Shown: positions 1 to 64,000 of the stretch, piece by piece | Numbering within the stretch: the stretch's first letter is position 1 | How the letters are laid out: each line of letters starts with the position of its first letter | DNA from: Candidatus Kaiserbacteria bacterium RIFCSPLOWO2_01_FULL_45_25 | GTDB lineage: Bacteria > Patescibacteriota > Minisyncoccia > Phycocordibacterales > UBA918 | Assembly: GCA_001781415.1 (NCBI GenBank) | Contig: MFLT01000003.1 | Location: 6,672-70,671 of the forward strand | Length of the DNA stretch: 64,000 nucleotides | Direction: 5' to 3' | The notes under the pieces: generated by a model | The model's database searches: none | Told to the model about the DNA's origin: nothing | Seen by the model: only the letters and a program-made list of their open reading frames with translations | Position numbers and translations under genes: made by a program

Positions 1-436
1 CAAGCGCGCTTCCCTACCAGCCGGCACCAAACCGGAAGATGTGACGCTCGAGTTAGCGCTCAAGTTCCTCACACTACCGCGTGAACTTGGACTTCACCCT
101 ACTACCGGCGAGCCAGTCATGGCCAACACTGGACAGTACGGACCATACATCGCCCACGCTGGCGACTTCCGTTCACTTAAGGGTGGAGACGATCCATACA
201 CCATCACCTTTGACCGGGCAATGGAAATATACAAAGAACCAAAAGGGACTCGTAAGGGTGAGAAGCTTATCAAGGAACTTGGTATCCACCCAACTACCCG
301 TAAACTGGTAAACGTCTTTGAATCAAAGTCAGGACGCTACCTCAAGAAGGGATTCAAACGAATCAGCATCCCCGACCAGGTCAGTACTGATGACCTCACC
401 ATAGAAATCGCCGTTGACCTCCTAAAACAAGGTTAA
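1..436 (+). CDS. topA: DNA topoisomerase I, C-terminal repeat region (5'-truncated by the window edge)
   Basis: Translation carries repeated 'ELG(L/I)HPTTGEPV...GQYGPYI' and 'GIHPTTRKLV...SKSGRYL' units typical of Topo I C-terminal repeats. The reading frame is open from base 1. Confidence 0.55.
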   Translation, partial: KRASLPAGTKPEDVTLELALKFLTLPRELGLHPTTGEPVMANTGQYGPYIAHAGDFRSLKGGDDPYTITFDRAMEIYKEPKGTRKGEKLIKELGIHPTTRKLVNVFESKSGRYLKKGFKRISIPDQVSTDDLTIEIAVDLLKQG

Positions 437-517
437 GACCGCTTAAAACCACACGCCACTGGCATGTGGTTTTTTGTTGATACACCCCTGGGTCTCTAAC
501 TTAATAAACTTGTTATT

Positions 518-2104
518 TTGAGTGCGGGGTCATACAATAAAAATATGACAGCCAGAGATATCATCGTCCTCATGCAGAAACCCAGTGATGCCGATAAGGC
601 ACTCATTGAACAAGCCTTTGACCTAGCCGAAAAAGCCCACGCTGGACACAAGCGTTACTCAGGCGAACCATACCTCAATCACCTCACTGCCGTCGGCGCC
701 AAGCTCGCTGAGATGGGTATGGGCGCACGCACCATTGCGGCCGGTCTCCTTCATGACACCATTGAAGACACAGACGTCACAGCCGAAACCGTACGTGAGC
801 AGTTTGGTGAAGAAGTGCTGTTCTTGGTTGAAGGCGTGACCAAGTTGAGTTCCGTTCGCTACTACGGATCAGACCGTCACAACGAAAGTCTGCGCAAACT
901 ATTTGTGGCGACGAGTCAGGACATTCGCGTGCTTATTATCAAGCTGGCTGACCGTCTCCATAACATGCAGACCCTCAACCACGTACCAGCTGAGAAGCAG
1001 CTGCGTATCGCGCGAGAGACGCTAGAAATTTATGTACCAGTTGCTCACCGTCTTGGTATGGGTCGGGTACGCAAGGAGCTAGAAGACCTAGCCTTCCCGT
1101 ACGTCTATCCTGAGGAGTATGACCGAGTAAGTAAACTCCTCCAAGCCAAAGCTGGTAAATCAAATGAACTTCTAGAACGTGAACGCAAAGTACTGCAAAA
1201 GCGTCTAGCGGAAATTGGTTTACTTGATTTTAAAACCTCATACCGCGTCAAAGGACTGTTTAGCCTTTTCCATAAACTTAAGCGTAAGGAATGGGACATC
1301 ACGGCTGTGTATGACCTCCTCGCCATGCGAGTGGTAGTACCAACTGTCGAAGACTGTTACCGTACGCTTGGCATTATTCACAAACTTTGGCGCCCACTAC
1401 CAGGACGCGTAAAGGATTACATTGCCTTTCCAAAACCAAACGGCTACCAATCACTCCATACGACGGTAGCGACCCCAAACGGTGTAATCTTGGAAATCCA
1501 AATTCGGACCGAGCGTATGCACCATGAGTCTGAGTTTGGTGTGGCCTCACACATCAGTTACAAAGAAGTAGTAATTGACGGCAAGCCAGCTGAGGGACAA
1601 TCACGCTTCTCCAGTCTCATTCCTTCCCTCTTCAGACCATTTAGTAAACCAAAGGAAGAGAAAGCAGAAATTAAAGAGACCAAAGCCGCTCCCCACCGCG
1701 ACAAAATCCCTCGCTGGATTGCCCAGATTGGTCAGACTCACACCAAAGACAAATCAACTACGGCAGAATTCGTAGCTGACGCTCAGACCGACTTCTTCAG
1801 TAACCGTATCTTCGTGTTTACGCCAGTTGGTGACGTGGTCGACCTTCCGGTTGGCGCTACGCCAGTCGATTTCGCCTATGCCATTCACTCTGAAGTGGGA
1901 GACCACATCTTTGGGGTAAAGGTAAACAAGAAGCTAGTTCAGCTCGATAGTGAACTTAAGAACGGTGATATTGTTGAAATCGAAACTCGAAAATCAAATA
2001 AGCCAACGGCTAAGTGGCTGACGTTTGTAAAAACCTCACTCGCCCGCAGGCGTATTAAAGCCGCTCTAGAAATTAAAGAAAAAGAAGGCGGAAGTAATAA
2101 ATAA
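518..2104 (+). CDS. rel: Bifunctional (p)ppGpp synthetase/hydrolase, short RelA/SpoT-family form
   Basis: HD hydrolase motif (HKRYSGEPYLNHL...LLHDTIEDT), synthetase core (RVKGLFSLFHKLKRKEWD...DLLAMRVV), TGS-like region (FVFTPVGDVVDLPVGATPVDFAYAIH). No ACT domain. Confidence 0.85.
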   Translation: MSAGSYNKNMTARDIIVLMQKPSDADKALIEQAFDLAEKAHAGHKRYSGEPYLNHLTAVGAKLAEMGMGARTIAAGLLHDTIEDTDVTAETVREQFGEEVLFLVEGVTKLSSVRYYGSDRHNESLRKLFVATSQDIRVLIIKLADRLHNMQTLNHVPAEKQLRIARETLEIYVPVAHRLGMGRVRKELEDLAFPYVYPEEYDRVSKLLQAKAGKSNELLERERKVLQKRLAEIGLLDFKTSYRVKGLFSLFHKLKRKEWDITAVYDLLAMRVVVPTVEDCYRTLGIIHKLWRPLPGRVKDYIAFPKPNGYQSLHTTVATPNGVILEIQIRTERMHHESEFGVASHISYKEVVIDGKPAEGQSRFSSLIPSLFRPFSKPKEEKAEIKETKAAPHRDKIPRWIAQIGQTHTKDKSTTAEFVADAQTDFFSNRIFVFTPVGDVVDLPVGATPVDFAYAIHSEVGDHIFGVKVNKKLVQLDSELKNGDIVEIETRKSNKPTAKWLTFVKTSLARRRIKAALEIKEKEGGSNK

Positions 2105-2150
2105 CAAAAAGGCCGGGAGCGTAGCTCCCGGCCTTTTTATATTTGAGATA
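2105..2150. terminator. Bidirectional intrinsic terminator between rel and parB
   Basis: aaaaaggccgggagcgtagctcccggcctttttat: GC stem flanked by an A-run and a T-run. Confidence 0.6.
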
Positions 2151-2161
2151 AGTTCTAAAAT

Positions 2162-3571
2162 CTAGACTCCAAAATTTCTAATCGAATACAATCCACTTTC
2201 GTCTTCATCCTTTGGGACCGGAGCCGGTGTTGGTTCTGGAGTTGGTGCCGGTGGCATTACTGGAGCTGGTGCCGGTGGCATTACTGGAGCTGGTGCTTCA
2301 GCTACTGGTGGTACCATCACATCACGCTCTACCAAGTATGGATTTGGTACTGCAGGAGCAGCGTATGACTGCACATCGTGTGGCAGTGGTGAGGCTGGTA
2401 CTGGAGTTGGTGCATACTCCTGAATTGGAGCTGGAGCGGGTGTGTATACCTGTGGCTCAACTGGTCGTTGTACTGGCTCTGGCGAAGGAGTAGGCATAGC
2501 TGAATGATTTCCAACCGGCCCAGCAGTAAACGTCGGAGCAAAGGTCGACATTGGTGTTGGTTCAGGAGTTGACGGCGCCGCTTCTGCAACCGGCTCTACT
2601 GGAGACACTTCAGTCAACACCTCCTCGTCTGTGACATCAGCCGCTTCACGACCAGTATCATCCTCGGCTACTTCAAGTGGCGTGTGGGTAGTTAGAGTCG
2701 CCATGGCTGCCGCTGGAGCTACTACGGCCTGCTCTACCTTCATCCGTGTCAGCATGCCTTCAAGATCATCTACTGAGAAGTAATCAATAGTTAGGCGTCC
2801 ACCGTAATCAGTCTTTTGAATCTGTACACGAGTACCGAGTGTCTCCATAAACTTCTTTTCAATTTCGATAAGCTCAGCATCAAATTCACCTGGGTGCTTC
2901 TTGCGGACTTTATCAGTCGCAATCTTGCGCACAATGCGTTCAACTTCACGCACTGATAACTTCTTCATAAGAATCTCACGGAAGACTACGTCCTGTTCTT
3001 CTGGACGATCGTTAAGCATAAGGAGTGTGCGAGCATGACCTTCGGTCATCTCAGCTTGGCGGAGTGCGCTGAGCATGTAGTCTGGAAGAGCAAGGAGACG
3101 AATCGAGTTTGAGACGTACTCACGACTTCGTCCTACCTTCTTAGCTACTTGAGTGTGTGAGAGACCAAACACATCAGCCAGCTGGCGAAATGCTAGTGCT
3201 CGATCAACTGCGTTGAGGTCTTCACGCTGCAAGTTTTCAATAATCGCCAACTCCAACTTCTCTTGCTCAGTATCTTCACCGTCACGAATAATCACTGGTA
3301 CTTGTGACAGTCCAGCTAGCTTACTCGCTCGTAGACGGCGCTCACCAGCAATGAGCTCGTATTCTGTGTAGAACGTACCATCTTCACGTTGAATCTCTTT
3401 TCGTGTTACCGTGAGCGGCTGCAAAATTCCGTACATTCGTACCGATTCAGACAACTCCCGTAATTTTTGTTCATCAAACTCTCTCCGTGGTTGAAACGGA
3501 TTTGGAACAATTTTCTCAACCTCTACCCAAAATATTGAATCTCCCTGAAATGCCATAGAAAAAACTGCCAA
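2162..3571 (-). CDS. parB: ParB/Spo0J-family partition protein with ~200-aa Pro/Ala-rich low-complexity C-terminal tail
   Basis: ParB N-domain motif GERRLRASKLAGL..VPVIIRD and an HTH region. The C-terminus has PAPVMPPAPAPVMPPAPTPEPTPAP, encoded by a 24-bp tandem DNA repeat at ~2238-2290. Confidence 0.7.
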   Translation of the reverse strand: MAVFSMAFQGDSIFWVEVEKIVPNPFQPRREFDEQKLRELSESVRMYGILQPLTVTRKEIQREDGTFYTEYELIAGERRLRASKLAGLSQVPVIIRDGEDTEQEKLELAIIENLQREDLNAVDRALAFRQLADVFGLSHTQVAKKVGRSREYVSNSIRLLALPDYMLSALRQAEMTEGHARTLLMLNDRPEEQDVVFREILMKKLSVREVERIVRKIATDKVRKKHPGEFDAELIEIEKKFMETLGTRVQIQKTDYGGRLTIDYFSVDDLEGMLTRMKVEQAVVAPAAAMATLTTHTPLEVAEDDTGREAADVTDEEVLTEVSPVEPVAEAAPSTPEPTPMSTFAPTFTAGPVGNHSAMPTPSPEPVQRPVEPQVYTPAPAPIQEYAPTPVPASPLPHDVQSYAAPAVPNPYLVERDVMVPPVAEAPAPVMPPAPAPVMPPAPTPEPTPAPVPKDEDESGLYSIRNFGV

Positions 3572-3699
3572 TAATTACCTCCACAAAGCTCCCGCTCTGT
3601 CTTAATTAACATTCTATCACACCCCTCCCAGGTACACTGTTTATAACTTTTCAATTATCTGGTAGACTGTTGCGCACTGCTTACATAAGCATAAATATT

Positions 3700-3781
3700 G
3701 CCTCGGTGGCGGAATTGGTATACGCGCACGACTCAAAATCGTGTATCGCAAGGTGTGAGGGTTCGACCCCCTCCCGAGGCA
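3700..3781 (+). tRNA. tRNA-Leu(CAA)
   Basis: Acceptor gcctcgg/ccgaggc, anticodon loop cuCAAaa, long variable arm, T-arm gagggttcgaccccctc. CCA not encoded. Confidence 0.8.
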
Positions 3782-4025
3782 CAGAAAATGACCACTCCTT
3801 TCAGGAGTGGTCATTTTGTGCCTCGGGAGCAAGCAAATAATTTTGCTTGCGTAGGGGGTCGAAAACCGCAGCGATGCCGTAGGCGAGCGAGGTGGGGTCG
3901 AGAGTACTTAGCAGAATCTGAGCTTGCGAAAGATTATGCTTAGTAACTCGTGACCGACCCATCTCCAATTATATATCTGTGACCGACCCCTGTCTTTCCA
4001 CCACCTGACCGACCCATCTCCAGCC
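3782..4025 (+). repeat. tRNA-linked composite repeat element, copy A
   Basis: Terminator palindrome aaaatgaccactcc..ggagtggtcatttt, then an inverted copy of the tRNA 3' end (gtgcctcgggag). A second palindrome and inverted T-arm (gtagggggtcgaa) follow. Then the conserved core ccgcagcgatgccgtaggcgagcgaggtggggtcgagagtacttagcagaatctgagc...tacttagtaactcgtgaccg. It ends in three degenerate direct copies of gaccgaccc(a/c)tctcc, matching the tRNA T-loop/3' end. Confidence 0.6.
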
Positions 4026-4101
4026 CAACCCAACAAGACAAACAAAAAACCCGCCGAAGCAAAGTTTTTTGCTTAGCGGGCTGGTTTCAGCCTTTTTCAT
4101 C

Positions 4102-4386
4102 TTACTTCTTCATTGCGGCAATTTTTTCTTGCATATCTATGCCGATGGCGCCAATGAGCGTGAAGCAAGCCACGACACCAAAAAATATGGCGCCGAGAGC
4201 AACGTACACAACCACCGTGAAATTGCTCGGGTTGTGATATATGCCCAAAACAGAGATAAAAAACAACGCAATGGACACTGCAGCGGAAATGACAAATGCG
4301 AGGGGGTGGAACATGGATTTTCTCCAGTTGATTGAACTGTTTACAACAATAGCACATTTACGCACCATTGTCAATGTTAACGCCAT
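4102..4386 (-). CDS. Small hydrophobic membrane protein (hypothetical; the true start may be the internal Met at MFHPLAF)
   Basis: Two predicted TM helices. ORF only, no recognisable family. Confidence 0.3.
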   Translation of the reverse strand: MALTLTMVRKCAIVVNSSINWRKSMFHPLAFVISAAVSIALFFISVLGIYHNPSNFTVVVYVALGAIFFGVVACFTLIGAIGIDMQEKIAAMKK

Positions 4387-4613
4387 AATTTATCTAACAA
4401 AAATCCCCGCCTAACAAAAGTTGGCGGGTGACGGCTTGAGGAACAGGGCTCTTTAGAAGAGCCTTACGACCGCCATCAGAATGGCTGGTACCAGCAAGCT
4501 GGCGGCAGCAATCATTTGGGGGCGGACGGAAGCGAGAAAGGACACGTTATTCTCCTGGTTGTTGAGCGACTCACACGATACCATCCATATTTATAAGTGT
4601 CAATTTTGGTCAG

Positions 4614-5531
4614 GTGTGCTATATTCCCCCTATGTCAAAGCCCAAAGTCATTGTAATTCTCGGACCAACCGCGTCTGGAAAGACTGCGCTATCTATCGAA
4701 CTCGCCAAACTCGTTGACGGCGAGGTGATTTCGGCTGACTCCCGCCAAGTATACAAAGGCCTCGATATCGGTTCAGGCAAAGTAACTGAGGCAGAGATGC
4801 AGGGCATCCCCCACCATCTCATTGATATCGCCAACCCAGAACAACGTTACAGTGGAGCGGACTTCGTCAATGATGCCAAGGCCGCTATCGCAGACATTGT
4901 ATCTCGCGGCAAAGTACCTATCATTGCTGGTGGTACCTTCTTCTACACCGACCTCCTCCGTGGCCGACTCCAGACAGCGAGTGTGCCACCGAACCTCCCC
5001 CTCCAAGCTGAGTTAGAGAAACTATCTACAGAAGAACTATTGGCGAAACTTGAAGCGGCCGACCCAATCCGGGCGGCCAATATCGAACAAGGTAACCGAC
5101 GAAGACTTGTCCGCGCTCTTGAGATAGTTGCTACATTAGGGCACGTACCTGTACCAGAGACTCCAGATAGTGAATTTGATTTCTTGGTCTTTGGTATCAA
5201 AATTGATCGAGAGACTTTGTACAAGCGAATTGAGATTCGCCTCCATGACCGCCTAGAGAACGGTATGCAAGAAGAAGTAACTAATCTTCTAACTAATGGC
5301 GTTGATCCGCAGCGCCTGATTGATTTTGGACTAGAATACCGCTACCTCACCCTACGCCAACATGAGACGTTAACTTATGAAGAAATGGTTGAACAGCTAT
5401 TTGCCAAACTTCGGCAGTTTGCCAAGCGGCAATTGACTTGGCTCAAGCGTGACGAGGAGATTATCTGGAAAGAATTTCCAGTCAAAGGAACTGACCTCCT
5501 ACCTGAAACGGAAGCTTTTCTTAAGAAGTAA
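4614..5531 (+). CDS. miaA: tRNA dimethylallyltransferase (likely start at MSKPKV, ~4632)
   Basis: P-loop VIVILGPTASGKT followed by ISADSRQVYKGLDIGSGK, the MiaA signature. Confidence 0.9.
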   Translation: MCYIPPMSKPKVIVILGPTASGKTALSIELAKLVDGEVISADSRQVYKGLDIGSGKVTEAEMQGIPHHLIDIANPEQRYSGADFVNDAKAAIADIVSRGKVPIIAGGTFFYTDLLRGRLQTASVPPNLPLQAELEKLSTEELLAKLEAADPIRAANIEQGNRRRLVRALEIVATLGHVPVPETPDSEFDFLVFGIKIDRETLYKRIEIRLHDRLENGMQEEVTNLLTNGVDPQRLIDFGLEYRYLTLRQHETLTYEEMVEQLFAKLRQFAKRQLTWLKRDEEIIWKEFPVKGTDLLPETEAFLKK

Positions 5532-5642
5532 CCTCCCCCGAGCAAAGTTGCCAAATCGTCCCCTTTCCCCTACTATTACACCACTCTACTATTTGGTAGA
5601 GTACTAGAGTCACAATTGGTGACTAAAAAAACAATACGTAAG

Positions 5643-5713
5643 GGCCTATAGTTCAGTGGTAGAATGCCGGTTTCCAAAACCGTTGACCGGGGTTCGAATC
5701 CTCGTGGGCCCGC
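5643..5713 (+). tRNA. tRNA-Trp(CCA)
   Basis: Acceptor gggccta/tgggccc, anticodon loop uuCCAaa, T-arm cggggttcgaatcctcg. CCA not encoded. Confidence 0.75.
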
Positions 5714-5990
5714 AAAATGAAAAACCAAAGCGTCAAGCTTTGGTTTTTCTAATTTTGCGATGGCCCACGAGGATTCGAAAGACGGAGCCGGGGACCCTTT
5801 GGGCCGGCGAGTCCGGGGAGAAAGTTCTTAACGAGCTTGCGAGTTTAGAAACTTGACCCCGAATCATCGTGGGATTAAATAGAACAAATATACTTAGTAA
5901 CTCGTGACCGCATGCGGGCCTCGCGGCACCTGCTAGATTGTGAGCATAGCGAGACAATATAACTTGGTGACCGTCAGGACGAATCCTCAT
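5714..5990 (+). repeat. tRNA-linked composite repeat element, copy B (two tandem units)
   Basis: Terminator palindrome aaaaaccaaagc..gctttggttttt, then an inverted tRNA 3' end (tgcgatggcccacgaggattcgaa). The core variant ends ...acgagcttgcgagtttagaaacttgacc and is followed by a direct copy of the tRNA 3' end (ccgaatcatcgtggg). A second unit ends ...atatacttagtaactcgtgaccg. Confidence 0.55.
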
Positions 5991-6040
5991 AAACTTAACA
6001 AAACAAAAACCGCCTCAAGGCGGTTTTTGTTTTGTCAGGC
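5991..6040. terminator. Bidirectional intrinsic terminator
   Basis: aaaacaaaaaccgcctcaaggcggtttttgttttgt. Confidence 0.6.
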
Positions 6041-6049
6041 ACGCAGTCC

Positions 6050-6403
6050 TTAGAAACTACCGCGACGCCAGAGCAGATAAACTAGTGTAGCAATAGCTAT
6101 CCCAGCTAGTGGAACTGCCCACATAGCTGCATTCCACGCAGTGGAGTCAGTTGTTGCCAACAAAGCACTTTCTTCCCTACCCTGGACGACCGTACCTTGA
6201 ATCTGTCCACTACTTTGACCAGTAGCTTGCGCTGTTACTTCACCATCTATGACCGCTTCTTCATCTGTTCCAGTTGCAGAAGAAGAGCCGTCCGAAGACA
6301 ATGAACCAGTAACCTCTGAAGCAACAGCCAAATGAACAGCACTCAAAAGTGACGCTATGACTAGAAGGAGGAGTACTACAGAGTTGTTACGAATATTAGT
6401 CAT
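6050..6403 (-). CDS. Small secreted/surface protein with an N-terminal signal/TM and a C-terminal hydrophobic segment plus RRG tail (possible cell-surface sorting signal)
   Basis: N-terminal hydrophobic stretch, Ser/Thr/Gly-rich middle, C-terminal AVPLAGIAIATLVYLLWRRGSF. Confidence 0.45.
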   Translation of the reverse strand: MTNIRNNSVVLLLLVIASLLSAVHLAVASEVTGSLSSDGSSSATGTDEEAVIDGEVTAQATGQSSGQIQGTVVQGREESALLATTDSTAWNAAMWAVPLAGIAIATLVYLLWRRGSF

Positions 6404-6409
6404 ATTCGA

Positions 6410-7453
6410 TTAAGGAAGGGTGCGTACACCATAGTTGGTGCTATATGTACCATTATAGGTACCAGACGGTACAGCTACCTCAACCAACACTTGTACCTGT
6501 AGGCCTTCCTCATCCTCATTAAGGTCTCCAGTCATGGTAAGTTCAGGAGTAGAGTAGGTGTCAGCAGCACTTAGTGTTACCACTAGATTAGAATCACTAG
6601 CTTGGTCTGACGAAATTCGCATATTGCCAGCCACCGGAAGAATATGGTCATTGCCAGACTGTGTCCAATCAGCAAACTTCATAGCTAAATCTGTTTCATC
6701 AGTTGGCACGGTGATATTGAACAAATATCGCCAACCATCAGCAAACTGTCCATTAGCCACAGCCGTGGTCTTTAGAGCTTCAATTGACGTAACCTCCAAT
6801 TCACCCGGATCTTCGTCAGAGGCCCCGCCAGTTACTTGGCCACTGATACTACCTGAGGTGGTGGCAGTGTCTGTATCATCATCGTCACAAGTTTCGTTCC
6901 AAACGATAACGTATTGATCTGATGTGAGGTTAGTAAATGACGGTGTGGTGGTAGACACAGTAGCCGCGGCGGCAGCGGCACTAGTTGTACCAACTGAGTA
7001 ACCAACTAGCACGTAGGGTGTATCATCATCACAAATAGCAGCGACGATATCACCATCAAGCACTTCACTCGTGCTGTAGTCTGCCCCGACTTCCATTTCA
7101 GAAGTTACAGCTTGGTAGTCTGGGGTGGTGGCGGTTGATAGCGAATAGGCACCACTTCCCTCACCAATACCATCTGGGTCATCCCAGGATGCTGTCATTG
7201 GAAAAGCATTACCGTCCGCGCTTTCACTAGTAGCTAATTCACCATCAATATACTTTTGGATGGTGACAGTGACAGTTGATTCATCATCATCGTCATCATT
7301 ATTACCCTGAGCATGGGCGTGGTGCTCACCCCACGGCCACCAAAACGCACTAGCATTATTAGGTGAGAACATCATGCCCGACATAATAATACTCATGGCG
7401 AGTATTAATGTTCCAAATCCAATCATTCTATTTTTTATTGTTGCTTGTTTCAT
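6410..7453 (-). CDS. Acidic, Thr/Ser/Asp-rich secreted protein (hypothetical surface protein), co-oriented with 6050..6403
   Basis: Signal-anchor, DDDDDE runs, low-complexity T/S/D-rich sequence. 6 bp from the downstream gene. Confidence 0.5.
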   Translation of the reverse strand: MKQATIKNRMIGFGTLILAMSIIMSGMMFSPNNASAFWWPWGEHHAHAQGNNDDDDDESTVTVTIQKYIDGELATSESADGNAFPMTASWDDPDGIGEGSGAYSLSTATTPDYQAVTSEMEVGADYSTSEVLDGDIVAAICDDDTPYVLVGYSVGTTSAAAAAATVSTTTPSFTNLTSDQYVIVWNETCDDDDTDTATTSGSISGQVTGGASDEDPGELEVTSIEALKTTAVANGQFADGWRYLFNITVPTDETDLAMKFADWTQSGNDHILPVAGNMRISSDQASDSNLVVTLSAADTYSTPELTMTGDLNEDEEGLQVQVLVEVAVPSGTYNGTYSTNYGVRTLP

Positions 7454-7703
7454 AATCTTTTATAATTTATACAGTTAATTATTAGTAAATATGTAAGCGG
7501 TCTATAAGACGCGGCAAAAATCATGCGCTTTATAAACCATGTGTACATACTAATGAAAGTGAGGTTAAGAAAGCGTGAAGTATTGGCCACGATAATATTC
7601 AGACTTTAATTTTGGCTCTAAATAAGACAATAGTAATAATTGAAGAAGAGACTGTATAACTTCTTCATCTTAACTTCATGTTTGTGTGAGAGTATAGATA
7701 TAT

Positions 7704-8375
7704 ATGAGAATCCTACTAGTTGAAGATGAACAACGATTGGCAGATTCACTTAAGCACGGGCTTGAGCAGAGTGGTTATGTAGTTGACCATTTCGCTGAGG
7801 GTCTACCCGCCGTTGATCGCCTGTCTTTATATAGAAACGAATATGACATTGTCATCCTCGACCTCATGCTGCCTGATATTGATGGACACACCATCTGCAA
7901 AACTGTTCGGGGCTTAGGCGTTACCCTACCAATACTAATTTTAACCGCCAGAGGAGAAACGGAAGACAAGGTTCTATTACTACAAAGCGGCGCTGATGAC
8001 TACATGGTAAAACCATTTGCGTTTAGTGAGCTACTCGCTCGCCTCCAAGCACTCTTGCGTCGTCCAGACGAGACCGTACCGAATGTATTATCAGTTGGTC
8101 AATTTACTCTTAATACTGCCACCCATACAATCTTTCGCTTTGAAGAAAAACTCCCACTGACTCTAAAAGAATTTATGTTGCTTGAATACTTCATGCGGCA
8201 TCCCAACCAAGTAATTGTTCGAGATGATATAATTGATCATGCTTGGAACTTTGACTTTTCGTCATTGAGTAACACTGTGGACGTTCACGTAAAGAACTTA
8301 CGTAAAAAAATAGGCACCGATGGAAATAAAATCATCAAAACAGTTCGAGGGGTCGGCTACCAGTTTGTGGGGTAA
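7704..8375 (+). CDS. OmpR-family two-component response regulator
   Basis: Receiver domain (LLVEDE...DIVILDLMLPDIDG...KPF) plus a winged-helix output domain (VHVKNLRKKIG...VRGVGYQF). Confidence 0.9.
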   Translation: MRILLVEDEQRLADSLKHGLEQSGYVVDHFAEGLPAVDRLSLYRNEYDIVILDLMLPDIDGHTICKTVRGLGVTLPILILTARGETEDKVLLLQSGADDYMVKPFAFSELLARLQALLRRPDETVPNVLSVGQFTLNTATHTIFRFEEKLPLTLKEFMLLEYFMRHPNQVIVRDDIIDHAWNFDFSSLSNTVDVHVKNLRKKIGTDGNKIIKTVRGVGYQFVG

Positions 8376-9426
8376 ATACCGCACCGACCTCTTCTTTAGG
8401 ACCACTTGCCACATTATTGTCCTGCAAGTAGTTTTTACTGTGATTGTGGTTATTGCTCTTTGGTTTGTTATGGACCTACTAATGAGAGACACAACTGAGG
8501 CACTGATGAGTACCTTTACCCAAATGCTGCAAGGTCAATCAGTGACTCCAGACAACGTAAGGGCCAGTATTGAAGATGTGCGCACTAATCATTTTTTACC
8601 GACAATGGTAATCAGTACTGCTCTCATGCTGTGCTTTGGATTTATTATTGTCTACGTAGCCTTGACCCCGACCCGTCGTTCAATGGAAAGACAAAAGCGG
8701 TTCATCAGCAATATTGCCCATGAACTACGAACTCCCCTGGCGGTCATACAAACCAATACAGATGTGGCACTCCTAAATAGTGACGTTCCGGCCAGACTTC
8801 GCCAAACCCTACAAAACAACAGTCAGGAGATAAGTCGAATTTCAGAAATCATGAACAATCTGCTCAGCCTCAGTAATTTCATGAGGAATGAGCAATTAAA
8901 ATTTGAAGACGTTGATCTGAGTGTTGTGGTGCAGCGGGTACTCGATACTCTAGAGGAAACCTCAAATCATAAAGACATCACTCTGGCCCTAAAGACCCAC
9001 ACCAATCAGGCTGTTCTTGGTAACGCTGTGGCGCTAGAGCAAGTGGTATTTAATCTAGTAAAAAATGCCATCACTCACACGCAGGCTCGTGGCCTAATAA
9101 CCATAGAAATTGAACCCTCTACTGATGGCAAATACATAGATTTAGCAGTTTCTGATTCCGGTAGTGGTATTGCTCGCAGTGATTTATTTCATATTTTTGA
9201 GCCATTCTATAGAGCACGTACTGCTCCAAAAAATGGTGGCAAAGGACTTGGTCTAGCCATTGTAAATGAAATTGTACAAATGCACCGTGGAAAAATAAAA
9301 ATACGGAGCACAGAAGGACAAGGGACCAAAGTCATTGTTTCAATCCTGCAAAGTACCCGAGAAATTACCTCAAAGGGTGACACTGAGGAACTGTCTATGG
9401 ATTTTTCACACAGAATATTGCAGTAG
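8320..9426 (+). CDS. Sensor histidine kinase (the start may lie downstream of the 56-bp overlap with the regulator)
   Basis: Two TM segments, H-box ISNIAHELRTPL, HATPase motifs (NLVKNAITHT, DSGSGIA, GGKGLGLAIV). Confidence 0.85.
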   Translation: MEIKSSKQFEGSATSLWGKYRTDLFFRTTCHIIVLQVVFTVIVVIALWFVMDLLMRDTTEALMSTFTQMLQGQSVTPDNVRASIEDVRTNHFLPTMVISTALMLCFGFIIVYVALTPTRRSMERQKRFISNIAHELRTPLAVIQTNTDVALLNSDVPARLRQTLQNNSQEISRISEIMNNLLSLSNFMRNEQLKFEDVDLSVVVQRVLDTLEETSNHKDITLALKTHTNQAVLGNAVALEQVVFNLVKNAITHTQARGLITIEIEPSTDGKYIDLAVSDSGSGIARSDLFHIFEPFYRARTAPKNGGKGLGLAIVNEIVQMHRGKIKIRSTEGQGTKVIVSILQSTREITSKGDTEELSMDFSHRILQ

Positions 9427-9784
9427 CAAAGCCAGCTTAAGACTTCATAAATACTTCACGTTACCCTATGTATTATGGGGCGACAAACGCATTTGTTTGT
9501 ATAGCGACGTATTACTTCAAATAGAACGGCATCAGTTATACCAAATGTGTAATTTGCCCAAGAATATTGGAATGGTACTGAGCACGATAATAAAAGTTCT
9601 TTATCAGTTCTTGAGGAATCAACAAATGAACAAGATATACTATGGTCATCGCGAATACACCTAGTACTGATACATCATCGACATGTATTTTGACTCGTTG
9701 AGGAGGGGCTGCAGCGTTAAGGCGTTGCAGCCTCTCCGTCTATCTGGTGTTCCTAGATTAATACCAGAAACTGACAGCCACTTA

Positions 9785-10648
9785 CTACGGCCTGTACACA
9801 ACATCTATATGGTCTCTCTCAACTGCGTAGGTAGCATTTCCATTTACATAAGTTCTTGTGCCGTCTCTCCAAGGTGCTCCAGGAGTAAAATTATTTTGAA
9901 CATAACTAACCAAAGCAGGATTATTGTTGGTTCTTAAGTCTAATTTATATCCATTAGAGTGGGAGTAAGTACCGTTTTGATGAGTTCCACCAGTACCTTC
10001 AGTAACCACAATATTACAACCACAAGATCGGTTTAGTGCAATTACCCCATCAATCACATGTGGTTGAATTCCTTCAAGCCTAGCTCCTGGTTTTACACCA
10101 ACACCAGCAGCACTTAATCTGGATGCGGCTTCTGCTTGTGTTAGCGGTGTACCAGGCGCACTAGGAGCCGAAGGGTCAGTTGGTACTGTTCCAGCCGGTT
10201 CAGGATTTGTCTCAACGTACTCATGTGGCACTACTTGAGTAGTACACTGCACTTGTGACCATGGTCCCCAGCCAACTAACTCACCCATGGCTGCACCACT
10301 AGAGCCACCGCCCACCAAACCTTTCATAACCGTATCAACAATCAACCAAGCGGCTAGCACAATAATAATTCCAATAAGAGCATTCTGGAACTTTGATTTA
10401 GCAGCATCAAGAGCTGACTGATTTCCACCTGATGTCACGAGTCCAAAGCCAGCGACCACCATCATAACTGCAAACAGTATGAACAAGATGCCGATAAGCC
10501 AAACAATGATGAGGTTAATCATGGCCACCAACTGACAAGACCCACAGTCTGCACCACTACAAGTCACGAGTCCGGTTTGTGCCAAAACGGCATCAGTTGG
10601 CAAAAACATCAGAGCAAAAGCGATAACAGCAACTGGTATAAATTTCAT
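9785..10648 (-). CDS. TrbC/VirB2-like (CPR 'T4SS-pilin'-type) membrane domain fused to a C-terminal M15-peptidase-like domain
   Basis: Signal peptide, Cys pair and two TM helices, like the pilin paralogs at 31-32.7 kb. The C-terminus, NRSCGCNIVVTEGTGGTHQNGTYSHSNGYKLDL, resembles the SxHxxGxAxD motif of zinc D-Ala-D-Ala carboxypeptidases. Recognised from memory, not searched. Confidence 0.5.
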   Translation of the reverse strand: MKFIPVAVIAFALMFLPTDAVLAQTGLVTCSGADCGSCQLVAMINLIIVWLIGILFILFAVMMVVAGFGLVTSGGNQSALDAAKSKFQNALIGIIIVLAAWLIVDTVMKGLVGGGSSGAAMGELVGWGPWSQVQCTTQVVPHEYVETNPEPAGTVPTDPSAPSAPGTPLTQAEAASRLSAAGVGVKPGARLEGIQPHVIDGVIALNRSCGCNIVVTEGTGGTHQNGTYSHSNGYKLDLRTNNNPALVSYVQNNFTPGAPWRDGTRTYVNGNATYAVERDHIDVVYRP

Positions 10649-10649
10649 A

Positions 10650-11168
10650 TTAAATAATTATATTACAACTCTGGGTTAACGGCGTTGCTGTTGAGCACAT
10701 ATATGTATCTGCCGGCAATGTAACCAAGTTATCTAAAGGTACTGCAAAACTACTACGTGGTTGTGGTGCTGGCTGAGTTGTACAGATGATGTCATTCCAA
10801 ACACCGTAATTTTCTTGTCTGAGCAGGAAGCGCAAGCCAGTATCCACTAGCATCCACGCTGCCAAAAATAGTATGTACCCAACAATAGCGTTACTGATTA
10901 GTTTACGAGCGTTTGTCACTGCTGATAGATCACCAGCCGCTACCACCATCCTGAGTCCAGCCAGCATAATGAGAATAACCACTATAATTCCCATAACTGT
11001 CGCCAACCAGCCACCAACCGTCGCCACTAGTGCTCCAACATGGCACATTTGGCATGGCTCTTCACCTATCCCACCACACGGAACCAACCCGGCTGCAGCC
11101 ACCACAGACGGAGAAAGAAGAATGAGAGTAGGCAGGAAGCTTTTCCACATATAGGTATATACTAGCAT
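10650..11168 (-). CDS. TrbC/VirB2-like pilin-type membrane protein; the ORF-track start at 11420 is unlikely because it runs through tRNA-Tyr fragments
   Basis: From MLVYTYMWKSFL: signal peptide, Cys-containing segment, two TM helices. Adjacent and co-oriented with the 9785..10648 gene. Confidence 0.5.
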   Translation of the reverse strand: MLVYTYMWKSFLPTLILLSPSVVAAAGLVPCGGIGEEPCQMCHVGALVATVGGWLATVMGIIVVILIMLAGLRMVVAAGDLSAVTNARKLISNAIVGYILFLAAWMLVDTGLRFLLRQENYGVWNDIICTTQPAPQPRSSFAVPLDNLVTLPADTYMCSTATPLTQSCNIII

Positions 11169-11230
11169 GACCACTCTTTGAAAATCAGGCAAGATGTGGT
11201 AATTTGTATGCCACATACGGCATACCGTAT

Positions 11231-11270
11231 TAATCGCGTCGGTACTCAAGCGGTCAACGAGGGCAGACTG
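11231..11270 (+). repeat. Partial 5'-half duplicate of tRNA-Tyr (first ~40 nt up to the anticodon)
   Basis: gcgtcggtactcaagcggtcaacgagggcagactgta is identical to the 5' part of the full tRNA-Tyr gene 200 bp downstream. It diverges exactly at the anticodon loop. Confidence 0.55.
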
Positions 11271-11431
11271 TATGACTTGCGCTTTGCGCACCAGGAAGTC
11301 ATGCTGGCATAGGTGTCTCCCACCGGAGACTCTGTCTAAAGTCGCTAGACGCGACACACCAGTAAATCTTGCAGATTTCCAGTCTGCTGATATAACTGAT
11401 AGGACCAAGTGATACAACAAAATAAATAAAT

Positions 11432-11514
11432 GCGTCGGTACTCAAGCGGTCAACGAGGGCAGACTGTAAATCTGCTGACTTATGTCTACGAAGGTTCGAA
11501 TCCCTCCCGGCGCA
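11432..11514 (+). tRNA. tRNA-Tyr(GTA)
   Basis: Acceptor gcgtcgg/ccggcgc, anticodon loop cuGUAaa, long variable arm, T-loop ttcgaat. Confidence 0.8.
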
Positions 11515-11935
11515 CGCGTATAAAAAACCGTCCAAGCACAAGCTTGGGCGTTTTTTATTGCGTGCGCCGGAGCAAGGCATCTGCATGCCTTGCGTGAGGG
11601 ATTCGAAAAGCGCAGCGATGCCGTAGGCGAGCGAGCTGGGGTCGAGAACACTTAGTAGATTATGAGCGAAGCGAAATAATATACTTAGTGATTTGTGACC
11701 GAATCCCTCCCCTCCCGGAGCACATTAGAATTAAAAACACCAAATGGTGCTTTTTCTAATGTGCGCCGGGAAGTGAAATGTCTGGGAGACATTTCATGTG
11801 GGATTCGAAGCCCGATTGAGCTAGATTGAAAGCAAAGCGCATCAATCTAGCCAATTGGGGTACTGGTCGTGTAACGACCGAAATTCCCTCCCGGCGCACG
11901 CGTTAAAAATCCTTGCTCAACAAGGTATTTTTATA
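11515..11935 (+). repeat. tRNA-linked composite repeat element, copy C (tandem, with two direct repeats of the tRNA-Tyr 3' end)
   Basis: Terminator palindrome, then inverted tRNA 3' end (tgcgtgcgccggag), a second palindrome and an inverted T-arm (cgtgagggattcgaa). Core gcgcagcgatgccgtaggcgagcgagctggggtcgagaacacttagtag...tacttagtgatttgtgaccg|aatccctcccctcccggagcaca. A second unit ends ggtcgtgtaacgaccg|aaattccctcccggcgcacgcg, and a terminator hairpin closes the element. Confidence 0.6.
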
Positions 11936-11978
11936 GTCCGAAATAGATGATTCGACACTCTGCTATACTTAAAGAATT

Positions 11979-12524
11979 ATGCCAAAGACTTTTCTTGTAT
12001 TAATTGATGGTCCAATGGGTTCTGGAAAAACTACCACCAGTAAGCTACTCAATCAAAAACTCCCTGATACCGCTCGTGTCGCTTTACCAGACATCAAGCG
12101 TCTTGTTCCAAATTTCCGAGAAGACTCCAAAACTTTAAACACAATTAGAGAAGTAATGCGAGCGATGATTGAAACATATCTTAAAAATGATGTCAGCGTC
12201 GTTGTTGAACAAATTACAAAAGCGGATGGTGCACATCTACTAAAAGAAATAACTGAGAGGAACGGAGCAACATTTCATGGATACCGGCTAACGGCCCCAA
12301 AGGAGATTCGCTGGAACAGAGTTCTAGAGAGAACAAAATGTATGATGGAAGTATCGGAGTTACCCCAATCGAAAATCGATGAATTAGCTGGATATTTCGA
12401 ACCAAATCATCAATTTTATATAGATAATCCTATTGAGATATCTGAAACCGTTAACACCGATGAATTCAATACCGATGAAGTAATTTCACACATCATAAAT
12501 AACTTGACAACACAGCCTTATTAA
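11979..12524 (+). CDS. P-loop NTPase/kinase (AAA_33 or zeta-toxin-like small kinase), AT-rich
   Basis: Walker A LIDGPMGSGKTTT near the N-terminus, ~180 aa. The family is not resolved from sequence alone. Confidence 0.45.
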   Translation: MPKTFLVLIDGPMGSGKTTTSKLLNQKLPDTARVALPDIKRLVPNFREDSKTLNTIREVMRAMIETYLKNDVSVVVEQITKADGAHLLKEITERNGATFHGYRLTAPKEIRWNRVLERTKCMMEVSELPQSKIDELAGYFEPNHQFYIDNPIEISETVNTDEFNTDEVISHIINNLTTQPY

Positions 12525-12578
12525 GGCATTGTATTTTCATTCCCAATCTTGAGTTGGGTTTCATTTACGGAGATAACC

Positions 12579-12932
12579 ATGAAGGTTTTCCTTGCAGTTC
12601 TTTTACTGGTCGCAACCAATGTCTGGAGCGGGCCTTCGATGCCGAGACTGATCATGCCGCGCATCATGCCAACCATGCCACGCACAACAACGCCGACACC
12701 TCGCGTGACGCCACCACCCTCTCCGGTCAGGCCTACTCCAACACCAAGCCCGGTCCGGTCGTTCAGTTACAACAACCGGAACTACACACCCGTGTACCAA
12801 AACAACATCCTGTTGTGGGTGATCTGGTTCAGTGTCATCAACGGCCAGCAGGTTGAACAGCGTGCGGACTGCGCCAATCCCCTGAACGAACACGACCGCA
12901 AGATTTGCGAAACAGCCAAAACACAGCAGTGA
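12579..12932 (+). CDS. Small secreted Pro/Thr-rich protein (GC-rich cassette gene); the ORF-track start at 12549 is less likely
   Basis: RBS ggagataaccATG, signal peptide MKVFLAVLLLVATNVWSG, PTPxP repeats. Confidence 0.5.
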   Translation: MKVFLAVLLLVATNVWSGPSMPRLIMPRIMPTMPRTTTPTPRVTPPPSPVRPTPTPSPVRSFSYNNRNYTPVYQNNILLWVIWFSVINGQQVEQRADCANPLNEHDRKICETAKTQQ

Positions 12933-12950
12933 TCAACTAGGTCACCTACA

Positions 12951-13001
12951 CCCCGCCCACACCAGAAAGCCACCCGGCTTCGGTTGGGCGGTTTTCTTTT
13001 T
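12951..13001 (+). terminator. Conserved cassette terminator, copy 1
   Basis: ccccgcccacaccagaaagccacccggcttcggttgggcggttttcttttt: GC-rich stem, C(UUCG)G loop, T-run. Confidence 0.7.
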
Positions 13002-13023
13002 ACCAACACTCAAGTATAAATAT

Positions 13024-13051
13024 TGACTTTTTCACAAAATCTATGTTTAAT
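13024..13051 (+). promoter_or_regulatory. Conserved cassette promoter, copy 1
   Basis: -35 TTGACT, 16-nt spacer, -10 TTTAAT. This is part of an ~110-bp block that is near-identical to 13840-13920. Confidence 0.55.
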
Positions 13052-13105
13052 ACTTGCCTATCAGACACAGGGTGTGTTTGTGTGTTCCTTTACAGGAGTT
13101 TGAAA

Positions 13106-13762
13106 ATGATAGAGAGCAATGTCTGGGAAAATGACGGTGAAAGCACCATGTCACGGAGAAGTTTCTACTTCGCACTCGGCTGCGTCCTGACGTGGGGTTT
13201 CTTTGCCACCAACCTGGTGTCACAAGCCACTGCCGAATGGAAGCCTGGCCTGGTCTCCTTCCTTTTGGTTGGGCTTGTTCTGCCGATAGTGGGCATCCTG
13301 CTCAGCAGCTTCAGCCGCGTTGCCATCATCTCGTTCATCGGCTTCAACTTGGTGGTCATCCCGTTTGGCGCAGTCCTCGGCCCACTGCTCGCACAGTACG
13401 AACTGTCACAACCCGGCGTGGTGGCCCGCGCCGCTCTACTGACCGCGGCCGTCACGGGCATGATGGGCCTCTCCGGCTTGATGTTCCCGCAGTTCTATCG
13501 AAACATTGGCGGCGCTCTCTTCATGGCACTCTTGTGCCTTCTTGGAGTGCGCATCCTCCAAATGTTTGTGCCGAATCTGCAAAACGTCGGTTTCGTCGAC
13601 TACGCAGCGGCCGGACTGTTTGCTCTCTACATCGGTTACGACATGTGGCGAGCCAGCGAAATTCCAGCGAACCTGGATAACGCTGTGGATGTCGCAGTCA
13701 GTCTATACCTCGACATCATCAACCTCTTCCTCAACTTGCTGAAAATCAGCAGCGACGACTGA
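13106..13762 (+). CDS. Bax-inhibitor-1/YccA (TMBIM)-family membrane protein; start at MIESNV, not the ORF-track 13043
   Basis: RBS aggagtttgaaaATG. About 7 TM helices. The C-terminal motif SLYLDIINLFLNLLKI is characteristic of the BI-1/YccA family. Confidence 0.6.
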   Translation: MIESNVWENDGESTMSRRSFYFALGCVLTWGFFATNLVSQATAEWKPGLVSFLLVGLVLPIVGILLSSFSRVAIISFIGFNLVVIPFGAVLGPLLAQYELSQPGVVARAALLTAAVTGMMGLSGLMFPQFYRNIGGALFMALLCLLGVRILQMFVPNLQNVGFVDYAAAGLFALYIGYDMWRASEIPANLDNAVDVAVSLYLDIINLFLNLLKISSDD

Positions 13763-13766
13763 GGTA

Positions 13767-13818
13767 ACCCCGCCCACACCAGAAAGCCTCCCAGCTTCGG
13801 TTGGGCGGTTTTCTTTTT
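13767..13818 (+). terminator. Conserved cassette terminator, copy 2
   Basis: aaccccgcccacaccagaaagcctcccagcttcggttgggcggttttcttttt. Confidence 0.7.
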
Positions 13819-13839
13819 ACCAACACTCAAGTATAAATA

Positions 13840-13867
13840 TTGACTTTTTCAAAAAATCAATGTTTAA
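13840..13867 (+). promoter_or_regulatory. Conserved cassette promoter, copy 2
   Basis: ttgactttttcaaaaaatcaatgtttaatac: the same -35/-10 as copy 1, followed by the same cagggtgtgtttgtgttcctttgtaggag leader. Confidence 0.55.
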
Positions 13868-13919
13868 TACGTCCCTATCAAACACAGGGTGTGTTTGTGT
13901 TCCTTTGTAGGAGAAGACA

Positions 13920-14612
13920 ATGAACCAAAGCAAGATTCGTGACCAACGCATGTGGGCAAAGTGGAATGCGGCCGGGGCCGTCAGCGGGGCCATCAAGCTT
14001 GTGGCGGACTACTCTGCAGGAGATCAAAAGATCCTGGATGTCCTCTCCAATGAGATGACAAATGACGTCATCGACGAGGCGATCGGCAATTGGACGCAAC
14101 GGCATTTCAAGAAACCCAACCCCCGAGTGAAGACGCTGCTTCTGGGATACGCAACAGCGGTCACTAGAAAGGTGTTCGCTGGAACAACTCCCTACCCCGA
14201 CTTCTCACCGGAATGGAAACGAGACGTCTCTAATCGGGCCTACGCACTCCTGGATTTCAAGAAGTTCAAGGAGCAGCAAGTCCCAGTGATCGTAGACGCG
14301 CTTTCTCCCATCCTGGGCGATACACGCGACAAGTTCGAAAATGGCTTGCATGGTTATTCTCTCGCCAAGATTGCGAACGTCGTCGGCTGTGTCGCCTATA
14401 TGGTGAAGAACGGTCTCGAGCCCGAGCTCCTCCGTATGACACCCGAAGAAGCGAACGCGTCGCTCCTCAAGATGGCGGAAACTCGCGCCAAGACGCATCC
14501 TGACAAGGTGCTCACTTTCGATCCGTCGACCGACGAGCCCCATGAAGTGGTCACAGAGATCCTTCTCCGGACAAATCCGCCGGACATCAGCGCGATCCTA
14601 CCCAAGAGGTAA
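13920..14612 (+). CDS. Hypothetical protein (GC-rich cassette gene)
   Basis: ORF with RBS aggagaagacaATG. No recognisable family. Confidence 0.5.
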   Translation: MNQSKIRDQRMWAKWNAAGAVSGAIKLVADYSAGDQKILDVLSNEMTNDVIDEAIGNWTQRHFKKPNPRVKTLLLGYATAVTRKVFAGTTPYPDFSPEWKRDVSNRAYALLDFKKFKEQQVPVIVDALSPILGDTRDKFENGLHGYSLAKIANVVGCVAYMVKNGLEPELLRMTPEEANASLLKMAETRAKTHPDKVLTFDPSTDEPHEVVTEILLRTNPPDISAILPKR

Positions 14613-14664
14613 CCCCGCCCACACCAGAAAGCCTCCCGGCTTCGGTTGGGCGGTTTTCTTTTAT
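14613..14664 (+). terminator. Conserved cassette terminator, copy 3
   Basis: aaccccgcccacaccagaaagcctcccggcttcggttgggcggttttcttttattt. Confidence 0.7.
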
Positions 14665-14809
14665 TTAAGCATCGTCGTAACCAATGCCACCATCTGATCT
14701 TTCTTCCGTGGATCACTTTCAGCAATTAATAGAGTAATAGCAGTGAGGGCAGCTGGATTGATGTTGCGAGCCCCCTTCACTCCTACCCAATAAAACTGGT
14801 TTATCTGAA

Positions 14810-15034
14810 TTAGCAATGTGCAAATTTTGCACATACTGAATCAGCCTCTAACTCTCCATCTTTTATGACATTTCTAATATGCTTGGTAATAACAGAACGA
14901 TCGACTTGAAACATCTCAGCTATCTGTGCCTGAGTAGCCCAAATGGTTTCTGTTTTTAGATCCTCACGCAGCTCCAAAGCCCCCGACTTAGTCTGGTAAA
15001 TTACCATCTTTTGCTCTAGCTTTTTCTTGATCAT
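14810..15034 (-). pseudogene. N-terminal fragment (74 aa) of a RhuM-family (virulence protein RhuM / Fic-associated DNA-binding) gene
   Basis: VIYQTKSGALELREDLKTETIWATQAQIAEMFQVDRSVITKHIRNVIKDGEL matches the characteristic RhuM N-terminus. The ORF stops after 74 aa, so it is truncated or decayed. Confidence 0.5.
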
Positions 15035-15139
15035 GTTGATGGGTATTTTACCACACTAATTTGACACAGCCTGAGTCCTATAGTTTACTTTTGGACATCT
15101 TGCCTAAGTTGGCATGCGTTCTTCTTCAGGAGAGATTAG

Positions 15140-15712
15140 ATGAACCAAAACCGCATTTCGCAATATCTTGAATCCAGACGCGAGCGACTCCAGTTGCTTG
15201 AAGCGATGTGGAACGACCCCAAGGTACAGCTATACAACGATGTTGAGTTGCCGCCAAAAGATGATGCTCCATCGGTTTTTCTCAACGGCCCGACTTCGCG
15301 TCACCAAATCCTTGAGTTCAACCACCGCTGCCTGTCCGTGAAGTATCTGCGTGATGCCGGCTTCAACGGATGGATCTACGCCCCCGAACCACGAGGCCAC
15401 GAAGAACCTGGAGATTTCACGGAACGTGGATACATCCACGAATGGGAATCCAGTCGACGCTTCTCTGCATCCTGTAATTCATTCTGGATTCCGCGCGACA
15501 GTAACGAGTTGCTCGGCCTCAACAGCAACCTTGAGTTGGGTATTGATATCGGCAAACTGTTAGCAGGAACACAAAATCACAGGGTGTTTATCGGCTGGCC
15601 CGATCAGGCACTCCGTATGGGATTGCCCAACCACTATCGCAAACTCACAGGTCTCACCCTCTACCGAAACCAGCAGGTCATGTGCGAACAGATTGCACTC
15701 CTCGTGAAGTAA
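15140..15712 (+). CDS. Hypothetical protein (GC-rich cassette gene)
   Basis: ORF only; no family recognised. Confidence 0.45.
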   Translation: MNQNRISQYLESRRERLQLLEAMWNDPKVQLYNDVELPPKDDAPSVFLNGPTSRHQILEFNHRCLSVKYLRDAGFNGWIYAPEPRGHEEPGDFTERGYIHEWESSRRFSASCNSFWIPRDSNELLGLNSNLELGIDIGKLLAGTQNHRVFIGWPDQALRMGLPNHYRKLTGLTLYRNQQVMCEQIALLVK

Positions 15713-15717
15713 CGTCT

Positions 15718-15767
15718 CCCCCGCCCCACCAAAAGCCACACGGCTTCGGTTGGGCGGTTTTCTTTTA
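15718..15767 (+). terminator. Conserved cassette terminator, copy 4 (compensatory changes in the 5' arm)
   Basis: cccccgccccaccaaaagccacacggcttcggttgggcggttttcttttat. Confidence 0.65.
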
Positions 15768-15820
15768 TCTCGCAGTTAAACCCCGTTTGACTTAAGTTTA
15801 ACTTAAGTTAAACTTAAGCT

Positions 15821-16096
15821 ATGAATGCAAAAATAAAATCTAATATCGTTGGTCTCAAGGAACTTCGCGAAAACATGGAGACATACATAAAGCGAATCAA
15901 TAAAGGCGAGTCCATCACTGTGTTTCGTCGCTCAACACCCCTGTTTCGTATATCCCCTGTCGATTCAGAAGAAATTGGCTGGGAGACAGTGGTTGATTTT
16001 ACAAAAGAAACTGGCCGAGGTGTCCCGGTTGAAGAACTACTAAAATCAATGAAAGTGTATGGACAAAAATCAAAGGTTTCTAAAAAGACTAAGTAG
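15821..16096 (+). CDS. Phd/YefM-like type II antitoxin
   Basis: N-terminus GLKELRENMETYIKRINKGESITVFRRSTPLFRISPV fits the Phd/YefM pattern. It overlaps the downstream toxin gene by 38 bp. Confidence 0.5.
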   Translation: MNAKIKSNIVGLKELRENMETYIKRINKGESITVFRRSTPLFRISPVDSEEIGWETVVDFTKETGRGVPVEELLKSMKVYGQKSKVSKKTK

Positions 16097-16301
16097 CAAA
16101 GAATTTGCGGCGGTAGAAATAGTCTTGCGAAAGATTTTGTCCAAAAATACTACTGGTTTGGATATTAAAAAATTATCTGGATATAGTGACGTCTACCGAG
16201 TACGGACTGGTAATATTCGTATTATTTTCCTTGACGACAAAAGGCACGCTGAGGTGTTAGAGATAAGCAGACGTAGTGAAAAAACGTACAAAGACTTTTA
16301 A
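16059..16301 (+). CDS. RelE/ParE-family type II toxin (mRNA interferase)
   Basis: LSGYSDVYRVRTGNIRIIFLDDKRHAEVLEISRRSEKTY carries the RelE/ParE core motifs (YRiRvG.yRiiy..d..v.il.i.hR...Y). Confidence 0.65.
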   Translation: MDKNQRFLKRLSSKEFAAVEIVLRKILSKNTTGLDIKKLSGYSDVYRVRTGNIRIIFLDDKRHAEVLEISRRSEKTYKDF

Positions 16302-16364
16302 AGATTTCTAATTTTAATAAATACCCACAGTCTGCTCCCCTCAGTTGACATATTGCATAGCTGA

Positions 16365-16394
16365 CCGGTCTTGGGTTGGGCGGTTTTCTTTTAT
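16365..16394 (+). terminator. Conserved cassette terminator, copy 5 (partial)
   Basis: ggtcttgggttgggcggttttcttttatac. Confidence 0.5.
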
Positions 16395-16429
16395 ACTTAA
16401 ATAAAATCTCTAGGTTCTAGGTTCAAAAA

Positions 16430-16460
16430 TTGACTTTGTTCTAATATTATGTCAAAGTTT
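16430..16460 (+). promoter_or_regulatory. Cassette promoter variant upstream of 16513
   Basis: aaaaattgactttgttctaatattatgtc: -35 TTGACT with a TATTAT-like -10. Confidence 0.4.
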
Positions 16461-16512
16461 CACACAGACAAGTCTCTTCCCAATCAACAAAACCAAATTA
16501 GGAGGTGCTCAA

Positions 16513-17292
16513 ATGCAGCACGTTACAATCAAGCGCAATGGAGCATCCACGACGCTACAACTGAAACTAAATCTCAAAGTAAGTATCGAGGGTTCAGCAA
16601 CTATTGATTCTCACCAACTGGAAAAGCAAATGGATTCTTTTCTAGGCTGGACCCTTAGAGATGTTGGTTTAGGCGATGGCACGCCTGAGCAGGTGGACAC
16701 CTGTAAACGGTACATCAAACAATTTATGCATCACCGCGAATCAGAAAGCTTCTACAGAAATCTGGTTAAGACAAATTTTGAGCCTTGCGAAGAACCTGTA
16801 TGCATGCGGTACGAAACGCTTGCAGACCTAGCAGACAGCTTGGGGGTCATCTACCAGCTAATGTACTTTCATTACTTCCTAGGAAGAAATACTCGTATGA
16901 AGTGGTCTTTTCCGAGAATGTGCTGTGGTTACTCTGCTCACAACTTGACCACTGCCCTCTGGGAAGCTGGCGTGGTCGCAGCAGTATCAACTCATAACTA
17001 CTCACATGACCACTCATACGTAACCGTACCGTTTGTACTTATGGAAACAGGACGAACAGGAATAATTCTTGCCGACCCGACATCCGACCAACTGTGGATA
17101 GCTGGATCAAGGAGGATTCGAAACCATATGATGGTTTTGCCGAGCAAAGACTGGGAGTACAAGACTGACTGGAGAGACGGTGAAAACCTCTACCCTGAAA
17201 TCGTTCAGTTAAGCACCTGCCACGGCACTGAAGAAAAAGATTACAATCAGTACATGGAAAACGCCTTCAACAACGCTGCTGTTGTCGCATAA
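16513..17292 (+). CDS. Transglutaminase-like/papain-fold cysteine peptidase-like protein (hypothetical)
   Basis: C..H..D order and spacing: MCCGYSAHNLTTALWEAGVVAAV...HDHSYVTV...GIILADPT. This resembles the transglutaminase-like core G-C...A...L...G..A..V......H.W.EV......DPT. Confidence 0.45.
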   Translation: MQHVTIKRNGASTTLQLKLNLKVSIEGSATIDSHQLEKQMDSFLGWTLRDVGLGDGTPEQVDTCKRYIKQFMHHRESESFYRNLVKTNFEPCEEPVCMRYETLADLADSLGVIYQLMYFHYFLGRNTRMKWSFPRMCCGYSAHNLTTALWEAGVVAAVSTHNYSHDHSYVTVPFVLMETGRTGIILADPTSDQLWIAGSRRIRNHMMVLPSKDWEYKTDWRDGENLYPEIVQLSTCHGTEEKDYNQYMENAFNNAAVVA

Positions 17293-17295
17293 ATA

Positions 17296-17340
17296 TCCGC
17301 CCTACGACGCCACACCCGTGGCGTCTTTTCTTTTATTTAA
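17296..17340. terminator. Intrinsic terminator (cassette-style T-run ttttcttttattt), convergent with rarA
   Basis: gacgccacacccgtggcgtc followed by ttttcttttattt. Confidence 0.55.
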
Positions 17341-18466
17341 AATACTTCTTGCCTTTTAGCTTATCTGGCAGGAGTGACGTACCTTCCTCTGGATACATCT
17401 CGTATCCTTCTCCATAACCCTCATCCTTCATGAGTTTGGTCGGCGCATTGCGCAGTGAAAGTGGAATTGGTAAATTACCAAAGTTACGCACATCACGCTC
17501 GGCCGAGCGAAGTGCATCATAGGCTCGCCGATCTTTCTTGGCGGTCGCTAGATACACCACTGCATGTGCGAGATTGATAGTACATTCAGGGTACCCAATA
17601 GTCTCAACTGCCCGAAAGACTTCGTTTGCAATTACGAGCGCCGTCGGCTGCGCCATTCCCACATCCTCACTAGCGAAGATAACAAGACGTCTCGCGATGA
17701 ACTTTGGATCTTCCCCCGCCTCAGTCATACGCGCTAGGTAGTACAGTGCCGCATCGGAATTACTAGCCCGCATACTTTTAATAAACGCACTGATGGTGTT
17801 GTAGTGTTCTTCGCCTTGTTTATCGTAACGAAGAAAAGAATTTTGGAGCGCTTCGGTCAGAGTCGCAACCGTCACTTCAGGATAGAGAGCGGTTGTTGCT
17901 TCAATCAATGTCAAAGCTTGCCTCGCGTCCCCTCCCGCCATTCTAACCAGCCACTCAGTTGCCTCAGCATCTAAAGCCGCGCCACTTCTCTTTATAATTT
18001 CCTGCATCTCTTCTTCACTAAGTGGCTTCAGAGTAAAGACCCGGCAGCGAGACAAGAGCGCACCAATCACTTCAAAGCTAGGGTTCTCAGTGGTAGCCCC
18101 AATCAAAACCAAAGCGCCACTTTCCACAAACGGCAACAAGTAATCCTGTTGGGCTTTATTAAAGCGGTGAATCTCATCCAAAAACAGTACCTTCTGTACC
18201 CCTTCTTCCTCATCTATAATTTTTTTAATATCGGCTTTGCCAGCACTTACCGCTGAAAGTTCATAAAACCGCGCCCCGAGTGAATTAGCATAGATACGCG
18301 CCAAGGTGGTTTTACCTACCCCAGGCGGACCCCAAAGGATGAATGAGAAGAGTAGTTTCTTGGCAATAGCTTCAAACAGCGGCTTGCCGGGAGCCACTAG
18401 ATGTGCCTGTCCGACGTACCCAGCTAGGGTATCTGGGCGTAGTTTGGCTGCTAGAGGTTGTTTCAT
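17333..18466 (-). CDS. rarA: Replication-associated recombination protein A (RarA/MgsA AAA+ ATPase)
   Basis: Walker A ILWGPPGVGKTTLA, Walker B LFLDEIHRFNK, sensor motifs and the C-terminal MgsA helical domain. Confidence 0.85.
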   Translation of the reverse strand: MKQPLAAKLRPDTLAGYVGQAHLVAPGKPLFEAIAKKLLFSFILWGPPGVGKTTLARIYANSLGARFYELSAVSAGKADIKKIIDEEEGVQKVLFLDEIHRFNKAQQDYLLPFVESGALVLIGATTENPSFEVIGALLSRCRVFTLKPLSEEEMQEIIKRSGAALDAEATEWLVRMAGGDARQALTLIEATTALYPEVTVATLTEALQNSFLRYDKQGEEHYNTISAFIKSMRASNSDAALYYLARMTEAGEDPKFIARRLVIFASEDVGMAQPTALVIANEVFRAVETIGYPECTINLAHAVVYLATAKKDRRAYDALRSAERDVRNFGNLPIPLSLRNAPTKLMKDEGYGEGYEMYPEEGTSLLPDKLKGKKYFK

Positions 18467-18608
18467 GTCTTAATCGTACTCCGTAGAGAGACAATCATCA
18501 AATTAGGTTGATTAATATGGTTATAATAGCGCTCTAAATTGACAAATGACTGTTTTTATGTATAATGTACATCAGTAATCCGCCCTTTCAACTTCCAGGA
18601 GAATCTCC

Positions 18609-18818
18609 ATGCACTTGTCTGTCAAAGGCGCCATCGGCTGCGCCATCTTCGCCTTCATCGCCATGGCCATCTGCGGCCTACTACCATTCGTGGTGGACCT
18701 GCCGCTGGCTACCGATTTGCAGCTGGGCGCCTACGCCTTTGGCGCCGGCGTCCTGCTCTGGAGCAGCATTGAGCTGCTCAAGTACCAGTGGCACCAGCCG
18801 ATGTGGAAGGAACACTGA
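18609..18818 (+). CDS. Small membrane protein (GC-rich cassette gene)
   Basis: RBS caggagaatctccATG. Two hydrophobic helices. Confidence 0.4.
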   Translation: MHLSVKGAIGCAIFAFIAMAICGLLPFVVDLPLATDLQLGAYAFGAGVLLWSSIELLKYQWHQPMWKEH

Positions 18819-18825
18819 AAAGCGC

Positions 18826-18875
18826 TCCGACCCAAGACCAAAGACCCACGCTTCGGCTGTGGGTTCTTTTTTATT
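18826..18875 (+). terminator. Cassette-style terminator with a C(UUCG)G loop
   Basis: acccacgcttcggctgtgggttcttttttattt. Confidence 0.6.
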
Positions 18876-19044
18876 TGACACACTCCCCTTCCTTTTGCTA
18901 CCCTAATGACATGACCACACGAAACTTTTTTTGGTTTAGTTTTTATACCGCATCAAGTCGGGTGGTCTAGTTAATGTCCTAAATTTTAGGAAAACGGAAC
19001 CGCCCCACCAGGGCGGTATTTTTTGTTCTTTAAAGGAGTACGCG

Positions 19045-19410
19045 ATGAGCGAAGAAGCAACGACCGAGGATTTGTTTTTGAGCCTATACGGTTTGACCGA
19101 GTGGGAGTTCAACCAGCTTTTGGTCAATTACGAACACTTGAACCAGGAACCAGGTGAACAGGCCTGCGCTCGCCTGCCGTTCAAGACGGTCGACGCCGCT
19201 GAAATCAAAGTCATGTTTGAACTACTCAACGGCAGGCCTCGGGGACAGGCCCTGTTGGCAACCATCCTTGATGTATGCCGCCACAACGCTCACGTGAAGA
19301 GTATTGAGAAGGCAATGCCCTTGGTTCCCAAGATGCGTGCGAGCACAATTGGTGCGTTTTATGCTCAGCACGTACCGCTCGCCGAACAATCCAACGTCGC
19401 CTCGATCTGA
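19045..19410 (+). CDS. Hypothetical protein (GC-rich cassette gene)
   Basis: RBS aaaggagtacgcgATG. Followed by the terminators ccgcgccatgcgcggggctttttt and gcgcagaccgaaggtccgcgctttt. Confidence 0.4.
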   Translation: MSEEATTEDLFLSLYGLTEWEFNQLLVNYEHLNQEPGEQACARLPFKTVDAAEIKVMFELLNGRPRGQALLATILDVCRHNAHVKSIEKAMPLVPKMRASTIGAFYAQHVPLAEQSNVASI

Positions 19411-19524
19411 ACGAACACAAGTTCAGCAGGCACCTTCTGCTCCGCGCCATGCGCGGGGCTTTTTTGTATTATCATAAAAAGCGCAGACCGAAGGTCCGCG
19501 CTTTTCATTTCTTATCTAATTTAT

Positions 19525-22233
19525 TTACGCTACTTGTGTCGTCTCTTTCTTGGCAGCAGCTGGCTTCTCTGTCTTTACCCCTTTGACCTTGGCGCCTTGT
19601 CGCTTCACATCAAAGACAAGTTCACCCTTCTTCATCGAGACCTTCACACTACCTCGTTGAAGCATTCCTTCTCCCACCATCATATTGGCAACTGGAGTGA
19701 GAATCTTACTCTGAATCACTCGCTTGAGTGGACGAGCACCAAACTTTGGATCGTAGCCTTCTTTAGCTAAGTAATCGAGTACCTCATCAGTAACAGAAAG
19801 TTCAATTTCTTTCTTGGCTAGACGCTTCTCAACATCCTCAATTTGAATGTTGACGATACTGCGAATAGTTTCAGCCGATAAGATATCAAAGACGATAATC
19901 TCATCGAGTCGATTGAGGAATTCTGGACGGAAGAATAGTTTTAGACTATCCATCACCTTGTCCTTGGCCTGTACATACTGGGCTGCATCATCACGTTCTG
20001 AAGCAAAGCCGAAGTTAGACATGCGGTCGATATGCTCCGCCCCGATGTTTGAGGTCATCACAATAACAGTGTTGCGGAAGTTTACCTTACGCCCCTTAGC
20101 GTCGGTAAGGTGCCCTGAATCAAGTACTTGAAGCAAGATGTTGAATACCTCTGGATGAGCCTTTTCGATTTCATCGAGTAGAATCACTGAGTATGGACGA
20201 TGACGCACGCGCTCGGTGATAGAGCCTCCCTCTTCGTGTCCGATGTAACCAGGCGGTGAACCAATAATCTTTGAGACTGAGTGCTTCTCCATGTACTCAG
20301 ACATATCGATACGCACCAAGGCATCAGGGTCATTAAACATAAACTCCGTTAAAGCTCGAGATAATTCAGTCTTACCAACTCCGGTTGGTCCAAGGAATAA
20401 GAATGAACCAATTGGTCGGTTCGGGTCTGAGATACCAGCGCGTGAACGCTTGATAGCGTCGGCTACCAGCTTGATGGCATGGGTCTGTCCTACCACCTTT
20501 TCTTGGAGCACTTCTTCCATGCGAGCCAGCTTCATTGCTTCCGCTTCAAGCATGCGGGAGACAGGAATACCAGTCCAGCGTGCTACCACACTCGCAATGT
20601 CTTCTTCGGTCACCTCTTCTTTGAGAAGACGTCGAGTTCGTTGGAGTTTCTTTAGTCGCTTAAGCTTGGTATCTAGTTCACGCTGAGCTGACGGAATAGC
20701 ATCGTAACGAATCTCAGCAGCACGTGTTAAATCAGCCACCGCTTCAGCATTTTCAGCTTCTACCCTAAGTTCATCAAGTTCTTTCTTGAGTGCACTAATT
20801 TCACCAAGCGCAGTGCGTTCGTTGTTCCACTTAGTTTCGATTGCAGACGTGGTCTCACGCAACTCGCCAATTTGGTGTTCAATTTCTTTGATGCGTTCCT
20901 TGATTTTCTTTTTGTTTTCAGAAATTTCTACTTCTTTACGAAGAGCTTCACGCTCAATCTCGAGACGGCGAATTTTACGATCTGAAATCACTAGTTCTTC
21001 TGGCTTGTTCTCCAGCGAGATACGCAGAGCCGAAGCCGCTTCGTCAATAAGGTCCACTGCCTTGTCTGGCAAGAATCTATCAGTGATATATCGTGAAGAT
21101 AAGTTTACAGCGGCCACGATTGCGTCGTCAGTGATACGCACACCATGGAAGAGTTCGTACTTTTCAGATAGTCCACGCAAAATGGCGATAGCGTCATCAG
21201 TGGATGGTTCATTAACAAACACTGGCTGGAAACGTCGAGTGAGAGCTGGGTCTTTTTCGATATGTTTCTGGTACTCCTTGAGAGTAGTAGCACCAATTAC
21301 GCGCATTTCACCACGAGCCAAAGCCGGCTTAAGCATATTTGAAGCGTCCATTGAACCTTCGGCTTGGCCGGCGCCCACAATAGTGTGGAGTTCATCAATA
21401 AATAAAATAATAGAGCCAGCAGAACTTTCAACTTCTTTCATCACCGCTTTGAGACGCTCTTCAAATTCACCACGGAACTTTGTACCAGCCACCAAGAGAC
21501 CGAGGTCAAGCGAGAGAATCTCCTTCTCCTTCACTGACTCTGGTACTTGCCCAAGGACAATTTGTTGTGCCAATCCTTCTGCAATAGCCGTCTTTCCCAC
21601 TCCCGCCTCTCCGATAAGAACTGGGTTGTTCTTAGTACGACGAGACAAAATCTGAATCACTCGTTGAATTTCAACATCACGACCAATAACCGGATCAAGT
21701 TTGTTGTCTTGTGCGAGCTTGGTGAGATTACGTGTGTACTTAGTGAGCGCACGGTACTTCTTTGGTGAATGTACATCAGTCACACTATTTTCACGCACAT
21801 CCTTAATGGTGCGCATTACCTTCTCTTTATCTACACCCGCTCGGATGAGGACATCAGCCGCTGGACCAGGGTGTTCAAGCACCGCCACAAAGAGGTGTTC
21901 TACTCCCACATAAGCATCACCCATCTTCTCAGCAAATTGTCCTGAGAATTCAAGGGCCTTGGCTAGCTCTGGAGTGAGGTAGAGCTGGTACGATGGTGAA
22001 ATCGTGTTTTGCATTTCAGCAACTTCAAGCGCCTCAAGGAGGAGGTCAGTAAAGGCAATAATGTCTATATCGAGTCTATCAAGTACAGAAATAACCGCAC
22101 TCTCGTCTTGCATAGCGAGTGAAGTTAACAGATGAATTGGACTGACGTGGTTCTGACCACGTTCAATCGCTAGTTCATGGGCTTTTCGGATGGCTTCTTT
22201 GGCTTTGGATGTAAAATTTTGAAAGTTAGGCAT
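19525..22233 (-). CDS. clpB: ClpB (Hsp104-class) disaggregase
   Basis: Clp N-domain, two AAA+ modules ([15 protein letters not shown]; [17 protein letters not shown]), a long coiled-coil M-domain between them, 902 aa. Confidence 0.95.
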
Positions 22234-22344
22234 AGGAAGTATTGATTATACGACACGTAATTGCGTAAACAGAAAAACAGATGTTGCTAAGCGTACGGTC
22301 ACTCTTTAGTACGTGTGTAGTTACTCTATATTGCAACGAAAAGA

Positions 22345-23577
22345 CTACCTAGTCAACTCATTCATTTTGGCTTTGAAGCGAAGGAGAATTTCAACCACAT
22401 ACTTGGCGTCAGCGAGTGTGGTATCAGTAGATAGAGATAGTCTAATAGTAGACTTGGCACGTTCACTATTTCCAGTCATGGTAGACACAACCGTACTCTC
22501 TCCTCCCCCAGCACCAGCACAAGCACTCTTAGTACTAGCGGCAATTCCCTGTGCATCGAGGTACACCACGGCGTATTCGGTATCAAGTTTTGGTAATGAG
22601 ATATTTATATTGTTAGCAAGTCTCTCTTCCCCTTGTGGACCATTGAGTAGCACTTCTGGCAGAGCCTCAGTTAAGAGGTCGATGAATGAATCGCGGAGCT
22701 TACTCACACTAACGGCTCGCTCTTGGTAATCAGCTTGGGCAAGCGTGAGTGCAGTGGCGGCACCAACGATATTAGCGACATTCTCAGTACCCGGGCGCAG
22801 ACCCTGTTCTTGTCCTCCACCATAAAGAATTGGCAACAGTGGTACATTGCCACGGAGTACCAGCATACCAACCCCTTTTGGTCCGTTACATTTTCCAACA
22901 TCAAGGGACATCATGTCGACACCAAGCGGTGTAAGTGAACACGGAAGCCAAAGTGGTGCTTGAGCCGCATCAATATGAATCACTATTCTGCGACCATGAG
23001 TGTGCGTCTTTTCAAATTGCCGAACCGTACGCACCAAACGTGACACATTCTGTACTACCCCCACCTCACTATTGGCATACGCAAAAGTAACGAGCACCGT
23101 CTTTGGACTCAAGACCTTCTCTAGAGCGGCAACCGTTATCTTGCCTTCACCATCTACTTCAACAAACCGTACGGTGACTCCAGTCGCCTCAATCACTGGC
23201 ACAAGACTCATAATTGAAGGATGCTCAATGCGAGTAGTGATGACTTCCATATCACTGTAAGCAATTCCTTCCTTACGGGCGAGATATTTTAGACGGCCGA
23301 GGATAGCAAGATTATTACTCTCAGTACCACCAGAGGTAAAAAGCACCCCTTCCGGGCGAATACCAAGAGTAGTTGCAACTTTCTGCCGAGATGACTCCAC
23401 AGCAGAGCGAGCGGCGATGCCTTCCGCGTGGATAGCGCTCGGGTTTCCAAACTCAGTTTCCAAATACGGCAGCATAGCGGCACGAACCTCCTTCCGGAGT
23501 GGCGTGGCCGCCGCGGTGTCCAGATAAATGCGGCGCTTTTTACGAATTAGACTAAACATCTCAAAATCATGACACAA
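22345..23577 (-). CDS. Cysteine desulfurase (class V aminotransferase; NifS/IscS-like)
   Basis: LDTAAATP...FTSGGTESNN...HIDAAQA. The PLP-lysine context SLDVGKCNGPKGVG may be SufS/NifS-like. Confidence 0.85.
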   Translation of the reverse strand: MCHDFEMFSLIRKKRRIYLDTAAATPLRKEVRAAMLPYLETEFGNPSAIHAEGIAARSAVESSRQKVATTLGIRPEGVLFTSGGTESNNLAILGRLKYLARKEGIAYSDMEVITTRIEHPSIMSLVPVIEATGVTVRFVEVDGEGKITVAALEKVLSPKTVLVTFAYANSEVGVVQNVSRLVRTVRQFEKTHTHGRRIVIHIDAAQAPLWLPCSLTPLGVDMMSLDVGKCNGPKGVGMLVLRGNVPLLPILYGGGQEQGLRPGTENVANIVGAATALTLAQADYQERAVSVSKLRDSFIDLLTEALPEVLLNGPQGEERLANNINISLPKLDTEYAVVYLDAQGIAASTKSACAGAGGGESTVVSTMTGNSERAKSTIRLSLSTDTTLADAKYVVEILLRFKAKMNELTR

Positions 23578-23626
23578 GGTGTAAATTATGTAAATCTTTG
23601 CTATACTGCCCGCACTTAATTATTAA

Positions 23627-23722
23627 ATGAACAAACGAGCACGCCAGTGCGACTATTGTGAATTTATACCGTTGCCTCGGCAGATTCGACCCCGCAGGGA
23701 GAATATGCTGGCGGCAATCGGT
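23627..23722 (+). repeat. Dispersed stem-loop element, family R, copy a (in the infB 5' leader)
   Basis: tgaacaaacgagcacgccagtgcgactattgtgaattta...cggcagattcgaccccgcagggagaatatgctggcgg. Confidence 0.55.
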
Positions 23723-23752
23723 AAGTGTTAATCTAAAATTTATTACAAATAT

Positions 23753-25252
23753 ATGTCAAAAAAGACCCAAACCAAAGAAAATATCGTAAAGCGCCCTCCA
23801 ATCGTAGTGGTTATGGGTCATATTGACCATGGAAAATCAACTCTCCTTGATTACATCCGTAAGAGCAATAGTGTGGACAGTGAAGCTGGTGGAATCACTC
23901 AGCATCTCTCAGCCTATGTGGTTACCCACACCACCAAAGAAAAGGCAGTAGAACAAATCACCTTCCTCGACACCCCTGGACACGAGGCCTTTCAAAAAAT
24001 GCGTTTGCGTGGCGCAGACATCGCTGATGTGGCTATTTTGGTAGTATCTGCTGAAGACGGCGTAAAGCCACAAACCCTTGAAGCCCTCGCTTCAATCAAG
24101 CAAGCGAACATCCCATACATTGTCGCTATCAACAAAATCGATAAACCGGGCGCAGACATCATGCGTACTCAAACCAGTCTCATTGAAAATGAGATCTATG
24201 TTGAAGGTATGGGTGGAGACATTCCCTGGGTCGGTATCTCAGCCAAAACTGGCGAAGGTATTCCAGACCTCCTAGATATTGTGGTACTCGCTGCAGACAT
24301 CGCTGAACTCAAGGCAGACACTAACGCACCAGCCATTGGACAAATCATCGAAGGTAAGATGGATCCAAAGCGTGGCAATACCGCTACTCTCATTGTAAAG
24401 GATGGAACCCTCAAGAAAGGCAGCTTTGTGGTATCAGGACACTCATACACACCAGTGCGTATCATGGAAGATTTTAATGGTAAGCCAGTTAGTGAGGCTG
24501 GACCAGCGACCCCAGTTGGAATTGCTGGCTTTGGTGAAATCCCAGCCGTTGGTGCCGCTTTTTATACAGTCGCTACCAAGAAAGAAGCAGAAGCTGCTAT
24601 TGAAGCTAGTCGTCCGGTCCTCCAGGACCAGAAGCGAGTCATGCAGACCCTCCCTATTATTCCAATTCTCATCAAAGCTGATGTACTTGGCACAATTGAA
24701 GCCATTGAACATGAGCTTAGTAAATTCTCTTCTGACCGTATCATCGTTCGAGTAATCGGTACGGGTGTCGGAGACATTACTTCAAACGACATCCAAAACG
24801 TTAGTGCCACTAAAGAAGCAATTGTGGTTGGTTTTAACGTAAAGGTAGAACGCCAAGCGGCTGACCTGGCTGAACGTCTCGGTGTAGAAATTGATACTTT
24901 TGATATTATCTACGAACTTTCAGACTGGCTAAACACCGCGCTCAAAAACCGTACTCCACGTATGGAAGAAATGAAGACTACCGGTAAGGTAAAAGTACTA
25001 AAATACTTCAGTTCACAAAAACACCTCCATGTTCTTGGCGCTCGTGTTGAAGAAGGTCACATCAAGATGAATCAGCGAGTAAAAATCACCCGCCGTGATG
25101 TAGAAATTGGTAAAGGTGTTATTAAGAACCTCCAACAATACAAATCAGATGTACAGCAGGTTGAGGAGGGTGAATTTGGTCTCCAGCTTGATACCAAGTA
25201 CGAAGTAGCCCCAGGTGACCACCTAGAGCCTTACGATATTGTTGTTACCTAA
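23753..25252 (+). CDS. infB: Translation initiation factor IF-2 (short form starting at the G domain)
   Basis: G motifs GHIDHGKST, DTPGHEAF, NKIDK, followed by the IF-2 domains II-IV. Confidence 0.9.
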   Translation: MSKKTQTKENIVKRPPIVVVMGHIDHGKSTLLDYIRKSNSVDSEAGGITQHLSAYVVTHTTKEKAVEQITFLDTPGHEAFQKMRLRGADIADVAILVVSAEDGVKPQTLEALASIKQANIPYIVAINKIDKPGADIMRTQTSLIENEIYVEGMGGDIPWVGISAKTGEGIPDLLDIVVLAADIAELKADTNAPAIGQIIEGKMDPKRGNTATLIVKDGTLKKGSFVVSGHSYTPVRIMEDFNGKPVSEAGPATPVGIAGFGEIPAVGAAFYTVATKKEAEAAIEASRPVLQDQKRVMQTLPIIPILIKADVLGTIEAIEHELSKFSSDRIIVRVIGTGVGDITSNDIQNVSATKEAIVVGFNVKVERQAADLAERLGVEIDTFDIIYELSDWLNTALKNRTPRMEEMKTTGKVKVLKYFSSQKHLHVLGARVEEGHIKMNQRVKITRRDVEIGKGVIKNLQQYKSDVQQVEEGEFGLQLDTKYEVAPGDHLEPYDIVVT

Positions 25253-25261
25253 TTATTTTAT

Positions 25262-25600
25262 ATGTCTACTGGTCGTCATTTACGAGTTGAATCACTTATT
25301 CGCGAATTAGTCGCGGGGTTTATTCAGCATGAAGCCAATACAGACCCGCTCATCACAGTTACTCACGTCACCACTTCACCTGACTACCGCCGTATCACTG
25401 TTTTTTTTACCACCATGCCTGAAGGAAAAGAGAAAGAAGCAGCAGCCCTTGCTTTCCTCATGCGTAGTGGTGGTGAGCTTCGTGGCTACATCAAGAAGAA
25501 GAGTAACCTCAAAATCATCCCATTTATCGAGTTTGCAGTAGACTATGGCGAACGTCATCGTCAGCACATCGATGAGATCGCTCGCGAGATTGATAAATAA
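25262..25600 (+). CDS. rbfA: Ribosome-binding factor A
   Basis: RVESLIRELVAGFI...ITVTHVTTSPDYRRITVFFT is the typical RbfA KH-like fold sequence. It lies immediately after infB. Confidence 0.85.
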   Translation: MSTGRHLRVESLIRELVAGFIQHEANTDPLITVTHVTTSPDYRRITVFFTTMPEGKEKEAAALAFLMRSGGELRGYIKKKSNLKIIPFIEFAVDYGERHRQHIDEIAREIDK

Positions 25601-25628
25601 TAAAAAAGCTGCTCAACTGAGCAGCTTT

Positions 25629-25701
25629 TTCTATATTGAGACCAGAGCGGGAGTCGAACCCGCGCGTGGCGGTTTTGCAAACCGCAGCGTTAACCACTTC
25701 G
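25629..25701 (-). tRNA. tRNA-Cys(GCA)
   Basis: Reverse complement: gaccagatggcgaagtggttaacgctgcggtttGCAaaaccgc...gggttcgactcccgctctggtct. No downstream repeat element; it shares the rbfA terminator. Confidence 0.8.
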
Positions 25702-25952
25702 CCATCTGGTCAAATTGGTGCCTTACACTGTATCACCCTTCCCTTTGTTTATAAACCCCAGACATAATGATAAAGTACGCCAAAATGCGAGCTCTGCGGC
25801 TGGGCAGAGGTGTCGAAAGATGGTAGAATCCCAGTCGAACTCGATCATATAAACGGTAATCACCGTGATAATCGGCTAGAAAATTTAAGAGTTCTCTGCC
25901 CAAATTGTCATAGTCTGCAGCCGACGCATCGAGGAAAAAATCAAAAGAAACC

Positions 25953-26036
25953 GCCGGGGTGGCGAAATCGGTAGACGCGCAACACTTAAAATGTTGTAGG
26001 CGAAAGCCTATATGGGTTCAAGTCCCATTCTCGGCA
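25953..26036 (+). tRNA. tRNA-Leu(TAA)
   Basis: Acceptor gccgggg/tctcggc (G-U pairs), anticodon loop cuUAAaa, long variable arm, T-arm atgggttcaagtcccat. Confidence 0.8.
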
Positions 26037-26250
26037 CAAACAAAAATCATCAGCTTTGGCTGATGATTTTTGTTTGTGCCGAGAAAGAAAGCAAACTACT
26101 TTGCTTTCGGTGGGACTTGAAGCTCCGGACGATATGCTCTGCTCTGTGAAGAGCAGAGCATAAGGAGGAGCCGACCAAGAACGCGAGACTGTTTTATGAG
26201 TAAAGCGAAATAAAAGAGCCGCGATTCTGGGTCAAGTCCCCCACCCCATA
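26037..26250 (+). repeat. tRNA-linked composite repeat element, copy D (second core variant)
   Basis: Terminator palindrome acaaaaatcatcagc..gctgatgatttttgt, then inverted 3' end ttgtgccgaga, a second palindrome and an inverted T-arm ggtgggacttgaagc. Core variant tccggacgatatgctctgctctgtgaagagcagagcataaggaggagccgaccaagaacgcgagact...atgagtaaagcgaaataa...gccgcgattc, followed by a direct T-arm copy tgggtcaagtccccc. Confidence 0.55.
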
Positions 26251-26318
26251 ATTTGACATTTTGCGCATACATTGTATTATTTAGGGAGATTGCCCCTTCA
26301 ACAACCGGAGACTCTACC

Positions 26319-26735
26319 ATGAACGACATCATCTTTTTGGTTCTCGATCATGGAATCGGGAAGCAAATGACCTTGCAAATGGTTCAGGAAATGCGCAAGA
26401 AAGTAGCCTATGCGCTACTTGTGCACTATGAGGTTTTCGACCAGTCCGAAGGCCACTACCGGCCACTGACCTCACGTGAGCAAGTACGCCTCCTCCCCGA
26501 GGACAACCTGCTACGTATTGCTCGCCAAGACGAGCATCCGGAACAACTGCCCGGCGAAATTTATCTTGGCTCCTTTGAGCCGAGTGAAATCAAAAGTCTT
26601 TTTGTACTCACCTCCTGGCAGCCACGTACCGGCGACAAAGCCTATGCGAAGTCGGGAAAGGTCCTTTACGACCACCGACCGGTGTTTGCCAAAGCGTCGG
26701 ACATCTTCATGATGACCGAGAAAATTTCGGCCTAA
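26319..26735 (+). CDS. Hypothetical protein (GC-rich; start at MNDIIF, not the ORF-track 26253)
   Basis: RBS ggagactctaccATG. Followed by the cassette-style terminator cagccccacaaatgtggggctgtttcttttcc. Confidence 0.45.
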   Translation: MNDIIFLVLDHGIGKQMTLQMVQEMRKKVAYALLVHYEVFDQSEGHYRPLTSREQVRLLPEDNLLRIARQDEHPEQLPGEIYLGSFEPSEIKSLFVLTSWQPRTGDKAYAKSGKVLYDHRPVFAKASDIFMMTEKISA

Positions 26736-26854
26736 AAAGCCGTCAAATGAAGCCGATGCGCCGACAACAGCCCCACAAATGTGGGGCTGTTTCTTTTCCT
26801 TCTTGTATATTATAAACATTTGTTGTACACTTCTTGCCACATCCGCCCTCTTAG

Positions 26855-26927
26855 CTCAGCTGGTAGAGCAGCTCCCTCTTAAGGAGAAGGTCCAAGGTTC
26901 GATCCCTTGAGGGGGCACATACGTAAA
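26855..26927 (+). tRNA. tRNA-Lys(CTT)
   Basis: Acceptor gccctct/agggggc, anticodon loop cuCUUaa, T-arm caaggttcgatcccttg. Confidence 0.75.
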
Positions 26928-27190
26928 GCAAAACACCCTATCCACATGGATAGGGTGTTTTGCTTTAGCATCTGCCCTGCGGCAGATGCGTGCGTATGTG
27001 CCGACCGCAGCGATGCCGGAGGCGAGCGAGGTGGGGTCGAGAGTACTTAGCAGAATCTGAGCTTGTGAAAGATTATGCTTAGATAAAACTTTCTGGGAGA
27101 TAGTTTTATCGTGACCACAAAAGGAGATACCCCTTGAAGGCAAGACTAACAATTATACTTAGTGATTCGTGACCACACGTGCCCCCAACA
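26928..27190 (+). repeat. tRNA-linked composite repeat element, copy E
   Basis: Palindrome aaagcaaaacaccctatcca..tggatagggtgttttgcttt, then inverted 3' end tgcgtatgtgcc. Core ccgcagcgatgccggaggcgagcgaggtggggtcgagagtacttagcagaatctgagcttgtgaaagattatgcttag, with an inserted 28-nt palindrome ataaaactttctgggagatagttttatc. A second end follows: tacttagtgattcgtgacca|cacgtgccccc. Confidence 0.6.
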
Positions 27191-27249
27191 GTTAAATACC
27201 CGTATCTCTCGCCATATTTATATTTTATGCTATACTCTTCCCCACACCT

Positions 27250-27331
27250 GCGCGGGTGGCGAAATTGGTAGACGCGTTAGTCTTAGGAACTAATAGGGTA
27301 ACCTGTGGAGGTTCAAGTCCTCTCCCGCGCA
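27250..27331 (+). tRNA. tRNA-Leu(TAG)
   Basis: Acceptor gcgcggg/cccgcgc, anticodon loop cuUAGga, long variable arm, T-arm gaggttcaagtcctctc. Confidence 0.8.
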
Positions 27332-27495
27332 CAGTAATAAAACCGCCTCTGGCGGTTTTATTGTGCGCGGGAGAGCAAAGCGCTAATGCGCTTTGCGTAG
27401 GACTTGAAAGCCGGAACGATGCCGGAGGCGAGTGAGGCGGGGTCGCGGAAAATCTCTGAAAGAGATTTATCTGTGACCAAGTCCTCTCCTTGCTT
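27332..27495 (+). repeat. tRNA-linked composite repeat element, copy F (short core)
   Basis: Palindrome aataaaaccgcc..ggcggttttatt, then inverted 3' end gtgcgcgggagag, palindrome caaagcgc..gcgctttg, inverted T-arm cgtaggacttgaa. Core agccggaacgatgccggaggcgagtgaggcggggtcgcgg...atctgtgacc|aagtcctctcc, a direct copy of the tRNA T-loop/3' end. Confidence 0.6.
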
Positions 27496-27597
27496 AAACC
27501 TTCATCAAAACCTATACCGCTCATGTAATGAGAAAGACTCCTCTACGCACAAACAAAAAGACCCGAAAGGGTCTTTTTGTTTACCTTAAAAATTTTC

Positions 27598-28650
27598 CTA
27601 CCCCGCCCGCAACTTCGTCTTCTTAAACTGGGCTGGTCTAAAGTATCGGTTATAGTATCGGGCATATAGCTTCTTCAGCTTTTCTGGGGCCTTATCAGTC
27701 AGACGACACTTAGCAGAACAATACCCGTCTCGTGCCTTAATACAGGCATCACAACCCAAAAACAACACGTGGCAGACCTGGTTTTTGCAGTGATAGTGGG
27801 TATCGCTCTTGGCGGTCCGGCACAGGTGGCAATGTGAGATAACCTCGTCACCCACTCGTTCACCGAGGCGCTCATCAAACACAAAGTTCTTACCTTTAAA
27901 CTTGTTTGGCAGACCCTCTCGCTCCACTTGGTGCTTATAGTCAATCACCCCACCTTTGAGGTGCTTTACGTTTGTATAGCCCTGGTGCTTCATCCAGGCA
28001 CTGGCCTTCTCACAGCGAATTCCGCCAGTGCAGTATAGAGCGATTTTTTTATTCTTATGAACAGTCAGGAGCTTAGGGACTACTTCAAGCTCTTCGCGGA
28101 AAGTATCCACATCAGGAATAATCGCATTTTCAAAATGACCAATTTCACTCTCGTACGCATTACGCATATCAATCACCACTGCCTCTGGGTCGTCGATGTA
28201 TTCATTCATCTGCGCAGCAGTAAGGTATTCACCAGTGTTAGTGACATCAAAGCTATCATCATCAAGTCCATCAGCCACAATTTTATTTCGCACCTTAATG
28301 GTGAGTTTATAGAAAGACGGCATAGGACCTTCTTCAACTGCAATCTTGTATGGAACACCAGTTAGTTCTGGTTGTGCCTGTACCCACGCGTCAAAGGCCT
28401 CAAAATGCTCTTTAGGCACGTTCATTTGAGCATTAATACCTTCATGTGCCACATAGATGCGCCCCATACAGCCAAGCGCTGCCCAAGCTTCTAGGAGTCG
28501 TAGTCTAAAAGCGTCCGGGTTACCGATTTTGACATAACGATAAAAAGACAAAGTTACTCGCGGACGAGTATCTTTGAGGGCGGCAGCCCGCTTTTCGGAG
28601 CGTGGACGAAGATCTTTTAGTAGAGTTGGCATAGATATAATTAAGAACAA
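27598..28650 (-). CDS. trhO: Rhodanese-domain tRNA uridine(34) hydroxylase TrhO (YceA/UPF0176) with a Cys/His-rich C-terminal extension
   Basis: N-terminal UPF0176 domain (VTLSFYRYVKI...GRIYVAHEGINAQ), rhodanese active-site context LYCTGGIRCEKA. The C-terminal ~70 aa has multiple CxxC/HxH motifs. Confidence 0.75.
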   Translation of the reverse strand: MFLIISMPTLLKDLRPRSEKRAAALKDTRPRVTLSFYRYVKIGNPDAFRLRLLEAWAALGCMGRIYVAHEGINAQMNVPKEHFEAFDAWVQAQPELTGVPYKIAVEEGPMPSFYKLTIKVRNKIVADGLDDDSFDVTNTGEYLTAAQMNEYIDDPEAVVIDMRNAYESEIGHFENAIIPDVDTFREELEVVPKLLTVHKNKKIALYCTGGIRCEKASAWMKHQGYTNVKHLKGGVIDYKHQVEREGLPNKFKGKNFVFDERLGERVGDEVISHCHLCRTAKSDTHYHCKNQVCHVLFLGCDACIKARDGYCSAKCRLTDKAPEKLKKLYARYYNRYFRPAQFKKTKLRAG

Positions 28651-28898
28651 AATGGTACCAGAGACTATGCACTAGCGCAATGAATCTTGAAGGAGGTTCG
28701 ACCTCCTTCAGACGGATAATGGTCTAGTTTAACCTAAGCGCACATCACTACTTAAAACACCAAATTAAGTGGCTAAAGTCGCTTTTTAAACCCTTATTAA
28801 ATCAAGCCGGCCCACAAGGGCATTCTAGTGCCAAACTGCAAAATAATCCTATTTTACAAGGGTATTTTCAGTGCCATTTACTTGACTTTTGGGTCAAA

Positions 28899-28934
28899 GT
28901 ATGGTAATATAGCACCAGGTGGGTAGAGAAAGGT
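28899..28934 (+). promoter_or_regulatory. Sigma70-like promoter upstream of the SPFH gene
   Basis: TTGACTtttgggtcaaagtatggTAATAT with 17-nt spacing. Confidence 0.5.
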
Positions 28935-28974
28935 TTGGGAGCAATCCCCTTCCCGACTTTACCTAAAAAGTTAT

Positions 28975-30132
28975 TTGACAATTTTCTTACTTTTAGGAGC
29001 GATCATGGAAAAATCTAATCTGGGACGGCTTGTTATGACTGTCCTCTTCTCCTTCATCATCGGCATCATTTTGTTCGGTGTGAATTTTTTCACCGAACAG
29101 TCTTATGTCAGAATCCACATGATGTGGATGTGGCTCAGCCTCTTCTACATCATTTTCTCTTGGCGCTGGACCGAGCAAGTGCAGGCTGGCTTCAACGCCG
29201 TCCTGCAGCGCTTCGGAAAAAACGTGGACACTCTCGAGCCTGGTCTGCATTTCGCCCCTCTCTGGATCTACAAACTCCAGATGGTCGATATGCAAATCAA
29301 GCAGGACGAACTGCCTGACGAGCCAGAGAATATATGGCTCGGTGACGTTGACGCCATTCCGGGCGACAAAAAACCTGCTTTGCGAGTATCTTTCCGTGAT
29401 TCCATTACGGAGGCACAAGCACGGCAGATCTTCGGTGGCAGATTCACAGCTCCGGACGGTACAGTGTTCCAGGCAGACGTCCCCAAAGACGGCCTCTCGA
29501 GGCGTGTGACGGCACCGGTAGTGCCAGTGGTAGAGTACGTGGTCAAAAACCCCGAACTCTTTATCACCCGGTTCGCCCAAACCGCCGACCTCAGAAAGGT
29601 GCTGGAAGATGAAGTATTTCGCGTCATCAACATGCTCATGCCCAACATGAGCATCGGCCAAGCTTTGGCCAACAAAGCTTGGTTCAACTCCCACCTGAAA
29701 AAGACGGTTGAAGATCGCATCGAACGCGATGGTGAAGCGGGTAAAGATTGGGGTGTCGATGTCATCGGCGCTTTTATCAAAAACCTGCCACTGCATCACG
29801 GCCTCAACAAGGCCATTGGTGAAGCGAGCGAAGCGGAGTTCACTGGACGCGCAGACAAGGAACTCGCTATCCAGCGAGGAAAAGGTGCAGCTACGGCCGC
29901 TCATGACCTCGAAGCCGAGACCCTCAAAGGTCGCGGTGAAGGTCTCAAGGTAGCAATGAAGGCTACTGGGCTGACAGCTCAAGAAATCCAGGCCGCGGAA
30001 GTGGCTCGTGCAATTGGCGAAGGTGGCAACACTGTCGTGGTCGGTGGAGATGGCTTTGGCCAACTCCTCGGCGTCGTCAATGCCACTCTCGGTAAAAACG
30101 GTCAGAAGTCTGGCCAGAAAGGAAATCCGTGA
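28975..30132 (+). CDS. SPFH/Band-7 (stomatin/HflK/C-like) membrane protein; GC-rich
   Basis: N-terminal TM helices, then GFNAVLQRFGKNVDTLEPGLHFAPLW, the characteristic start of the SPFH domain. Ala/Glu-rich coiled-coil C-terminal half. Confidence 0.65.
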   Translation: MTIFLLLGAIMEKSNLGRLVMTVLFSFIIGIILFGVNFFTEQSYVRIHMMWMWLSLFYIIFSWRWTEQVQAGFNAVLQRFGKNVDTLEPGLHFAPLWIYKLQMVDMQIKQDELPDEPENIWLGDVDAIPGDKKPALRVSFRDSITEAQARQIFGGRFTAPDGTVFQADVPKDGLSRRVTAPVVPVVEYVVKNPELFITRFAQTADLRKVLEDEVFRVINMLMPNMSIGQALANKAWFNSHLKKTVEDRIERDGEAGKDWGVDVIGAFIKNLPLHHGLNKAIGEASEAEFTGRADKELAIQRGKGAATAAHDLEAETLKGRGEGLKVAMKATGLTAQEIQAAEVARAIGEGGNTVVVGGDGFGQLLGVVNATLGKNGQKSGQKGNP

Positions 30133-30968
30133 TTGAGTTTTTGATTGCGTTACTGGTGGTTGGATTGTTTGCGTGGCCGAAGCTGGTAAAGCTTTTGCCA
30201 CGTCAGGCAACTCCAGCCACACCAGCAGCACAAACCGGAGCGGGCAACCCTCCGGCACCAGCAGCACCATCCACTCCTGTTTCAAAGCGGGTCAAGTGGA
30301 TCGTTGGTGGCGTGATTGGCATCTTGATTCTGGCGCTCATTTGGCAGGCCTTGCCTACCGTGAGTACGCCAGAACAAGTGGCCAGCGTAAGCTGGTTCTA
30401 CAATCTCATGTCCTACCTGGATGTGAGCAATACAACCTTCGGCAAACCAGTTGCAGAACTGGTCGGTGTCACTCTGGCACCTTTCGTGCTGGCTATCGCT
30501 GCTGTGGCCTTGGCTGTGGCAGTGTTCTACCTAGTCCACTGGGGTGGAGGGGTGATGGTTGCCTTCGCAATCGTGCTGATGCTGGCCATTGGTTTCTACT
30601 GGGGCCTCAAAGCCTATGTCCAAGGGGACACGAGCTCAAGGCCTGTACCAGTCGATTTCCGGCGTGCAAACGTCGGAGAGACTGTGACGGTCCGGATGGA
30701 GCTGATGACTACTGCGGTGGTAAAACTCCGCATGGCCATCAAAGGTCGTGACAACGGTGTTTTCTGGGCTTGCCCAATTACCACCACTCCGGCCAAGCTC
30801 CCCTTCGCCCCAAAGTTCAAAGTGGCAGCCGGTGCTTACAACACCGAAAACCACATTGTTCTGACGCAAGCAAGCAAGGCGGAACTCATCGAGAACGGTA
30901 CCACCGCTATCGAGGTCACGTTCCAACTGGCAGTGGCACCGGACAACCCGTGCGCCAACCTGCTCTGA
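30129..30968 (+). CDS. Polytopic membrane protein, possible NfeD-like partner of the SPFH protein
   Basis: Translationally coupled to the SPFH gene by a 4-bp overlap. Multiple TM helices, then a C-terminal soluble beta-rich domain. The NfeD assignment is inferred from synteny only. Confidence 0.35.
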   Translation: MIEFLIALLVVGLFAWPKLVKLLPRQATPATPAAQTGAGNPPAPAAPSTPVSKRVKWIVGGVIGILILALIWQALPTVSTPEQVASVSWFYNLMSYLDVSNTTFGKPVAELVGVTLAPFVLAIAAVALAVAVFYLVHWGGGVMVAFAIVLMLAIGFYWGLKAYVQGDTSSRPVPVDFRRANVGETVTVRMELMTTAVVKLRMAIKGRDNGVFWACPITTTPAKLPFAPKFKVAAGAYNTENHIVLTQASKAELIENGTTAIEVTFQLAVAPDNPCANLL

Positions 30969-31037
30969 AGTAAGAAAATTGGAGCCACACAAAAGGCCTG
31001 GGAAGTTTTACTTTCCAGGCCTTTATTATTTTATATA

Positions 31038-31412
31038 TTATGGATTTGGAAACTGTGGAGGGTTTGGCAAAGTAAAAGCCGAACCGCAACCACTAGCTCC
31101 CGGAGTAGCCGCACAATCAAGCTGCTGTCCAAGTCCAAAGGTATTTGCTGCAAGTGTGAGAATTGCGTATGCCGATACCATAACAGTGAGTCCGATAAGA
31201 CCATACATAATATGCTTCTTACCATCTGCGCGTGCTGCATCATTATCAGCATTAAAGATGTAGACTGCAGAACCATAGATAAAGAATAAGAAAGCGATAC
31301 CAGACAATAAAGCAATGAGTGGAAACAGAATAGCATCGTTAAATCGCCCTACAAATTCTGCCGCCTCTGCCGCTCCTTGGCCTGCTTGGGCCGCCTGCTG
31401 TTGTGGTGTCAT
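31038..31412 (-). CDS. TrbC/VirB2-like 'T4SS-pilin'-type small membrane protein, paralog 1
   Basis: About 120 aa with two TM helices separated by a short loop and a Cys pair (DCAATPGASGCG). Confidence 0.5.
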   Translation of the reverse strand: MTPQQQAAQAGQGAAEAAEFVGRFNDAILFPLIALLSGIAFLFFIYGSAVYIFNADNDAARADGKKHIMYGLIGLTVMVSAYAILTLAANTFGLGQQLDCAATPGASGCGSAFTLPNPPQFPNP

Positions 31413-31505
31413 ATTTTATAATAATACCAGAAATTTGCCGCAGCCTAGCCGTAATACACAAAAGCCCCGTTAGGGGCTTTTGTGTAACATAAGTTAAGAG
31501 GTTAA

Positions 31506-31886
31506 TTAAAGACCTCCTACTTGTGGAATGTTATCTAGAGTATCTCCCTCTAGTCCAGTACTACTAGCGAGAAGGTTTACTACTCCCCAGAATACAATAA
31601 TAAGGAGGAAACCGAGTGTTGCGTAAATCATCAAACTCTTTCCTTGCTCCTTAGCATCATCGTTAGCACCGCCAACAATGAAGAACTTGAACATACCCCA
31701 AACGAAGACGAGGAAACCGATACCAATGATAAACGGAATAAGTACTTCGTTGGTAAATTCAATAATATTTCGAAGCAATGTTTCAAATTGACCACCTCCT
31801 CCTGAGGTTGCAATTTGAGCAAGTGCTACCATCGGTGAGAGGAGCATTGCAGCTGCTGATCCGGCAAATAAATTTAAACGTCGCAT
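31506..31886 (-). CDS. TrbC/VirB2-like pilin-type protein, paralog 2
   Basis: MRRLNLFAGSAAAMLLSPMVALAQ signal-like N-terminus and two TM helices. Near-identical N-terminus to the 31991..32320 gene. Confidence 0.55.
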   Translation of the reverse strand: MRRLNLFAGSAAAMLLSPMVALAQIATSGGGGQFETLLRNIIEFTNEVLIPFIIGIGFLVFVWGMFKFFIVGGANDDAKEQGKSLMIYATLGFLLIIVFWGVVNLLASSTGLEGDTLDNIPQVGGL

Positions 31887-31990
31887 ACAACAATTTTGAT
31901 ATTAATAATAACGCGCTACCTATAATTATACACAAAATTGTAGCGTAGCGCGCTAGCTTAAGCAGGTATGTGTATAAGTCTATACTAGGC

Positions 31991-32320
31991 CTAAAAGCCA
32001 AATATCGACTGCCGAAGCATGGCCACGACACCCCAAGCAATTACCATCAAGACCACAACAAAGACTGCGACCGTCGCATATTTCTTCCCTTCTTCACGTT
32101 TTTGTTCGTCGCCACCATTGAGGACCCAAGCATCAAATATCTTCCAAACTAAAAATAAAAAGACAACCGAGAAAATGGCTGGGATAATTAAATTTATAAT
32201 CCCAAGAATTTGATCTACAAAGCCATTAAAGGTGGTGGGAGTTGTAACCTGAGCAAGTGCTACCATCGGTGTAAGGAGCGTTGCAGCTGCTGATCCGGCA
32301 AATAAATTTAAGCGTCGCAT
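31991..32320 (-). CDS. TrbC/VirB2-like pilin-type protein, paralog 3
   Basis: MRRLNLFAGSAAATLLTPMVALAQ and two TM helices. Tandem paralog of the 31506..31886 gene. Confidence 0.55.
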   Translation of the reverse strand: MRRLNLFAGSAAATLLTPMVALAQVTTPTTFNGFVDQILGIINLIIPAIFSVVFLFLVWKIFDAWVLNGGDEQKREEGKKYATVAVFVVVLMVIAWGVVAMLRQSIFGF

Positions 32321-32337
32321 ATGATAAATTATGATAT

Positions 32338-32703
32338 TTAGAATGACTGTACTAAGTTACTGATAATTTCGGCAATCGCTACTGCACCAAGTACTAGCAC
32401 GCCACCAATGATGGCGTACGTCAGTGAGCGAGTGGCTTGCTCAATTTGTTGAGCGTTACCTTTGGCTGTCACATACAAGAACCCAGCGTAAATAATGAAG
32501 AACACAATAATTGGTACCGCGAGCACAATCACGATATTGAGGATAGCCGCCAAAAGTTCAGTGATGGTATTTACCCGGAGTGGGTTAGCAAGTGTAACCA
32601 CCTGACCCTGTGCACCCTGCGCCAAGGCCACTGATACCGAAGCCAACCAGGCTACAGCAGTAAGGAGAGCGGTCTCTAGAGTCTTTGGAATACTTTTTAG
32701 CAT
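32338..32703 (-). CDS. TrbC/VirB2-like pilin-type protein, paralog 4
   Basis: Signal peptide ending ...VALAQGAQG and two TM helices. Confidence 0.5.
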   Translation of the reverse strand: MLKSIPKTLETALLTAVAWLASVSVALAQGAQGQVVTLANPLRVNTITELLAAILNIVIVLAVPIIVFFIIYAGFLYVTAKGNAQQIEQATRSLTYAIIGGVLVLGAVAIAEIISNLVQSF

Positions 32704-32724
32704 GAAGATTTAATTATTTTAAAA

Positions 32725-34032
32725 TTAATAATACGCCTGCTGAGCGCGATTAACAGCGTCGTTGGCAGCTGAGCTAATATCACGACGATTAGCATTAATA
32801 TCATCAAGCATTTGCGTCATGATATCACCAAAGACAGTGGCGTCGGGATTGAGCCAGCCACGTGCATATGGAGCTGAGGTATAAGCGATCCGTCCATACA
32901 CGTCATTACTACCAGCAATCAAAAGACTGCGGTTGGCCGGAGCAAAGTTGTAACCATCGCTTAGTTGTTTGGCTGTCTCTGGCGCAGCTAGACGTAGCAT
33001 CACGGCGTACGCGCCATTTTTATTAATAGACGCTTTGGGAATCGTAAATGCGTAAAACTTGCCATAGGTGCGGCGAACCGAAGCCGTCTCTCCTTGTGGC
33101 ACTTCAGCAATATCAAAGCTGAGGTTTGGGTTCTTGGCTGCCAAGTCACGTCCTTCACTTGCAAAGCCAAAGTACATTGCCAAGTCTTCACTGAGGAACA
33201 TGTCTCTATCTAGGCGCAAGGCGCGATTCCAACTGTATAGGGTGTTACCGGTGTTACTGAAATTAGTAAAGAAAGCTGCGGCATTGGTGAAAGGTTGTGC
33301 GGCAGTCACTTCACCAGGTAATTGATTGAGTGAGACCTGGTAGGTGCCACGGGCTTCTGTCACCAAGGCACTACCTCCTTGAATGGCCAGCAGTGAAATA
33401 ATCGGGAAGGCATTTTTGATATTACGGTATTCGCCCATCGCGATACCAGCCGTTTGGATATTACGACTAAAATCGCGCACGGTCAGAGTTGGTACGGTAT
33501 TTGCAACCACTTCTTCCCAAGTCTTTGGGGCTACAATCAATCCCCCACGAGCGAAGATGTCACGGTTCCAAAATAGCACTAGTGGATCAACTGCCACTGG
33601 CATACCATAGAGGCCATCAGCTAGTGCAAAAACTTCTGCTCCATCTATGTAGGTAGTACGGAAATCACGTAGTGGGAATGTCTCATATGATAATGGTTGC
33701 AAGCGAACGCGATGCTTCACCAAACGCTCCTGAGACATAAACAACAAATCTGGTGGTGTCTGGTCGGCCAGCGCGTTTACAAACGCCGTATCAAAATCTT
33801 CTGGTGGAAAGTACTTATAGGTAACAGCATTAAAACCTGGGTCAGCAGTACGCACCTCACGAAGTACCGAATCAAATACCTCAGCTGGAACATCACCCCA
33901 AATTGCCACCGCTCCCACTTCAGTCACGTTTTCATCTGGTGCTGGCTCATATGCGCGCAAAAGAATAAGCGCCACAAACATGAGGACCCCAAAGACAACT
34001 ACCAGCACTAATTCAAATGGTCTTAATTTCAT
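32725..34032 (-). CDS. Extracellular solute-binding protein (ABC-transporter SBP family 1-like), membrane-anchored
   Basis: N-terminal TM anchor and a MalE-type SBP sequence (VDPLVLFWNRDIF...). No permease or ATPase genes are adjacent in the window. Confidence 0.6.
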   Translation of the reverse strand: MKLRPFELVLVVVFGVLMFVALILLRAYEPAPDENVTEVGAVAIWGDVPAEVFDSVLREVRTADPGFNAVTYKYFPPEDFDTAFVNALADQTPPDLLFMSQERLVKHRVRLQPLSYETFPLRDFRTTYIDGAEVFALADGLYGMPVAVDPLVLFWNRDIFARGGLIVAPKTWEEVVANTVPTLTVRDFSRNIQTAGIAMGEYRNIKNAFPIISLLAIQGGSALVTEARGTYQVSLNQLPGEVTAAQPFTNAAAFFTNFSNTGNTLYSWNRALRLDRDMFLSEDLAMYFGFASEGRDLAAKNPNLSFDIAEVPQGETASVRRTYGKFYAFTIPKASINKNGAYAVMLRLAAPETAKQLSDGYNFAPANRSLLIAGSNDVYGRIAYTSAPYARGWLNPDATVFGDIMTQMLDDINANRRDISSAANDAVNRAQQAYY

Positions 34033-34601
34033 ACTTTTCTAACAGCTAAGCCATAATGATGCTCACCGGCTGGATACTCCCGCTCTGGTATAAAGCGGGC
34101 CGCCTCACAAAGAGCAGTCGCCTGCTCTTGAGTAATTACATCTTTCGGTTGTGGACCGAGTCCACCAAAAGATTCTGTCCAATCAATAATATGCAGGACA
34201 CCACCAGGACGAAGGACCCGGTAAATTTCCTGCAATGCAGTTTCTTTAAGTTCAAACTGAAATAAAGTATTGACCAAGATAGCAGCATCGAGGGTGTTAT
34301 TGGGTAGCTTAATACCACCAACTTCTTCCAGATCACACCAAAGTGGACTGATATTTGAGAGGCCACTAAGGCGAGCAAATTCACCTAGCTTGTCCACTAG
34401 TTGCTTTTGGATTTCGCAGGCATAGACCTTACCCTCAGGACCAACTGCATCAGAAAGCGGTTTCAAAAAAAACCCGCCACCAGCACCGAGATCAGCCACT
34501 CTTTCTCCGGGCTTCAAGTGGAAGTGGGTTGCAACAACTTCAGGTATTACGAAACGACCAGGTAAGACAAAATTCATACGTATATTATACACGACCATCA
34601 T
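34029..34601 (-). CDS. Class I SAM-dependent methyltransferase (probable start at MNFVLP, 34577)
   Basis: SAM-binding motif VADLGAGGGFF and motif II/III context LDAAILVNTLFQFE. Confidence 0.7.
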   Translation of the reverse strand: MMVVYNIRMNFVLPGRFVIPEVVATHFHLKPGERVADLGAGGGFFLKPLSDAVGPEGKVYACEIQKQLVDKLGEFARLSGLSNISPLWCDLEEVGGIKLPNNTLDAAILVNTLFQFELKETALQEIYRVLRPGGVLHIIDWTESFGGLGPQPKDVITQEQATALCEAARFIPEREYPAGEHHYGLAVRKV

Positions 34602-34672
34602 CCTTAGAGACTCCGGCCTGTGTAATAAAAAACCACCCAGGTGAGTGGGTGGTTTTTAAATCTCTATCTAAT

Positions 34673-34942
34673 ATCGTCTATGGTCATTACCTTTAATGAC
34701 GCCTTAGAGCGCGAGTCCTAGTGAATTAAGTAAAACAAGGAGCCGTCGGCGACTATGCTTTTACTTATGCAGACGCAATGTTTGTTTCGACCCCGCAGGG
34801 AGAAACAAACATATGCGGCCTGCACCCAAGGGAATGGAAAATCAAGGACTTAGTTCGTAATATGCCCTTTGGAGATATCGAATTTAACATCGTCTATGGC
34901 AATCACCTTCAGCGAAGTTTTAGAGTTCGAGTCCTAGCAATT
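34673..34942 (+). repeat. Dispersed stem-loop element, family R, copy b, flanked by ~50-bp imperfect direct repeats
   Basis: DR-left atcgtctatggtcattacctttaatgacgccttagagcgcgagtcctag (34673-34726). Core taagtaaaacaaggagccgtcggcgactatgcttttacttatgcagacgcaatgtttgtttcgaccccgcagggagaaacaaacatatgcggcctgc. DR-right atcgtctatggcaatcaccttcagcgaagttttagagttcgagtcctag (34889-34942). Confidence 0.55.
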
Positions 34943-35006
34943 TGCCCTAGGAAGGGGCAAATTGAGGACAAAATTCGCCATAGTCGCTACGCTCGTTGGC
35001 TCATTT

Positions 35007-37475
35007 TTAAACGAACACCACGCTGGCAATTGCATCACCATCACGCATCTTCATGACGCGGACTCCTTGGGTCTGGCGACCGAGGGTTGGGACGTCCTTG
35101 AGTGGAAGCTTAATCACCTGCCCCTTCTGACTCATGATAACCAACTCTCCATCAGCTCGCTCATCTTCTTTGAGCACAATTCCGCAAACAATCTGTCCTG
35201 TCTTACTGGTCAACTTGGCGGTCTTGATACCTGATCCACCACGCTTTTGGACTTTGTATTCTTTGGCTGGAGTAGTCTTACCATACCCGAGCTGGGTCAC
35301 AATGAGGACTTCAGTCTTCTTATCATCTTTCTTAAATACATCGGCTGAGACAATGTGGTCTCCCTTACCGAGCTTCATACCAGTTACTCCAGCGGCAGTA
35401 CGACCCATTTCACGAACATCATTTTCCTTGAAACGGATTGATTGCCCTAGCAGTGTCACAAGTGAGACCTCGTCTCCCTTACCAACGAACTTGGCAGCAA
35501 TGAGTGAATCGTCTTCTTTGAGGGTGATGGCAATGAGTCCACTGCGACGAACATCCTTAAAGGCAGAAGCGTCACTCTTCTTGGCTACACCGTTCTTAGT
35601 AATCATCATGAGACCCCATTCACCAGCCCATTCCTCCTTGCGAACTGCTAGCACTGACGTAATCTTCTCTTCTTGTGTCATTGAAAGGAAGTTCATAATG
35701 GACTTACCTTTAGTGGCCTTACGTCCTTCTGGGATTTCAAACATCTTACTTTGGTACACCTTACCCTTATCAGTGAAGAAGAGGAGATCACTGTGAGCTG
35801 AAGTAGTAAGTAGTGTAGTAACCACATCTTCTTCCTTGGTGTTTAGGTCAATCACCCCTACCCCACCACGCTTTTGAGTTTTGTATTCTTCTGGGTTGGT
35901 ACGCTTTACGTAACCTCCAGCCGTGAGTACAAGCACACTTTCATCGTCAGGTATGAGGTCTTCTTGAGACATTTGCTTTACACCACCTTTTACGATTTTT
36001 GTGCGACGGTCATCGCCATACTTCTCGGCAATTTCGAGCAAATCATCTTTTACAATCTTCATCATCTTTTCTTTACTCTTGAGAATAGACTGAAGTTCCT
36101 TGATGAGCTTTTGCACTTCAGCTAGTTCGTCTTCAATCTTCTTGCGTTCAAGACCAGCCAGCTTCTGCAGGCGCATATCAAGAATCGCCTGGGCTTGGAT
36201 AGCTGAGAATTTAAATTCTTTCATCAAAGCCGCGTGTGCAGTCGGTACGTCCTTAGCAGCACGAATGAGCTTGATAATCTTGTCGATATGATCAAGCGCT
36301 TTCTTAAGACCAAGCAAGATATGCTCGCGGTCTTGAGCTTTGGTGAGGTCATACTGAGTGCGACGACGGATAACTTCAGCTCGGTGTTTTACATACTCCT
36401 CGAGGATCACCTTGAGTGAAAGAGTCTGTGGAATTCCGTCTACGAGCGCCACCATGTTGTAGTGGAAGGTATCTTCGAGCTGAGTGTGCTTGTACAGTTT
36501 ATTTAAAATAGTTTGTGGCTGAGCACCAGTCTTAAGTTCAATCACGATACGGATATCAGAGGTTGACTCATCGCGCATGTCACGAATACCTTCAATACGC
36601 TTGTCGCGTACCAAGTCTGCAATCTTAACCTGCAAGTCAGCCTTGTTGACGCGATATGGAATTGAAGTGATGACAATTGAAAACGCCCCACGCTTATCTT
36701 CCACAATCTCTGCCTCACCACGAACTACTACTCCGCCCTTACCGTTAGCGTAAGCGTGCGCAATGTCTTTTTGATTGAAGGCTACCGCTCCCACAGGGAA
36801 ATCTGGTCCTTTCACAAACTTGAGCAAGTCGTCTGTAGTAGCGCCTGGATTATCAATGAGGTGCGCCACTGCCGCCGCCACTTCCCGAAGGTTGTGTGGA
36901 GGGATGTTAGTCGCCATACCCACCGCAATACCAAGCGAACCGAGCAAGAGGAGGTTTGGTACAGCCGCTGGGAGAACCACTGGCTCCTTCTTGGTGCCGT
37001 CAAAGTTTGGCCGCCAATCAACTGTATCCTTCTCAAGATCGCGCAGTAGCTCTTCAGCTACCTTAGACATTTTGGCTTCAGTGTATCGGTAGGCCGCAGC
37101 TCCGTCTCCGTCGATTGAACCAAAGTTTCCTTGTCCAAGTACGAGTGGGTAGCGAGTAGCAAAGTTTTGTGCCAACTTAACCATAGCTTCATATACAGAG
37201 GCGTCTCCATGAGGGTGAAGACTACCAAGAACGTCTCCAACTACTGTCGCAGATTTCTTAAACTTAGCCGTTGAGGTAAGTCCATTGAGTCGCATCGAAT
37301 AGAGGATGCGTCGGTGTACCGGCTTTAGACCATCACGTACGTCAGGCAGGGCTCGCGACGTAATAACCGACATCGCATAGTCTAGGTATGCGGTCTCCAT
37401 TTCGCTCGTGATACTTTGAGCCACTATTCCGCGTGGTGAGGCTGGTGTTTCGTCAACAATTGTCTTTTTCGGCAT
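35007..37475 (-). CDS. gyrA: DNA gyrase subunit A
   Basis: Active-site region and QRDR ([20 protein letters not shown]), GyrA-box/beta-pinwheel C-terminal repeats, 822 aa. Confidence 0.95.
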
Positions 37476-37523
37476 ATGTCTATGACTCGCTTTCCGCTAA
37501 AAATAATAAAGAGTATACCACAA

Positions 37524-37940
37524 TTACTGCTCTGTCGTAGTGGCTGTGGTGGTGCCAATTAACACTTCTTTGTACTGTACTTCTTGGCTACTAGTGGCTG
37601 TAGACGAAGCTTTGGCCGAGGCTGTAGCTTTGTCTTCTTCTGTGAGAATCAGGTTAGCGGCAGTGGTAGTAGCGGCAGGGGTCGGAGCTCCTTGGTCTAC
37701 TATTGGCTCTTCCGTAGAGGCTGCTTTGAGGGCTGCTAGTTGCTCCTTAGATTTTTTAATTAGAGTCGCAAAGGGGCTAATACTATCACTCACAATTAAG
37801 TCGCCATTAATTGGAGCTTGGAGCCTAGCTGTTACCCAAAACACGCAGACCACCATCGTAAAGACACCGGCAGTGACAAGAGCGTAGTTATCGCGTACCT
37901 CTTTTGGCTTTCGATAGATGTTTTGTAAAAATTTACGCAT
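37524..37940 (-). CDS. Membrane-anchored protein with a Thr/Ala-rich C-terminus (hypothetical)
   Basis: One N-terminal TM helix and low-complexity TTTATT repeats. Confidence 0.4.
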   Translation of the reverse strand: MRKFLQNIYRKPKEVRDNYALVTAGVFTMVVCVFWVTARLQAPINGDLIVSDSISPFATLIKKSKEQLAALKAASTEEPIVDQGAPTPAATTTAANLILTEEDKATASAKASSTATSSQEVQYKEVLIGTTTATTTEQ

Positions 37941-37968
37941 ATATAACCCACCCCTCCTCCACTTTTAC

Positions 37969-38670
37969 TTAAGCTGCTTTTAGAACCTTAACTTGTCCTT
38001 CCATTTCGAGAACGTCCTTCTTTTTGATAGTTAGCTTATCAGTAGCAGTTTCTCCTTCTGCGCCAATTTCTTTGAGAAAGGCCCCGAGCGCAGTCTTGTC
38101 GTAGTGCATCGGAATAACGAGCTTGGCCTCGAGCTTAACAGCCAGCTTTGAGGCCGCTGGTACATCAAGTACATCTCCACCACCAATTGGAACAAAGAGA
38201 ATGTCGATATCCCCGAATTCACCGAGAATCTTTGGATCAATTTCAGCTGAACTAATTGCCCCTAGGAAAATCATATTAATATCCTCCAGACGAACTTGAT
38301 AGATAGTGTTGTAACGCTCTACCCCCTCATATATAGTCTTAACTCCGAAACCACGGGCAGTTACTTCCCCTACTTCATACTCACCTGGGCCTTGCACCAC
38401 ATATGGCGCCTTGTTGCCATGGGCCGCCTGGTCGGCTCCGTTGAAGTTTGGATGATTGAGTGAAATAAAAGCTACGTCTGCTCCGAACTTAGTGCTTGGT
38501 AATTTGGAATTCTTTGCAATAGGGTCAAAAGCGATTGTAGTGTCTCCAAAAGACACCTTAAAACACTGACCTCCCTGATATGTAATAACCATAGTGCCAC
38601 TAGTATACGATACTGTCGGCAGAACTAGAAATTTTGTCGCTTTAATTATCATTTTCAATAGCAAAATCAA
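37969..38670 (-). CDS. Metal-dependent hydrolase, MBL-fold (UPF0173-like); probable start at MVITYQGG (~38592)
   Basis: MVITYQGGQCFKVSF...FISLNHPNFNG...DILFVPIGGGD pattern. Confidence 0.6.
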   Translation of the reverse strand: MILLLKMIIKATKFLVLPTVSYTSGTMVITYQGGQCFKVSFGDTTIAFDPIAKNSKLPSTKFGADVAFISLNHPNFNGADQAAHGNKAPYVVQGPGEYEVGEVTARGFGVKTIYEGVERYNTIYQVRLEDINMIFLGAISSAEIDPKILGEFGDIDILFVPIGGGDVLDVPAASKLAVKLEAKLVIPMHYDKTALGAFLKEIGAEGETATDKLTIKKKDVLEMEGQVKVLKAA

Positions 38671-38740
38671 TTCCTTTACGAAAGACAGACAAAATACTTT
38701 ATGGTAACCTAGCTACATCACAACTTTTGAGGAGACTCAA

Positions 38741-38908
38741 ATGTCCAGTTCTTTAGACGCAGGCAATTCAGCCAAGCAGGCTGACGAAATCCGCGAATCC
38801 AAGTGCCCTAAGTCGGAAGACAAAAAGCACGAATGGGTGAAACATGGCACATATCCATCGACCTGGTATGCCTGCAAACACTGCGAAACCAGCATCTACG
38901 ACAAATGA
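38741..38908 (+). CDS. Small (55-aa) zinc-ribbon-like protein (not in the ORF track, <60 aa)
   Basis: RBS gaggagactcaaATG. Two Cys pairs (CPKS...YACKHC). Followed by the hairpin terminator aaaaccgcacc..ggtgcggtttt. Confidence 0.35.
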   Translation: MSSSLDAGNSAKQADEIRESKCPKSEDKKHEWVKHGTYPSTWYACKHCETSIYDK

Positions 38909-39150
38909 CGGCTCTGCCGGTTCCAAAACCGCACCACTTTACACCCTCCCGGTTTAAAGTTGTGCGGTTTTCATATATATGATTAAGCTAACTTCCCTAG
39001 ACATTTTGACGTTTCTATACTATATTTGGCGGACCATTTTTGGTAATTAATAGTTTCCTAGCGGCACACGGTAACCCCCAGACTCATGCACACGGCTACG
39101 AGTAACGGTTGTCTGGACCTGTGGCGTCGGAATAACAAAAGAAAAAGAGT

Positions 39151-40242
39151 ATGTCAGATTCTACAAACGTAGAAAACACTGGAGCTATGCAAGCGTATGC
39201 TGCAAGTATCCCAGCTGCCCCAAAGGAAGGACAATTAATAGACGGAACCGTCTCAGCTATCGGCCGAGCACGGGTTTTTGTAGACCTACCACCATTTGGT
39301 ACTGGTATCATCTACGGCCGTGAGTACATGAACGCGCGAGACATCCTTCGCAAAGTTTCAGTTGGAGACGGAATTGCTGCCAAGGTAGTAATGTCAGAAA
39401 ACGAAGACGGCTACATCGAACTTTCACTTAAGGAAGCTCGCCAAGCTCTCATCTGGGCTGATGCTGAAGAAGCAGTTAAGCGTGGTTCTATCCTCAGTCT
39501 TGAGGTTAAGGAAGCCAACAAGGGCGGACTTATCATTGAATGGCAAGGTATCCAAGGATTCCTTCCAGCCTCACAGCTTTCAGCTGACAACTACCCACGC
39601 GTAGCTGATGGCGACAAGGACAAGATCCTATCTGCGCTTAACGACCTCATTGGTAAGCACCTCTCAGTAGTAATGATTACTGCCGACCAGAAGGAGCACA
39701 AGCTCATCTTCTCTGAAAAGGGACTCCAAGAAAAAGAAGAGAAGGAAGAAAAGGTTGGTAAGTACGAAGTCGGAGATGTTCTTACTGGAGAAGTTACTGG
39801 AGCAGTTGATTTCGGTATCTTCGTTAAGGTGGAGCAAGGTCTTGAAGGTCTCGTTCACATTTCTGAACTCGACTGGGGTCTCGTTGAAGACACTCGTGCC
39901 CTCTACAAGGTAGGAGATCAAGTAAAGGTTAAGGTAATTGAAGTGAAGGATGACAAGATTTCTCTTTCAATCAAGCAACTTAAGGAGAACCCATGGCAAG
40001 AAGCAGCCAAGAAGTTCAAGAAGGACCAAATTGTTGACGCGGTAGTTATCAAGTACAACAAGCATGGTGCTCTAGCTTCAATCGAAGAAGGAGTAGCTGG
40101 ACTCGTCCACATCTCAGAATTCGAGAAGGAAGAAATGCTTAAGTCTACACTTTCACTTGGAAATGTTTACAAGTTCAAGATTACCCTCTTTGAACCAAAC
40201 GACCAACGTATGACACTTTCATACAAGGAAGCAAATACATAA
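39151..40242 (+). CDS. rpsA: 30S ribosomal protein S1 (four S1 domains)
   Basis: Repeated S1 OB-fold modules (GTVSAIGRARVFVDL; GEVTGAVDFGIFVKV; DAVVIKYNKHGALASI). Confidence 0.85.
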   Translation: MSDSTNVENTGAMQAYAASIPAAPKEGQLIDGTVSAIGRARVFVDLPPFGTGIIYGREYMNARDILRKVSVGDGIAAKVVMSENEDGYIELSLKEARQALIWADAEEAVKRGSILSLEVKEANKGGLIIEWQGIQGFLPASQLSADNYPRVADGDKDKILSALNDLIGKHLSVVMITADQKEHKLIFSEKGLQEKEEKEEKVGKYEVGDVLTGEVTGAVDFGIFVKVEQGLEGLVHISELDWGLVEDTRALYKVGDQVKVKVIEVKDDKISLSIKQLKENPWQEAAKKFKKDQIVDAVVIKYNKHGALASIEEGVAGLVHISEFEKEEMLKSTLSLGNVYKFKITLFEPNDQRMTLSYKEANT

Positions 40243-40340
40243 GTAGAAACAAGGAGTGCGAAGCGCGACTATGTTTTACTTAGGCAGACACAACCTTAGC
40301 TTCGACCTCACAGGGAGAAGATAAGGTATGTGGTCCGCCA
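40240..40340 (+). repeat. Dispersed stem-loop element, family R, copy c
   Basis: taagtagaaacaaggagtgcgaagcgcgactatgttttacttaggcagacacaaccttagcttcgacctcacagggagaagataaggtatgtggtccgcc. Confidence 0.55.
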
Positions 40341-40442
40341 GGTACTCGAAATTATCATCCTAAGTAATAATTCGAGCGTAGTAGTAATACTACAGAAAAA
40401 GCGACGGTGGCCTTCGGCCACCGTCGCTTTTTGTTGTCATAG

Positions 40443-41039
40443 TTAGTTCCAGGTATTCATCGCCTTCACATACCCCTCGCGCACAATTTCGCAGACGGCT
40501 TTTTGGACGTCTACCAAAATCTCTTCAGAGAGTTGGGTCCGTTCTTTACCAGTGAACTTCCCGAGCACAAAGCGTGGTAACGCGTCACCACTTAGTTGCT
40601 TCGGCTTCCCTGTCCAAAAGCTAGTTGGGCCAACACCGATTCGCACCCGCACAAATTCTTTACTACCCATTACGCCAATAATTGACTTTAGTCCGTTGTG
40701 TCCCCCGTCACCACGATCAAATGAGACCTTTATAGCACCAAACGGCAGCGCTACATCGTCATACAACACCACGAGATTTTTAAGCTCGTCTTTTGAGACC
40801 AATTTTTTGATTGAGTTACCAGAATTATTCATAAAAGTCTCTGGATACAAAAGCCCTACCGACTGGCCGCACAAACTTCCCTCAGCGTATCGACCCTCTA
40901 GGTGACCAGCTTTAGTTGGGACCGGAAGATGTAATGAGTCCACGATAAAATCAAGCGCCAAAAACCCGACGTTGTGTCTGGTGTGTTCATATTCTTTTCC
41001 AGGATTACCGAGTCCGACGATGTAAAACATTAGTGACAT
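40443..41039 (-). CDS. pth: Peptidyl-tRNA hydrolase
   Basis: MFYIVGLGNPGKEYEHTRHNVGF...GHNGLKS. Confidence 0.9.
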   Translation of the reverse strand: MSLMFYIVGLGNPGKEYEHTRHNVGFLALDFIVDSLHLPVPTKAGHLEGRYAEGSLCGQSVGLLYPETFMNNSGNSIKKLVSKDELKNLVVLYDDVALPFGAIKVSFDRGDGGHNGLKSIIGVMGSKEFVRVRIGVGPTSFWTGKPKQLSGDALPRFVLGKFTGKERTQLSEEILVDVQKAVCEIVREGYVKAMNTWN

Positions 41040-41092
41040 TGTACATGAATATCTAGACGAGTAACAAATCTTATTAATTCACTTTGCAGGCC

Positions 41093-41162
41093 ACTACAGT
41101 CGACCGCTCCCTGCGGGGTCGCGGCTCGACTAAGTGTCTGACTAAGTTCAAAATAGTCGACG
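41093..41162 (-). repeat. Dispersed stem-loop element, family R, copy e (inverted; on the pth 5'-leader side)
   Basis: Reverse complement: cgtcgactattttgaacttagtcagacacttagtcgagccgcgaccccgcagggagcggtcgactgtagtgg. Confidence 0.5.
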
Positions 41163-41230
41163 TTTTACGTCTCGTTTTTTCACTCATTGTTTTTAGTTTT
41201 TTCTTAAAGTATAATAGTGAAACTTTTGCT

Positions 41231-41878
41231 ATGAATCTGTTCTCACACCAACAAAAAGACTTCACTGATGCTGATATCGATGGATCAGTTGAGACAGAGA
41301 CATCTAACAACAAACCGTCCGAAAACTCACTTTTGGAAATTATCCGCTTTTCACTGATTGCCCTTTTGATTGTGGTACCAGTGCGGATGTTTATCGCTCA
41401 GCCTTTCATCGTCTCTGGCGCCTCAATGGAAACCACTTTCCACAATGGCGAATACCTGATTGTTGACCAAGTCAGCTACCACCTACATTCACCAGAGCGT
41501 GGTGACGTGGTTATTTTCCGCTACCCGCGTGACCCGTCCAAGTACTTCATCAAGCGAATTATCGGTATTCCTGGTGACACAATCACCATTGAAGGCAGTA
41601 CGGTCACAATCGTAAACGAAGCCAACCCAGAAGGCTTTACCGTCAACGAGCCATACATCAAATCAATGCGCGATGGTGTCACTATTACTGAAGAACTCGG
41701 TGACCGTGAGTACTTTGTGATGGGAGATAACCGTGACGAAAGTTCTGATTCCCGTGTCTGGGGCGTACTCCAAGAGGAGCGAATTATTGGTAAGGCGTTT
41801 TTGCGCCTATTCCCACCAAAAGTGTTTGACGTATTACCTGGAGCAGCTGATGAAGCAGTTATGAATAGTGTCGAATAA
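41231..41878 (+). CDS. lepB: Signal peptidase I (start at MNLFSH; the ORF-track start at 41084 runs through repeat R-e)
   Basis: TM anchor, catalytic Ser box SGASMETTF, GDVVIFRYP, KRIIGIPGD, GDNRDESSDSRVWG. Confidence 0.85.
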   Translation: MNLFSHQQKDFTDADIDGSVETETSNNKPSENSLLEIIRFSLIALLIVVPVRMFIAQPFIVSGASMETTFHNGEYLIVDQVSYHLHSPERGDVVIFRYPRDPSKYFIKRIIGIPGDTITIEGSTVTIVNEANPEGFTVNEPYIKSMRDGVTITEELGDREYFVMGDNRDESSDSRVWGVLQEERIIGKAFLRLFPPKVFDVLPGAADEAVMNSVE

Positions 41879-43058
41879 TTATTTAGATCTTATGAAATAT
41901 TCACCAACAGAGTTTCTCAAGATTGCGACCAATACCGCGGAACACTTCGGCTTCCGGACAGCTGACGTAGTCAAAAAAGACCCACTCTGCAAAAACTGTG
42001 AAGTTTCACTGCCCTACTCAGACACCCCCGAAGACAAAAAGAACTTTTCCGAACAATTCCTACTCACGAGCAGTGTCTCAACTTTCTGCAACGACAACCT
42101 CCACGCCATCAAAGCACCGGTACTTTTGTATTCTCTTGAGCAACTCCCACAGATAGACAGTACTGCCGTTACCTTTAGTATTTTCAACGTCCAAAAAAGT
42201 ATTGCTGAAGCCATCCTCATTCAAGCTGGACGTTCACTCATGCAAGAGCTCGGACATGAGGACCATGTAGTACGTATCAATTCACTTGGCGATACCGAAT
42301 CAAGTACTCGCTACAGTCGAGAGCTCACCAACTTCCTTCGTAAGCGACTTGATGTCATGCCAACTGATGCTCGTGAACTAATGAAAGAACACCCACTCTT
42401 AGCCCTCATGAGTCTCTTGAAGCAAGAGCATGACCTCGCCTACCGTAGCCCAAATCCACTCGAATACTTGAGTGACCAAAGTCGCAAACACTTCCGAGAG
42501 ATTGTGGAGTATTTGGATATGACAGAGACACCATACGAAATTGATCCAAAAATGATTGGACACCACGAGTATTACTCAGATGCCCTTTTCTCTATCGAAG
42601 CTATTGGTGAGCGAGAACCACTAGCACCAACTGTGTCAGTCCAAGGTGGTCGCTACGATGAGTACATGTACCGCAAGACTCGCAGTCGTATCCCAGCCGC
42701 CGGTGCCGTAATCACCTACAGCAACGGCAAGCAACCAGCTCGCATGCCGAAGGGTAAGTCAGTGAATCCAGAAGTGTATGTAGTACAGCTAGGTTTTGGT
42801 CCAAAGGTCCGTAGTCTGATGGTAATTGACCAGCTCAAGCACGCTGGAATCCCCGTACGGCACGATTTGGCTAGTGATTCGCTCTCAGCCCAACTACGTG
42901 ACGCCGAAGCTCGTGGCGTGCGTTATACGGTCATTATCGGCCAGAAGGAGTTTGTCGACCAAACCGTCATCCTCCGCGATATGCGCGAACGAAATCAGGA
43001 GAATATCCCACTTGATGCCATGATAAAAAGACTCAAGAAGCAACTGACCGTCAGCTAG
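41868..43058 (+). CDS. Histidyl-tRNA-synthetase-like class II aaRS paralog (divergent catalytic core)
   Basis: Motif 3 QGGRYDEYMY...AAGAVI and a C-terminal HisRS/GlyRS-type anticodon-binding domain (VYVVQLGF...IPVRHDL...YTVIIGQKEF). Motifs 1 and 2 are not recognisable by eye. Confidence 0.5.
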   Translation: MSNNYLDLMKYSPTEFLKIATNTAEHFGFRTADVVKKDPLCKNCEVSLPYSDTPEDKKNFSEQFLLTSSVSTFCNDNLHAIKAPVLLYSLEQLPQIDSTAVTFSIFNVQKSIAEAILIQAGRSLMQELGHEDHVVRINSLGDTESSTRYSRELTNFLRKRLDVMPTDARELMKEHPLLALMSLLKQEHDLAYRSPNPLEYLSDQSRKHFREIVEYLDMTETPYEIDPKMIGHHEYYSDALFSIEAIGEREPLAPTVSVQGGRYDEYMYRKTRSRIPAAGAVITYSNGKQPARMPKGKSVNPEVYVVQLGFGPKVRSLMVIDQLKHAGIPVRHDLASDSLSAQLRDAEARGVRYTVIIGQKEFVDQTVILRDMRERNQENIPLDAMIKRLKKQLTVS

Positions 43059-43118
43059 AACCCGTCTAGATTACCCCCTTGCACATATGAGCGCTTAATG
43101 ATAAGCTCTTGCTCACAT

Positions 43119-43364
43119 ATGGCAACAAACGTCCAAGTAGATAAAAATAACAACGAAAGCAGTGCGAACGTAATTCGCCGCTTTACCAAGCGTGTGCAAG
43201 GCGCAGGTATCGTACCAAAGGTACGAGCTGGCCGTTACTACACTCGTCTAAAGAGTCGAAACGTACAACGTTTTGCAAAGCTAAAGAAGCTCGCTAAGAA
43301 AGAAACTTACGAAAAACTTCTCAAGCTAGGAAAGATTGCAGAACAACGAAGCTATCGCCGCTAA
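43119..43364 (+). CDS. rpsU: 30S ribosomal protein S21 (start at MATNVQV)
   Basis: MATNVQVDKNNNESSANVIRRFTKRVQGAGI...RRYYTRLKSRN is a basic S21 pattern. Confidence 0.75.
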   Translation: MATNVQVDKNNNESSANVIRRFTKRVQGAGIVPKVRAGRYYTRLKSRNVQRFAKLKKLAKKETYEKLLKLGKIAEQRSYRR

Positions 43365-43427
43365 ACCAAAAACCCTTCTCTACTGAGAGGGGTTTTTGTT
43401 TGCTCAACCGTATGTCATACTGAAGCT

Positions 43428-43814
43428 ATGTCAGACAACACATTTTCTCTTTCGAGCACCATCGCCCACTACCCAACCTTTCCTTATCGTGAAATGAAAG
43501 ATGCCATCCTCGGCAAGAAGTACGAGCTATCAGTGGCCTTTGTTGGGACTGCCCGAGCCCAAAAGCTAAACGTTGCCTACCGCCAGAAGACGTATGTACC
43601 AAACGTCCTATCCTTCCCACTAGATGATGCTCACGGCGAAATTTACCTCTGCCCAGAAATTGCCTATCCTGAGGCCAAAGACTTCAATCTAACCAAAGAC
43701 GGCTACATTGCATTTCTATTTATCCACGGCTTACTTCATTTGAAAGGTCATGACCATGGCGCTACAATGGAAGCATTAGAGCAGCGCTATATGAAACGCT
43801 TCAACATCGCGTAA
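43428..43814 (+). CDS. ybeY: rRNA maturation endoribonuclease YbeY
   Basis: Zinc motif HGLLHLKGHDH. Confidence 0.85.
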   Translation: MSDNTFSLSSTIAHYPTFPYREMKDAILGKKYELSVAFVGTARAQKLNVAYRQKTYVPNVLSFPLDDAHGEIYLCPEIAYPEAKDFNLTKDGYIAFLFIHGLLHLKGHDHGATMEALEQRYMKRFNIA

Positions 43815-43831
43815 GCTCTTTGTAATCCACT

Positions 43832-45001
43832 ATGGCCGAACACATCATCACAGGTATCGACGTCGGAACCTACCATGTAAAAGTGGCGATTGCTCGCCTG
43901 CCAAAAAACGGCCACGAGCGAGTTGTACCCGAAATCATCGGGACTGGTTTTGCTGAGACTCGTGGCCTCAAAAGTGGCTACATTCTCCAAAGTGACGAAG
44001 TGGCACGCAGCATCAAAAGTGCCATCGCCCAAGCCGAGAAGAGTGCTGGCGTTATCGTCAAACGGGCCCATGTAGCGATTGGAAGTATCGGACTTGAGGA
44101 AACATACTCTAGGGGCGAAATTATCCCAGCCCGAGCTGATTCAGAGGTTACTTCAACTGACGTTGAGAAGGTCATGCAAGACAGTGAAGACCGCATTATC
44201 GACCACATTCCCAATCGACGCATCTTACACAGTATCCCCCTTCGCTACACTGTTGACGGTGCTGAAGTACTTGGCCGCCCTCAGGGCATGCGTGGGACCA
44301 AGCTTGAAGTTGATACCCTTTTCATTACTTCCTACGAGCAGCACATCAACGACCTTATGAGTGCCATTGAAAGTATCGGCGTATACGTGGAGGATGTCAT
44401 TGCTTCCCCACTGGCCGCTAGCTTTGTAATGCTCAACAAGACCCAGAAACGGGCTGGCTGCATTCTGGCCAATATCGGCTCAGAGACCACCTCTATCGTC
44501 GTCTTTGAAGACGCCACCCCAATCTCACTCAAGATCTTCCCGACTGGCTCAAACGATATCACCAACGACATTGCCCTTGGACTCAAGGTACCAATCGAAG
44601 AAGCAGAGAAGATTAAACGTGGCGGTATGACGAGTGCTACTTACTCCAAGAAGCGCTTAGATGAAATTATCCAAAGTCGCCTCACTACCATCTTTACCCT
44701 CATTGACGGACACCTCAAAAAAATCAAACGCGATGGTTTACTTCCGGCTGGCATCATCCTTACTGGTGGAGGATCAAATACCCACAACATCACTGACGTG
44801 GCCAAAAATATTCTCTCTCTTCCAGCCAGAACTGCTACTCTTGAAATCGGCAAGAACACCAAAGTAAAGGACGCAACTTGGGCTGTAGCTTACGGACTAT
44901 GCATGTGGGGCGCGAGTGATACTGAAGATACTTCTACTCTAGGAATTGTGAAGCAAACAAAAAAGAGCCTATTTTCTTGGTTTAATCAATTCCTTCCGTA
45001 A
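43832..45001 (+). CDS. ftsA: Cell division protein FtsA
   Basis: Actin-fold: ITGIDVGTYHVKVAIA...ILTGGGSN. Sits immediately upstream of ftsZ. Confidence 0.85.
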   Translation: MAEHIITGIDVGTYHVKVAIARLPKNGHERVVPEIIGTGFAETRGLKSGYILQSDEVARSIKSAIAQAEKSAGVIVKRAHVAIGSIGLEETYSRGEIIPARADSEVTSTDVEKVMQDSEDRIIDHIPNRRILHSIPLRYTVDGAEVLGRPQGMRGTKLEVDTLFITSYEQHINDLMSAIESIGVYVEDVIASPLAASFVMLNKTQKRAGCILANIGSETTSIVVFEDATPISLKIFPTGSNDITNDIALGLKVPIEEAEKIKRGGMTSATYSKKRLDEIIQSRLTTIFTLIDGHLKKIKRDGLLPAGIILTGGGSNTHNITDVAKNILSLPARTATLEIGKNTKVKDATWAVAYGLCMWGASDTEDTSTLGIVKQTKKSLFSWFNQFLP

Positions 45002-45133
45002 CACAAATTCTTTTGTGTCAAACACACGAATTTGATTGATGTCAATATCGTGACAGATAGTTTTATCCGCTGTATGATTACGGAGCTTATTAAATAAAGG
45101 TACTCAGGGGTGGGTACGAGCACAATTTTTTAT

Positions 45134-46393
45134 TACACAAAATTTATGGAACAAATTAAATCAGACGTTGAATCTTTCGCACGTATCCGAGTAATTGGAG
45201 TTGGAGGTTCTGGTAACAATGCCGTGAACTACATGGTGGGCTCAAAAGTTAAGGGTGTAGAATTTATTGCCATTAACAGTGACGCACAAGATTTGCATCA
45301 CTCACTAGCAAAGAAGAAAATTCACATCGGTAAAAATCTTACTCGTGGACTAGGAGCTGGTGGTAATCCTGAACAGGGACGCCGAGCCGCTGAAGAGACA
45401 CGTGAGGAAATTAATAACTCCATCAAGGGCTCAGACATGATCTTTGTTACTTGTGGTATGGGTGGTGGAACAGGTACTGGAGCTGCTCCAGTTATTGCCA
45501 AGATCGCTCGCGAAAGTGGCGCCCTAACTGTTGGTGTTGTAACCAAGCCATTCCTATTTGAAGGACAAGAGCGTATGCGCTTGGCCCTCCAAGGAATTGA
45601 AGAGCTCAAGAAGGAAGTAGACGCTCTCATCACCATCCCAAACGACCGACTCCTCGCTATCGTTGATCGCGAAACTACCGTCCGCAATGCCTTTGAGCAG
45701 TGTGACAATGTACTCAAGCAAGCTGTTGAAGGTATCTCTGACCTCATCACAATGCCAGGTATCATCAACGTCGACTTTGCCGACATCCGTAGTGTGATGG
45801 AAAACGCTGGTTCAGCTCTCATGGGTGTAGGTGTATCAACTGGCGAAAAGCGTGCTGAAGAAGCCGCTCGCTCAGCGATTAATTCCCCACTCCTTGAAGT
45901 ATCTATTACTGGAGCTAAGGGTGTACTCTTTGCCATTGCTGGTGGAGACGACCTCGCCATGCTCGAAGTACAAGATGCCGCTCGTATCATTACAGAATCA
46001 ATCGACCCACATGCCAAGGTTATCTTTGGAGCGATTAAAGACGAGAAGCTAAAGAAGAATGAGATTAAAGTAACTGTGATTGCAACCGGTTTCCCAGAAG
46101 AAACTAGTGGTACACAAAACACCATCTCTCGTCGCATACCAACCGCAGCGCCAAGTCGAGTGGAGCCAGAAGATGAAATGGTGGAGCCATCTCGTGGCAA
46201 AATCTTCAACTCTCTATCAGTACCACGACGTCCCGAAGCAGAGATGACTCCAGAACCAACCATGTCTCAGGCTGCACCTAAGGCACCAGAAATGCTAAAG
46301 CGTGATCCAAAGCCAGTTGATCCTATTGACGAGGATGATGGGGATGACTGGGGGGCAGTGCCTGCTTTCCTACGTAGGTCAAAGTTGAAATAG
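45134..46393 (+). CDS. ftsZ: Cell division protein FtsZ (start probably MEQIKS, ~45134/45146)
   Basis: [11 protein letters not shown] and the tubulin signature [13 protein letters not shown]. Confidence 0.95.
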
Positions 46394-46612
46394 GAAGTAT
46401 CTACTTACCTCGTAGTACTTATTACTCTCTGTAGCAGGCACTGCCGGACGGAGCGTAGTGAGTCGCCCCTTTCCTAGGGCGACGAACCGCGAGTCGGGGT
46501 CGAGAACACTTAGTAGAATTTTGCACGAAGTGCTAAATTATACTTAGTGATTCGTGACCGGTGCCGGTATATCTTTTAACAAAACCCGCCTCTAGGCGGG
46601 TTTTGTTAAAAT
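46394..46612 (+). repeat. Composite repeat element core, copy G (no adjacent tRNA), with terminator
   Basis: gcaggcactgccggacggagcgtagtgagtcgcccctttcctagggcgacgaaccgcgagtcggggtcgagaacacttagtagaattttgcacgaagtgctaaattatacttagtgattcgtgaccg, then the terminator aaaacccgcctctaggcgggtttt. Confidence 0.55.
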
Positions 46613-46639
46613 TAATCATTCTTATATCGCCCTCTAGCA

Positions 46640-46765
46640 GACACTGCCGGCCGCAGCGAAAAGTGAACAAACGAGACGCAAAGCGTCGACTATTGTGAAC
46701 TTATGCAGAAGTAATATTATTTTCGACCCACAAGGGAGAAAATAATATATACTTCCTGCAAGTAA
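46640..46765 (+). repeat. Dispersed stem-loop element, family R, copy d (~100 bp upstream of trxB); begins with the core-like ccgcagcga
   Basis: gcagacactgccggccgcagcgaaaagtgaacaaacgagacgcaaagcgtcgactattgtgaacttatgcagaagtaatattattttcgacccacaagggagaaaataatatatacttcctgc. Confidence 0.55.
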
Positions 46766-46868
46766 GTCCCTCGACAATACCTCTCCCCAAAACCCCACCG
46801 GCCCCACGCCGATGGGGTTTTGCTGTTAACTCCTCTTGCGGTACAATAGGCTCCACTAACACATAATA

Positions 46869-47804
46869 TTGAATACTGATATGTACGAACTAACGATTAT
46901 TGGAGGAGGGCCAGCCGGAGTAGCAGCCGGAGTATACGCTTCACGCAAGCAACTTCGAACACTATTTATTACTAAAGAATGGGGTGGCCAAAGTATCGTT
47001 TCAACAGATATTCAAAACTGGATTGGTACTCCATCAATCAGCGGCAGCAAGCTCGCTAGTGACCTCCGTGGTCACCTCGAAGCTTATGCTGGAGAGTACG
47101 TAGATATCAAATCAGGTTCACTAGTAACCAAGATTGAAAAGGCGGAGGAAGGCTTTACCATCCATATGACTTCAGGTGAAACTATCTCTACCAAGACAAT
47201 ATTGGTAGCCAGTGGCTCAGAGCGACGCAAGCTTGATGCTATCAATGCAGACATCTTTGAACACAAGGGACTTACCTACTGTGCTAGTTGTGACGGACCA
47301 ATGTTTGGTGGCCAAGACGTAGTGGTGGTTGGTGGTGGTAACGCAGCTTTTGAGACCGCAGCGCAGCTTCTAGCGTACGCCAAGAGTGTAACTTTGCTCC
47401 AACGCGGCGACGCCTACAAAGCAGATCCTGTGACTGTAGAGCATGTCCTCTCACATCCCAACATGACTGGTATCCTAAACGCCCATGTAACAGAAGTGGC
47501 TGGAGATAAATTCGTATCAGGCCTCACCTATCTAGACGCCACCACCAATACTCCTGTGACTTTGGCGACAGCGGGAATCTTTGTTGAAATTGGCATGCTG
47601 CCAAACACAAGTTACCTGGGAGACGTTGTCGAGCTAGACCAATACAAACGAGTAGTGATTGATCCTTGGACTCAAAAGACCTCTACCCCAGGTATCTGGG
47701 CCGCTGGTGACTGCACCAACGTCCTCTACCACCAAAACAACATCGCTGCTGGCGATGCGGTGCGGGCCCTGGAAGATATTTACATGGCTCTCAAAGCACA
47801 CTAA
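46869..47804 (+). CDS. trxB: Thioredoxin-disulfide reductase
   Basis: FAD site IIGGGPAGVAAGVYA, redox CASCDGPMF, NADPH site VVVVGGGNAAFE. Confidence 0.9.
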   Translation: MNTDMYELTIIGGGPAGVAAGVYASRKQLRTLFITKEWGGQSIVSTDIQNWIGTPSISGSKLASDLRGHLEAYAGEYVDIKSGSLVTKIEKAEEGFTIHMTSGETISTKTILVASGSERRKLDAINADIFEHKGLTYCASCDGPMFGGQDVVVVGGGNAAFETAAQLLAYAKSVTLLQRGDAYKADPVTVEHVLSHPNMTGILNAHVTEVAGDKFVSGLTYLDATTNTPVTLATAGIFVEIGMLPNTSYLGDVVELDQYKRVVIDPWTQKTSTPGIWAAGDCTNVLYHQNNIAAGDAVRALEDIYMALKAH

Positions 47805-48199
47805 CCAAAACACCCGAGCAACGTAAAAGGCGCCCCTCCAGGCGCCTTTTACTTTGTACAACGTAGAGTTTTGGCCTGCGCGCTTTGCTCGTATTACCGA
47901 GCGTTGTATAGAGATACATCACCACCGCGCAAACCTGTGTATAGCTTCCCATGGGTAAGTACGAGCGTCAACGAAATATTTAAACCTTATTTTGAGCCAC
48001 CCTGTGCATAAACCTGTGCAAAACACCATGTATAACCACTGGTATATCCCCAGTGATAACTATGAGCAAAAGTCTTTGCATTAATTTAGCGATTGTAAGT
48101 GGGTTTTCCTCCCATTTCTACCTCAAATCAAAAGCAACCAAAAGAGTGGAGTTTTCTGGTATCTTTGCTACTATAGTGCGCACAGAGCAGAAGTTATAT

Positions 48200-48271
48200 G
48201 GCCCTATCGTATAACGGCTAGTACACAGGATTCTCATTCCTGGAATCGGAGTTCGATTCTCCGTAGGGTCA
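48200..48271 (+). tRNA. tRNA-Glu(CTC)
   Basis: Acceptor ggcccta/tagggtc, anticodon loop uuCUCau, T-arm cggagttcgattctccg. Confidence 0.7.
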
Positions 48272-48702
48272 CATCGGTATTAAACAAACGACCACTTCTC
48301 AGGAAGTGGTCGTTTGTTTAATAGAAAGCAAAGAGTTTTGCTTTCGTACCGATGTGACAGTCGGAGCACTGTGAGCTTGCGAACAAGCGAGACGGGGTCG
48401 AGAGTACTTAGATTTTTATGAGTAAAACGAAATAAAAAGCTTAGTAACTCGTGACCACAGGAGTGACCACCAATGTTGCCTGCGGCCTGCTGTGAGGCCG
48501 CAGCGATGCCGGAGGCGAGCGAGGCGGGGTCGAGAGTACTTAGCAGAATCTGAGCTTTGCGAAAGATTATGCTTAGATAAAACTTTCTGGGAGATAGTTT
48601 TATCGTGGCACAAATGCAGAACTGAGTGGAGCGAAGACCTTATTTAACGAGCTTGCGAGCTTAGAAACTTGACCCCGATTCTCCGTAGGGTCACACTTTT
48701 TT
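48272..48702 (+). repeat. tRNA-linked composite repeat element, copy H (two tandem cores)
   Basis: Two palindromes, then the inverted 3' end gtaccgatgtgac. Core 1 ...gagacggggtcgagagtacttag...atgagtaaaacgaaataaaaagcttagtaactcgtgacc. Core 2 ccgcagcgatgccggaggcgagcgaggcggggtcgagagtacttagcagaatctgagc..., with the same inserted 28-nt palindrome as copy E. Ends ...gcgagcttagaaacttgacc|ccgattctccgtagggtcaca (direct tRNA 3'-end copy), then a T-run. Confidence 0.6.
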
Positions 48703-48774
48703 GAGCTATATAATAAGACTTGTTTTATACCCAAAGAATACTCTGGAATCATTTTTGTGGTGTAGACTTAATAT

Positions 48775-49437
48775 ATGAAAAATATATTCATTGTAGTTTT
48801 ATTGATACTACTATCGGGGGTAGGAGTATTTATTTATACAAATGTAAAAAATAATGATTTACCCTCAAATGAAAAGGTTACCTACACTAATAATTTACTT
48901 GGTTATTCAGTAGTTTTACCAGATGGATATGAAGTGGCTGAAGAATATACAAAATTTGTTAATCAAGACCTTGAATTAGGATCTATAACATATGAAGATA
49001 AAGTTTTTGATATCCAACGAGCAGAAATTATTGTCTTTTCTCCTGACACAATAGAAGAGCAGCTAGAGACAATAAATAGAGCATCATCATATTCAAACGA
49101 AGGTAAAATGCTTACTCAAGAACCAAACTACATCTATATTGAACCAAATCCAGTTTCACCAGAGATAAGAAATCGTTTAGAGGAGAAACTACAAGAAATA
49201 AACCCAAAAGATGAAGATGGATTCCGTCTAGCTAATACACCTTTAATGTTTAGTGCGGAAAAAGTACAAGAAAGAATTATAAAGACAGTTTTGCTTGAAG
49301 AGACAAAAAAATACTATGTCAACGAAAGTTACAATGATACTGGATATCAAGAGGTGTATGGCTTAGACATTGTTGTTCCAAATAATAATGAGGCTAAACA
49401 AATTGTAGCCAAGATGATAGCTAGTCTAGAATATTAG
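48775..49437 (+). CDS. Hypothetical membrane-anchored protein, strongly AT-rich
   Basis: N-terminal TM helix. Lys/Asn/Glu/Ile/Tyr-rich composition, unlike neighbouring genes. Confidence 0.45.
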   Translation: MKNIFIVVLLILLSGVGVFIYTNVKNNDLPSNEKVTYTNNLLGYSVVLPDGYEVAEEYTKFVNQDLELGSITYEDKVFDIQRAEIIVFSPDTIEEQLETINRASSYSNEGKMLTQEPNYIYIEPNPVSPEIRNRLEEKLQEINPKDEDGFRLANTPLMFSAEKVQERIIKTVLLEETKKYYVNESYNDTGYQEVYGLDIVVPNNNEAKQIVAKMIASLEY

Positions 49438-49561
49438 TAATTGTTATCTACTTCCCAAACCCCTCCAAGACTTCATCTCCTTAACAAGTTGGTTCCAATT
49501 CGTAATACTTAGTGTCACAACGGGTACAGAAAAAGCGGGACGATTCTCCGTAGATTAACAT

Positions 49562-49590
49562 TGACAAACAGCACATAACGTGCTATTGTG
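49562..49590 (+). promoter_or_regulatory. Sigma70-like promoter
   Basis: TTGACAaacagcacataacgtgcTATTGT. Confidence 0.45.
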
Positions 49591-49650
49591 TCAACAATGT
49601 CCGCCCAGAAAGCGACAGTGTCCCTATCAACACCACCTGGAGAAAGTCTC

Positions 49651-49959
49651 ATGGAACTCGTCAAAGTCTCCTCTCCCGTTTCCCGTGTCCGCAAGTTCGT
49701 GTCGCGCGTGCATTGGCCGAGTCGTCGGCAAGTCGCTAAGCGTGGTTGCGACCCCTATGTCGAATTCGACATCCGTGGAAGGACCTACCGCGCGCACTTC
49801 ATCGCAACGGCCGACATGAAAACGGAGCGTACGCACAGCGTGTACGTGACGGCGCAGGGGCCGAACATCAAGGTCTCGTCAATCGACGACTCGGGCCTGC
49901 AGGTCGGCAAGGTCTTTGTGGTCTACGAAGACCCTTTTGCTCTCCTGAAGTACGCCTGA
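49651..49959 (+). CDS. Hypothetical small protein, strongly GC-rich (start at MELVKV)
   Basis: RBS ggagaaagtctcATG. Followed by two hairpin terminators (49967-50030, 50075-50110). Confidence 0.4.
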   Translation: MELVKVSSPVSRVRKFVSRVHWPSRRQVAKRGCDPYVEFDIRGRTYRAHFIATADMKTERTHSVYVTAQGPNIKVSSIDDSGLQVGKVFVVYEDPFALLKYA

Positions 49960-50127
49960 ACCAACAGCACTGAGCACCAGCTCGCAAAAACAACTCCTAG
50001 GAGTTCGCTTCTGCGAGCTGTTTTTGTTTATAAAATCTGAATTGCTTCTATAGCCGGATAACTGTTACCTGTAGCATTTAAAAAACCGTCCCGAAGGACG
50101 GCTTTGTGCTTGTGGCGGCAGGAGCCA

Positions 50128-50544
50128 CTAGGACGGGAACTTATTGTACACATCTAGTTTTATATCCAAAACCAGACTATTTAATTTGAGAAACATATCC
50201 TCTATCACTTCCTCCGCTTCGTCCAAGCTTTGGTGAATAAGCGTAAGACGTTGACTCATCAAAGTGGTGATTTGTTCGCTGGTCAAATTCTCATCAGCCG
50301 AGTCAACCAAAGACTGGCACATCTCTTTTTCCAGCAAAGAAAACTCGGTCCTAACCAAGGCGAGATAATCACTCTGTCTGATAAAAAACCACTCCTCAAG
50401 CCTTTGCAGCCTGTCCAAAATGGCCACCAACTCCTGTTTGTATGTGGCCTTTCCTTCAAATAGATTTTTAAGCAACAACTCCTCGATCAGGAGGAAGTGC
50501 CGGGCAAAAAACACAAATTCCTTAAGAGTGAATTTGTTGTCCAT
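50128..50544 (-). CDS. Hypothetical alpha-helical protein (start MDNKF at 50544)
   Basis: RBS ggaggtgattATG. Preceded in its leader by the conserved 22-nt motif. Confidence 0.5.
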   Translation of the reverse strand: MDNKFTLKEFVFFARHFLLIEELLLKNLFEGKATYKQELVAILDRLQRLEEWFFIRQSDYLALVRTEFSLLEKEMCQSLVDSADENLTSEQITTLMSQRLTLIHQSLDEAEEVIEDMFLKLNSLVLDIKLDVYNKFPS

Positions 50545-50575
50545 AATCACCTCCTGTTTTAGGTACCGCTCCAAA

Positions 50576-50597
50576 ATGGGAGTTCTAAACCTATTAA
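50576..50597 (-). promoter_or_regulatory. Conserved 5'-leader motif TAGAACTCCCATTTTGGAGCGG (minus-strand sense), copy 1
   Basis: Identical 22-mer in the leaders of 50128..50544 and 52026..52481. Contains a small CUCC/GGAG hairpin. A TTGAAT-N17-TTTAAT promoter lies just upstream. Confidence 0.5.
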
Positions 50598-50674
50598 ACA
50601 CTTATCTTCCCTATAATTCAAATTATTAAAATCAAAACAGCTCGACTTTAGTCGAGCTGTTTTTTCTATTTTCT

Positions 50675-51904
50675 CTACAACCCTTTAGCTTTATACCCAG
50701 CAATTTCTTTCTTCAACTCCACCATTTTCAACTCCCGATTAATCATCATCTTATTCATTTTTTCTGTCTCTTCTAAGCGTTTTTTCAAAATTTCCCCAAT
50801 CTCTCGCACTTTTTCATTTGATTCATCTTCCGCTTTTTCGGCGGCAACAATTTTATCGAGCAGACCATTTATAGATGATGCCAGCACCCCAATTTCATCA
50901 TTAGTCCCTTCTTTGATTCGAATAGATAAATCTTTTTTATCACCTATCTGCCTCACTTTCTTTTCTAGTCTAGTGAAGCGGGCCACCACAAAGAGTTCAA
51001 GAAGCACAATGAGAATTAGTCCGAAAAAGATTAAGAGAGCGCTGGTAGCAATCATATAAAAAGACAGAGTGGCCTTTCCTTGCATATACACGTCTCTAGT
51101 CTCTTCTATCTTTAAAGTGATTAGTGGTTTCCCATAATAATCATTGATTACTTTATATGCAGCGATAGACGCTTCAGACAGTGGACTAACGAACTGATTA
51201 TTCTCAGTTGTTAGAGACTGCTCAGCAGCTATAACATCAGCAGGAGAATCTGGACTTCCGTATGGAAAGACTTCCAAGTTAAGATGAGTGAGAGCACGAA
51301 TCTTGGCAATAACGTTTTTATCTATAAAGGTTCCGAACGTAAGGCTGCCGTGGATTGGACCTTCCCCGGCACTCGTTAATATCGGGAGTGAAGTAAATAA
51401 AAATGGCCCGTTAGTGAATTGCAAAATACCAGAAATAGAACTCTCAGTATCAGGATGAGTTATCAGTTCACGATGTGATTCAAAGTATTCTCTTATTTCG
51501 GTGGAGTCTACCTCTTCCTCAGTCTTACTATCAATGACTCGTATAAACACGACACCACCTTCTGGATTAGCAAAAATCATCGAGTTTATTTCAAGATTGG
51601 CTATGCTGTATGACTTGAGATTGGAGTCGTAATATTCTTGATTTAAATCAGTAACAAATTGATAAGTATCGTCCCAAGTTGCCCAGTCCTGCAGCTTTAC
51701 AGTTAGCTGAGGGAAAAGGTTTTTAATAGCATCATCAGCTCTTTCCAGATCCTTAATTATTTCTTTGGTTTCAATATTTGAATAACTTTGCGGATGGATT
51801 TTAGAAGAAACTACGTAAAGAGTTGAAGCTAGACACAAAATAGATACCAAAATAACCAGAATCATTTTCTGGGTAATAGACAGATCCTTTAGTTTTTGAA
51901 ACAT
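50675..51904 (-). CDS. Membrane sensor with a periplasmic domain, HAMP domain and short C-terminal coiled coil (no kinase, MCP or GGDEF output domain)
   Basis: TM1 (ILVILVSILCLASTLYVV), ~250-aa extracytoplasmic domain, TM2, HAMP-like segment VVARFTRLEKKVRQIGDKKDLSIRIKEGTNDEIGVLASSINGLL, then ~70 aa of coiled coil. Confidence 0.55.
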   Translation of the reverse strand: MFQKLKDLSITQKMILVILVSILCLASTLYVVSSKIHPQSYSNIETKEIIKDLERADDAIKNLFPQLTVKLQDWATWDDTYQFVTDLNQEYYDSNLKSYSIANLEINSMIFANPEGGVVFIRVIDSKTEEEVDSTEIREYFESHRELITHPDTESSISGILQFTNGPFLFTSLPILTSAGEGPIHGSLTFGTFIDKNVIAKIRALTHLNLEVFPYGSPDSPADVIAAEQSLTTENNQFVSPLSEASIAAYKVINDYYGKPLITLKIEETRDVYMQGKATLSFYMIATSALLIFFGLILIVLLELFVVARFTRLEKKVRQIGDKKDLSIRIKEGTNDEIGVLASSINGLLDKIVAAEKAEDESNEKVREIGEILKKRLEETEKMNKMMINRELKMVELKKEIAGYKAKGL

Positions 51905-52025
51905 ACAATTACTATTGAGTATATAACTTTGCCTTATTAAGACAACGATTTATATACACCTATCAATCACTTAAATATTAAAATTGAAAACAGCTCGACC
52001 AAGGTCGAGCTGTTTGATTTGAGCT

Positions 52026-52481
52026 TCAGCGCCGCTTCTTGCGAGCTGGCAATGAAACGCCGTACGTGATCGTGAGTTCACAAGTGATCTTACTGACCAT
52101 TTTAATGTATACGGCCTGCACCTGCATAACACTTGCTTCAAATTCGGCTGCTTGAACCGCCCACTTCGATACGTCAGCAGTCAGAGCTTTTTTCTGCTCT
52201 TGAAGACCCAAGTCAGGTGGGCGAATCTTTTCTGTAAAAGCAGTCCAGTGAATATTATCTACTGCAGCCAAGAAGAGCTCGTCTTGCCGACTCACGTAAT
52301 CAGCCAAAATTGATTCAAAGCCAGATTCCAGCTCCGTAACAAAATCAGTGCAGGCGTTACGCACAATGAGTGCCTGTATGTACTGAGCTTCTTTGGGGAG
52401 TACTTTTATTTTATCGTTGGCTGCCCTAAGCGCAGCCAGGCGTTGTTTCCAAACACTAAAATACTTGTCCAGATTAATCAT
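52026..52481 (-). CDS. Hypothetical alpha-helical protein (start MINLDK at 52481)
   Basis: RBS ggaggtgtgtgATG. The leader carries the conserved 22-nt motif. Confidence 0.5.
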   Translation of the reverse strand: MINLDKYFSVWKQRLAALRAANDKIKVLPKEAQYIQALIVRNACTDFVTELESGFESILADYVSRQDELFLAAVDNIHWTAFTEKIRPPDLGLQEQKKALTADVSKWAVQAAEFEASVMQVQAVYIKMVSKITCELTITYGVSLPARKKRR

Positions 52482-52506
52482 CACACACCTCCGCGGTTTC
52501 AAAGAC

Positions 52507-52528
52507 CCGCTCCAAAATGGGAGTTCTA
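52507..52528 (-). promoter_or_regulatory. Conserved 5'-leader motif TAGAACTCCCATTTTGGAGCGG, copy 2
   Basis: Same 22-mer as copy 1. A TTGACA -35 lies upstream. Confidence 0.5.
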
Positions 52529-52599
52529 CACTAATTAGATTCCTGTCCAGGTACTATGTCAAGAAAAAAGTCGAGCATAACGCCCGACTTTTTTGAGGA

Positions 52600-53010
52600 C
52601 TACATCCCAAGCAGTAGTTGCCGCTCATTTGATACCAGCTGCCTCAGCTCGGCAATCTTATCAGCAATCCGCTCGCGCGTCTCAGTCACTTCAGCCTCCA
52701 GACCAGATAGCTGGGCGGCAAAGACAAACCTTGACTCAACTCTGTTGGTAGACTTGTCCATTTGGAGCAACTCGCCCTCTGACTTTTGCATAAGCGAAAA
52801 TGAAGCCATCACTTGGCCAAGCTCCCCGAGCATCATTCGCTCAGCTGAACGCAAGACCAAGTCCAGACTATCAAGTTCGTAACGAATACCAGCACGCAAT
52901 TTGAGCTTGTCCTCCTCTGGCAAACCAAGTTGCAACAAGAGGCGCGCGGTACGCTCACACTGATCTACTATCAGGCGAGCCAGAGTTTCTATCACATCAA
53001 GTGAGTTCAC
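52600..53010 (-). CDS. Hypothetical alpha-helical protein (probable GTG start at 53010; the ORF-track start at 53073 abuts a terminator hairpin and has no RBS)
   Basis: RBS ggaggtgtgctGTG. Confidence 0.4.
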   Translation of the reverse strand: MNSLDVIETLARLIVDQCERTARLLLQLGLPEEDKLKLRAGIRYELDSLDLVLRSAERMMLGELGQVMASFSLMQKSEGELLQMDKSTNRVESRFVFAAQLSGLEAEVTETRERIADKIAELRQLVSNERQLLLGM

Positions 53011-53299
53011 AGCACACCTCCGTAGGTTAAGACAATCTATGACTATATAACTCCTAAAGGCAATGTTGGTCAAGCTTGCTTATATTTGAAAATAGGCGCC
53101 AATGGCGCCTATTTTCAAACAGCATGAACTAATTAAGCCACAATCCCACCCCAGTACTTACCAACCGTAAATGCAAAACAAAGTGTAATAGCCCAAATAA
53201 CGAGTTGATCTGTAGTTATATTTTTCATAGTGATTATTTAAAAACTCTACTACTATTCTACACCGCCTAGAGATATACCCCTTCACAGATATAAACAGA

Positions 53300-55114
53300 C
53301 TATTCAACCGTCACGCTCTTGGCCAAGTTTCTTGGACGGTCAACATTAAGTCCTTTAGCTACACCAACATGGTAAGCAAAGAGCTGTAATGGCAACACTG
53401 CCACAATTGGCTGAAGTAGTGGATGAACCTTTGGCATATAAATAACGTCATCAGCTACGGCTGAGATTTGTAGATCTCCCTCCGTGGCCAATGCCACTAC
53501 TGGCGCTAGACGAGCTCGGACTTCTTCGATATTTGAAATCATTTTTTCATACACATCGTTTTGCGGCACAATAGCCAGTACAGGGAAATCTTTATCGAGC
53601 ATGGCAATTGGGCCATGCTTTAATTCCCCGCCCGCATACGCCTCAGCGTGAATGTACGAAACCTCTTTCAACTTAAGAGCGCCTTCATAGGCAATTGGCG
53701 AATGAAACGTTCGTCCGATATACATAAAGTCTCTATATTGTGCATACTTCTTGGCCACCTTAGCAATCTCATCGTTCTTCTTTAGGACCGCCCGCATGGT
53801 CTCAGGTAGTGACTGCAAAGCTTTAACAATATCCAAACCTTCTGCCTTGGACATACCTCGCTGGCGCCCCAGGTATAGAGCCATGAGAGCAAAAGCAGTA
53901 AGTTGTGATATATAGGCCTTGGTCGACGCTACTGCCACCTCTGGGCCAGCGTGATTATAGATACCAGCATCTACCTCACGCGCAATGGCTGAGCCGACCA
54001 CGTTTACCATACCAAGGGTGAGCATCTGCATACTCTTGGCTTTTTCAACTGAAGCTCTGGTATCGGCCGTTTCACCAGACTGACTCACAAACAACGCTGC
54101 CGCTTTTTTGTCTGGGTAAGTCTTTTTGTAACGATACTCACTGCCGAGCTCTACCTCAACCGGGATATGAGCATACTCTTCTAGCATGTACCGCCCCACC
54201 TCTCCGGCATAGTACGCAGAGCCGCAACCAATAATATGCAGTCTCTGAATATGTTTAATGCGTTCTTCAACCATCTCCAATCCGCCGAGTTTGGCAGTAC
54301 CCTCTTCGACATTGAGTCGGCCTCGAAGGGTGTTCAAGACCACCTCTGGTGCCTCAAACATTTCTTTCAGCATGAAGTGAGCAAAACCGTTTTTTTGTAC
54401 TGCCTCATGTTCCCATTCCACTATCTCAGATTTTTTGGTTTTCTTTTCGCCTCGGATAGTAGTTACTTCAAAAGAATCTTTGCTCACACTAGCTATTTCA
54501 CCGTCATCCAAATACACCACCCGTTTGGTGTGTACCAGGAGTGCAGAAGGATCGGAGGCAATAAAGTTTCCTTCTTTTCCGAGACCAAGCACAATCGGGC
54601 TTCCCATTCTTGCCACGATGATTTTGTTTGGTTCGTGTTCACTCACCACCGCCAGACCATACGTACCACGCACCGCTCGCAAGGCCAAGCGTGTAGCTTC
54701 GAGTAAGTCACCTTTATAAAACGAACCGATGAGCTTAACCAACACTTCGGTATCCGTCTCAGAATAAAAAGTAATTCCCTGTACGGCCAGTCCTTCTTTA
54801 AGTTCACGGTAATTTTCAATAATGCCGTTATGGACCAGCCAAATCCGTCCACTCATATCGTGGTGTGGATGAGCATTCTTTTCTGATGGGGCACCGTGGG
54901 TAGCCCAACGAGTATGAGCTATGCCAGCAGTACCTTGGATATCTTTGGGGAGTTTGGCCTCCAGACTACTAATTGGACCAGCGGCTTTTATAACACCGTG
55001 ACCATGGACAAAAATACCAGCTGAGTCATAGCCGCGGTATTCAAGGGTACGTAATCCTTCAAGCAGAAATGGTGCTGCTTTCTCAGTTCCTATGTATCCA
55101 AATATTCCACACAT
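53300..55114 (-). CDS. glmS: Glutamine--fructose-6-phosphate aminotransferase
   Basis: N-terminal MCGIFGYIG (Ntn amidotransferase), two SIS domains, C-terminal ...VDRPRNLAKSVTVE. Confidence 0.95.
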   Translation of the reverse strand: MCGIFGYIGTEKAAPFLLEGLRTLEYRGYDSAGIFVHGHGVIKAAGPISSLEAKLPKDIQGTAGIAHTRWATHGAPSEKNAHPHHDMSGRIWLVHNGIIENYRELKEGLAVQGITFYSETDTEVLVKLIGSFYKGDLLEATRLALRAVRGTYGLAVVSEHEPNKIIVARMGSPIVLGLGKEGNFIASDPSALLVHTKRVVYLDDGEIASVSKDSFEVTTIRGEKKTKKSEIVEWEHEAVQKNGFAHFMLKEMFEAPEVVLNTLRGRLNVEEGTAKLGGLEMVEERIKHIQRLHIIGCGSAYYAGEVGRYMLEEYAHIPVEVELGSEYRYKKTYPDKKAAALFVSQSGETADTRASVEKAKSMQMLTLGMVNVVGSAIAREVDAGIYNHAGPEVAVASTKAYISQLTAFALMALYLGRQRGMSKAEGLDIVKALQSLPETMRAVLKKNDEIAKVAKKYAQYRDFMYIGRTFHSPIAYEGALKLKEVSYIHAEAYAGGELKHGPIAMLDKDFPVLAIVPQNDVYEKMISNIEEVRARLAPVVALATEGDLQISAVADDVIYMPKVHPLLQPIVAVLPLQLFAYHVGVAKGLNVDRPRNLAKSVTVE

Positions 55115-55229
55115 ATATCTAATATTACTCCCATTTTACAGTTTTAGTTACAGCCAGCTCCCAAGAACTTAATATTTCAGTTACCAATAAATTATGCTAT
55201 TATCGTGCCACGCAGAATAGGATAATTAA

Positions 55230-55305
55230 GTCCGATTAGCTCAGCTGGTAGAGCGCTTCGTCGACATCGAAGAGGTCACAGGTTCAAGTCCTGTATCGGA
55301 CACCA
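55230..55305 (+). tRNA. tRNA-Val(GAC), CCA encoded
   Basis: Acceptor gtccgat/atcggac, anticodon loop ucGACau, T-arm acaggttcaagtcctgt, then a-CCA. Confidence 0.8.
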
Positions 55306-55344
55306 TTATAAAAAGCCCCGGGTGGGGCTTTTTATAATGGTGTC
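55299..55344. repeat. 46-nt perfect palindrome spanning the tRNA-Val 3' end and its terminator (left boundary of the islet)
   Basis: gacaccattataaaaagccccgggtggggctttttataatggtgtc. Confidence 0.7.
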
Positions 55345-55623
55345 TTTAATTGTACCAAGTCCGAACCTGCTTCCAAAACAAATGATGTCATACGCGCCGA
55401 GCTCGTGGTGGTTTTGTACCTCTCCGTGCGCTCAACGTTCGTGGTGACGCCTCGGCCCACGCTAGCAAGCTCGCGTGGCGCACTTACAAAAAATTTTCTT
55501 ATCTTTTTATCGGCTCCTCCGCCGACACCTCCGCCGAAAGGCGAAAAGATATGGAAAAGAAATTTTTGGAGTGCGACGGCACTATCAAGGGAATACAAAA
55601 AGTGATAAAATACGAATACAACT

Positions 55624-56538
55624 ATGGAGAAATACCGACAACCAAAACAGCAATTCTTAACTGGTGCAGAGCTTCTTGAAAGGAACGAAGCGGGACGCGA
55701 ACGTTATAAATTGAAGGCTGGTGCCTATCAATTTGAGTTTGGTTTTCGGAATTTTGGAGAACACGAAGATGACTGGTTATCTCGCGCTAGTGATAGAGCA
55801 TCGGACTGGGAAACTCCGTTTACGTTTGATTATGAGCATCCAAAAGTGGCTGAATTTACAAAAAATCTTTTTCAAGGAGAAAGTAGTTTTGCAAGCCCAG
55901 AGGCAGTACGTGCGCTTGCAGACAGACTCGGACAGTTGATTAGGTCAATGGGCATAAACGAACCAGAATACAACAATAGTTTGAGTGATATTGTGACTTC
56001 TGGGAAAGGTATGTGTGATGCAAAGTCAGTACTATTTGGTTCGTTACTTGCGCGACATACAAACTTGAAAGCACAGGCTATTATTGGGCAGTACGGCAAA
56101 GTGCACGAACGAGTTTCACATCCATTTCATCACCAATGGATGCGTATTAGTGACGGAACGCATGTATATCTCTTTGACCCAATGTATAAACGATTTGCTA
56201 CTTTTGAAAATGAAGGCGATGCGTTTTATCCTCTCGATGAAGAAGATTCTCATTTCAGTAATTTGACTCCCGCTTGCTATCCAGCAGCAAAACTAATGAC
56301 ACAAATGGGCATCAGCCGTTTTGGCGGTGTACAGGTAGTGGAATCGAATAGTGGTGATAGCCATGAGATTTACGTAAGTAGCGAAGAAAGTTTACCTGTT
56401 CAATTGTCAAACAATGCAACATTTTCTTTTGAAATTGATAAAGAAAAAGAATTTGAAATATTCGATGGAGCGATAAAGACGGGTTCGGATGAAACCGCTT
56501 TATATTTTCCTATAAAGGGATTCCGAGAGTTGAAATAA
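55624..56538 (+). CDS. Transglutaminase-like cysteine peptidase-like protein (islet gene 1)
   Basis: GKGMCDAKSVLFGSLLARHTNLKAQAIIGQY...HPFHHQWMRISDGTHVYLFDPM fits the Cys-His-Asp transglutaminase-like core (G.C...a..l...lR..G..Ar...G....H.W.ev......DPt). Confidence 0.6.
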   Translation: MEKYRQPKQQFLTGAELLERNEAGRERYKLKAGAYQFEFGFRNFGEHEDDWLSRASDRASDWETPFTFDYEHPKVAEFTKNLFQGESSFASPEAVRALADRLGQLIRSMGINEPEYNNSLSDIVTSGKGMCDAKSVLFGSLLARHTNLKAQAIIGQYGKVHERVSHPFHHQWMRISDGTHVYLFDPMYKRFATFENEGDAFYPLDEEDSHFSNLTPACYPAAKLMTQMGISRFGGVQVVESNSGDSHEIYVSSEESLPVQLSNNATFSFEIDKEKEFEIFDGAIKTGSDETALYFPIKGFRELK

Positions 56539-56543
56539 AATTT

Positions 56544-56936
56544 ATGAACTTCACAGGCGTAATAATTGAAGAAAGCTTGACTGATTTGTCCATTTTGAAC
56601 GAGATAAAAATTGTTTCTACAGAAGTCGAACTAGTCACAGAAGAACATAAAACTCCATGGTTTAGTCAGTGGACTATGCACACTGTTGAAATTACACCAG
56701 AGAGAGTTGTTGGGGTTGCAGAAAAAATTAGCAAAGCCCTAGACCACACACATAATTGGTACGCGGATTTCAAAACTGATAAAGAGCACTTTGTTATTTA
56801 CCGCAACAAAATTTTTCACATCACCGACCGCTCCGACAAAGCGCAATATAACAAAGCGACCGCTTACGGTATTTCAATCGGTATTCCTGATTATCAAGTA
56901 GACTTTTCACCTCACATAACACAGTGGGAGCGATAG
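56544..56936 (+). CDS. Hypothetical protein (islet gene 2; possible partner or immunity protein, speculative)
   Basis: ORF 5 bp after gene 1; no family recognised. Confidence 0.4.
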   Translation: MNFTGVIIEESLTDLSILNEIKIVSTEVELVTEEHKTPWFSQWTMHTVEITPERVVGVAEKISKALDHTHNWYADFKTDKEHFVIYRNKIFHITDRSDKAQYNKATAYGISIGIPDYQVDFSPHITQWER

Positions 56937-56972
56937 TTATGAAAATAACCATCCTTGGAAATTGTGGAAAAA

Positions 56973-57022
56973 GACACCATTATAAAAAGCCCCACCCGGG
57001 GCTTTTTATAATGGTGTCCGAT
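56973..57022. repeat. Second copy of the tRNA-Val 3'-end/terminator palindrome (right boundary of the islet)
   Basis: gacaccattataaaaagccccacccggggctttttataatggtgtccgat. The left arm repeats the last 9 nt of tRNA-Val plus its terminator. Confidence 0.7.
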
Positions 57023-57095
57023 AAAACAAACGGGCTTACGCACCACCCTCACGCACTCCACTGACTCATATTCAATTCTAAGCTATAATTCTTAT

Positions 57096-58097
57096 ATGAA
57101 AGAACGATTTGAAACCACCTTAAAGGCAGTAGCCAAAGAAGAACTGACGGAGAATGATACTGATGCTATCGAAATGATTGAGCGCTTTGTCGATGCTGAA
57201 ACTATGGACCAAATTCGTCAGCTGCAATTAGGAAAACTAGATTTAGTTAACCAACTTAAAGAATGGCGAAAAAAGTTTTGGGAAGACGAGGAGGCGAAGG
57301 ATCACGAATCAGGGCTTGAGGATAGACCCGGTGCAAAAACTCTATATCTAAAAGATGGTGCATATCAGATATTCACCAATGGTGGAGAAACCATAACCCT
57401 CAGCAAGGGCGAAGTCATGAGCGCTAGCGAGTGGGGTTTTTGGTGGAAGTTTGATGATACCGTGCCGCGAGAAGACCAAACCGAAATCATGTCCAAGCAG
57501 GTGCGTAACTTAATTGCAGCCGAGTACGATAGGCAACTAATTGAATATGGATCTGTCGACACACTTTCGGATAATTATAAACGCGAAACATACCAAGCCA
57601 TTAAGGAGAAAAATCTTAACCTGGAGACTATGCCTTCAGGTATTCTGGCCGAAAAGATGATTACATCGCTTTTAATCAAACAAATGCATGATGACCCTTC
57701 CCTTTCATTTAGGATTAAAAGTGTTGATGTATATGAAGACGTTGAACACAAAATTGACTTCATTCTTGAATTAAAAGATTACACACGTGGCGTTAAGGTT
57801 GGAGAACCACACAGTTTTGGTATTCAATTCACACTGAACCCAGGCGCTACCGCCAAAAAAGAGCAGCAGATTGAGCGAGTAAAAAGAAACTCAATCCACG
57901 AGACAGAAGTTGATGACATCATGCTCATCACCATCCCCCTTAGTGATGTTAAGGAAAAATATGAATTGTGGGCCTCTGCCAAAAAAAGTAAGCGTGATCC
58001 TAGGGGTCCAGACAACCTCTGGTCGGAAGAGACCAAAAAAACTATTATTGAAGGACTACTAAAGCGAATTGAAGATTCACACCATCCATACGCCTAA
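57096..58097 (+). CDS. Hypothetical protein
   Basis: ORF with the downstream terminator aaagcgccgccccgattggggcggcgcttta. No family recognised. Confidence 0.45.
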   Translation: MKERFETTLKAVAKEELTENDTDAIEMIERFVDAETMDQIRQLQLGKLDLVNQLKEWRKKFWEDEEAKDHESGLEDRPGAKTLYLKDGAYQIFTNGGETITLSKGEVMSASEWGFWWKFDDTVPREDQTEIMSKQVRNLIAAEYDRQLIEYGSVDTLSDNYKRETYQAIKEKNLNLETMPSGILAEKMITSLLIKQMHDDPSLSFRIKSVDVYEDVEHKIDFILELKDYTRGVKVGEPHSFGIQFTLNPGATAKKEQQIERVKRNSIHETEVDDIMLITIPLSDVKEKYELWASAKKSKRDPRGPDNLWSEETKKTIIEGLLKRIEDSHHPYA

Positions 58098-58166
58098 CAA
58101 AAGCGCCGCCCCGATTGGGGCGGCGCTTTATAGACACTTCATCTCTTCTCTTGTATAGTTCGAGCC

Positions 58167-59330
58167 ATGATTCTACTCTCTATTGAGACCAGCTGCGACG
58201 AGACCGCTATTTCGATTGTCGAAATTGTTGGAGATTTCCCGAACGCCACATACAAGGTACTCGGCAACGCCCTCTTTTCTCAAATTGAAATTCATCGTGA
58301 GTTTGGTGGGGTTTTTCCTGCTATCGCCAAACGTGAGCATATCGCTACCATTCTCCCAATGCTCGAGAAAGCTCTCCACGAAAGTAACCTTCCACATGAA
58401 GCTGCCCCATACCTACCAGAAACTGCTACCCAAATTAAATCAATCCTGGACCGTGAGTTTGGCTTAGCTGACCAACTCCTACATTTTCATGAGCACTACG
58501 GTATTCCAACCATTGACGCTATCGCGGTTACAAGTGGCCCGGGCCTTGAGCCAGCCCTTTGGGTTGGAGTTAACTTTGCCAAAGCGATTGCGCACTTATG
58601 GAACGTACCAGTAGTACCAGTCGATCATATGGAAGGTCATGTTCTGGCCTCAATCTTTGATGGACATCACCTAGCCGAAGTACACTTTCCTTCAATCGCA
58701 CTACTAGTCTCCGGCGGGCACACCGAAATTATTTTGATGCCCGATTGGGGCAAATACCAAAAAATCGGACAAACCCGCGACGACGCCGTTGGTGAGGCTT
58801 TTGATAAAGTCGCTCGCCTACTTGGCCTCCCATATCCTGGTGGACCAGAGATTAGTAAAATGGCTGCTCATGCTAGAGAGGTCAACTTACCTGAATACCT
58901 CGCCCTCCCACGACCAATGATGCACTCCGGCGACCTGGACTTCTCTTTCTCTGGACTCAAGACGGCAGTGCGCTACGGCATCGAAGGCAAAACCCTCACT
59001 GAGGATGAGAAGTTTGCACTGGCGCGTGATTTTGAAAATGCCGCTATTGAAGTACTCATCCACAAATCGATAAAAGCTATAGAGCAACACTCGGCTCGAA
59101 GCTTTATCCTCGGAGGCGGAGTATCCGCGAACTCATATTTACGCAATGCCGCCCAAGGCCTCGCTACCCCACAGTCCTTCCCCGACCTCCAAGTATTTCT
59201 ACCAGAAAAGTCTCTTTCAACAGACAACAGTGTCATGATTGCACTCGCTGGCCACGCCCACTTAGTAGATGCAGAAACCCCAACCAACTTCATGAACACA
59301 GTCCGAGTAGACGGCAACCAATCCCTCTAA
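58167..59330 (+). CDS. tsaD: tRNA N6-adenosine threonylcarbamoyltransferase (Kae1/TsaD family)
   Basis: MILLSIETSCDETAISIV... and the metal-binding HxxxH context (HMEGHV). Confidence 0.85.
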   Translation: MILLSIETSCDETAISIVEIVGDFPNATYKVLGNALFSQIEIHREFGGVFPAIAKREHIATILPMLEKALHESNLPHEAAPYLPETATQIKSILDREFGLADQLLHFHEHYGIPTIDAIAVTSGPGLEPALWVGVNFAKAIAHLWNVPVVPVDHMEGHVLASIFDGHHLAEVHFPSIALLVSGGHTEIILMPDWGKYQKIGQTRDDAVGEAFDKVARLLGLPYPGGPEISKMAAHAREVNLPEYLALPRPMMHSGDLDFSFSGLKTAVRYGIEGKTLTEDEKFALARDFENAAIEVLIHKSIKAIEQHSARSFILGGGVSANSYLRNAAQGLATPQSFPDLQVFLPEKSLSTDNSVMIALAGHAHLVDAETPTNFMNTVRVDGNQSL

Positions 59331-59437
59331 GAGCCTATCCAAGACTTCAAATAAGGCTTATTTATGGTAGTATGGAAAAACTAACCTTTTTAGTTATGAG
59401 TTCAACCCGTTAGAAAGGCAAAATAATTTCACAACAT

Positions 59438-61654
59438 ATGGAAACAGAAAATACTAATCAAAATAAGAATCTTTCTAACGGGGCGAGCACACCACAAAAC
59501 AACCCAAACACCCCGGAACTCTTTAAGAGCCCGTACGACCCTCAAGCCCACGAAGCGACTATTTATAAGCTCTGGGAAGATTCAGGGTATTTTAATCCAG
59601 ACAACCTACCTGGTGACCGAACCGAACCCTTCACTATTGTGATGCCTCCACCAAACGCTAATGGCTCTCTCCATGCCGGTCATGCTCTTTTCGTGACCGT
59701 CGAGGATATCATGATGCGCTACGAGCGAATGAAGGGTAAAAAGACTTTGTGGATTCCTGGAGCTGACCACGCTGGCTTTGAGACACAAGTGGTGTACGAA
59801 AAGAAACTAGAAAAAGAGGGTCGCTCTCGCTTCCAAATGACTCGCGAAGAACTCTACGCTGAGATTCTTGAGTTTACTCTTTCCAATAAATCATTCATGG
59901 AGGGACAGATTCGTTCTCTTGGCGCTTCGTGTGATTGGTCACGTGGACTCTTCACACTCGATGAACGCGTAAAGACAATTGTATACAGTACTTTCAAACA
60001 ACTTGAAACTGACGGACTTCTCTATCGTGGCGCACGTTCAAGTAACTGGTGTCCAAAACACCAAACTTCTTTTTCAAACCTAGAAGTAGAACACGAGCAA
60101 AGAGTTGACCCATTTTATTATTTCCAATATGGACCATTTGTAATTGGTACCGCTCGTCCAGAAACTAAGTTTGGAGACAAGTATGTAGTGATGCACCCAG
60201 ACGACGCCCGTTACGCAGAATATACTCACGGCCAACAAATCGAACTTGAATGGATTAATGGTCCAATTACCGCCACTGTTATCAAGGATGAAGCTGGTGA
60301 CCCAGAAATGGGTACTGGTGTGATGACTATCACTCCATGGCATTCAGCTATCGACTTTGAAATCGCCAAGCGCCACAACCTAGACTACGAACAAATCATC
60401 GATTGGCGAGGCAAACTCCTCCCGATTGCGCAAGAGTTTGCTGGAATGGATATTCGTGACGCTCGCAAGAAGATTGTTGAGAAGCTAGATGCCAAAGGTT
60501 TACTCGTACGAATTGATGAAAAATACGAGCACGCCGTACCTTGTTGCTACAAGTGTAACCGTGAGATTGAACCACAAATTAAAGAGCAGTGGTTTGTAAA
60601 CATGAAGCCACTAGCCGAGAAAGCTCTAGCGGCACTAGATGAGGGTAAATTTACTTTTGTCACTGAGCGTGATGAACGTGTCTTCCGCCACTGGTTAACT
60701 AATATCGAAGATTGGCCAATTGCTCGCCAGATTGCTTGGGGTATTCCAATTCCGGCCAAAGTTTGTGTAGATTGCCACCACGGCATGGTAGATATTGATA
60801 ACACCATCACTACCTGTACCAAGTGCGGTGGTAAAGTTGAACAAGAACAAGACACGTTTGACACTTGGTTCTCTTCTGGTCAGTGGCCACTAGCCACTAC
60901 CGATTTTGGAGGCAAGAGTGATGACTTCAAAAACTTCTACCCGACTTCTGTCATGGAGACCGGTAAGGACATTCTTTTCTTCTGGGTGGCTCGTATGGTT
61001 ATGCTCGGTCTGTACTGTACTGGAGAAGTACCATTCAAGAAAATTTACCTGCACGGCATGGTCCGTGACAAACACGGCAAGAAGATGAGTAAGAGTAAAG
61101 GCAACGTAATCGCGCCAAGTGAAATTCAAGAGAAGTACGGCACCGACGCTCTACGCATGGGTCTTATGGTCAACAACGTACCTGGTACCGATATGAACCT
61201 AGACCCAGACAAGGTCAACGCCTACAAAAAGTTCGCCAACAAGCTCTGGAACATTACTCGCTTTGTTCTCGATAATACCGGAGATTACGTACCACCAGTT
61301 GAACATACTGAAGCTGATACAAAGTTTGAAAATGAATTTTTGCACCCGATGGTCGCCGAGATTAATGCTGACATGGAAAAAGACCGCTTTGACCTAGCTG
61401 CCGAAAAAATTTACCACTTTGTTTGGGACCATTTCGCAAGTCTGGTACTCGAGGAATCAAAACCTCTCTTGGCTGGCACACCAGCTGAGCGTGCTTCACG
61501 TCAACGTATGCTCCACCACTATCTTGTAACTTCACTCAAACTCCTCCACCCATTCATGCCGTTTGTGACCGAGACTATCTGGCAAGAACTACCAAAAACT
61601 ATGAAAGATACCGACCTCCTCATGGTTGCTAAGTGGCCTGAGAAACGGTCTTAA
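59438..61654 (+). CDS. valS: Valyl-tRNA synthetase (compact 738-aa form)
   Basis: HIGH motif PPPNANGSLHAGHAL, KMSKS motif KMSKSKGN, ValRS-type WPIARQIAWGIPIP. Lacks the long C-terminal coiled coil of canonical ValRS. Confidence 0.8.
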   Translation: METENTNQNKNLSNGASTPQNNPNTPELFKSPYDPQAHEATIYKLWEDSGYFNPDNLPGDRTEPFTIVMPPPNANGSLHAGHALFVTVEDIMMRYERMKGKKTLWIPGADHAGFETQVVYEKKLEKEGRSRFQMTREELYAEILEFTLSNKSFMEGQIRSLGASCDWSRGLFTLDERVKTIVYSTFKQLETDGLLYRGARSSNWCPKHQTSFSNLEVEHEQRVDPFYYFQYGPFVIGTARPETKFGDKYVVMHPDDARYAEYTHGQQIELEWINGPITATVIKDEAGDPEMGTGVMTITPWHSAIDFEIAKRHNLDYEQIIDWRGKLLPIAQEFAGMDIRDARKKIVEKLDAKGLLVRIDEKYEHAVPCCYKCNREIEPQIKEQWFVNMKPLAEKALAALDEGKFTFVTERDERVFRHWLTNIEDWPIARQIAWGIPIPAKVCVDCHHGMVDIDNTITTCTKCGGKVEQEQDTFDTWFSSGQWPLATTDFGGKSDDFKNFYPTSVMETGKDILFFWVARMVMLGLYCTGEVPFKKIYLHGMVRDKHGKKMSKSKGNVIAPSEIQEKYGTDALRMGLMVNNVPGTDMNLDPDKVNAYKKFANKLWNITRFVLDNTGDYVPPVEHTEADTKFENEFLHPMVAEINADMEKDRFDLAAEKIYHFVWDHFASLVLEESKPLLAGTPAERASRQRMLHHYLVTSLKLLHPFMPFVTETIWQELPKTMKDTDLLMVAKWPEKRS

Positions 61655-61715
61655 TCCCCGACCAACCAAAAAAGCCAACATCAGTTGAAGTCCTACCTGG
61701 TACAATGTACTAAGT

Positions 61716-62417
61716 ATGGCTTCAACTGATTTTGCTATTGCCTTCTTAGCGGGACTAATCCCGATACTCTTTTGGCTTTGGTTTTGGCTCCATGAAGACA
61801 GACAAAGGCCTGAACCAATTATCCTCATCATCATCACCTTTCTCGCTGGCATGATGGTTGTTCCTATAGCCCTCCCTCTTCAAAAAATGGCTATCGATCT
61901 CTACACTGGAAACAACGTGATGTTTGTCTGGGTCATCATAGAGGAAGTACTTAAGTACTCTGCGGCGTTAATAATCATCTTTTGGAACAAAGCAGTTGAT
62001 GAACCAATTGATTACATCATTTACCTCATCACTATTGCGCTCGGGTTTGCCGCGCTAGAAAATACGCTCTTTATGCTAAATCCCCTCTCAGCTGGAGACT
62101 ATGTAACCGTTGCAGTCACTGGCTCATTCCGCTTCTTAGGGGCTACACTGCTCCATGTGCTCGCTTCAGCGACCATTGGTGTATTTATTGCTTTTGCGTT
62201 TTATCGCAGTACAGCGGAAAAAGTGATGTTTGGCACCTTTGGGTTGTTCATTGCTATTTTATTGCATGCTTTGTTTAACTTTTTTATAATGGAAGCAAGT
62301 GGAGGAGGAATTCTAATCATCTTCCTCTTTGTCTGGATGGGAATAGTAGCCCTGTTCCTTTTATTCGAAAAAATAAAATTATTAGAAGTAACGAAGCGTC
62401 CACTCATCCGTAAATAA
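61716..62417 (+). CDS. prsW: PrsW-family intramembrane metalloprotease
   Basis: Motifs EEVLKY (EExxK), FAALEN and LLHALFNFF in a polytopic membrane protein. Confidence 0.7.
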   Translation: MASTDFAIAFLAGLIPILFWLWFWLHEDRQRPEPIILIIITFLAGMMVVPIALPLQKMAIDLYTGNNVMFVWVIIEEVLKYSAALIIIFWNKAVDEPIDYIIYLITIALGFAALENTLFMLNPLSAGDYVTVAVTGSFRFLGATLLHVLASATIGVFIAFAFYRSTAEKVMFGTFGLFIAILLHALFNFFIMEASGGGILIIFLFVWMGIVALFLLFEKIKLLEVTKRPLIRK

Positions 62418-62423
62418 AACTTT

Positions 62424-62939
62424 ATGAAAAAACCATCATTTCTAGAACGACTCACCGGCTCAGTTCCAGCCCAAGATTACGATCGCATTCTCGATGAAGA
62501 GCATCGTTTTGGCGATGAGGTTGACCAAGAAACTGAAACTTTCACTGAAGATGAGGAGTGGGACGCTGATGCCCAGGGCGAACACACCCAACAAGAAGGA
62601 GAACTCCCAGTTGATATGTATCAAACCAATGACGCCATCATCATTAAGGCCTTGGTAGCAGGCGTGAGTCCAACAGACCTAGACATCTCAATCACTCGCG
62701 ACATGGTCACTATCCGTGGCGTTCGAGAAGAATACCAAGAAACCAACGACGACAACTATTTCCACCGCGAACTATTCTGGGGAGGATTCACTCGCACTCT
62801 CGTCCTACCAGAAGAAGTAGTAATTGATGAAGCTGAAGCCCAAGAGAAGCATGGACTACTCGAGATCCGTCTACCAAAACTAGATAAGCACCGCAGCACC
62901 CAACTCAAAGTCCGTTCCAATATCGTCGCTGGTAAATAA
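62424..62939 (+). CDS. Hsp20/alpha-crystallin-family small heat-shock protein
   Basis: ACD region DMYQTNDAIIIKALVAGV...GLLEIRLPK. Confidence 0.8.
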   Translation: MKKPSFLERLTGSVPAQDYDRILDEEHRFGDEVDQETETFTEDEEWDADAQGEHTQQEGELPVDMYQTNDAIIIKALVAGVSPTDLDISITRDMVTIRGVREEYQETNDDNYFHRELFWGGFTRTLVLPEEVVIDEAEAQEKHGLLEIRLPKLDKHRSTQLKVRSNIVAGK

Positions 62940-62986
62940 AAAAGAATATGAAAACGAGCTGCACAGGCAGCTCGTTTTTTTGCATC

Positions 62987-63298
62987 TCACACCGAAGCGC
63001 TCGAGAAGTAAAACTTTCCACGCCAGAAGCGGACCAACACGTGATCTTTTTGCTTAAACATTGAAGTCCTAACGTCCCGCAGAACTAACCGGTTCTGCTC
63101 AGCCACACAGATGAGTACTGATCCGATATCGACATGGTGGACTTCTACAGCCCGCAGAGTGTCGTTACGCACCAAAATGAGCTTGGCGTTGGTATGTTTG
63201 GAGAACTTCTCCACACTCAAGAGTTGGTAGTCTGGAATAGGAACCGAGGTTAGCTTGGAGCAGTTAAAGACCAAGAACAGAAGAACTGTGAATGCTTT
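62987..63298 (-). CDS. Small secreted protein (start at MKAFTVLLFLV)
   Basis: Signal peptide, ~100 aa. Confidence 0.4.
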   Translation of the reverse strand, partial: KAFTVLLFLVFNCSKLTSVPIPDYQLLSVEKFSKHTNAKLILVRNDTLRAVEVHHVDIGSVLICVAEQNRLVLRDVRTSMFKQKDHVLVRFWRGKFYFSSASV

Positions 63299-63311
63299 CA
63301 TAACAAGCCTC

Positions 63312-63617
63312 CTATTCTGGAAACCAAAAACGCGACTGACCAGCGGCACAATAGACAAGGCCGCCGTTAACCGCCAAATGAAGTACGGCTTTGGTCACCA
63401 CCCCATCATGAATTATGCGACCAGAAGCCATACGACAAGCCATCACAGCCCCGAGGTCATTTGGGTAGAGCTGTACTGGATAACGTGGAAAATTTGGTAG
63501 AACAATCACATCCTTGCTGAGAAGTTCCCAATCACTAAAAATTAATTTGTTGTGATCAATTTTGGCCTGCACCGGGAGCGCGACTAGCGCCAACGAAATC
63601 AACAGTTGTGCTTTCAT
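63312..63617 (-). CDS. Small secreted protein (start at MKAQLLISLALVALPVQA)
   Basis: Signal peptide, ~100 aa. Tandem with the 62987..63298 gene. Confidence 0.45.
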   Translation of the reverse strand: MKAQLLISLALVALPVQAKIDHNKLIFSDWELLSKDVIVLPNFPRYPVQLYPNDLGAVMACRMASGRIIHDGVVTKAVLHLAVNGGLVYCAAGQSRFWFPE

Positions 63618-63699
63618 GGTTACACCTCCAGGTTTGACGATAAACAATAGAACTTTGAGACTAGGCTAATTATAGAAGCATTGTGGTGATTGTAAACAC

Positions 63700-64000
63700 A
63701 TCCGGATGTCTATCCTCGGGCTAGGGCCGCGAGTACAGCCAACCGGAACCAGGTGTGTTGGCGGCGTGCTCGACCCAGAATAGCGGCTACTTTACGGCAC
63801 TTCGTACCGTAAAGTAGACTCGCTTTCTTGGTCGGCTCCTCCTTGTTTTGTTCGCTAGAAAGCTCACAAAACGTCGTCCGGAGCTTCGAGCCCGCCCCCA
63901 AGCTACAAACAGAAACGGCGGAAACACTTTCGTGTTTCCGCCGTCTGTTTGGCGGGCTGATCCTGCGGTCACCAACGTACTTTGCTCCAAGTATTCGCAA
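63700..64000 (-). repeat. tRNA-linked composite repeat element, copy I (second core variant, minus orientation, truncated by the window end)
   Basis: Reverse complement reads ...gtgaccg|caggatcagcccgcc, terminator palindrome caaacagacggcggaaacacgaaagtgtttccgccgtttctgtttg, inverted T-arm, then the core gaagctccggacga...aaggaggagccgaccaagaaagcgagtct...gccgctattctgggtcgagc (compare copy D). The 63710..64000 ORF is therefore most likely spurious. Confidence 0.5.

Follow-up and report, generated by a model that had tools for sequence, protein, structure and literature searches.

The locus described here is flanked by glmS and tRNA-Glu/trxB and belongs to a subgroup of Candidatus Kaiserbacteria. 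The source organism is an uncultured groundwater Candidatus Kaiserbacteria from the Rifle aquifer with a genome of 965 kb, of which we analysed a single stretch of 64 kb (64,000 nucleotides; hereafter referred to as the window).

Gene layout and a repeated leader motif

Re-reading of the window bore out the four minus-strand genes, all in one orientation, that the initial annotation had reported, and we refer to them as A, B, C and D. The start codons of three of them were corrected to those preceded by a Shine-Dalgarno (SD) sequence: GTG at 53010 for A, ATG at 52481 for B and ATG at 50544 for D. The genes and their flanking elements are as follows.

53045-53073, minus strand: promoter of gene A (TTGACC, 17 nt, TTATAT), homologous to that of gene B
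52600..53010, minus strand: gene A, 136 aa, orphan helical protein
52564..52594, minus strand: intrinsic terminator after gene A (inverted repeat I15, then a T run)
52534..52562, minus strand: putative sigma70-type promoter of gene B (TTGACA, 17 nt, TCTAAT), read from the sequence
52507..52528, minus strand: 22-mer, gene B copy, exact match, 5 nt past the -10-like TCTAAT
52482..52506, minus strand: rest of the B leader, GTCTTTGAAACCGC-GGAGG-TGTGTG, with the SD GGAGG at 52488-52492
52026..52481, minus strand: gene B, 151 aa, orphan helical protein
51988..52015, minus strand: intrinsic terminator after gene B
50675..51904, minus strand: gene C (sensor), 409 aa
50634..50663, minus strand: intrinsic terminator after gene C
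50593..50621, minus strand: putative sigma70-type promoter of gene D (TTGAAT, 17 nt, TTTAAT), read from the sequence
50566..50587, minus strand: 22-mer, gene D copy, exact match, 5 nt past the -10-like TTTAAT
50545..50565, minus strand: rest of the D leader, TACCTAAAACA-GGAGG-TGATT, with the SD at 50550-50554
50128..50544, minus strand: gene D, 138 aa, three-helix protein of the D/E family
50078..50101, minus strand: intrinsic terminator after gene D (CCGTCCTTCGGGACGG, then a T run)

A terminator-like hairpin follows each of genes A-D and each gene has its own promoter; the genes are monocistronic. The terminators after B and C are 76% identical over 50 nt. Gene C stands apart by its GC content (~38% versus ~47% in the flanks) and has neither a canonical SD nor the leader motif.

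The leaders of B and D contain the identical 22-mer TAGAACTCCCATTTTGGAGCGG, which has exactly two matches where none is expected. A search of the whole 64-kb window, which the 22-mer count covers, revealed no further copies at up to three mismatches, with 0 expected in 100 shuffles. In both leaders the motif is placed as originally reported, with a putative sigma70-type promoter 5′ and an SD 3′ of it, and its start approximately coincides with the inferred transcription start. The -35 hexamers (TTGACA and TTGAAT) are near consensus; the -10 hexamers are non-canonical and went unflagged by a consensus scan because the scan demands A at position 2. For the B promoter, whose transcription start is inferred, TTGACA and TTTAAT are conserved in the relatives L037, L038 and L045, and the D promoter is conserved in these three and in L046. 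Other promoter classes were rejected: the -35 GAAC of an ECF-type promoter is not conserved (GGAC and AAGC in relatives), and a sigma-54 promoter (TGGCAC-N5-TTGC) would be in the wrong register, with TTGC missing from the D leader.

The core of the motif, ACTCC-CATTTT-GGAGCGG, corresponds to a 4-bp CUCC/GGAG hairpin with a 6-nt loop, and sequence beyond the stem (TAGRA, GCGG) is also conserved. Database scans with the 18-mer GAACTCCCATTTTGGAGC gave 15 matches in genome_contigs and 7 in metagenome_contigs, and the degenerate form ACTCCMATYYYGGAGCGG gave 10 in viral_contigs; the source species' own copies were absent from the returns of the genome and metagenome scans. No match was preceded by promoter-like sequence or accompanied by the remainder of the leader. 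They fell in coding-like sequence of unrelated organisms or viral contigs, in numbers close to the chance expectation. We also rejected a CRISPR repeat (two copies only, 1,941 bp apart, with no array in the window) and a protein-coding origin. The latter would correspond to the peptide 'RTPILER' in the upstream extension of D and E proposed by gene callers, and it was rejected because the frame differs in B and L038_D, the start would fall within the -10 hexamer region and the internal ATG has a strong SD in front of it.

Conservation and origin of the cassettes

The cassette is found 5′ of three small-gene families (B/X, D and E) in four related genomes and at one distant homologue, with 11 intact motif copies upstream of these genes in the window, L037, L038, L045 and L046. 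The B copy of the 22-mer is conserved at 20 of 22 positions in L038 and L037. The D copy is conserved at 21 of 22 in L038 and at 18-19 of 22 in L037 and L045, and its core is kept in L046, a distant D homologue that has retained the motif. Between the window and L038, the 22-mers are 91-95% identical, the rest of the B leader 100% (25/25) and the rest of the D leader 81%; the corresponding values are 61-62% for the B and D coding sequences (B, 61%), 66-80% for the other intergenic DNA of the locus and 45-53% for the third codon positions of B, C and D. In L045 the leader is still present after a clean deletion of gene X, and in L042 a decayed motif, with a deletion and GGAG changed to GGAA, lies beside a D pseudogene remnant. 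The proposal that the motif is regulatory is thus supported by its retention upstream of B/X, D and E, by a conservation far above that of adjoining coding and intergenic DNA, and by its decay where the gene was lost. We conclude that the motif is beyond chance and very probably regulatory.

None of proteins A, B and D had a match above the cut-off in Pfam, PHROGs, PADLOC or NCBIfam, in agreement with their initial description as lacking a recognisable family. Their all-helical nature was likewise predicted for D (pLDDT 90) and B (pLDDT 72). The AF2 model of D (pLDDT 90.3, pTM 0.81) has helices at residues 7-26, 35-82 and 89-135, and the single-sequence AF2 model of B (pLDDT 72) at residues 4-25, 30-86 and 92-140, the same short-long-long layout. 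The further claim that the proteins are not homologous held in part: they are mutually dissimilar by BLASTP and hhalign (hhalign probabilities among A, B and D/E proteins below 1%), but B and D share this predicted three-helix layout. The basis for homology among A, B and D/E is the shared leader together with the predicted helix topology. A Foldseek search with the D model gave no match below E 0.1. The D/E family comprises 11 clusters among 1.84 billion representatives, and the L038 orthologues of A and B are 68% and 49% identical, respectively.

The motif had been called probably regulatory rather than a product of duplication, which proved to be a false choice. Alignment showed that the genes A, B, D and E share ~85 bp of homologous promoter-leader sequence, the identity extending past the 22 nt as a weaker homology from the -35 element to the start codon. 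The A leader equals the B leader minus 18 nt, and the gap of this alignment (A9) falls exactly over ACTCCCATTTTGGAGCGG, the hairpin. Since the promoter-leader is homologous and the helix layout of B and D is the same, duplication and selection both apply; duplication is the probable source of the cassettes, and selection would afterwards have kept the leader. The cassette content varies among close relatives, and dS at the locus is 1.1-1.9 or saturated versus 0.45-0.61 for pep31, glmS and tsaD. This elevation of dS above that of the flanks, which marks the alleles of the locus as the older ones, implies recombination with diverged lineages.

A possible 5′-terminal hairpin or operator

Among 10 aligned leaders, the 4-bp hairpin is invariant in nine, and the single C to U change (L038_E) retains a G-U pair; the L046 hairpin gains one G-C pair. 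The copies differ mostly in the 3′ half of the loop (UUUU, CUU, CCU, CCC), and no two-sided compensatory changes were found among these 10 leaders. With 4 bp and a consensus energy of -4.5 kcal/mol, the hairpin is weak, and the leader folds are no more stable than shuffles in three of five cases. The SD is predicted to be paired in six of eight D/E-type leaders, through arms that differ in sequence and in shifted registers, as in the gene D leader (P unpaired ~0); in B-type leaders, L038_E and L046 the SD-occluding helix is weak or does not form. Searches of the leaders against Rfam 15 gave nothing near a gathering threshold, sub-threshold matches coming from terminators alone (29 bits versus 114), and the whole window yielded only tRNAs at gathering thresholds.

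Short leaders that act through RNA structure include RBS-occluding elements, such as fourU-type RNA thermometers, and 5′ stabiliser stem-loops (ompA, aprE, STAB-SD). The present leaders resemble both: they are short and have an internal GGAG, and their stem-loop lies a few nucleotides at most from the inferred 5′ end. They resemble the RBS-occluding type also in U-rich or pyrimidine stretches whose predicted pairing with the SD, in the six D/E-type leaders mentioned above, includes G-U pairs. They differ in the strong sequence conservation of loop and flanks, for which an element acting by structure alone has no need. We favour the reading in which a 5′-terminal RNA hairpin acts together with SD occlusion. 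A loop-SD pseudoknot (UCNN with GNGA; U-A changed to C-G between L037_D and L045) would be consistent with the aligned leaders but is only an idea, as one or two events are involved and alternative pairings exist. CsrA-type control through two GGA sites was rejected after a pattern search of the window gave no CsrA-like ORF.

Positions +1 to +22 are equally typical for a repressor operator, and the rival reading is that RNA polymerase is blocked at B/X, D and E by a repressor, possibly dimeric, bound to CTCC-N6-GGAG across their transcription start; gene A would escape this control for want of the 18-nt insert. The motif starts 5 nt past the -10-like hexamer and so covers the inferred +1, and the CTCC/GGAG inverted repeat extends in L037_D to a perfect 6+2+6 palindrome (CTCCAA-TC-TTGGAG). 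The conserved TAGRA and GCGG exceed the needs of a 4-bp hairpin, and the weak RNA fold without covariation also fits an operator. However, the half-sites are just 4-5 bp, and the asymmetric conservation of flanks and loop is unexpected for a dyad operator: the A before CTCC and the C after GGAG are both invariant yet non-complementary, and only one side of the spacer is conserved (MAT), unlike in most dyad sites. The C to T change in L038_E, moreover, breaks the dyad while the RNA pair remains, and no conserved transcription factor gene was found in the locus. We regard the operator as possible but rather unlikely. One known operator that the motif resembles in part is CIRCE, the HrcA site, with the consensus TTAGCACTC-N9-GAGTGCTAA. 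It is also located between promoter and start codon, and the left half TTAGAACTC matches the consensus at 8 of 9 positions, whereas the right half matches at no more than 5 of 9 in any register and the downstream genes are not chaperones. With these defining features absent, we take the resemblance as coincidence.

A kinase-less sensor with a conserved tail

The architecture initially given for gene C, two TM helices around an extracytoplasmic domain, a HAMP segment and a coiled coil with no output domain, was confirmed by Pfam matches and by the sequence.

51269-51724, minus strand: CHASE4 domain of gene C (Pfam)
50846-50989, minus strand: HAMP domain of gene C (Pfam)
50702-50764, minus strand: conserved tail of gene C, EKMNKMMINRELKMVELKKEI

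The extracytoplasmic domain of ~250 aa, which had been queried as CHASE- or Cache-like, matches CHASE4 (PF05228; residues 61-212, E 2.5e-34, 118.8 bits versus a cut-off of 26.2), and the invariant DW..WDD.Y is present in all orthologues. Hydrophobic segments at residues ~15-35 and ~283-308, read from the sequence, flank CHASE4 and are the predicted TM1 and TM2. HAMP (PF00672; residues 306-353, E 4.9e-7, 30.4 bits versus a cut-off of 25) directly follows TM2, and the protein ends after a further ~56 aa of helix or coiled coil. Histidine kinase domains (HisKA/DHp, HATPase_c) gave no Pfam match at E ≤1, the C-terminal 56 aa contain no His, and NCBIfam kinase matches cover the HAMP region only. 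MCPsignal likewise gave no Pfam match, the NCBIfam CtpM match being confined to residues 275-355, the HAMP region. The 'sensor without a kinase' is a conserved architecture: a word-limited search found ~30 orthologues, in as many lineages, of nearly equal length (~410 aa; ~405-412 aa).

The tail has the signature EKMNKxMVxRELKMxELKKEI, or more broadly MN..M..RE[LV][KR]M.ELK[KR]EI, and was also found on 4HB_MCP-HAMP proteins and PAS-only proteins. Profile searches against Pfam and PDB returned designed coiled-coil peptides (PDB) as its only matches. The recurrence of one sequence signature behind CHASE4, 4HB_MCP and PAS inputs suggests a shared output.

Accessory, or third-component, membrane sensors serve histidine kinases that have no sensor domain, as in LiaF-LiaS, YycH/YycI-WalK and BceAB-BceS. 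Gene C resembles them as a membrane sensor without catalytic output; in L041, the operon of its orthologue also encodes two response regulators and a HAMP-HisKA-HATPase kinase, and a short kinase of the window (8320-9426) has two TM helices but neither a sensor nor a HAMP domain. That kinase, however, is 42 kb from gene C, most relatives also lack kinase adjacency, and no sequence relationship of gene C to LiaF, YycH/YycI or BceAB was found. Known CHASE4 transmembrane receptors include the P. aeruginosa diguanylate cyclases PA14_53310 and PA14_37690 (PMC13277305). The CHASE4 domain of gene C is likewise located between two TM helices, but known receptors end in GGDEF/EAL or histidine kinase outputs, whereas gene C and its orthologues end in the coiled-coil tail. 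The signaling helix (S-helix) is a coiled coil between HAMP or PAS and output domains (Anantharaman, Balaji and Aravind 2006, PMC1592074). The gene C tail is similar as a conserved helical segment of ~40 residues after HAMP or PAS with clear heptad character; it differs in that residues 354-409 lack the ERT signature that defines the S-helix and no domain follows.

The initial annotation had proposed a module of a kinase-less sensor and small helical partners. Applied to the proteins as now described, the CHASE4-HAMP sensor would signal to the three-helix proteins, which would dock on its coiled coil or tail, and the leader would serve to co-express the partners. In the four genomes that have the small genes, D/E is always directly downstream and B/X directly upstream of the sensor, an arrangement that may reflect a functional link. 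The sensor has a highly conserved docking- or zipper-like C-terminal helix and no enzymatic output, and the long helical hairpins predicted for D and B would suit packing against a coiled coil. Against this, relatives keep the sensor without the small genes. The closest sensor orthologue (L042, 77% identical) has no intact small gene, only the decayed leader and the D remnant, and the L043 orthologue (70%) has neither D nor E. Orthologues at 43-60% identity adjoin murE, PAS proteins, KARI or a histidine kinase operon; the sensor contexts in L039, L040, L041 and L044 are unrelated and include no small genes. L039 has five tail-bearing sensors and no D/E-like gene, and the 11 D/E clusters compare with the ~30 sensor orthologues of the word-limited search. 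Because, in addition, the sensor gene has no motif and terminators separate all the genes, which are monocistronic, the module is not supported, and we consider it improbable.

Interpretation

The best explanation as a whole, to which we assign a probability of about 0.5, is a conserved stand-alone sensor accompanied by duplicated monocistronic cassettes under shared leader control. The fast-diverging locus would thus comprise a CHASE4-HAMP-coiled-coil sensor and a changeable set of cassettes, with no dedicated operon, each cassette consisting of a promoter, a ~47-nt leader, a small three-helix gene and a terminator. The cassettes would derive from one another by duplication, the promoter-leader being held almost constant while proteins A, B/X, D and E diverged beyond sequence recognition. 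The 22-mer would be the leader core, an 18-nt insert (ACTCC-N6-GGAGCGG) carried by the B/X, D and E cassettes and not by A. The insert would form a 5′-terminal stem-loop (CUCC/GGAG, MAUYYY loop) that, together with downstream pyrimidine stretches pairing with the SD, may determine how stable the mRNA is or how accessible it is to ribosomes. The B/X, D and E genes would then be switched jointly by a single trans-acting factor or physical cue. The sensor would signal through its zipper-like tail to a partner; a link from that partner to the small proteins is not part of the proposal. The shared leader probably reflects lineage-specific expression control, and a signalling module is not demonstrated.

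A broader scheme, in our view a long shot, is that Kaiserbacteria-type CPR (Candidate Phyla Radiation) bacteria signal without kinases or nucleotide cyclases: sensors with varied inputs would share the zipper tail as an output docking a common cytoplasmic partner, and in the glmS-trxB subgroup the rapidly evolving three-helix proteins B, D and E, expressed under the common leader, would act on that tail as adaptors or decoys. The tail in this scheme has the form MN..M..RELKM.ELKKEI, on CHASE4-HAMP, 4HB_MCP-HAMP and stand-alone PAS proteins, and would dock onto or hetero-oligomerise with the partner. Very improbable is a functionless repeat, either a relic of recent duplication or gene conversion or a recombination anchor for exchanging diverged cassettes: the identity of both window copies, the dS excess of the locus alleles over the flanks and the differing cassette content of close relatives would fit it, but orthologous positions keep the motif despite saturated synonymous sites, even at the distant D homologue, substitutions cluster in the loop and avoid the stem, the lone copy beside a lost gene decays, and differences between genomes follow type (B versus D/E in L037) and are not homogenised within genomes.

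CPR bacteria combine tiny genomes with regulation that, to our knowledge, is almost uncharacterised. Under the preferred reading of a stand-alone sensor beside leader-controlled cassettes, the locus offers a conserved and experimentally tractable 18-22-nt leader element that marks a small regulon of orphan genes, together with an 'output-less' sensor family that conserves nothing in the cytoplasm but a C-terminal helix, shared by proteins with CHASE4, 4HB_MCP and PAS inputs. This common helix points to a protein-protein output unlisted in current domain catalogues. If the tail is not an output, the finding would stay a lineage-specific promoter-leader repeat of local interest; if it does serve as one, it would account for many 'HAMP-only' and 'PAS-only' proteins encoded in CPR genomes.

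The leader motif and its cassettes

The genes of the locus lie on the minus strand in the following order:

53300-55114, minus: glmS
53133-53228, minus: conserved gene for a 31-aa hydrophobic peptide, directly after glmS and followed by a terminator and gene A
52600-53010, minus: gene A (small helical protein)
52026-52481, minus: gene B (small helical protein)
50675-51904, minus: gene C (sensor)
50128-50544, minus: gene D (small helical protein)

A G+C-rich hairpin with a T run is found 3′ of each gene of the locus. The sensor is identical to an NCBI protein of Candidatus Kaiserbacteria bacterium RIFCSPLOWO2_02_FULL_45_11, and the locus was found on a 964,844-bp scaffold (ERZ28563660 scaffold_1) from the Rifle aquifer metagenomes. 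The 31-aa peptide (MKNITTDQLVIWAITLCFAFTVGKYWGGIVA) is 100% identical in our main comparison genome, L038, and 87% identical in a second related context, L037; L045 (31 aa) and L042 (32 aa) each have a peptide gene of equal size called at this place. A genuine small membrane protein is the probable product.

The identical 22-mer that the initial annotation had noticed before B and D was confirmed: it occurs exactly twice in the window, with no further copy at up to three mismatches and none in shuffled sequences. Both copies begin 5 nt past an AT-rich −10-like hexamer (TCTAAT, TTTAAT), itself 17 nt past a near-consensus −35 (TTGACA, TTGAAT), and end 14–15 nt before a strong Shine-Dalgarno (SD) sequence (GGAGG). 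A consensus promoter scan of the window, which demands A at −10 position 2, did not list the promoters of B and D; because it missed them, we infer these promoters and the transcription start. Separately, 36 nt at 50556-50591 (minus), GGTTTAGAACTCCCATTTTGGAGCGGTACCTAAAAC, agree with the type II CRISPR repeat of S. pyogenes at 20 of 36 positions, most of them towards the two ends. This resemblance is probably a coincidence, since the window contains no CRISPR array or cas gene.

Regular-expression and weight-matrix scans of the related contexts showed that all B/X, D and E genes are preceded by the motif (X and E being further small genes of the relatives, grouped with B and D, respectively). 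A distant homologue of D, on a contig richer in G+C (L046), also has the motif, as TAAGCTCCAATCCCGGAGCAG, upstream, after TTGAAT, 17 nt and TTTAAT. The leaders, 40–49 nt long, share the consensus YAGRA-CTCC-MAUYYY-GGAGCGG-(G)TCTTTGAAA-SD-ATG, in which the stem bases are invariant save for one C to U change that preserves a G-U pair, and pyrimidines interchange freely in the 3′ half of the loop. An alignment of the B, D and E types extends from the −35 through the start codon, and the promoter-leader of gene A aligns with that of B except for an 18-nt gap that corresponds exactly to ACTCCCATTTTGGAGCGG.

As the initial annotation held, the small proteins have no recognisable family: A, B and D gave no match above the cut-off in four profile libraries, and the D/E family amounts to just 11 clusters in a set of 1.84 billion representative proteins. 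The annotation's view that the B and D proteins do not look homologous stands as far as similarity goes, A, B and D being mutually dissimilar by BLASTP and profile comparison, but AlphaFold models of D (pLDDT 90.3) and B (pLDDT 72, single sequence) have the same layout, a ~20-residue helix followed by two ~48-residue helices. The alignable promoter-leaders, the motif in the relatives and this common predicted layout point to a single ancestral cassette of promoter, leader, small gene and terminator, which would have been duplicated and its proteins since diverged past recognition.

Contexts and divergence of the sensor locus

Gene C matches CHASE4 (E 2.5e-34) and HAMP (E 4.9e-7) and no other domain. 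Because the ~30 members of its family (34–77% identical) are uniformly ~405–412 aa long, the kinase-less architecture already described for this sensor is conserved and not a truncation. We compared nine related contexts, in three of which (L038, L037 and L045) small genes accompany glmS, the peptide and the sensor.

Gene content around the sensor in related contexts
L038: A, B, C, D, E
L037: ahpC, X, C, D, E
L045: ahpC, leader with a 5-codon remnant of X, C, D, E
L042: closest sensor orthologue (77%); no small gene; a decayed D-type leader adjoins a remnant of the N-terminus of D
L043: sensor 70%; no D/E downstream; upstream flank off the contig
L039: orthologue of the 43–60% identity group; adjoins ftsI-murE, PAS-only proteins and an ECF-like sigma
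L040: same identity group; adjoins KARI
L041: same identity group; adjoins a dCache protein with a binding protein, a HAMP kinase and two response regulators
L044: same identity group; adjoins murE/Usg

A module of the sensor and small helical partners, as originally proposed, was not borne out, the orthologues being without small genes (L042), without D or E downstream (L043) or in other contexts (L039–L041 and L044). The small genes are dispensable, lineage-restricted neighbours of the sensor, since they are absent beside several of its orthologues, and the motif marks a family of duplicated cassettes, not a sensor module. In L045 (5545-5640), a clean deletion has removed gene X beyond its second codon. 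The sensor gene is now preceded immediately by an intact B-type promoter and leader, and in this lineage the leader may have come to control it.

Divergence between the window and L038 (protein identity; dS)
glmS: 98%; 0.57
tsaD: 91%; 0.61
C (sensor): 76%; 1.9
A: 68%; 1.1
B: 49%; 1.8
D: 53%; saturated

As the dS values of A–D exceed those of glmS and tsaD, the alleles of the locus are much older than those of its flanks. The segment 50128-53010 is a divergence hotspot, its synonymous divergence to L038 being 2–3 times or more that of glmS and tsaD; because this lies above the flanks while the GlmS protein is 98% identical, it implies exchange with more distant lineages. The sensor is under purifying selection (dN/dS 0.075, window versus L038).

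Other repeats and cassettes lie elsewhere in the window:

48200-48272, 48676-48695, 49541-49560, 48775-49437: tRNA-Glu repeat region
3865-3943, 5828-5910, 11609-11701, 27004-27113, 27410-27445, 46489-46560, 48386-48607: dispersed tRNA-linked repeats
12944-16394: series of small genes

The 3′ 20 nt of tRNA-Glu (CGATTCTCCGTAGGGTCACA) are repeated exactly 422 bp downstream and again, at 85% identity, 865 bp further; these repeats resemble att sites. The second of the segments so bounded holds a low-GC (27–33%) gene whose 220-aa product has a hydrophobic stretch at its N-terminus. The att-like repeats, the low GC and the dS of this gene against L038 (0.08, versus ~0.6 for housekeeping genes) indicate recent horizontal transfer of a small islet. 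Most members of the dispersed family (~80–200 nt) are found immediately 3′ of tRNA genes (Leu, Trp, Tyr, Lys, Leu, Glu), and the family had no Rfam match at gathering thresholds. Each small gene of 12944-16394 ends in one and the same 57-nt terminator module (CCCGCCCACACCAGAAAGCC...GGCTTCGGTTGGGCGGTTTTCTTTT), and the series is another set of tandem cassettes.

Conservation and possible action of the leader

Between the window and L038, identity is 91–95% in the 22-mers and 100% in the 25 nt that complete the B leader, against 66–80% in the other intergenic DNA of the locus, and the L042 copy beside the lost gene has suffered a deletion and a stem-breaking change. Because the leader outconserves its surroundings and has decayed beside a lost gene, its conservation looks like that of a functional element. 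The motif had been considered probably regulatory rather than a result of duplication; judged by conservation, the element is very likely regulatory, but the cassettes probably arose by duplication too.

We favour control at the RNA level, with the element acting at the 5′ end of the transcript, and place second an operator, in which the motif would be recognised as DNA over +1. The operator is consistent with the position of the motif over +1, with the conservation of unpaired bases and with the weakness of the hairpin: RNAalifold predicted the 4-bp CUCC/GGAG hairpin only (−4.5 kcal/mol, no compensatory changes). In favour of a 5′ RNA element are the asymmetric conservation of flank and loop, the stem change that preserves a G-U pair and the constant distance to the SD. 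Single-sequence folds of six of the eight D/E-type leaders also pair GGUCUUU or GGUACCU(U) with the SD region, forming a second helix; these predicted arms differ in sequence and are shifted in register, and B-type leaders are predicted to sequester the SD less. Fold energies of the leaders were not consistently better than those of shuffled sequences. Both components of the locus are of known kinds, the element being a new lineage-specific leader or operator element and the sensor an output-less HAMP sensor.

The C-terminal tail of the sensor

Within the cytoplasmic region of the sensor (residues 306-409), conservation across the family is highest in the last ~30 residues, L..RLEETEKMNK.MV.RELKMVELKKEI..LK:

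50702-50764, minus: tail motif in the window sensor

In L039, the sensor tail is also found at the C-termini of a 331-aa 4HB_MCP-HAMP protein and of three stand-alone PAS proteins (164, 168 and 173 aa). Thus five sensor proteins of one 12.5-kb locus (one CHASE4-HAMP, one 4HB_MCP-HAMP and three PAS-only) end in MN..M..RE[LIV][KR][ML].ELK[KR][EQ]I..LK:

11222-12217(-), 10558-11052(-), 5324-5845(-), 2506-3012(+), 6001-7227(+): L039 tail carriers

The tail matched no Pfam family and, in the PDB, designed coiled-coil peptides only; unlike the S-helix, it has no ERT signature. Because one C-terminal zipper ends sensors with different inputs, it suggests a shared protein-protein output. An OmpR-type response regulator and a short histidine kinase are encoded at 7704-9426(+), 42 kb from the sensor locus. 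The kinase, at 8320-9426, has two TM helices and an outer loop of ~40 aa but neither HAMP nor a sensor domain; it resembles an intramembrane-sensing kinase and is a conceivable client of the sensor tail. Of the present findings, the tail motif most deserves to be pursued.

Follow-up and report, generated by a model that had tools for sequence, protein, structure and literature searches.

An accessory gene cassette behind tRNA-Val of a Kaiserbacteria genome and its likeness to elements with large serine recombinases

The genomes of Patescibacteria (CPR) are tiny, and the ways in which these bacteria gain accessory genes are poorly known. The tRNA-Val locus described here, which belongs to a 64-kb window of the genome of a tiny groundwater bacterium of the Kaiserbacteria (the window being the whole stretch of DNA that was analysed), raises this question on a small scale. 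A sequence-only reading saw behind this tRNA gene a 1.6-kb islet bounded by two near-identical copies of a palindrome, integrated through an attachment sequence composed of the tRNA 3′ end and its hairpin, and carrying a candidate toxin/immunity or effector module. Is this segment a mobile cassette, where are its ends, and do its genes belong together?

The accessory region and its two palindromes

The segment behind tRNA-Val is a real, strain-specific gene cassette. When the tRNA-Val/glmS locus is compared across relatives, as the sequence-only reading had suggested, glmS (minus strand), tRNA-Val (plus strand) and tsaD are found in L031, L033 and L046, where tblastn and blastn retrieve none of the three genes ORF1, ORF2 and ORF3. 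In the closest of these relatives, L031 (98% amino acid identity for GlmS, 91% for TsaD), homology to the window breaks at 55320 and picks up again at 58099. Since the relatives' homology is absent between these two positions, the accessory region covers 55321-58098 (2.8 kb), ORF3 included, and is thus larger than the islet first noted: accessory DNA does start at the tRNA-Val 3′ end, but it does not stop at the second palindrome. The islet has a GC content of 0.35-0.42, to be compared with 0.46-0.51 in glmS and tsaD. Its second segment (57024..58098, plus strand), absent from the relatives' locus, consists of a promoter-like site detected by promoter scan (57061-57089) and ORF3 (57096-58097, plus strand), which encodes 333 residues with no known domain. 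The conserved right flank, where the relatives' homology resumes (58101..58159, plus strand), contains a terminator hairpin (58101-58129) and a tsaD promoter-like site (58131-58159). A fifth core-like word in this flank, GACAC at 58135, was considered as a distal att site and rejected, since it coincides with the −35 hexamer of the tsaD promoter-like site and is not conserved in L033. The occupied site is also present in two JGI contigs (L002 and L004). Metagenome scans for the empty site and for the palindrome gave zero matches, even for the occupied site, which carry no weight, this population being evidently absent from the collection. No empty site, circular junction or inverted isomer of this islet came to light.

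The tRNA-Val(GAC) gene itself (55230..55305, plus strand), with an encoded CCA and ending in ...TATCGGACACCA, is recognized by ARAGORN and by Rfam (RF00005, 66.8 bits), and the repeat search confirms a palindrome at its 3′ end, as had been claimed. A word search with this end identifies its last 7-12 nt (TATCG-GACACCA) as a repeated core, of which the gene holds the first, forward copy. It overlaps the left arm (55294..55347) of a 54-nt perfect inverted repeat, delineated by repeat search, terminator scan and RNA folding. Inside this arm, the perfect 46-nt palindrome at 55299-55344, with 21-nt arms and a 4-nt loop, forms a hairpin that resembles a bidirectional terminator (GCCCC-GGGT-GGGGC, with T/A runs). 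GACACCA stands on one side of it and TGGTGTC, the second, reverse core copy (55338-55344), on the other. The tRNA and this left hairpin fold into a cloverleaf plus a hairpin of 18-20 bp (−56.4 kcal/mol, z −7.0). The right arm (56970..57023), also examined by comparison with contig L114, holds a palindrome at 56973-57018 with the third core copy (GACACCA, forward) and the fourth (TGGTGTCCGATA, reverse), which represents 12 nt of the tRNA-Val end (57012-57023); its predicted fold reaches −35.9 kcal/mol, with a z score of −9.6. The two arms are 100% identical over 54 nt and inverted. Their loops are GGGT on the left and ACCC on the right, and their flanks TATCG...TTT and AAA...CGATA, respectively. 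Both copies are therefore real, but they form an exact inverted repeat, and a direct-repeat reading holds for their palindromic part only. Core orientation alternates, with forward copies at 55299 and 56973 and reverse copies at 55338 and 57012; the 10-nt end of tRNA-Val has no further copy elsewhere in the 64-kb window.

These palindromes are not due to chance, because the 15-mer palindrome arm occurs four times against 0.2 expected in shuffled sequence, and because of the low z scores of both folds. An assembly artefact was suspected since 54 nt equals k−1 at k=55; it was discarded, as k=141 and other assemblers give the identical structure. The tRNA gene and both palindromes are found in identical arrangement in 10 independent contigs, from different samples and assemblers. 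In contig L007, the right copy has the loop GGGT instead. The loop orientation is thus labile and, as it has been flipped in this contig, the loops carry no information about a crossover.

Insertion at a tRNA 3′ end and absence from close relatives are the marks of a tRNA-integrated island, and both are observed. The classical island would also have an integrase inside and a direct repeat of the tRNA 3′ segment at its distal boundary. ORF1, ORF2, the kinase stub described below and ORF3 are the only ORFs there, none of them with a recombinase match in a Pfam scan, and the repeat of the tRNA-Val end in direct orientation is limited to 7 nt (GACACCA, at 56973), inside the palindrome. The copies being inverted, a direct att duplication of the classical kind is not supported. 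Comparison with L114 shows that the right palindrome is not a native end.

Related elements and the origin of the unit

Contig L114 matches the window from 55338 to 56967 at 87.7% nucleotide identity (blastn), and the match begins exactly at TGGTGTC, the reverse complement of the tRNA-Val end. In L114 the N-terminus of a large serine recombinase (LSR) is encoded 333 nt upstream of the cassette, a complete 170-aa kinase (L114:2477-2989, AAA_17, MRVTIIGNCGSGKST...) follows ORF2, and a perfect inverted copy of the leader described below lies at the far end. This contig is short, and the tRNA attachment of its cassette is deduced. The sequence-only reading had made the palindromes the ends of the insert; L114 speaks against this, in the way which that reading had itself named as refuting, since its orthologous cassette (88% at the nucleotide level) shares the genes but lacks these palindromes, inverted repeats of the leader (B/B′) standing at its ends. 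In the window, only the first 10 codons of the P-loop kinase (MKITILGNCG; 56940..56969, plus strand) are retained, the blastn match ending at 56967. Because the gene is complete in L114, the right palindrome is a secondary breakpoint inside the kinase gene, and not the native end of the cassette.

The leader, here called B-like, is a conserved non-coding stretch (55345..55623, plus strand) of which about 230 nt are conserved according to alignments and nhmmer searches. Among its motifs are GTCCGAACC, which looks like a tRNA T-arm read in reverse complement, then ACGCGCCGAGCNCGTGGTGG, and a long hairpin whose loop is C-rich (CCTCC); eight pairs with compensatory changes were counted, from six sequences only. 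It is present as a single copy in the window, and as long inverted repeats at both ends of related cassettes, with nhmmer matches in L013-18, L028-30, L037 and L114.

More complete elements are found at other tRNA genes. Behind tRNA-Ser of L014-17 come an LSR gene enclosed by 143-nt inverted repeats, then an HTH gene, an ORF1 homologue and an SLFN-like gene between B/B′ repeats of about 250 nt. Comparison of a filled and an empty site (L024 and L023) reveals a 3.7-kb insertion exactly at the 3′ end of tRNA-Lys (core CTCCA), with inverted repeats of 135 and 202 nt, an intact LSR of 544 aa and cargo including an ORF2 homologue. The intact layout reads core (forward), arm A, LSR, arm A′, core (reverse), arm B, cargo, arm B′, core (forward), i.e., two nested pairs of long perfect inverted repeats with a short tRNA-end core in alternating orientation. 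An LSR gene flanked by long inverted repeats at a tRNA end is thus seen in L014-17 and L024, and partly in L114. The repeat also encodes the last 49 residues of the LSR, so that inversion would leave the ORF intact. LSR or cargo segments appear in two orientations across assemblies (L014 versus L018, L028 versus L029), an observation which depends on the two contigs L018 and L029, both open to misassembly through the long repeats.

How far does the window unit conform to this layout? An LSR with flanking inverted repeats is not there, and only a 32-nt hairpin occupies that position; tblastn with an LSR query finds none in the whole 64-kb window. The reverse tRNA-end core followed by a B-like leader and cargo is found at 55338-55623, which is homologous to L114 863-1160, to the B/B′ repeats of L014, to the L028 arms and to L037. 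The second inverted leader (B′), which should close the cargo, is absent from the window, the distal part being deleted after kinase codon 10. The window unit qualifies as a derivative, not as a full member, of this LSR-associated family with nested inverted repeats.

The same order of tRNA end, hairpin, inverted tRNA end and body is seen in small tRNA-linked elements elsewhere in the window, a likeness which the sequence-only reading had rightly pointed out. Those at tRNA-Tyr show the core alternation seen at tRNA-Val, and five of the nine window tRNAs carry such palindromic sites. No homology between the B-like leader and these small units is detectable by nhmmer, and Rfam, over the region and the whole window, returns tRNAs only, neither the leader nor the small units matching an RNA family. 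In this Kaiserbacteria-like lineage, most tRNA genes are followed by such modules. Members of the ORF1, ORF2 and ORF3 families also recur just downstream of different tRNAs (Ser, Gly, Lys, Glu); the ORF3 family comprises 29 clusters, and one homologue lies directly 3′ of tRNA-Glu in L111. IMG/VR scans with ORF2 relatives, LSR relatives and the B-like motif returned zero matches, and nothing there points to a phage origin.

From these comparisons, the segment is best read, with a confidence only slightly better than even, as a decayed, non-autonomous, recombinase-less cassette of the LSR-associated family that targets tRNA 3′ ends. The comparisons establish its accessory status, its homology to an LSR-linked cassette, its native left end at TGGTGTC, its truncation on the right and its alternating cores. 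It would be the tRNA-proximal part of a 2.8-kb accessory array, formed at an insertion hotspot between tRNA-Val and tsaD, and its parents would be small integrative elements of Parcubacteria-type bacteria. The first unit (55306-56972) comprises the hairpin, TGGTGTC, the B-like leader, ORF1, ORF2 and the kinase stub. Only the 32-nt terminator hairpin between GACACCA and TGGTGTC represents the LSR compartment. On its distal side the cargo compartment has been shortened by most of the kinase gene and by arm B′, and it now abuts a second copy of the core-hairpin-core palindrome, after which comes the second cargo segment with ORF3. The cassette may have arrived by site-specific recombination at the tRNA-end/hairpin site, with an LSR acting in trans, and the second palindrome may have arisen by recombination within, or duplication of, a palindromic site; the unit is now probably immobile. 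Some observations count against this origin. There is no recombinase in the islet, nor any in the window by tblastn with the LSR; the 46-nt palindrome is equivalent to arms A/A′ of the LSR elements in architecture only, their sequences not being homologous; and the loops GGGT and ACCC are not accounted for by an LSR crossover at a central dinucleotide alone. Such a crossover within the loop cannot yield GG in one junction and CC in the other, and the two perfectly symmetric parental sites which it would require were judged unparsimonious; the loop orientation is however labile (L007).

The exact inversion of the 54-nt copies can be explained otherwise. In the model of the sequence-only reading, corrected for orientation, a circle of about 1.67 kb, a complete cassette made up of palindrome, B-like leader, ORF1 and ORF2, would have integrated by recombination of two palindromic sites, AAA-palindrome-TTT on the cassette and TATCG-palindrome-CGATA on the chromosome, the latter having the usual order of tRNA end, hairpin and inverted end. 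The palindromes would then be true attachment sites, with a logic close to that of integron attC or folded-hairpin att sites. Recombination of two palindromes necessarily gives exact inverted-copy junctions, as seen; L031 and L033 have the predicted chromosomal layout at tRNA-Val (TATCGGACAC-hairpin-GTGTCCGATA(A)); the alternating cores have the topology of an integron array read on the other strand; and the sites recur at five of nine tRNAs. The right palindrome, however, cuts a kinase gene that is complete in L114, where the cassette is bounded by B/B′ and lacks the palindromes; no integron-type integrase is found among the ORFs of the islet and its flanks; and the palindromes are perfect, without the attC hallmarks (GTTRRRY cores, extrahelical bases). 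This circular cassette looks rather unlikely.

A local rearrangement of a unit not itself mobile looks unlikely too, and a shade more so. Here an inverted copy of the terminator palindrome, with 12 nt of the tRNA end, would have been made through palindrome-mediated template switching, or through fold-back repair, during deletion of the distal part of an older island. Such an event would fit an exact 54-nt inverted copy which ends in the middle of a gene and an islet without recombinase, and the flipped loop of L007 testifies to intra-palindrome events in this very hairpin. The inverted tRNA-end copy (GTGTCCGATAA) to the right of the hairpin is however also present at this locus in L031 and L033 and looks ancestral, not newly made. 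The core alternation is moreover seen again at other tRNAs and in the LSR elements, and this favours a systematic mechanism.

Perfect inverted repeats around a segment also evoke phase variation, in which the 1.6 kb would flip between the 54-nt repeats and switch ORF1/ORF2 expression. The two orientations of related LSR/cargo segments, and the LSR C-terminal 49 residues encoded in the repeat, whose ORF would survive inversion, go in this direction. The orientation is nevertheless identical in all 10 assembled islet contigs, and repeats of 54 nt, being shorter than a read, should be resolved correctly; no invertase is found nearby; and the promoter/leader lies inside the segment, so that a flip would have no obvious effect on expression. 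An invertible switch is thus very improbable here.

Comparison with known systems

The preferred reading, a decayed LSR-associated cassette, brings the locus close to tRNA-targeting genomic islands and small integrative elements, among them recombinase-less satellites, for instance the tycheposons of Prochlorococcus (bioRxiv 10.1101/2020.12.28.424599). Insertion at tRNA genes, with strain-variable hotspots as a result, and a small cargo in which genes of defence type occur are shared features. An LSR is used by a minority of tycheposons, and inverted repeats of the sort seen here are not described in the main text of that paper (bioRxiv 10.1101/2020.12.28.424599). The present elements differ in their alternating tRNA-end core and in the long perfect inverted repeats at the borders of their segments; where relatives are intact, the LSR gene lies between two such repeats and reads into the att core. 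Replication genes are absent, and the window unit, of about 1.7 kb, has no integrase. Tandem element arrays, and some elements lacking their own integrase, have reportedly been encountered in the tycheposon work as well.

Integron arrays, with attI, palindromic attC sites (characterized by R′′/L′′/L′/R′ boxes and extrahelical bases) and the tyrosine integrase IntI, offer another parallel. As in the window, there is one primary anchor site, cargo units are separated by hairpin-forming palindromes, and the two short cores of each site are inverted, giving the same alternation topology. However, the Pfam scan of seven flanking and islet ORFs finds no IntI, the array adjoins glmS, and the palindromes are perfect, with no extrahelical bases and no GTTRRRY core. 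The cassettes here also carry their own leader/promoter and several genes, and the recombinase of the relatives is a serine enzyme; serine recombinases are not known to use folded single strands.

Serine-invertase segments (Gin/Hin/Cin), among them the C segment of phage P1 with inverted repeats of about 0.6 kb, and the yeast 2-micron plasmid, in which FLP acts with two long inverted repeats, share with the LSR elements unique segments between long identical inverted repeats and a crossover at the repeat edge. In both cases coding continues through the repeat, so that either orientation is intact, as for the LSR C-terminus in L014 and L024. These systems are not tRNA-integrating cassettes, unlike the elements described here, whose enzyme is a large serine recombinase, neither a small invertase nor FLP; moreover, inversion of the window islet was not seen among the 10 contigs.

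A broader proposal can be put forward, which we regard as speculative and rather doubtful at this stage. The core-hairpin-inverted-core modules could be the recombination sites of an undescribed LSR-driven system, in which tRNA 3′ ends would anchor integron-like arrays, some cassettes carrying genes and others being non-coding, of 100-400 nt. A giant palindromic site would enclose the LSR gene in its loop, the C-terminus of the enzyme being encoded in the repeat, and inversion and integration would be two outcomes of one site design. If confirmed, this architecture would be a new design among integrative elements, and could supply compact, tRNA-directed serine recombinases with defined sites. 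The DNA just 3′ of tRNA genes is a busy gene-exchange point in this lineage. Its unusual grammar combines tRNA-end cores that alternate in orientation, hairpins, and inverted repeats that are long and perfect, and it is linked to LSRs.

The cargo genes

The islet itself appears as a truncated remnant with unrelated cargo genes. Its ORFs at 55624-56538 and 56544-56936 exist as called by the sequence-only reading. ORF2 (130 aa, 56544..56936, plus strand) is a widespread, highly conserved Patescibacteria protein, assigned a generic ferredoxin-like fold only (ACT/CutA/Cas2-like). Searches of Pfam, PADLOC and PHROG gave no meaningful matches for ORF2, nor for ORF3. The ORF2 family numbers over 1000 clusters (69-87% identity), which occur in many settings from which ORF1 is absent.

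Could ORF1 and ORF2 form a toxin/immunity or effector/partner module? They are on the same strand with a 5-nt gap and are kept together in the window and in L114, and ORF1 homologues lie beside anti-phage genes in L020 and L014. On the other hand, ORF1 homologues are found without ORF2 in L011, L013-22 and L115, and neither protein matches a PADLOC model. Nor is the presence of ORF2, at such identity, in so many unrelated contexts what would be expected if it were the immunity protein of a rare toxin and co-evolved with it. Only the window population and L114 have both genes side by side, each being found without the other elsewhere, and the conserved co-occurrence expected of toxin-antitoxin or effector-immunity pairs is thus not observed. 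A module is therefore extremely unlikely. From its distribution, ORF2 appears to be independent cargo and not the cognate partner of ORF1; the cassette carries independent genes, with no two-gene module.

ORF1 (304 aa, 55624..56538, plus strand) was proposed to be a transglutaminase-like Cys-His-Asp protein, which remains plausible. In its family alignment, C131, H170, W172 and D185 do not vary across 25 sequences. One of these is P0199, a bona fide Transglut_core protein (50.5 bits), which provides a transitive sequence link. The Cys-His-Asp triad lies in canonical transglutaminase-like motifs, with His-x-Trp and Phe-Asp-Pro at the usual superfamily spacing. The Pfam search returned the expected PF01841, but at 16.5 bits, below the gathering cutoff of 23; sub-threshold matches to it are obtained for five of nine family members (best E 0.0054). 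The top fold matches are N-acetyltransferases and transglutaminases. These lines point, weakly yet consistently, to a transglutaminase-like core with a putative papain fold. ORF1 thus shares its invariant Cys, His and Asp with the superfamily which groups PF01841, arylamine N-acetyltransferases and BTLCP, and differs from it by its sub-threshold Pfam score, by an N-terminal beta region and a 120-residue C-terminal beta domain with no assigned relatives, and by the tiny size of its family (43 representatives among 1.84 billion proteins). It is probably a rare Cys-His-Asp transglutaminase-like enzyme. Its homologues lie beside Septu PtuA/PtuB and an OLD/AriA-like ATPase in L020, and beside an SLFN-like ATPase in L014. 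As a rare transglutaminase-like enzyme travelling with anti-phage genes, ORF1 is the sole obvious candidate for follow-up.

The inverted repeat at tRNA-Val and the extent of the accessory DNA

The tRNA-Val(GAC) gene (55230-55305, plus strand; ARAGORN, Rfam) ends in ...TATCGGACACCA. A perfect palindrome (55299-55344), with arms of 21 nt around a loop of 4 nt, starts within the tRNA, at the seventh nucleotide from its end. A repeat search placed a second palindrome at 56973-57018. The sequence-only reading had described two near-identical palindromes at this tRNA; both are present, but it missed that they form an exact inverted repeat of 54 nt (55294-55347 vs 56970-57023), with loops GGGT (left) vs ACCC (right) and flanks TATCG...TTT (left) vs AAA...CGATA (right). 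The right-side 12-nt copy of the tRNA end thus points opposite to the tRNA. The arm sequence occurs four times vs 0.2 expected in shuffled sequence, both hairpins are far more stable in folding than shuffled sequence (z -7.0 and -9.6), and a terminator scan predicts both to be bidirectional intrinsic terminators. The tRNA-end core is found four times in the window in alternating orientation: GACACCA at 55299 (forward), TGGTGTC at 55338 (reverse), GACACCA at 56973 (forward) and TGGTGTCCGATA at 57012 (reverse). This islet arrangement is identical in 10 contigs from different samples and assemblers, and is therefore not an artefact. The right-palindrome loop is flipped to GGGT in one contig (L007:7350-7395), so that loop orientation is labile and should not be over-interpreted.

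Relatives were collected by a TsaD scan, with one genome per species, and share the order glmS (minus), tRNA-Val (plus), tsaD, valS. The closest one, L031 (98% amino acid identity for GlmS, 91% for TsaD), has none of ORF1, ORF2 or ORF3. Its nucleotide homology with the window ends at 55320, inside the left hairpin arm, and restarts at 58099, just past the ORF3 stop. In two other relatives, L033 and L046, only some 630-760 nt separate glmS from tsaD, a space taken up by small non-coding units. From this break and the relatives' loci, the accessory region extends over 55321-58098: the flanked segment is missing from L031, as expected of the proposed insert, but the accessory DNA is larger than claimed and includes ORF3 (57096-58097). 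GC content is 0.35-0.42 in the islet vs 0.46-0.51 in the flanking genes. This comparison of loci identifies the interval from tRNA-Val to the tsaD promoter as a hotspot for insertions. In L031 it (L031:5700-6925) is occupied by small tRNA-linked units together with another, different ORF, which begins near 6066 and has ~285 codons. At tRNA-Val, L031 and L033 both show the layout TATCGGACAC-hairpin-GTGTCCGATAA with differing hairpin sequences; the right palindrome in the window thus appears to retain, as its outer half, the ancestral right-hand part of this tRNA-end/hairpin/inverted-end layout. The tsaD promoter-like site (58131-58159) has a -35 hexamer TAGACA followed by C, which resembles the core GACAC; the hexamer is kept as GTGACA or TAGACA in L046 and L031 and is TTGTCA in L033, and the likeness is probably a coincidence.

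Large serine recombinase elements in relatives

These elements are seen most clearly in one species, from which both a filled and an empty site are available. The complete genome L023 carries the intact site ...GGGCCCTCCA|CAAATCAGAC, at which 3.7 kb are inserted exactly in L024 (L024:998-4783 vs L023:4692-4783). The L024 core, CTCCA, occurs three times (forward, reverse, forward). Inverted repeats of 135 nt surround an intact 544-aa large serine recombinase (LSR) gene, and others of 202 nt surround the cargo, part of which is a second ORF2 homologue in inverted orientation. Because the repeat itself encodes the last 49 residues of the LSR, the ORF is complete in either orientation of the segment. 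Related contigs L014-17 show tRNA-Ser, a 143-nt arm, the LSR gene, the inverted 143-nt arm, a B arm, cargo (HTH, ORF1 homologue, SLFN-like ATPase) and a B' arm. In two further contigs, L018 and L029, such segments are oriented or joined the other way round, which suggests real inversion, assembly effects being also possible in repeats this long. The elements at the 3' ends of tRNA-Ser (L014:34-6016) and tRNA-Lys (L024:998-4783) each have two nested inverted-repeat pairs (131-202 nt, 97.5-100% identical), and in L024 the LSR ORF crosses the 3' half of the tRNA gene (998-1074) in antisense direction and stops at 974.

An orthologous cassette, L114, links the islet to this family. Its ORF1 is 95% identical to that of the window at the protein level, and the nucleotide match (87.7% over 55338-56967) starts precisely with TGGTGTC, the tRNA-Val end in reverse complement; this word and everything rightward are thus native to the cassette. 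The N-terminal part of an LSR gene lies 333 nt upstream on the opposite strand, a complete P-loop kinase gene (170 aa) follows ORF2, and at its end L114 repeats the non-coding leader found before ORF1 perfectly, in inverted orientation. Only the first 10 kinase codons remain in the window (MKITILGNCG; MRVTIIGNCG in L114) and are followed abruptly by AAAAA-GACACC and the right palindrome. Since the gene is complete in L114, the right palindrome marks a secondary breakpoint inside it and not, as first read, the cassette's own boundary.

The islet is best read as a decayed member of the LSR element family. Its first unit (hairpin, TGGTGTC, leader, ORF1, ORF2, kinase stub) would be a truncated, recombinase-less derivative of an L114-type element, with the hairpin at the position of the LSR compartment of intact elements. 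This unit may have recombined into the palindromic site, or duplicated it, leaving one copy on each side, and ORF3 would be a second cargo segment. We infer both the action of an LSR in trans and this origin of the second palindrome. A tblastn search with LSR detected no recombinase in the window. No empty site, circle junction or inverted isomer of the islet was found, and two metagenome scans were uninformative, missing even the occupied site.

Four known systems come nearest. One is the class of tRNA-anchored integrative elements and their satellites, for example tycheposons, a minority of which use large serine recombinases (10.1101/2020.12.28.424599); integron arrays, with cassettes separated by palindromic sites, share the topology of the window array; serine-invertase segments are also among the nearest to the LSR family, and the 2-micron plasmid has its long-inverted-repeat design. 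None of them unites alternating tRNA-end cores with long perfect inverted repeats in nested pairs and with an LSR gene reading into its own site, and no description of this architecture in Patescibacteria was found in the literature searched.

Cargo genes and the B-like leader

ORF1 (55624-56538) belongs to a tiny family, with 8 clusters in a collection of 5.8 billion proteins and 43 representatives among 1.84 billion. The transglutaminase-like assignment first proposed for it stays below threshold in Pfam (Transglut_core, 16.5 bits; cutoff 23), as in five of nine family members. It gains from Cys131, His170, Trp172 and Asp185, invariant in 25 divergent sequences, and from P0199, the weakest member reached by exhaustive profile search, which is a bona fide Transglut_core protein (50.5 bits). 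ORF1 thus likely has a transglutaminase-like Cys-His-Asp core. Homologues adjoin a complete Septu system and an OLD/AriA-like ATPase in L020, and an SLFN-like ATPase in L014, which is, from gene content, a defence-island neighbourhood. In L020:1585-6277 (also in L019 and L021), the homologue P0007 lies immediately upstream of the ATPase and the Septu pair (PtuA 511 bits, PtuB 197 bits). In an AT-rich unrelated organism (L115:1416-4250), homologue P0005 is the last in a short run of genes that directly follows tRNA-Gly (short-chain dehydrogenase, Exo_endo_phos nuclease/phosphatase, 47-aa ORF, ORF1 homologue); this locus has no B-like leader.

ORF2 (56544-56936), with a predicted generic ferredoxin-like fold and no assigned function, had been read as the cognate partner of ORF1 in a toxin/immunity or effector module. 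Its family is large (over 1000 clusters, 69-87% identity), with a length of 130 aa in nearly all clusters, and occurs in many contexts; on this distribution, ORF2 is not a partner of ORF1. ORF3 has 29 related clusters and no domain match in a Pfam scan. All three families have members placed just behind tRNA genes (Ser, Gly, Lys, Glu), which fits a role as cargo of tRNA-targeting elements.

The B-like non-coding leader precedes ORF1 at 55345-55623. It is conserved in L013-18, L028-30, L037 and L114, always directly upstream of the first cargo gene, and stands at both cargo ends in L014, L028 and L114 as long perfect or near-perfect inverted repeats. Its hairpins are conserved with a few compensatory changes, six sequences being too few to prove a structure. 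In L037:4976-5204 (minus; vs window 55500-55560), the C-rich CCTCC loop is replaced by its G-rich reverse complement on a conserved stem, which by alignment is a small inversion inside the long hairpin; the loop flip of L007 resembles it. An 88-aa ORF antisense to the leader (55332-55598, minus), annotated as a gene in L002 and L004, overlaps this conserved non-coding module and is probably spurious.

Small units behind other tRNAs

The islet, as a probable decayed member, is moderately interesting; what deserves follow-up is the architecture of the family, together with the genome-wide tRNA-end/hairpin/inverted-end modules. Small non-coding elements behind tRNA-Tyr show the core alternation seen at tRNA-Val. 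In a simpler form of it, five of the nine window tRNAs have the reverse complement of their own 3'-end 9-nt word within 150 nt downstream (chance expectation ~6e-4 per tRNA), a feature otherwise seen only at loci of a few close relatives. Behind nearly every window tRNA, a terminator hairpin is followed by the last 10-12 nt of that tRNA in reverse complement, another conserved hairpin (AGnAAGCAAA...TTTGCTTnC), the T-arm reverse complement and a conserved body of ~100 nt (...CGCAGCGATGCCGnAGGCGAGCGAG..GGGGTCGAGA...ACTTAGnA...GTGACC). Such units, which have no Rfam match, lie downstream of tRNA-Leu (3783-3960, 26038-26200, 27333-27460), tRNA-Trp (5714-5900), tRNA-Tyr (11516-11905), tRNA-Lys (26919-27110) and tRNA-Glu (48273-48700). 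Mobile non-coding units are one possible identity for them, and convergent small-RNA genes whose 3' ends are tRNA-like another. For tRNA-Tyr and tRNA-Glu, the tRNA end recurs in direct orientation ~385-420 nt downstream, so that units stand there in tandem.
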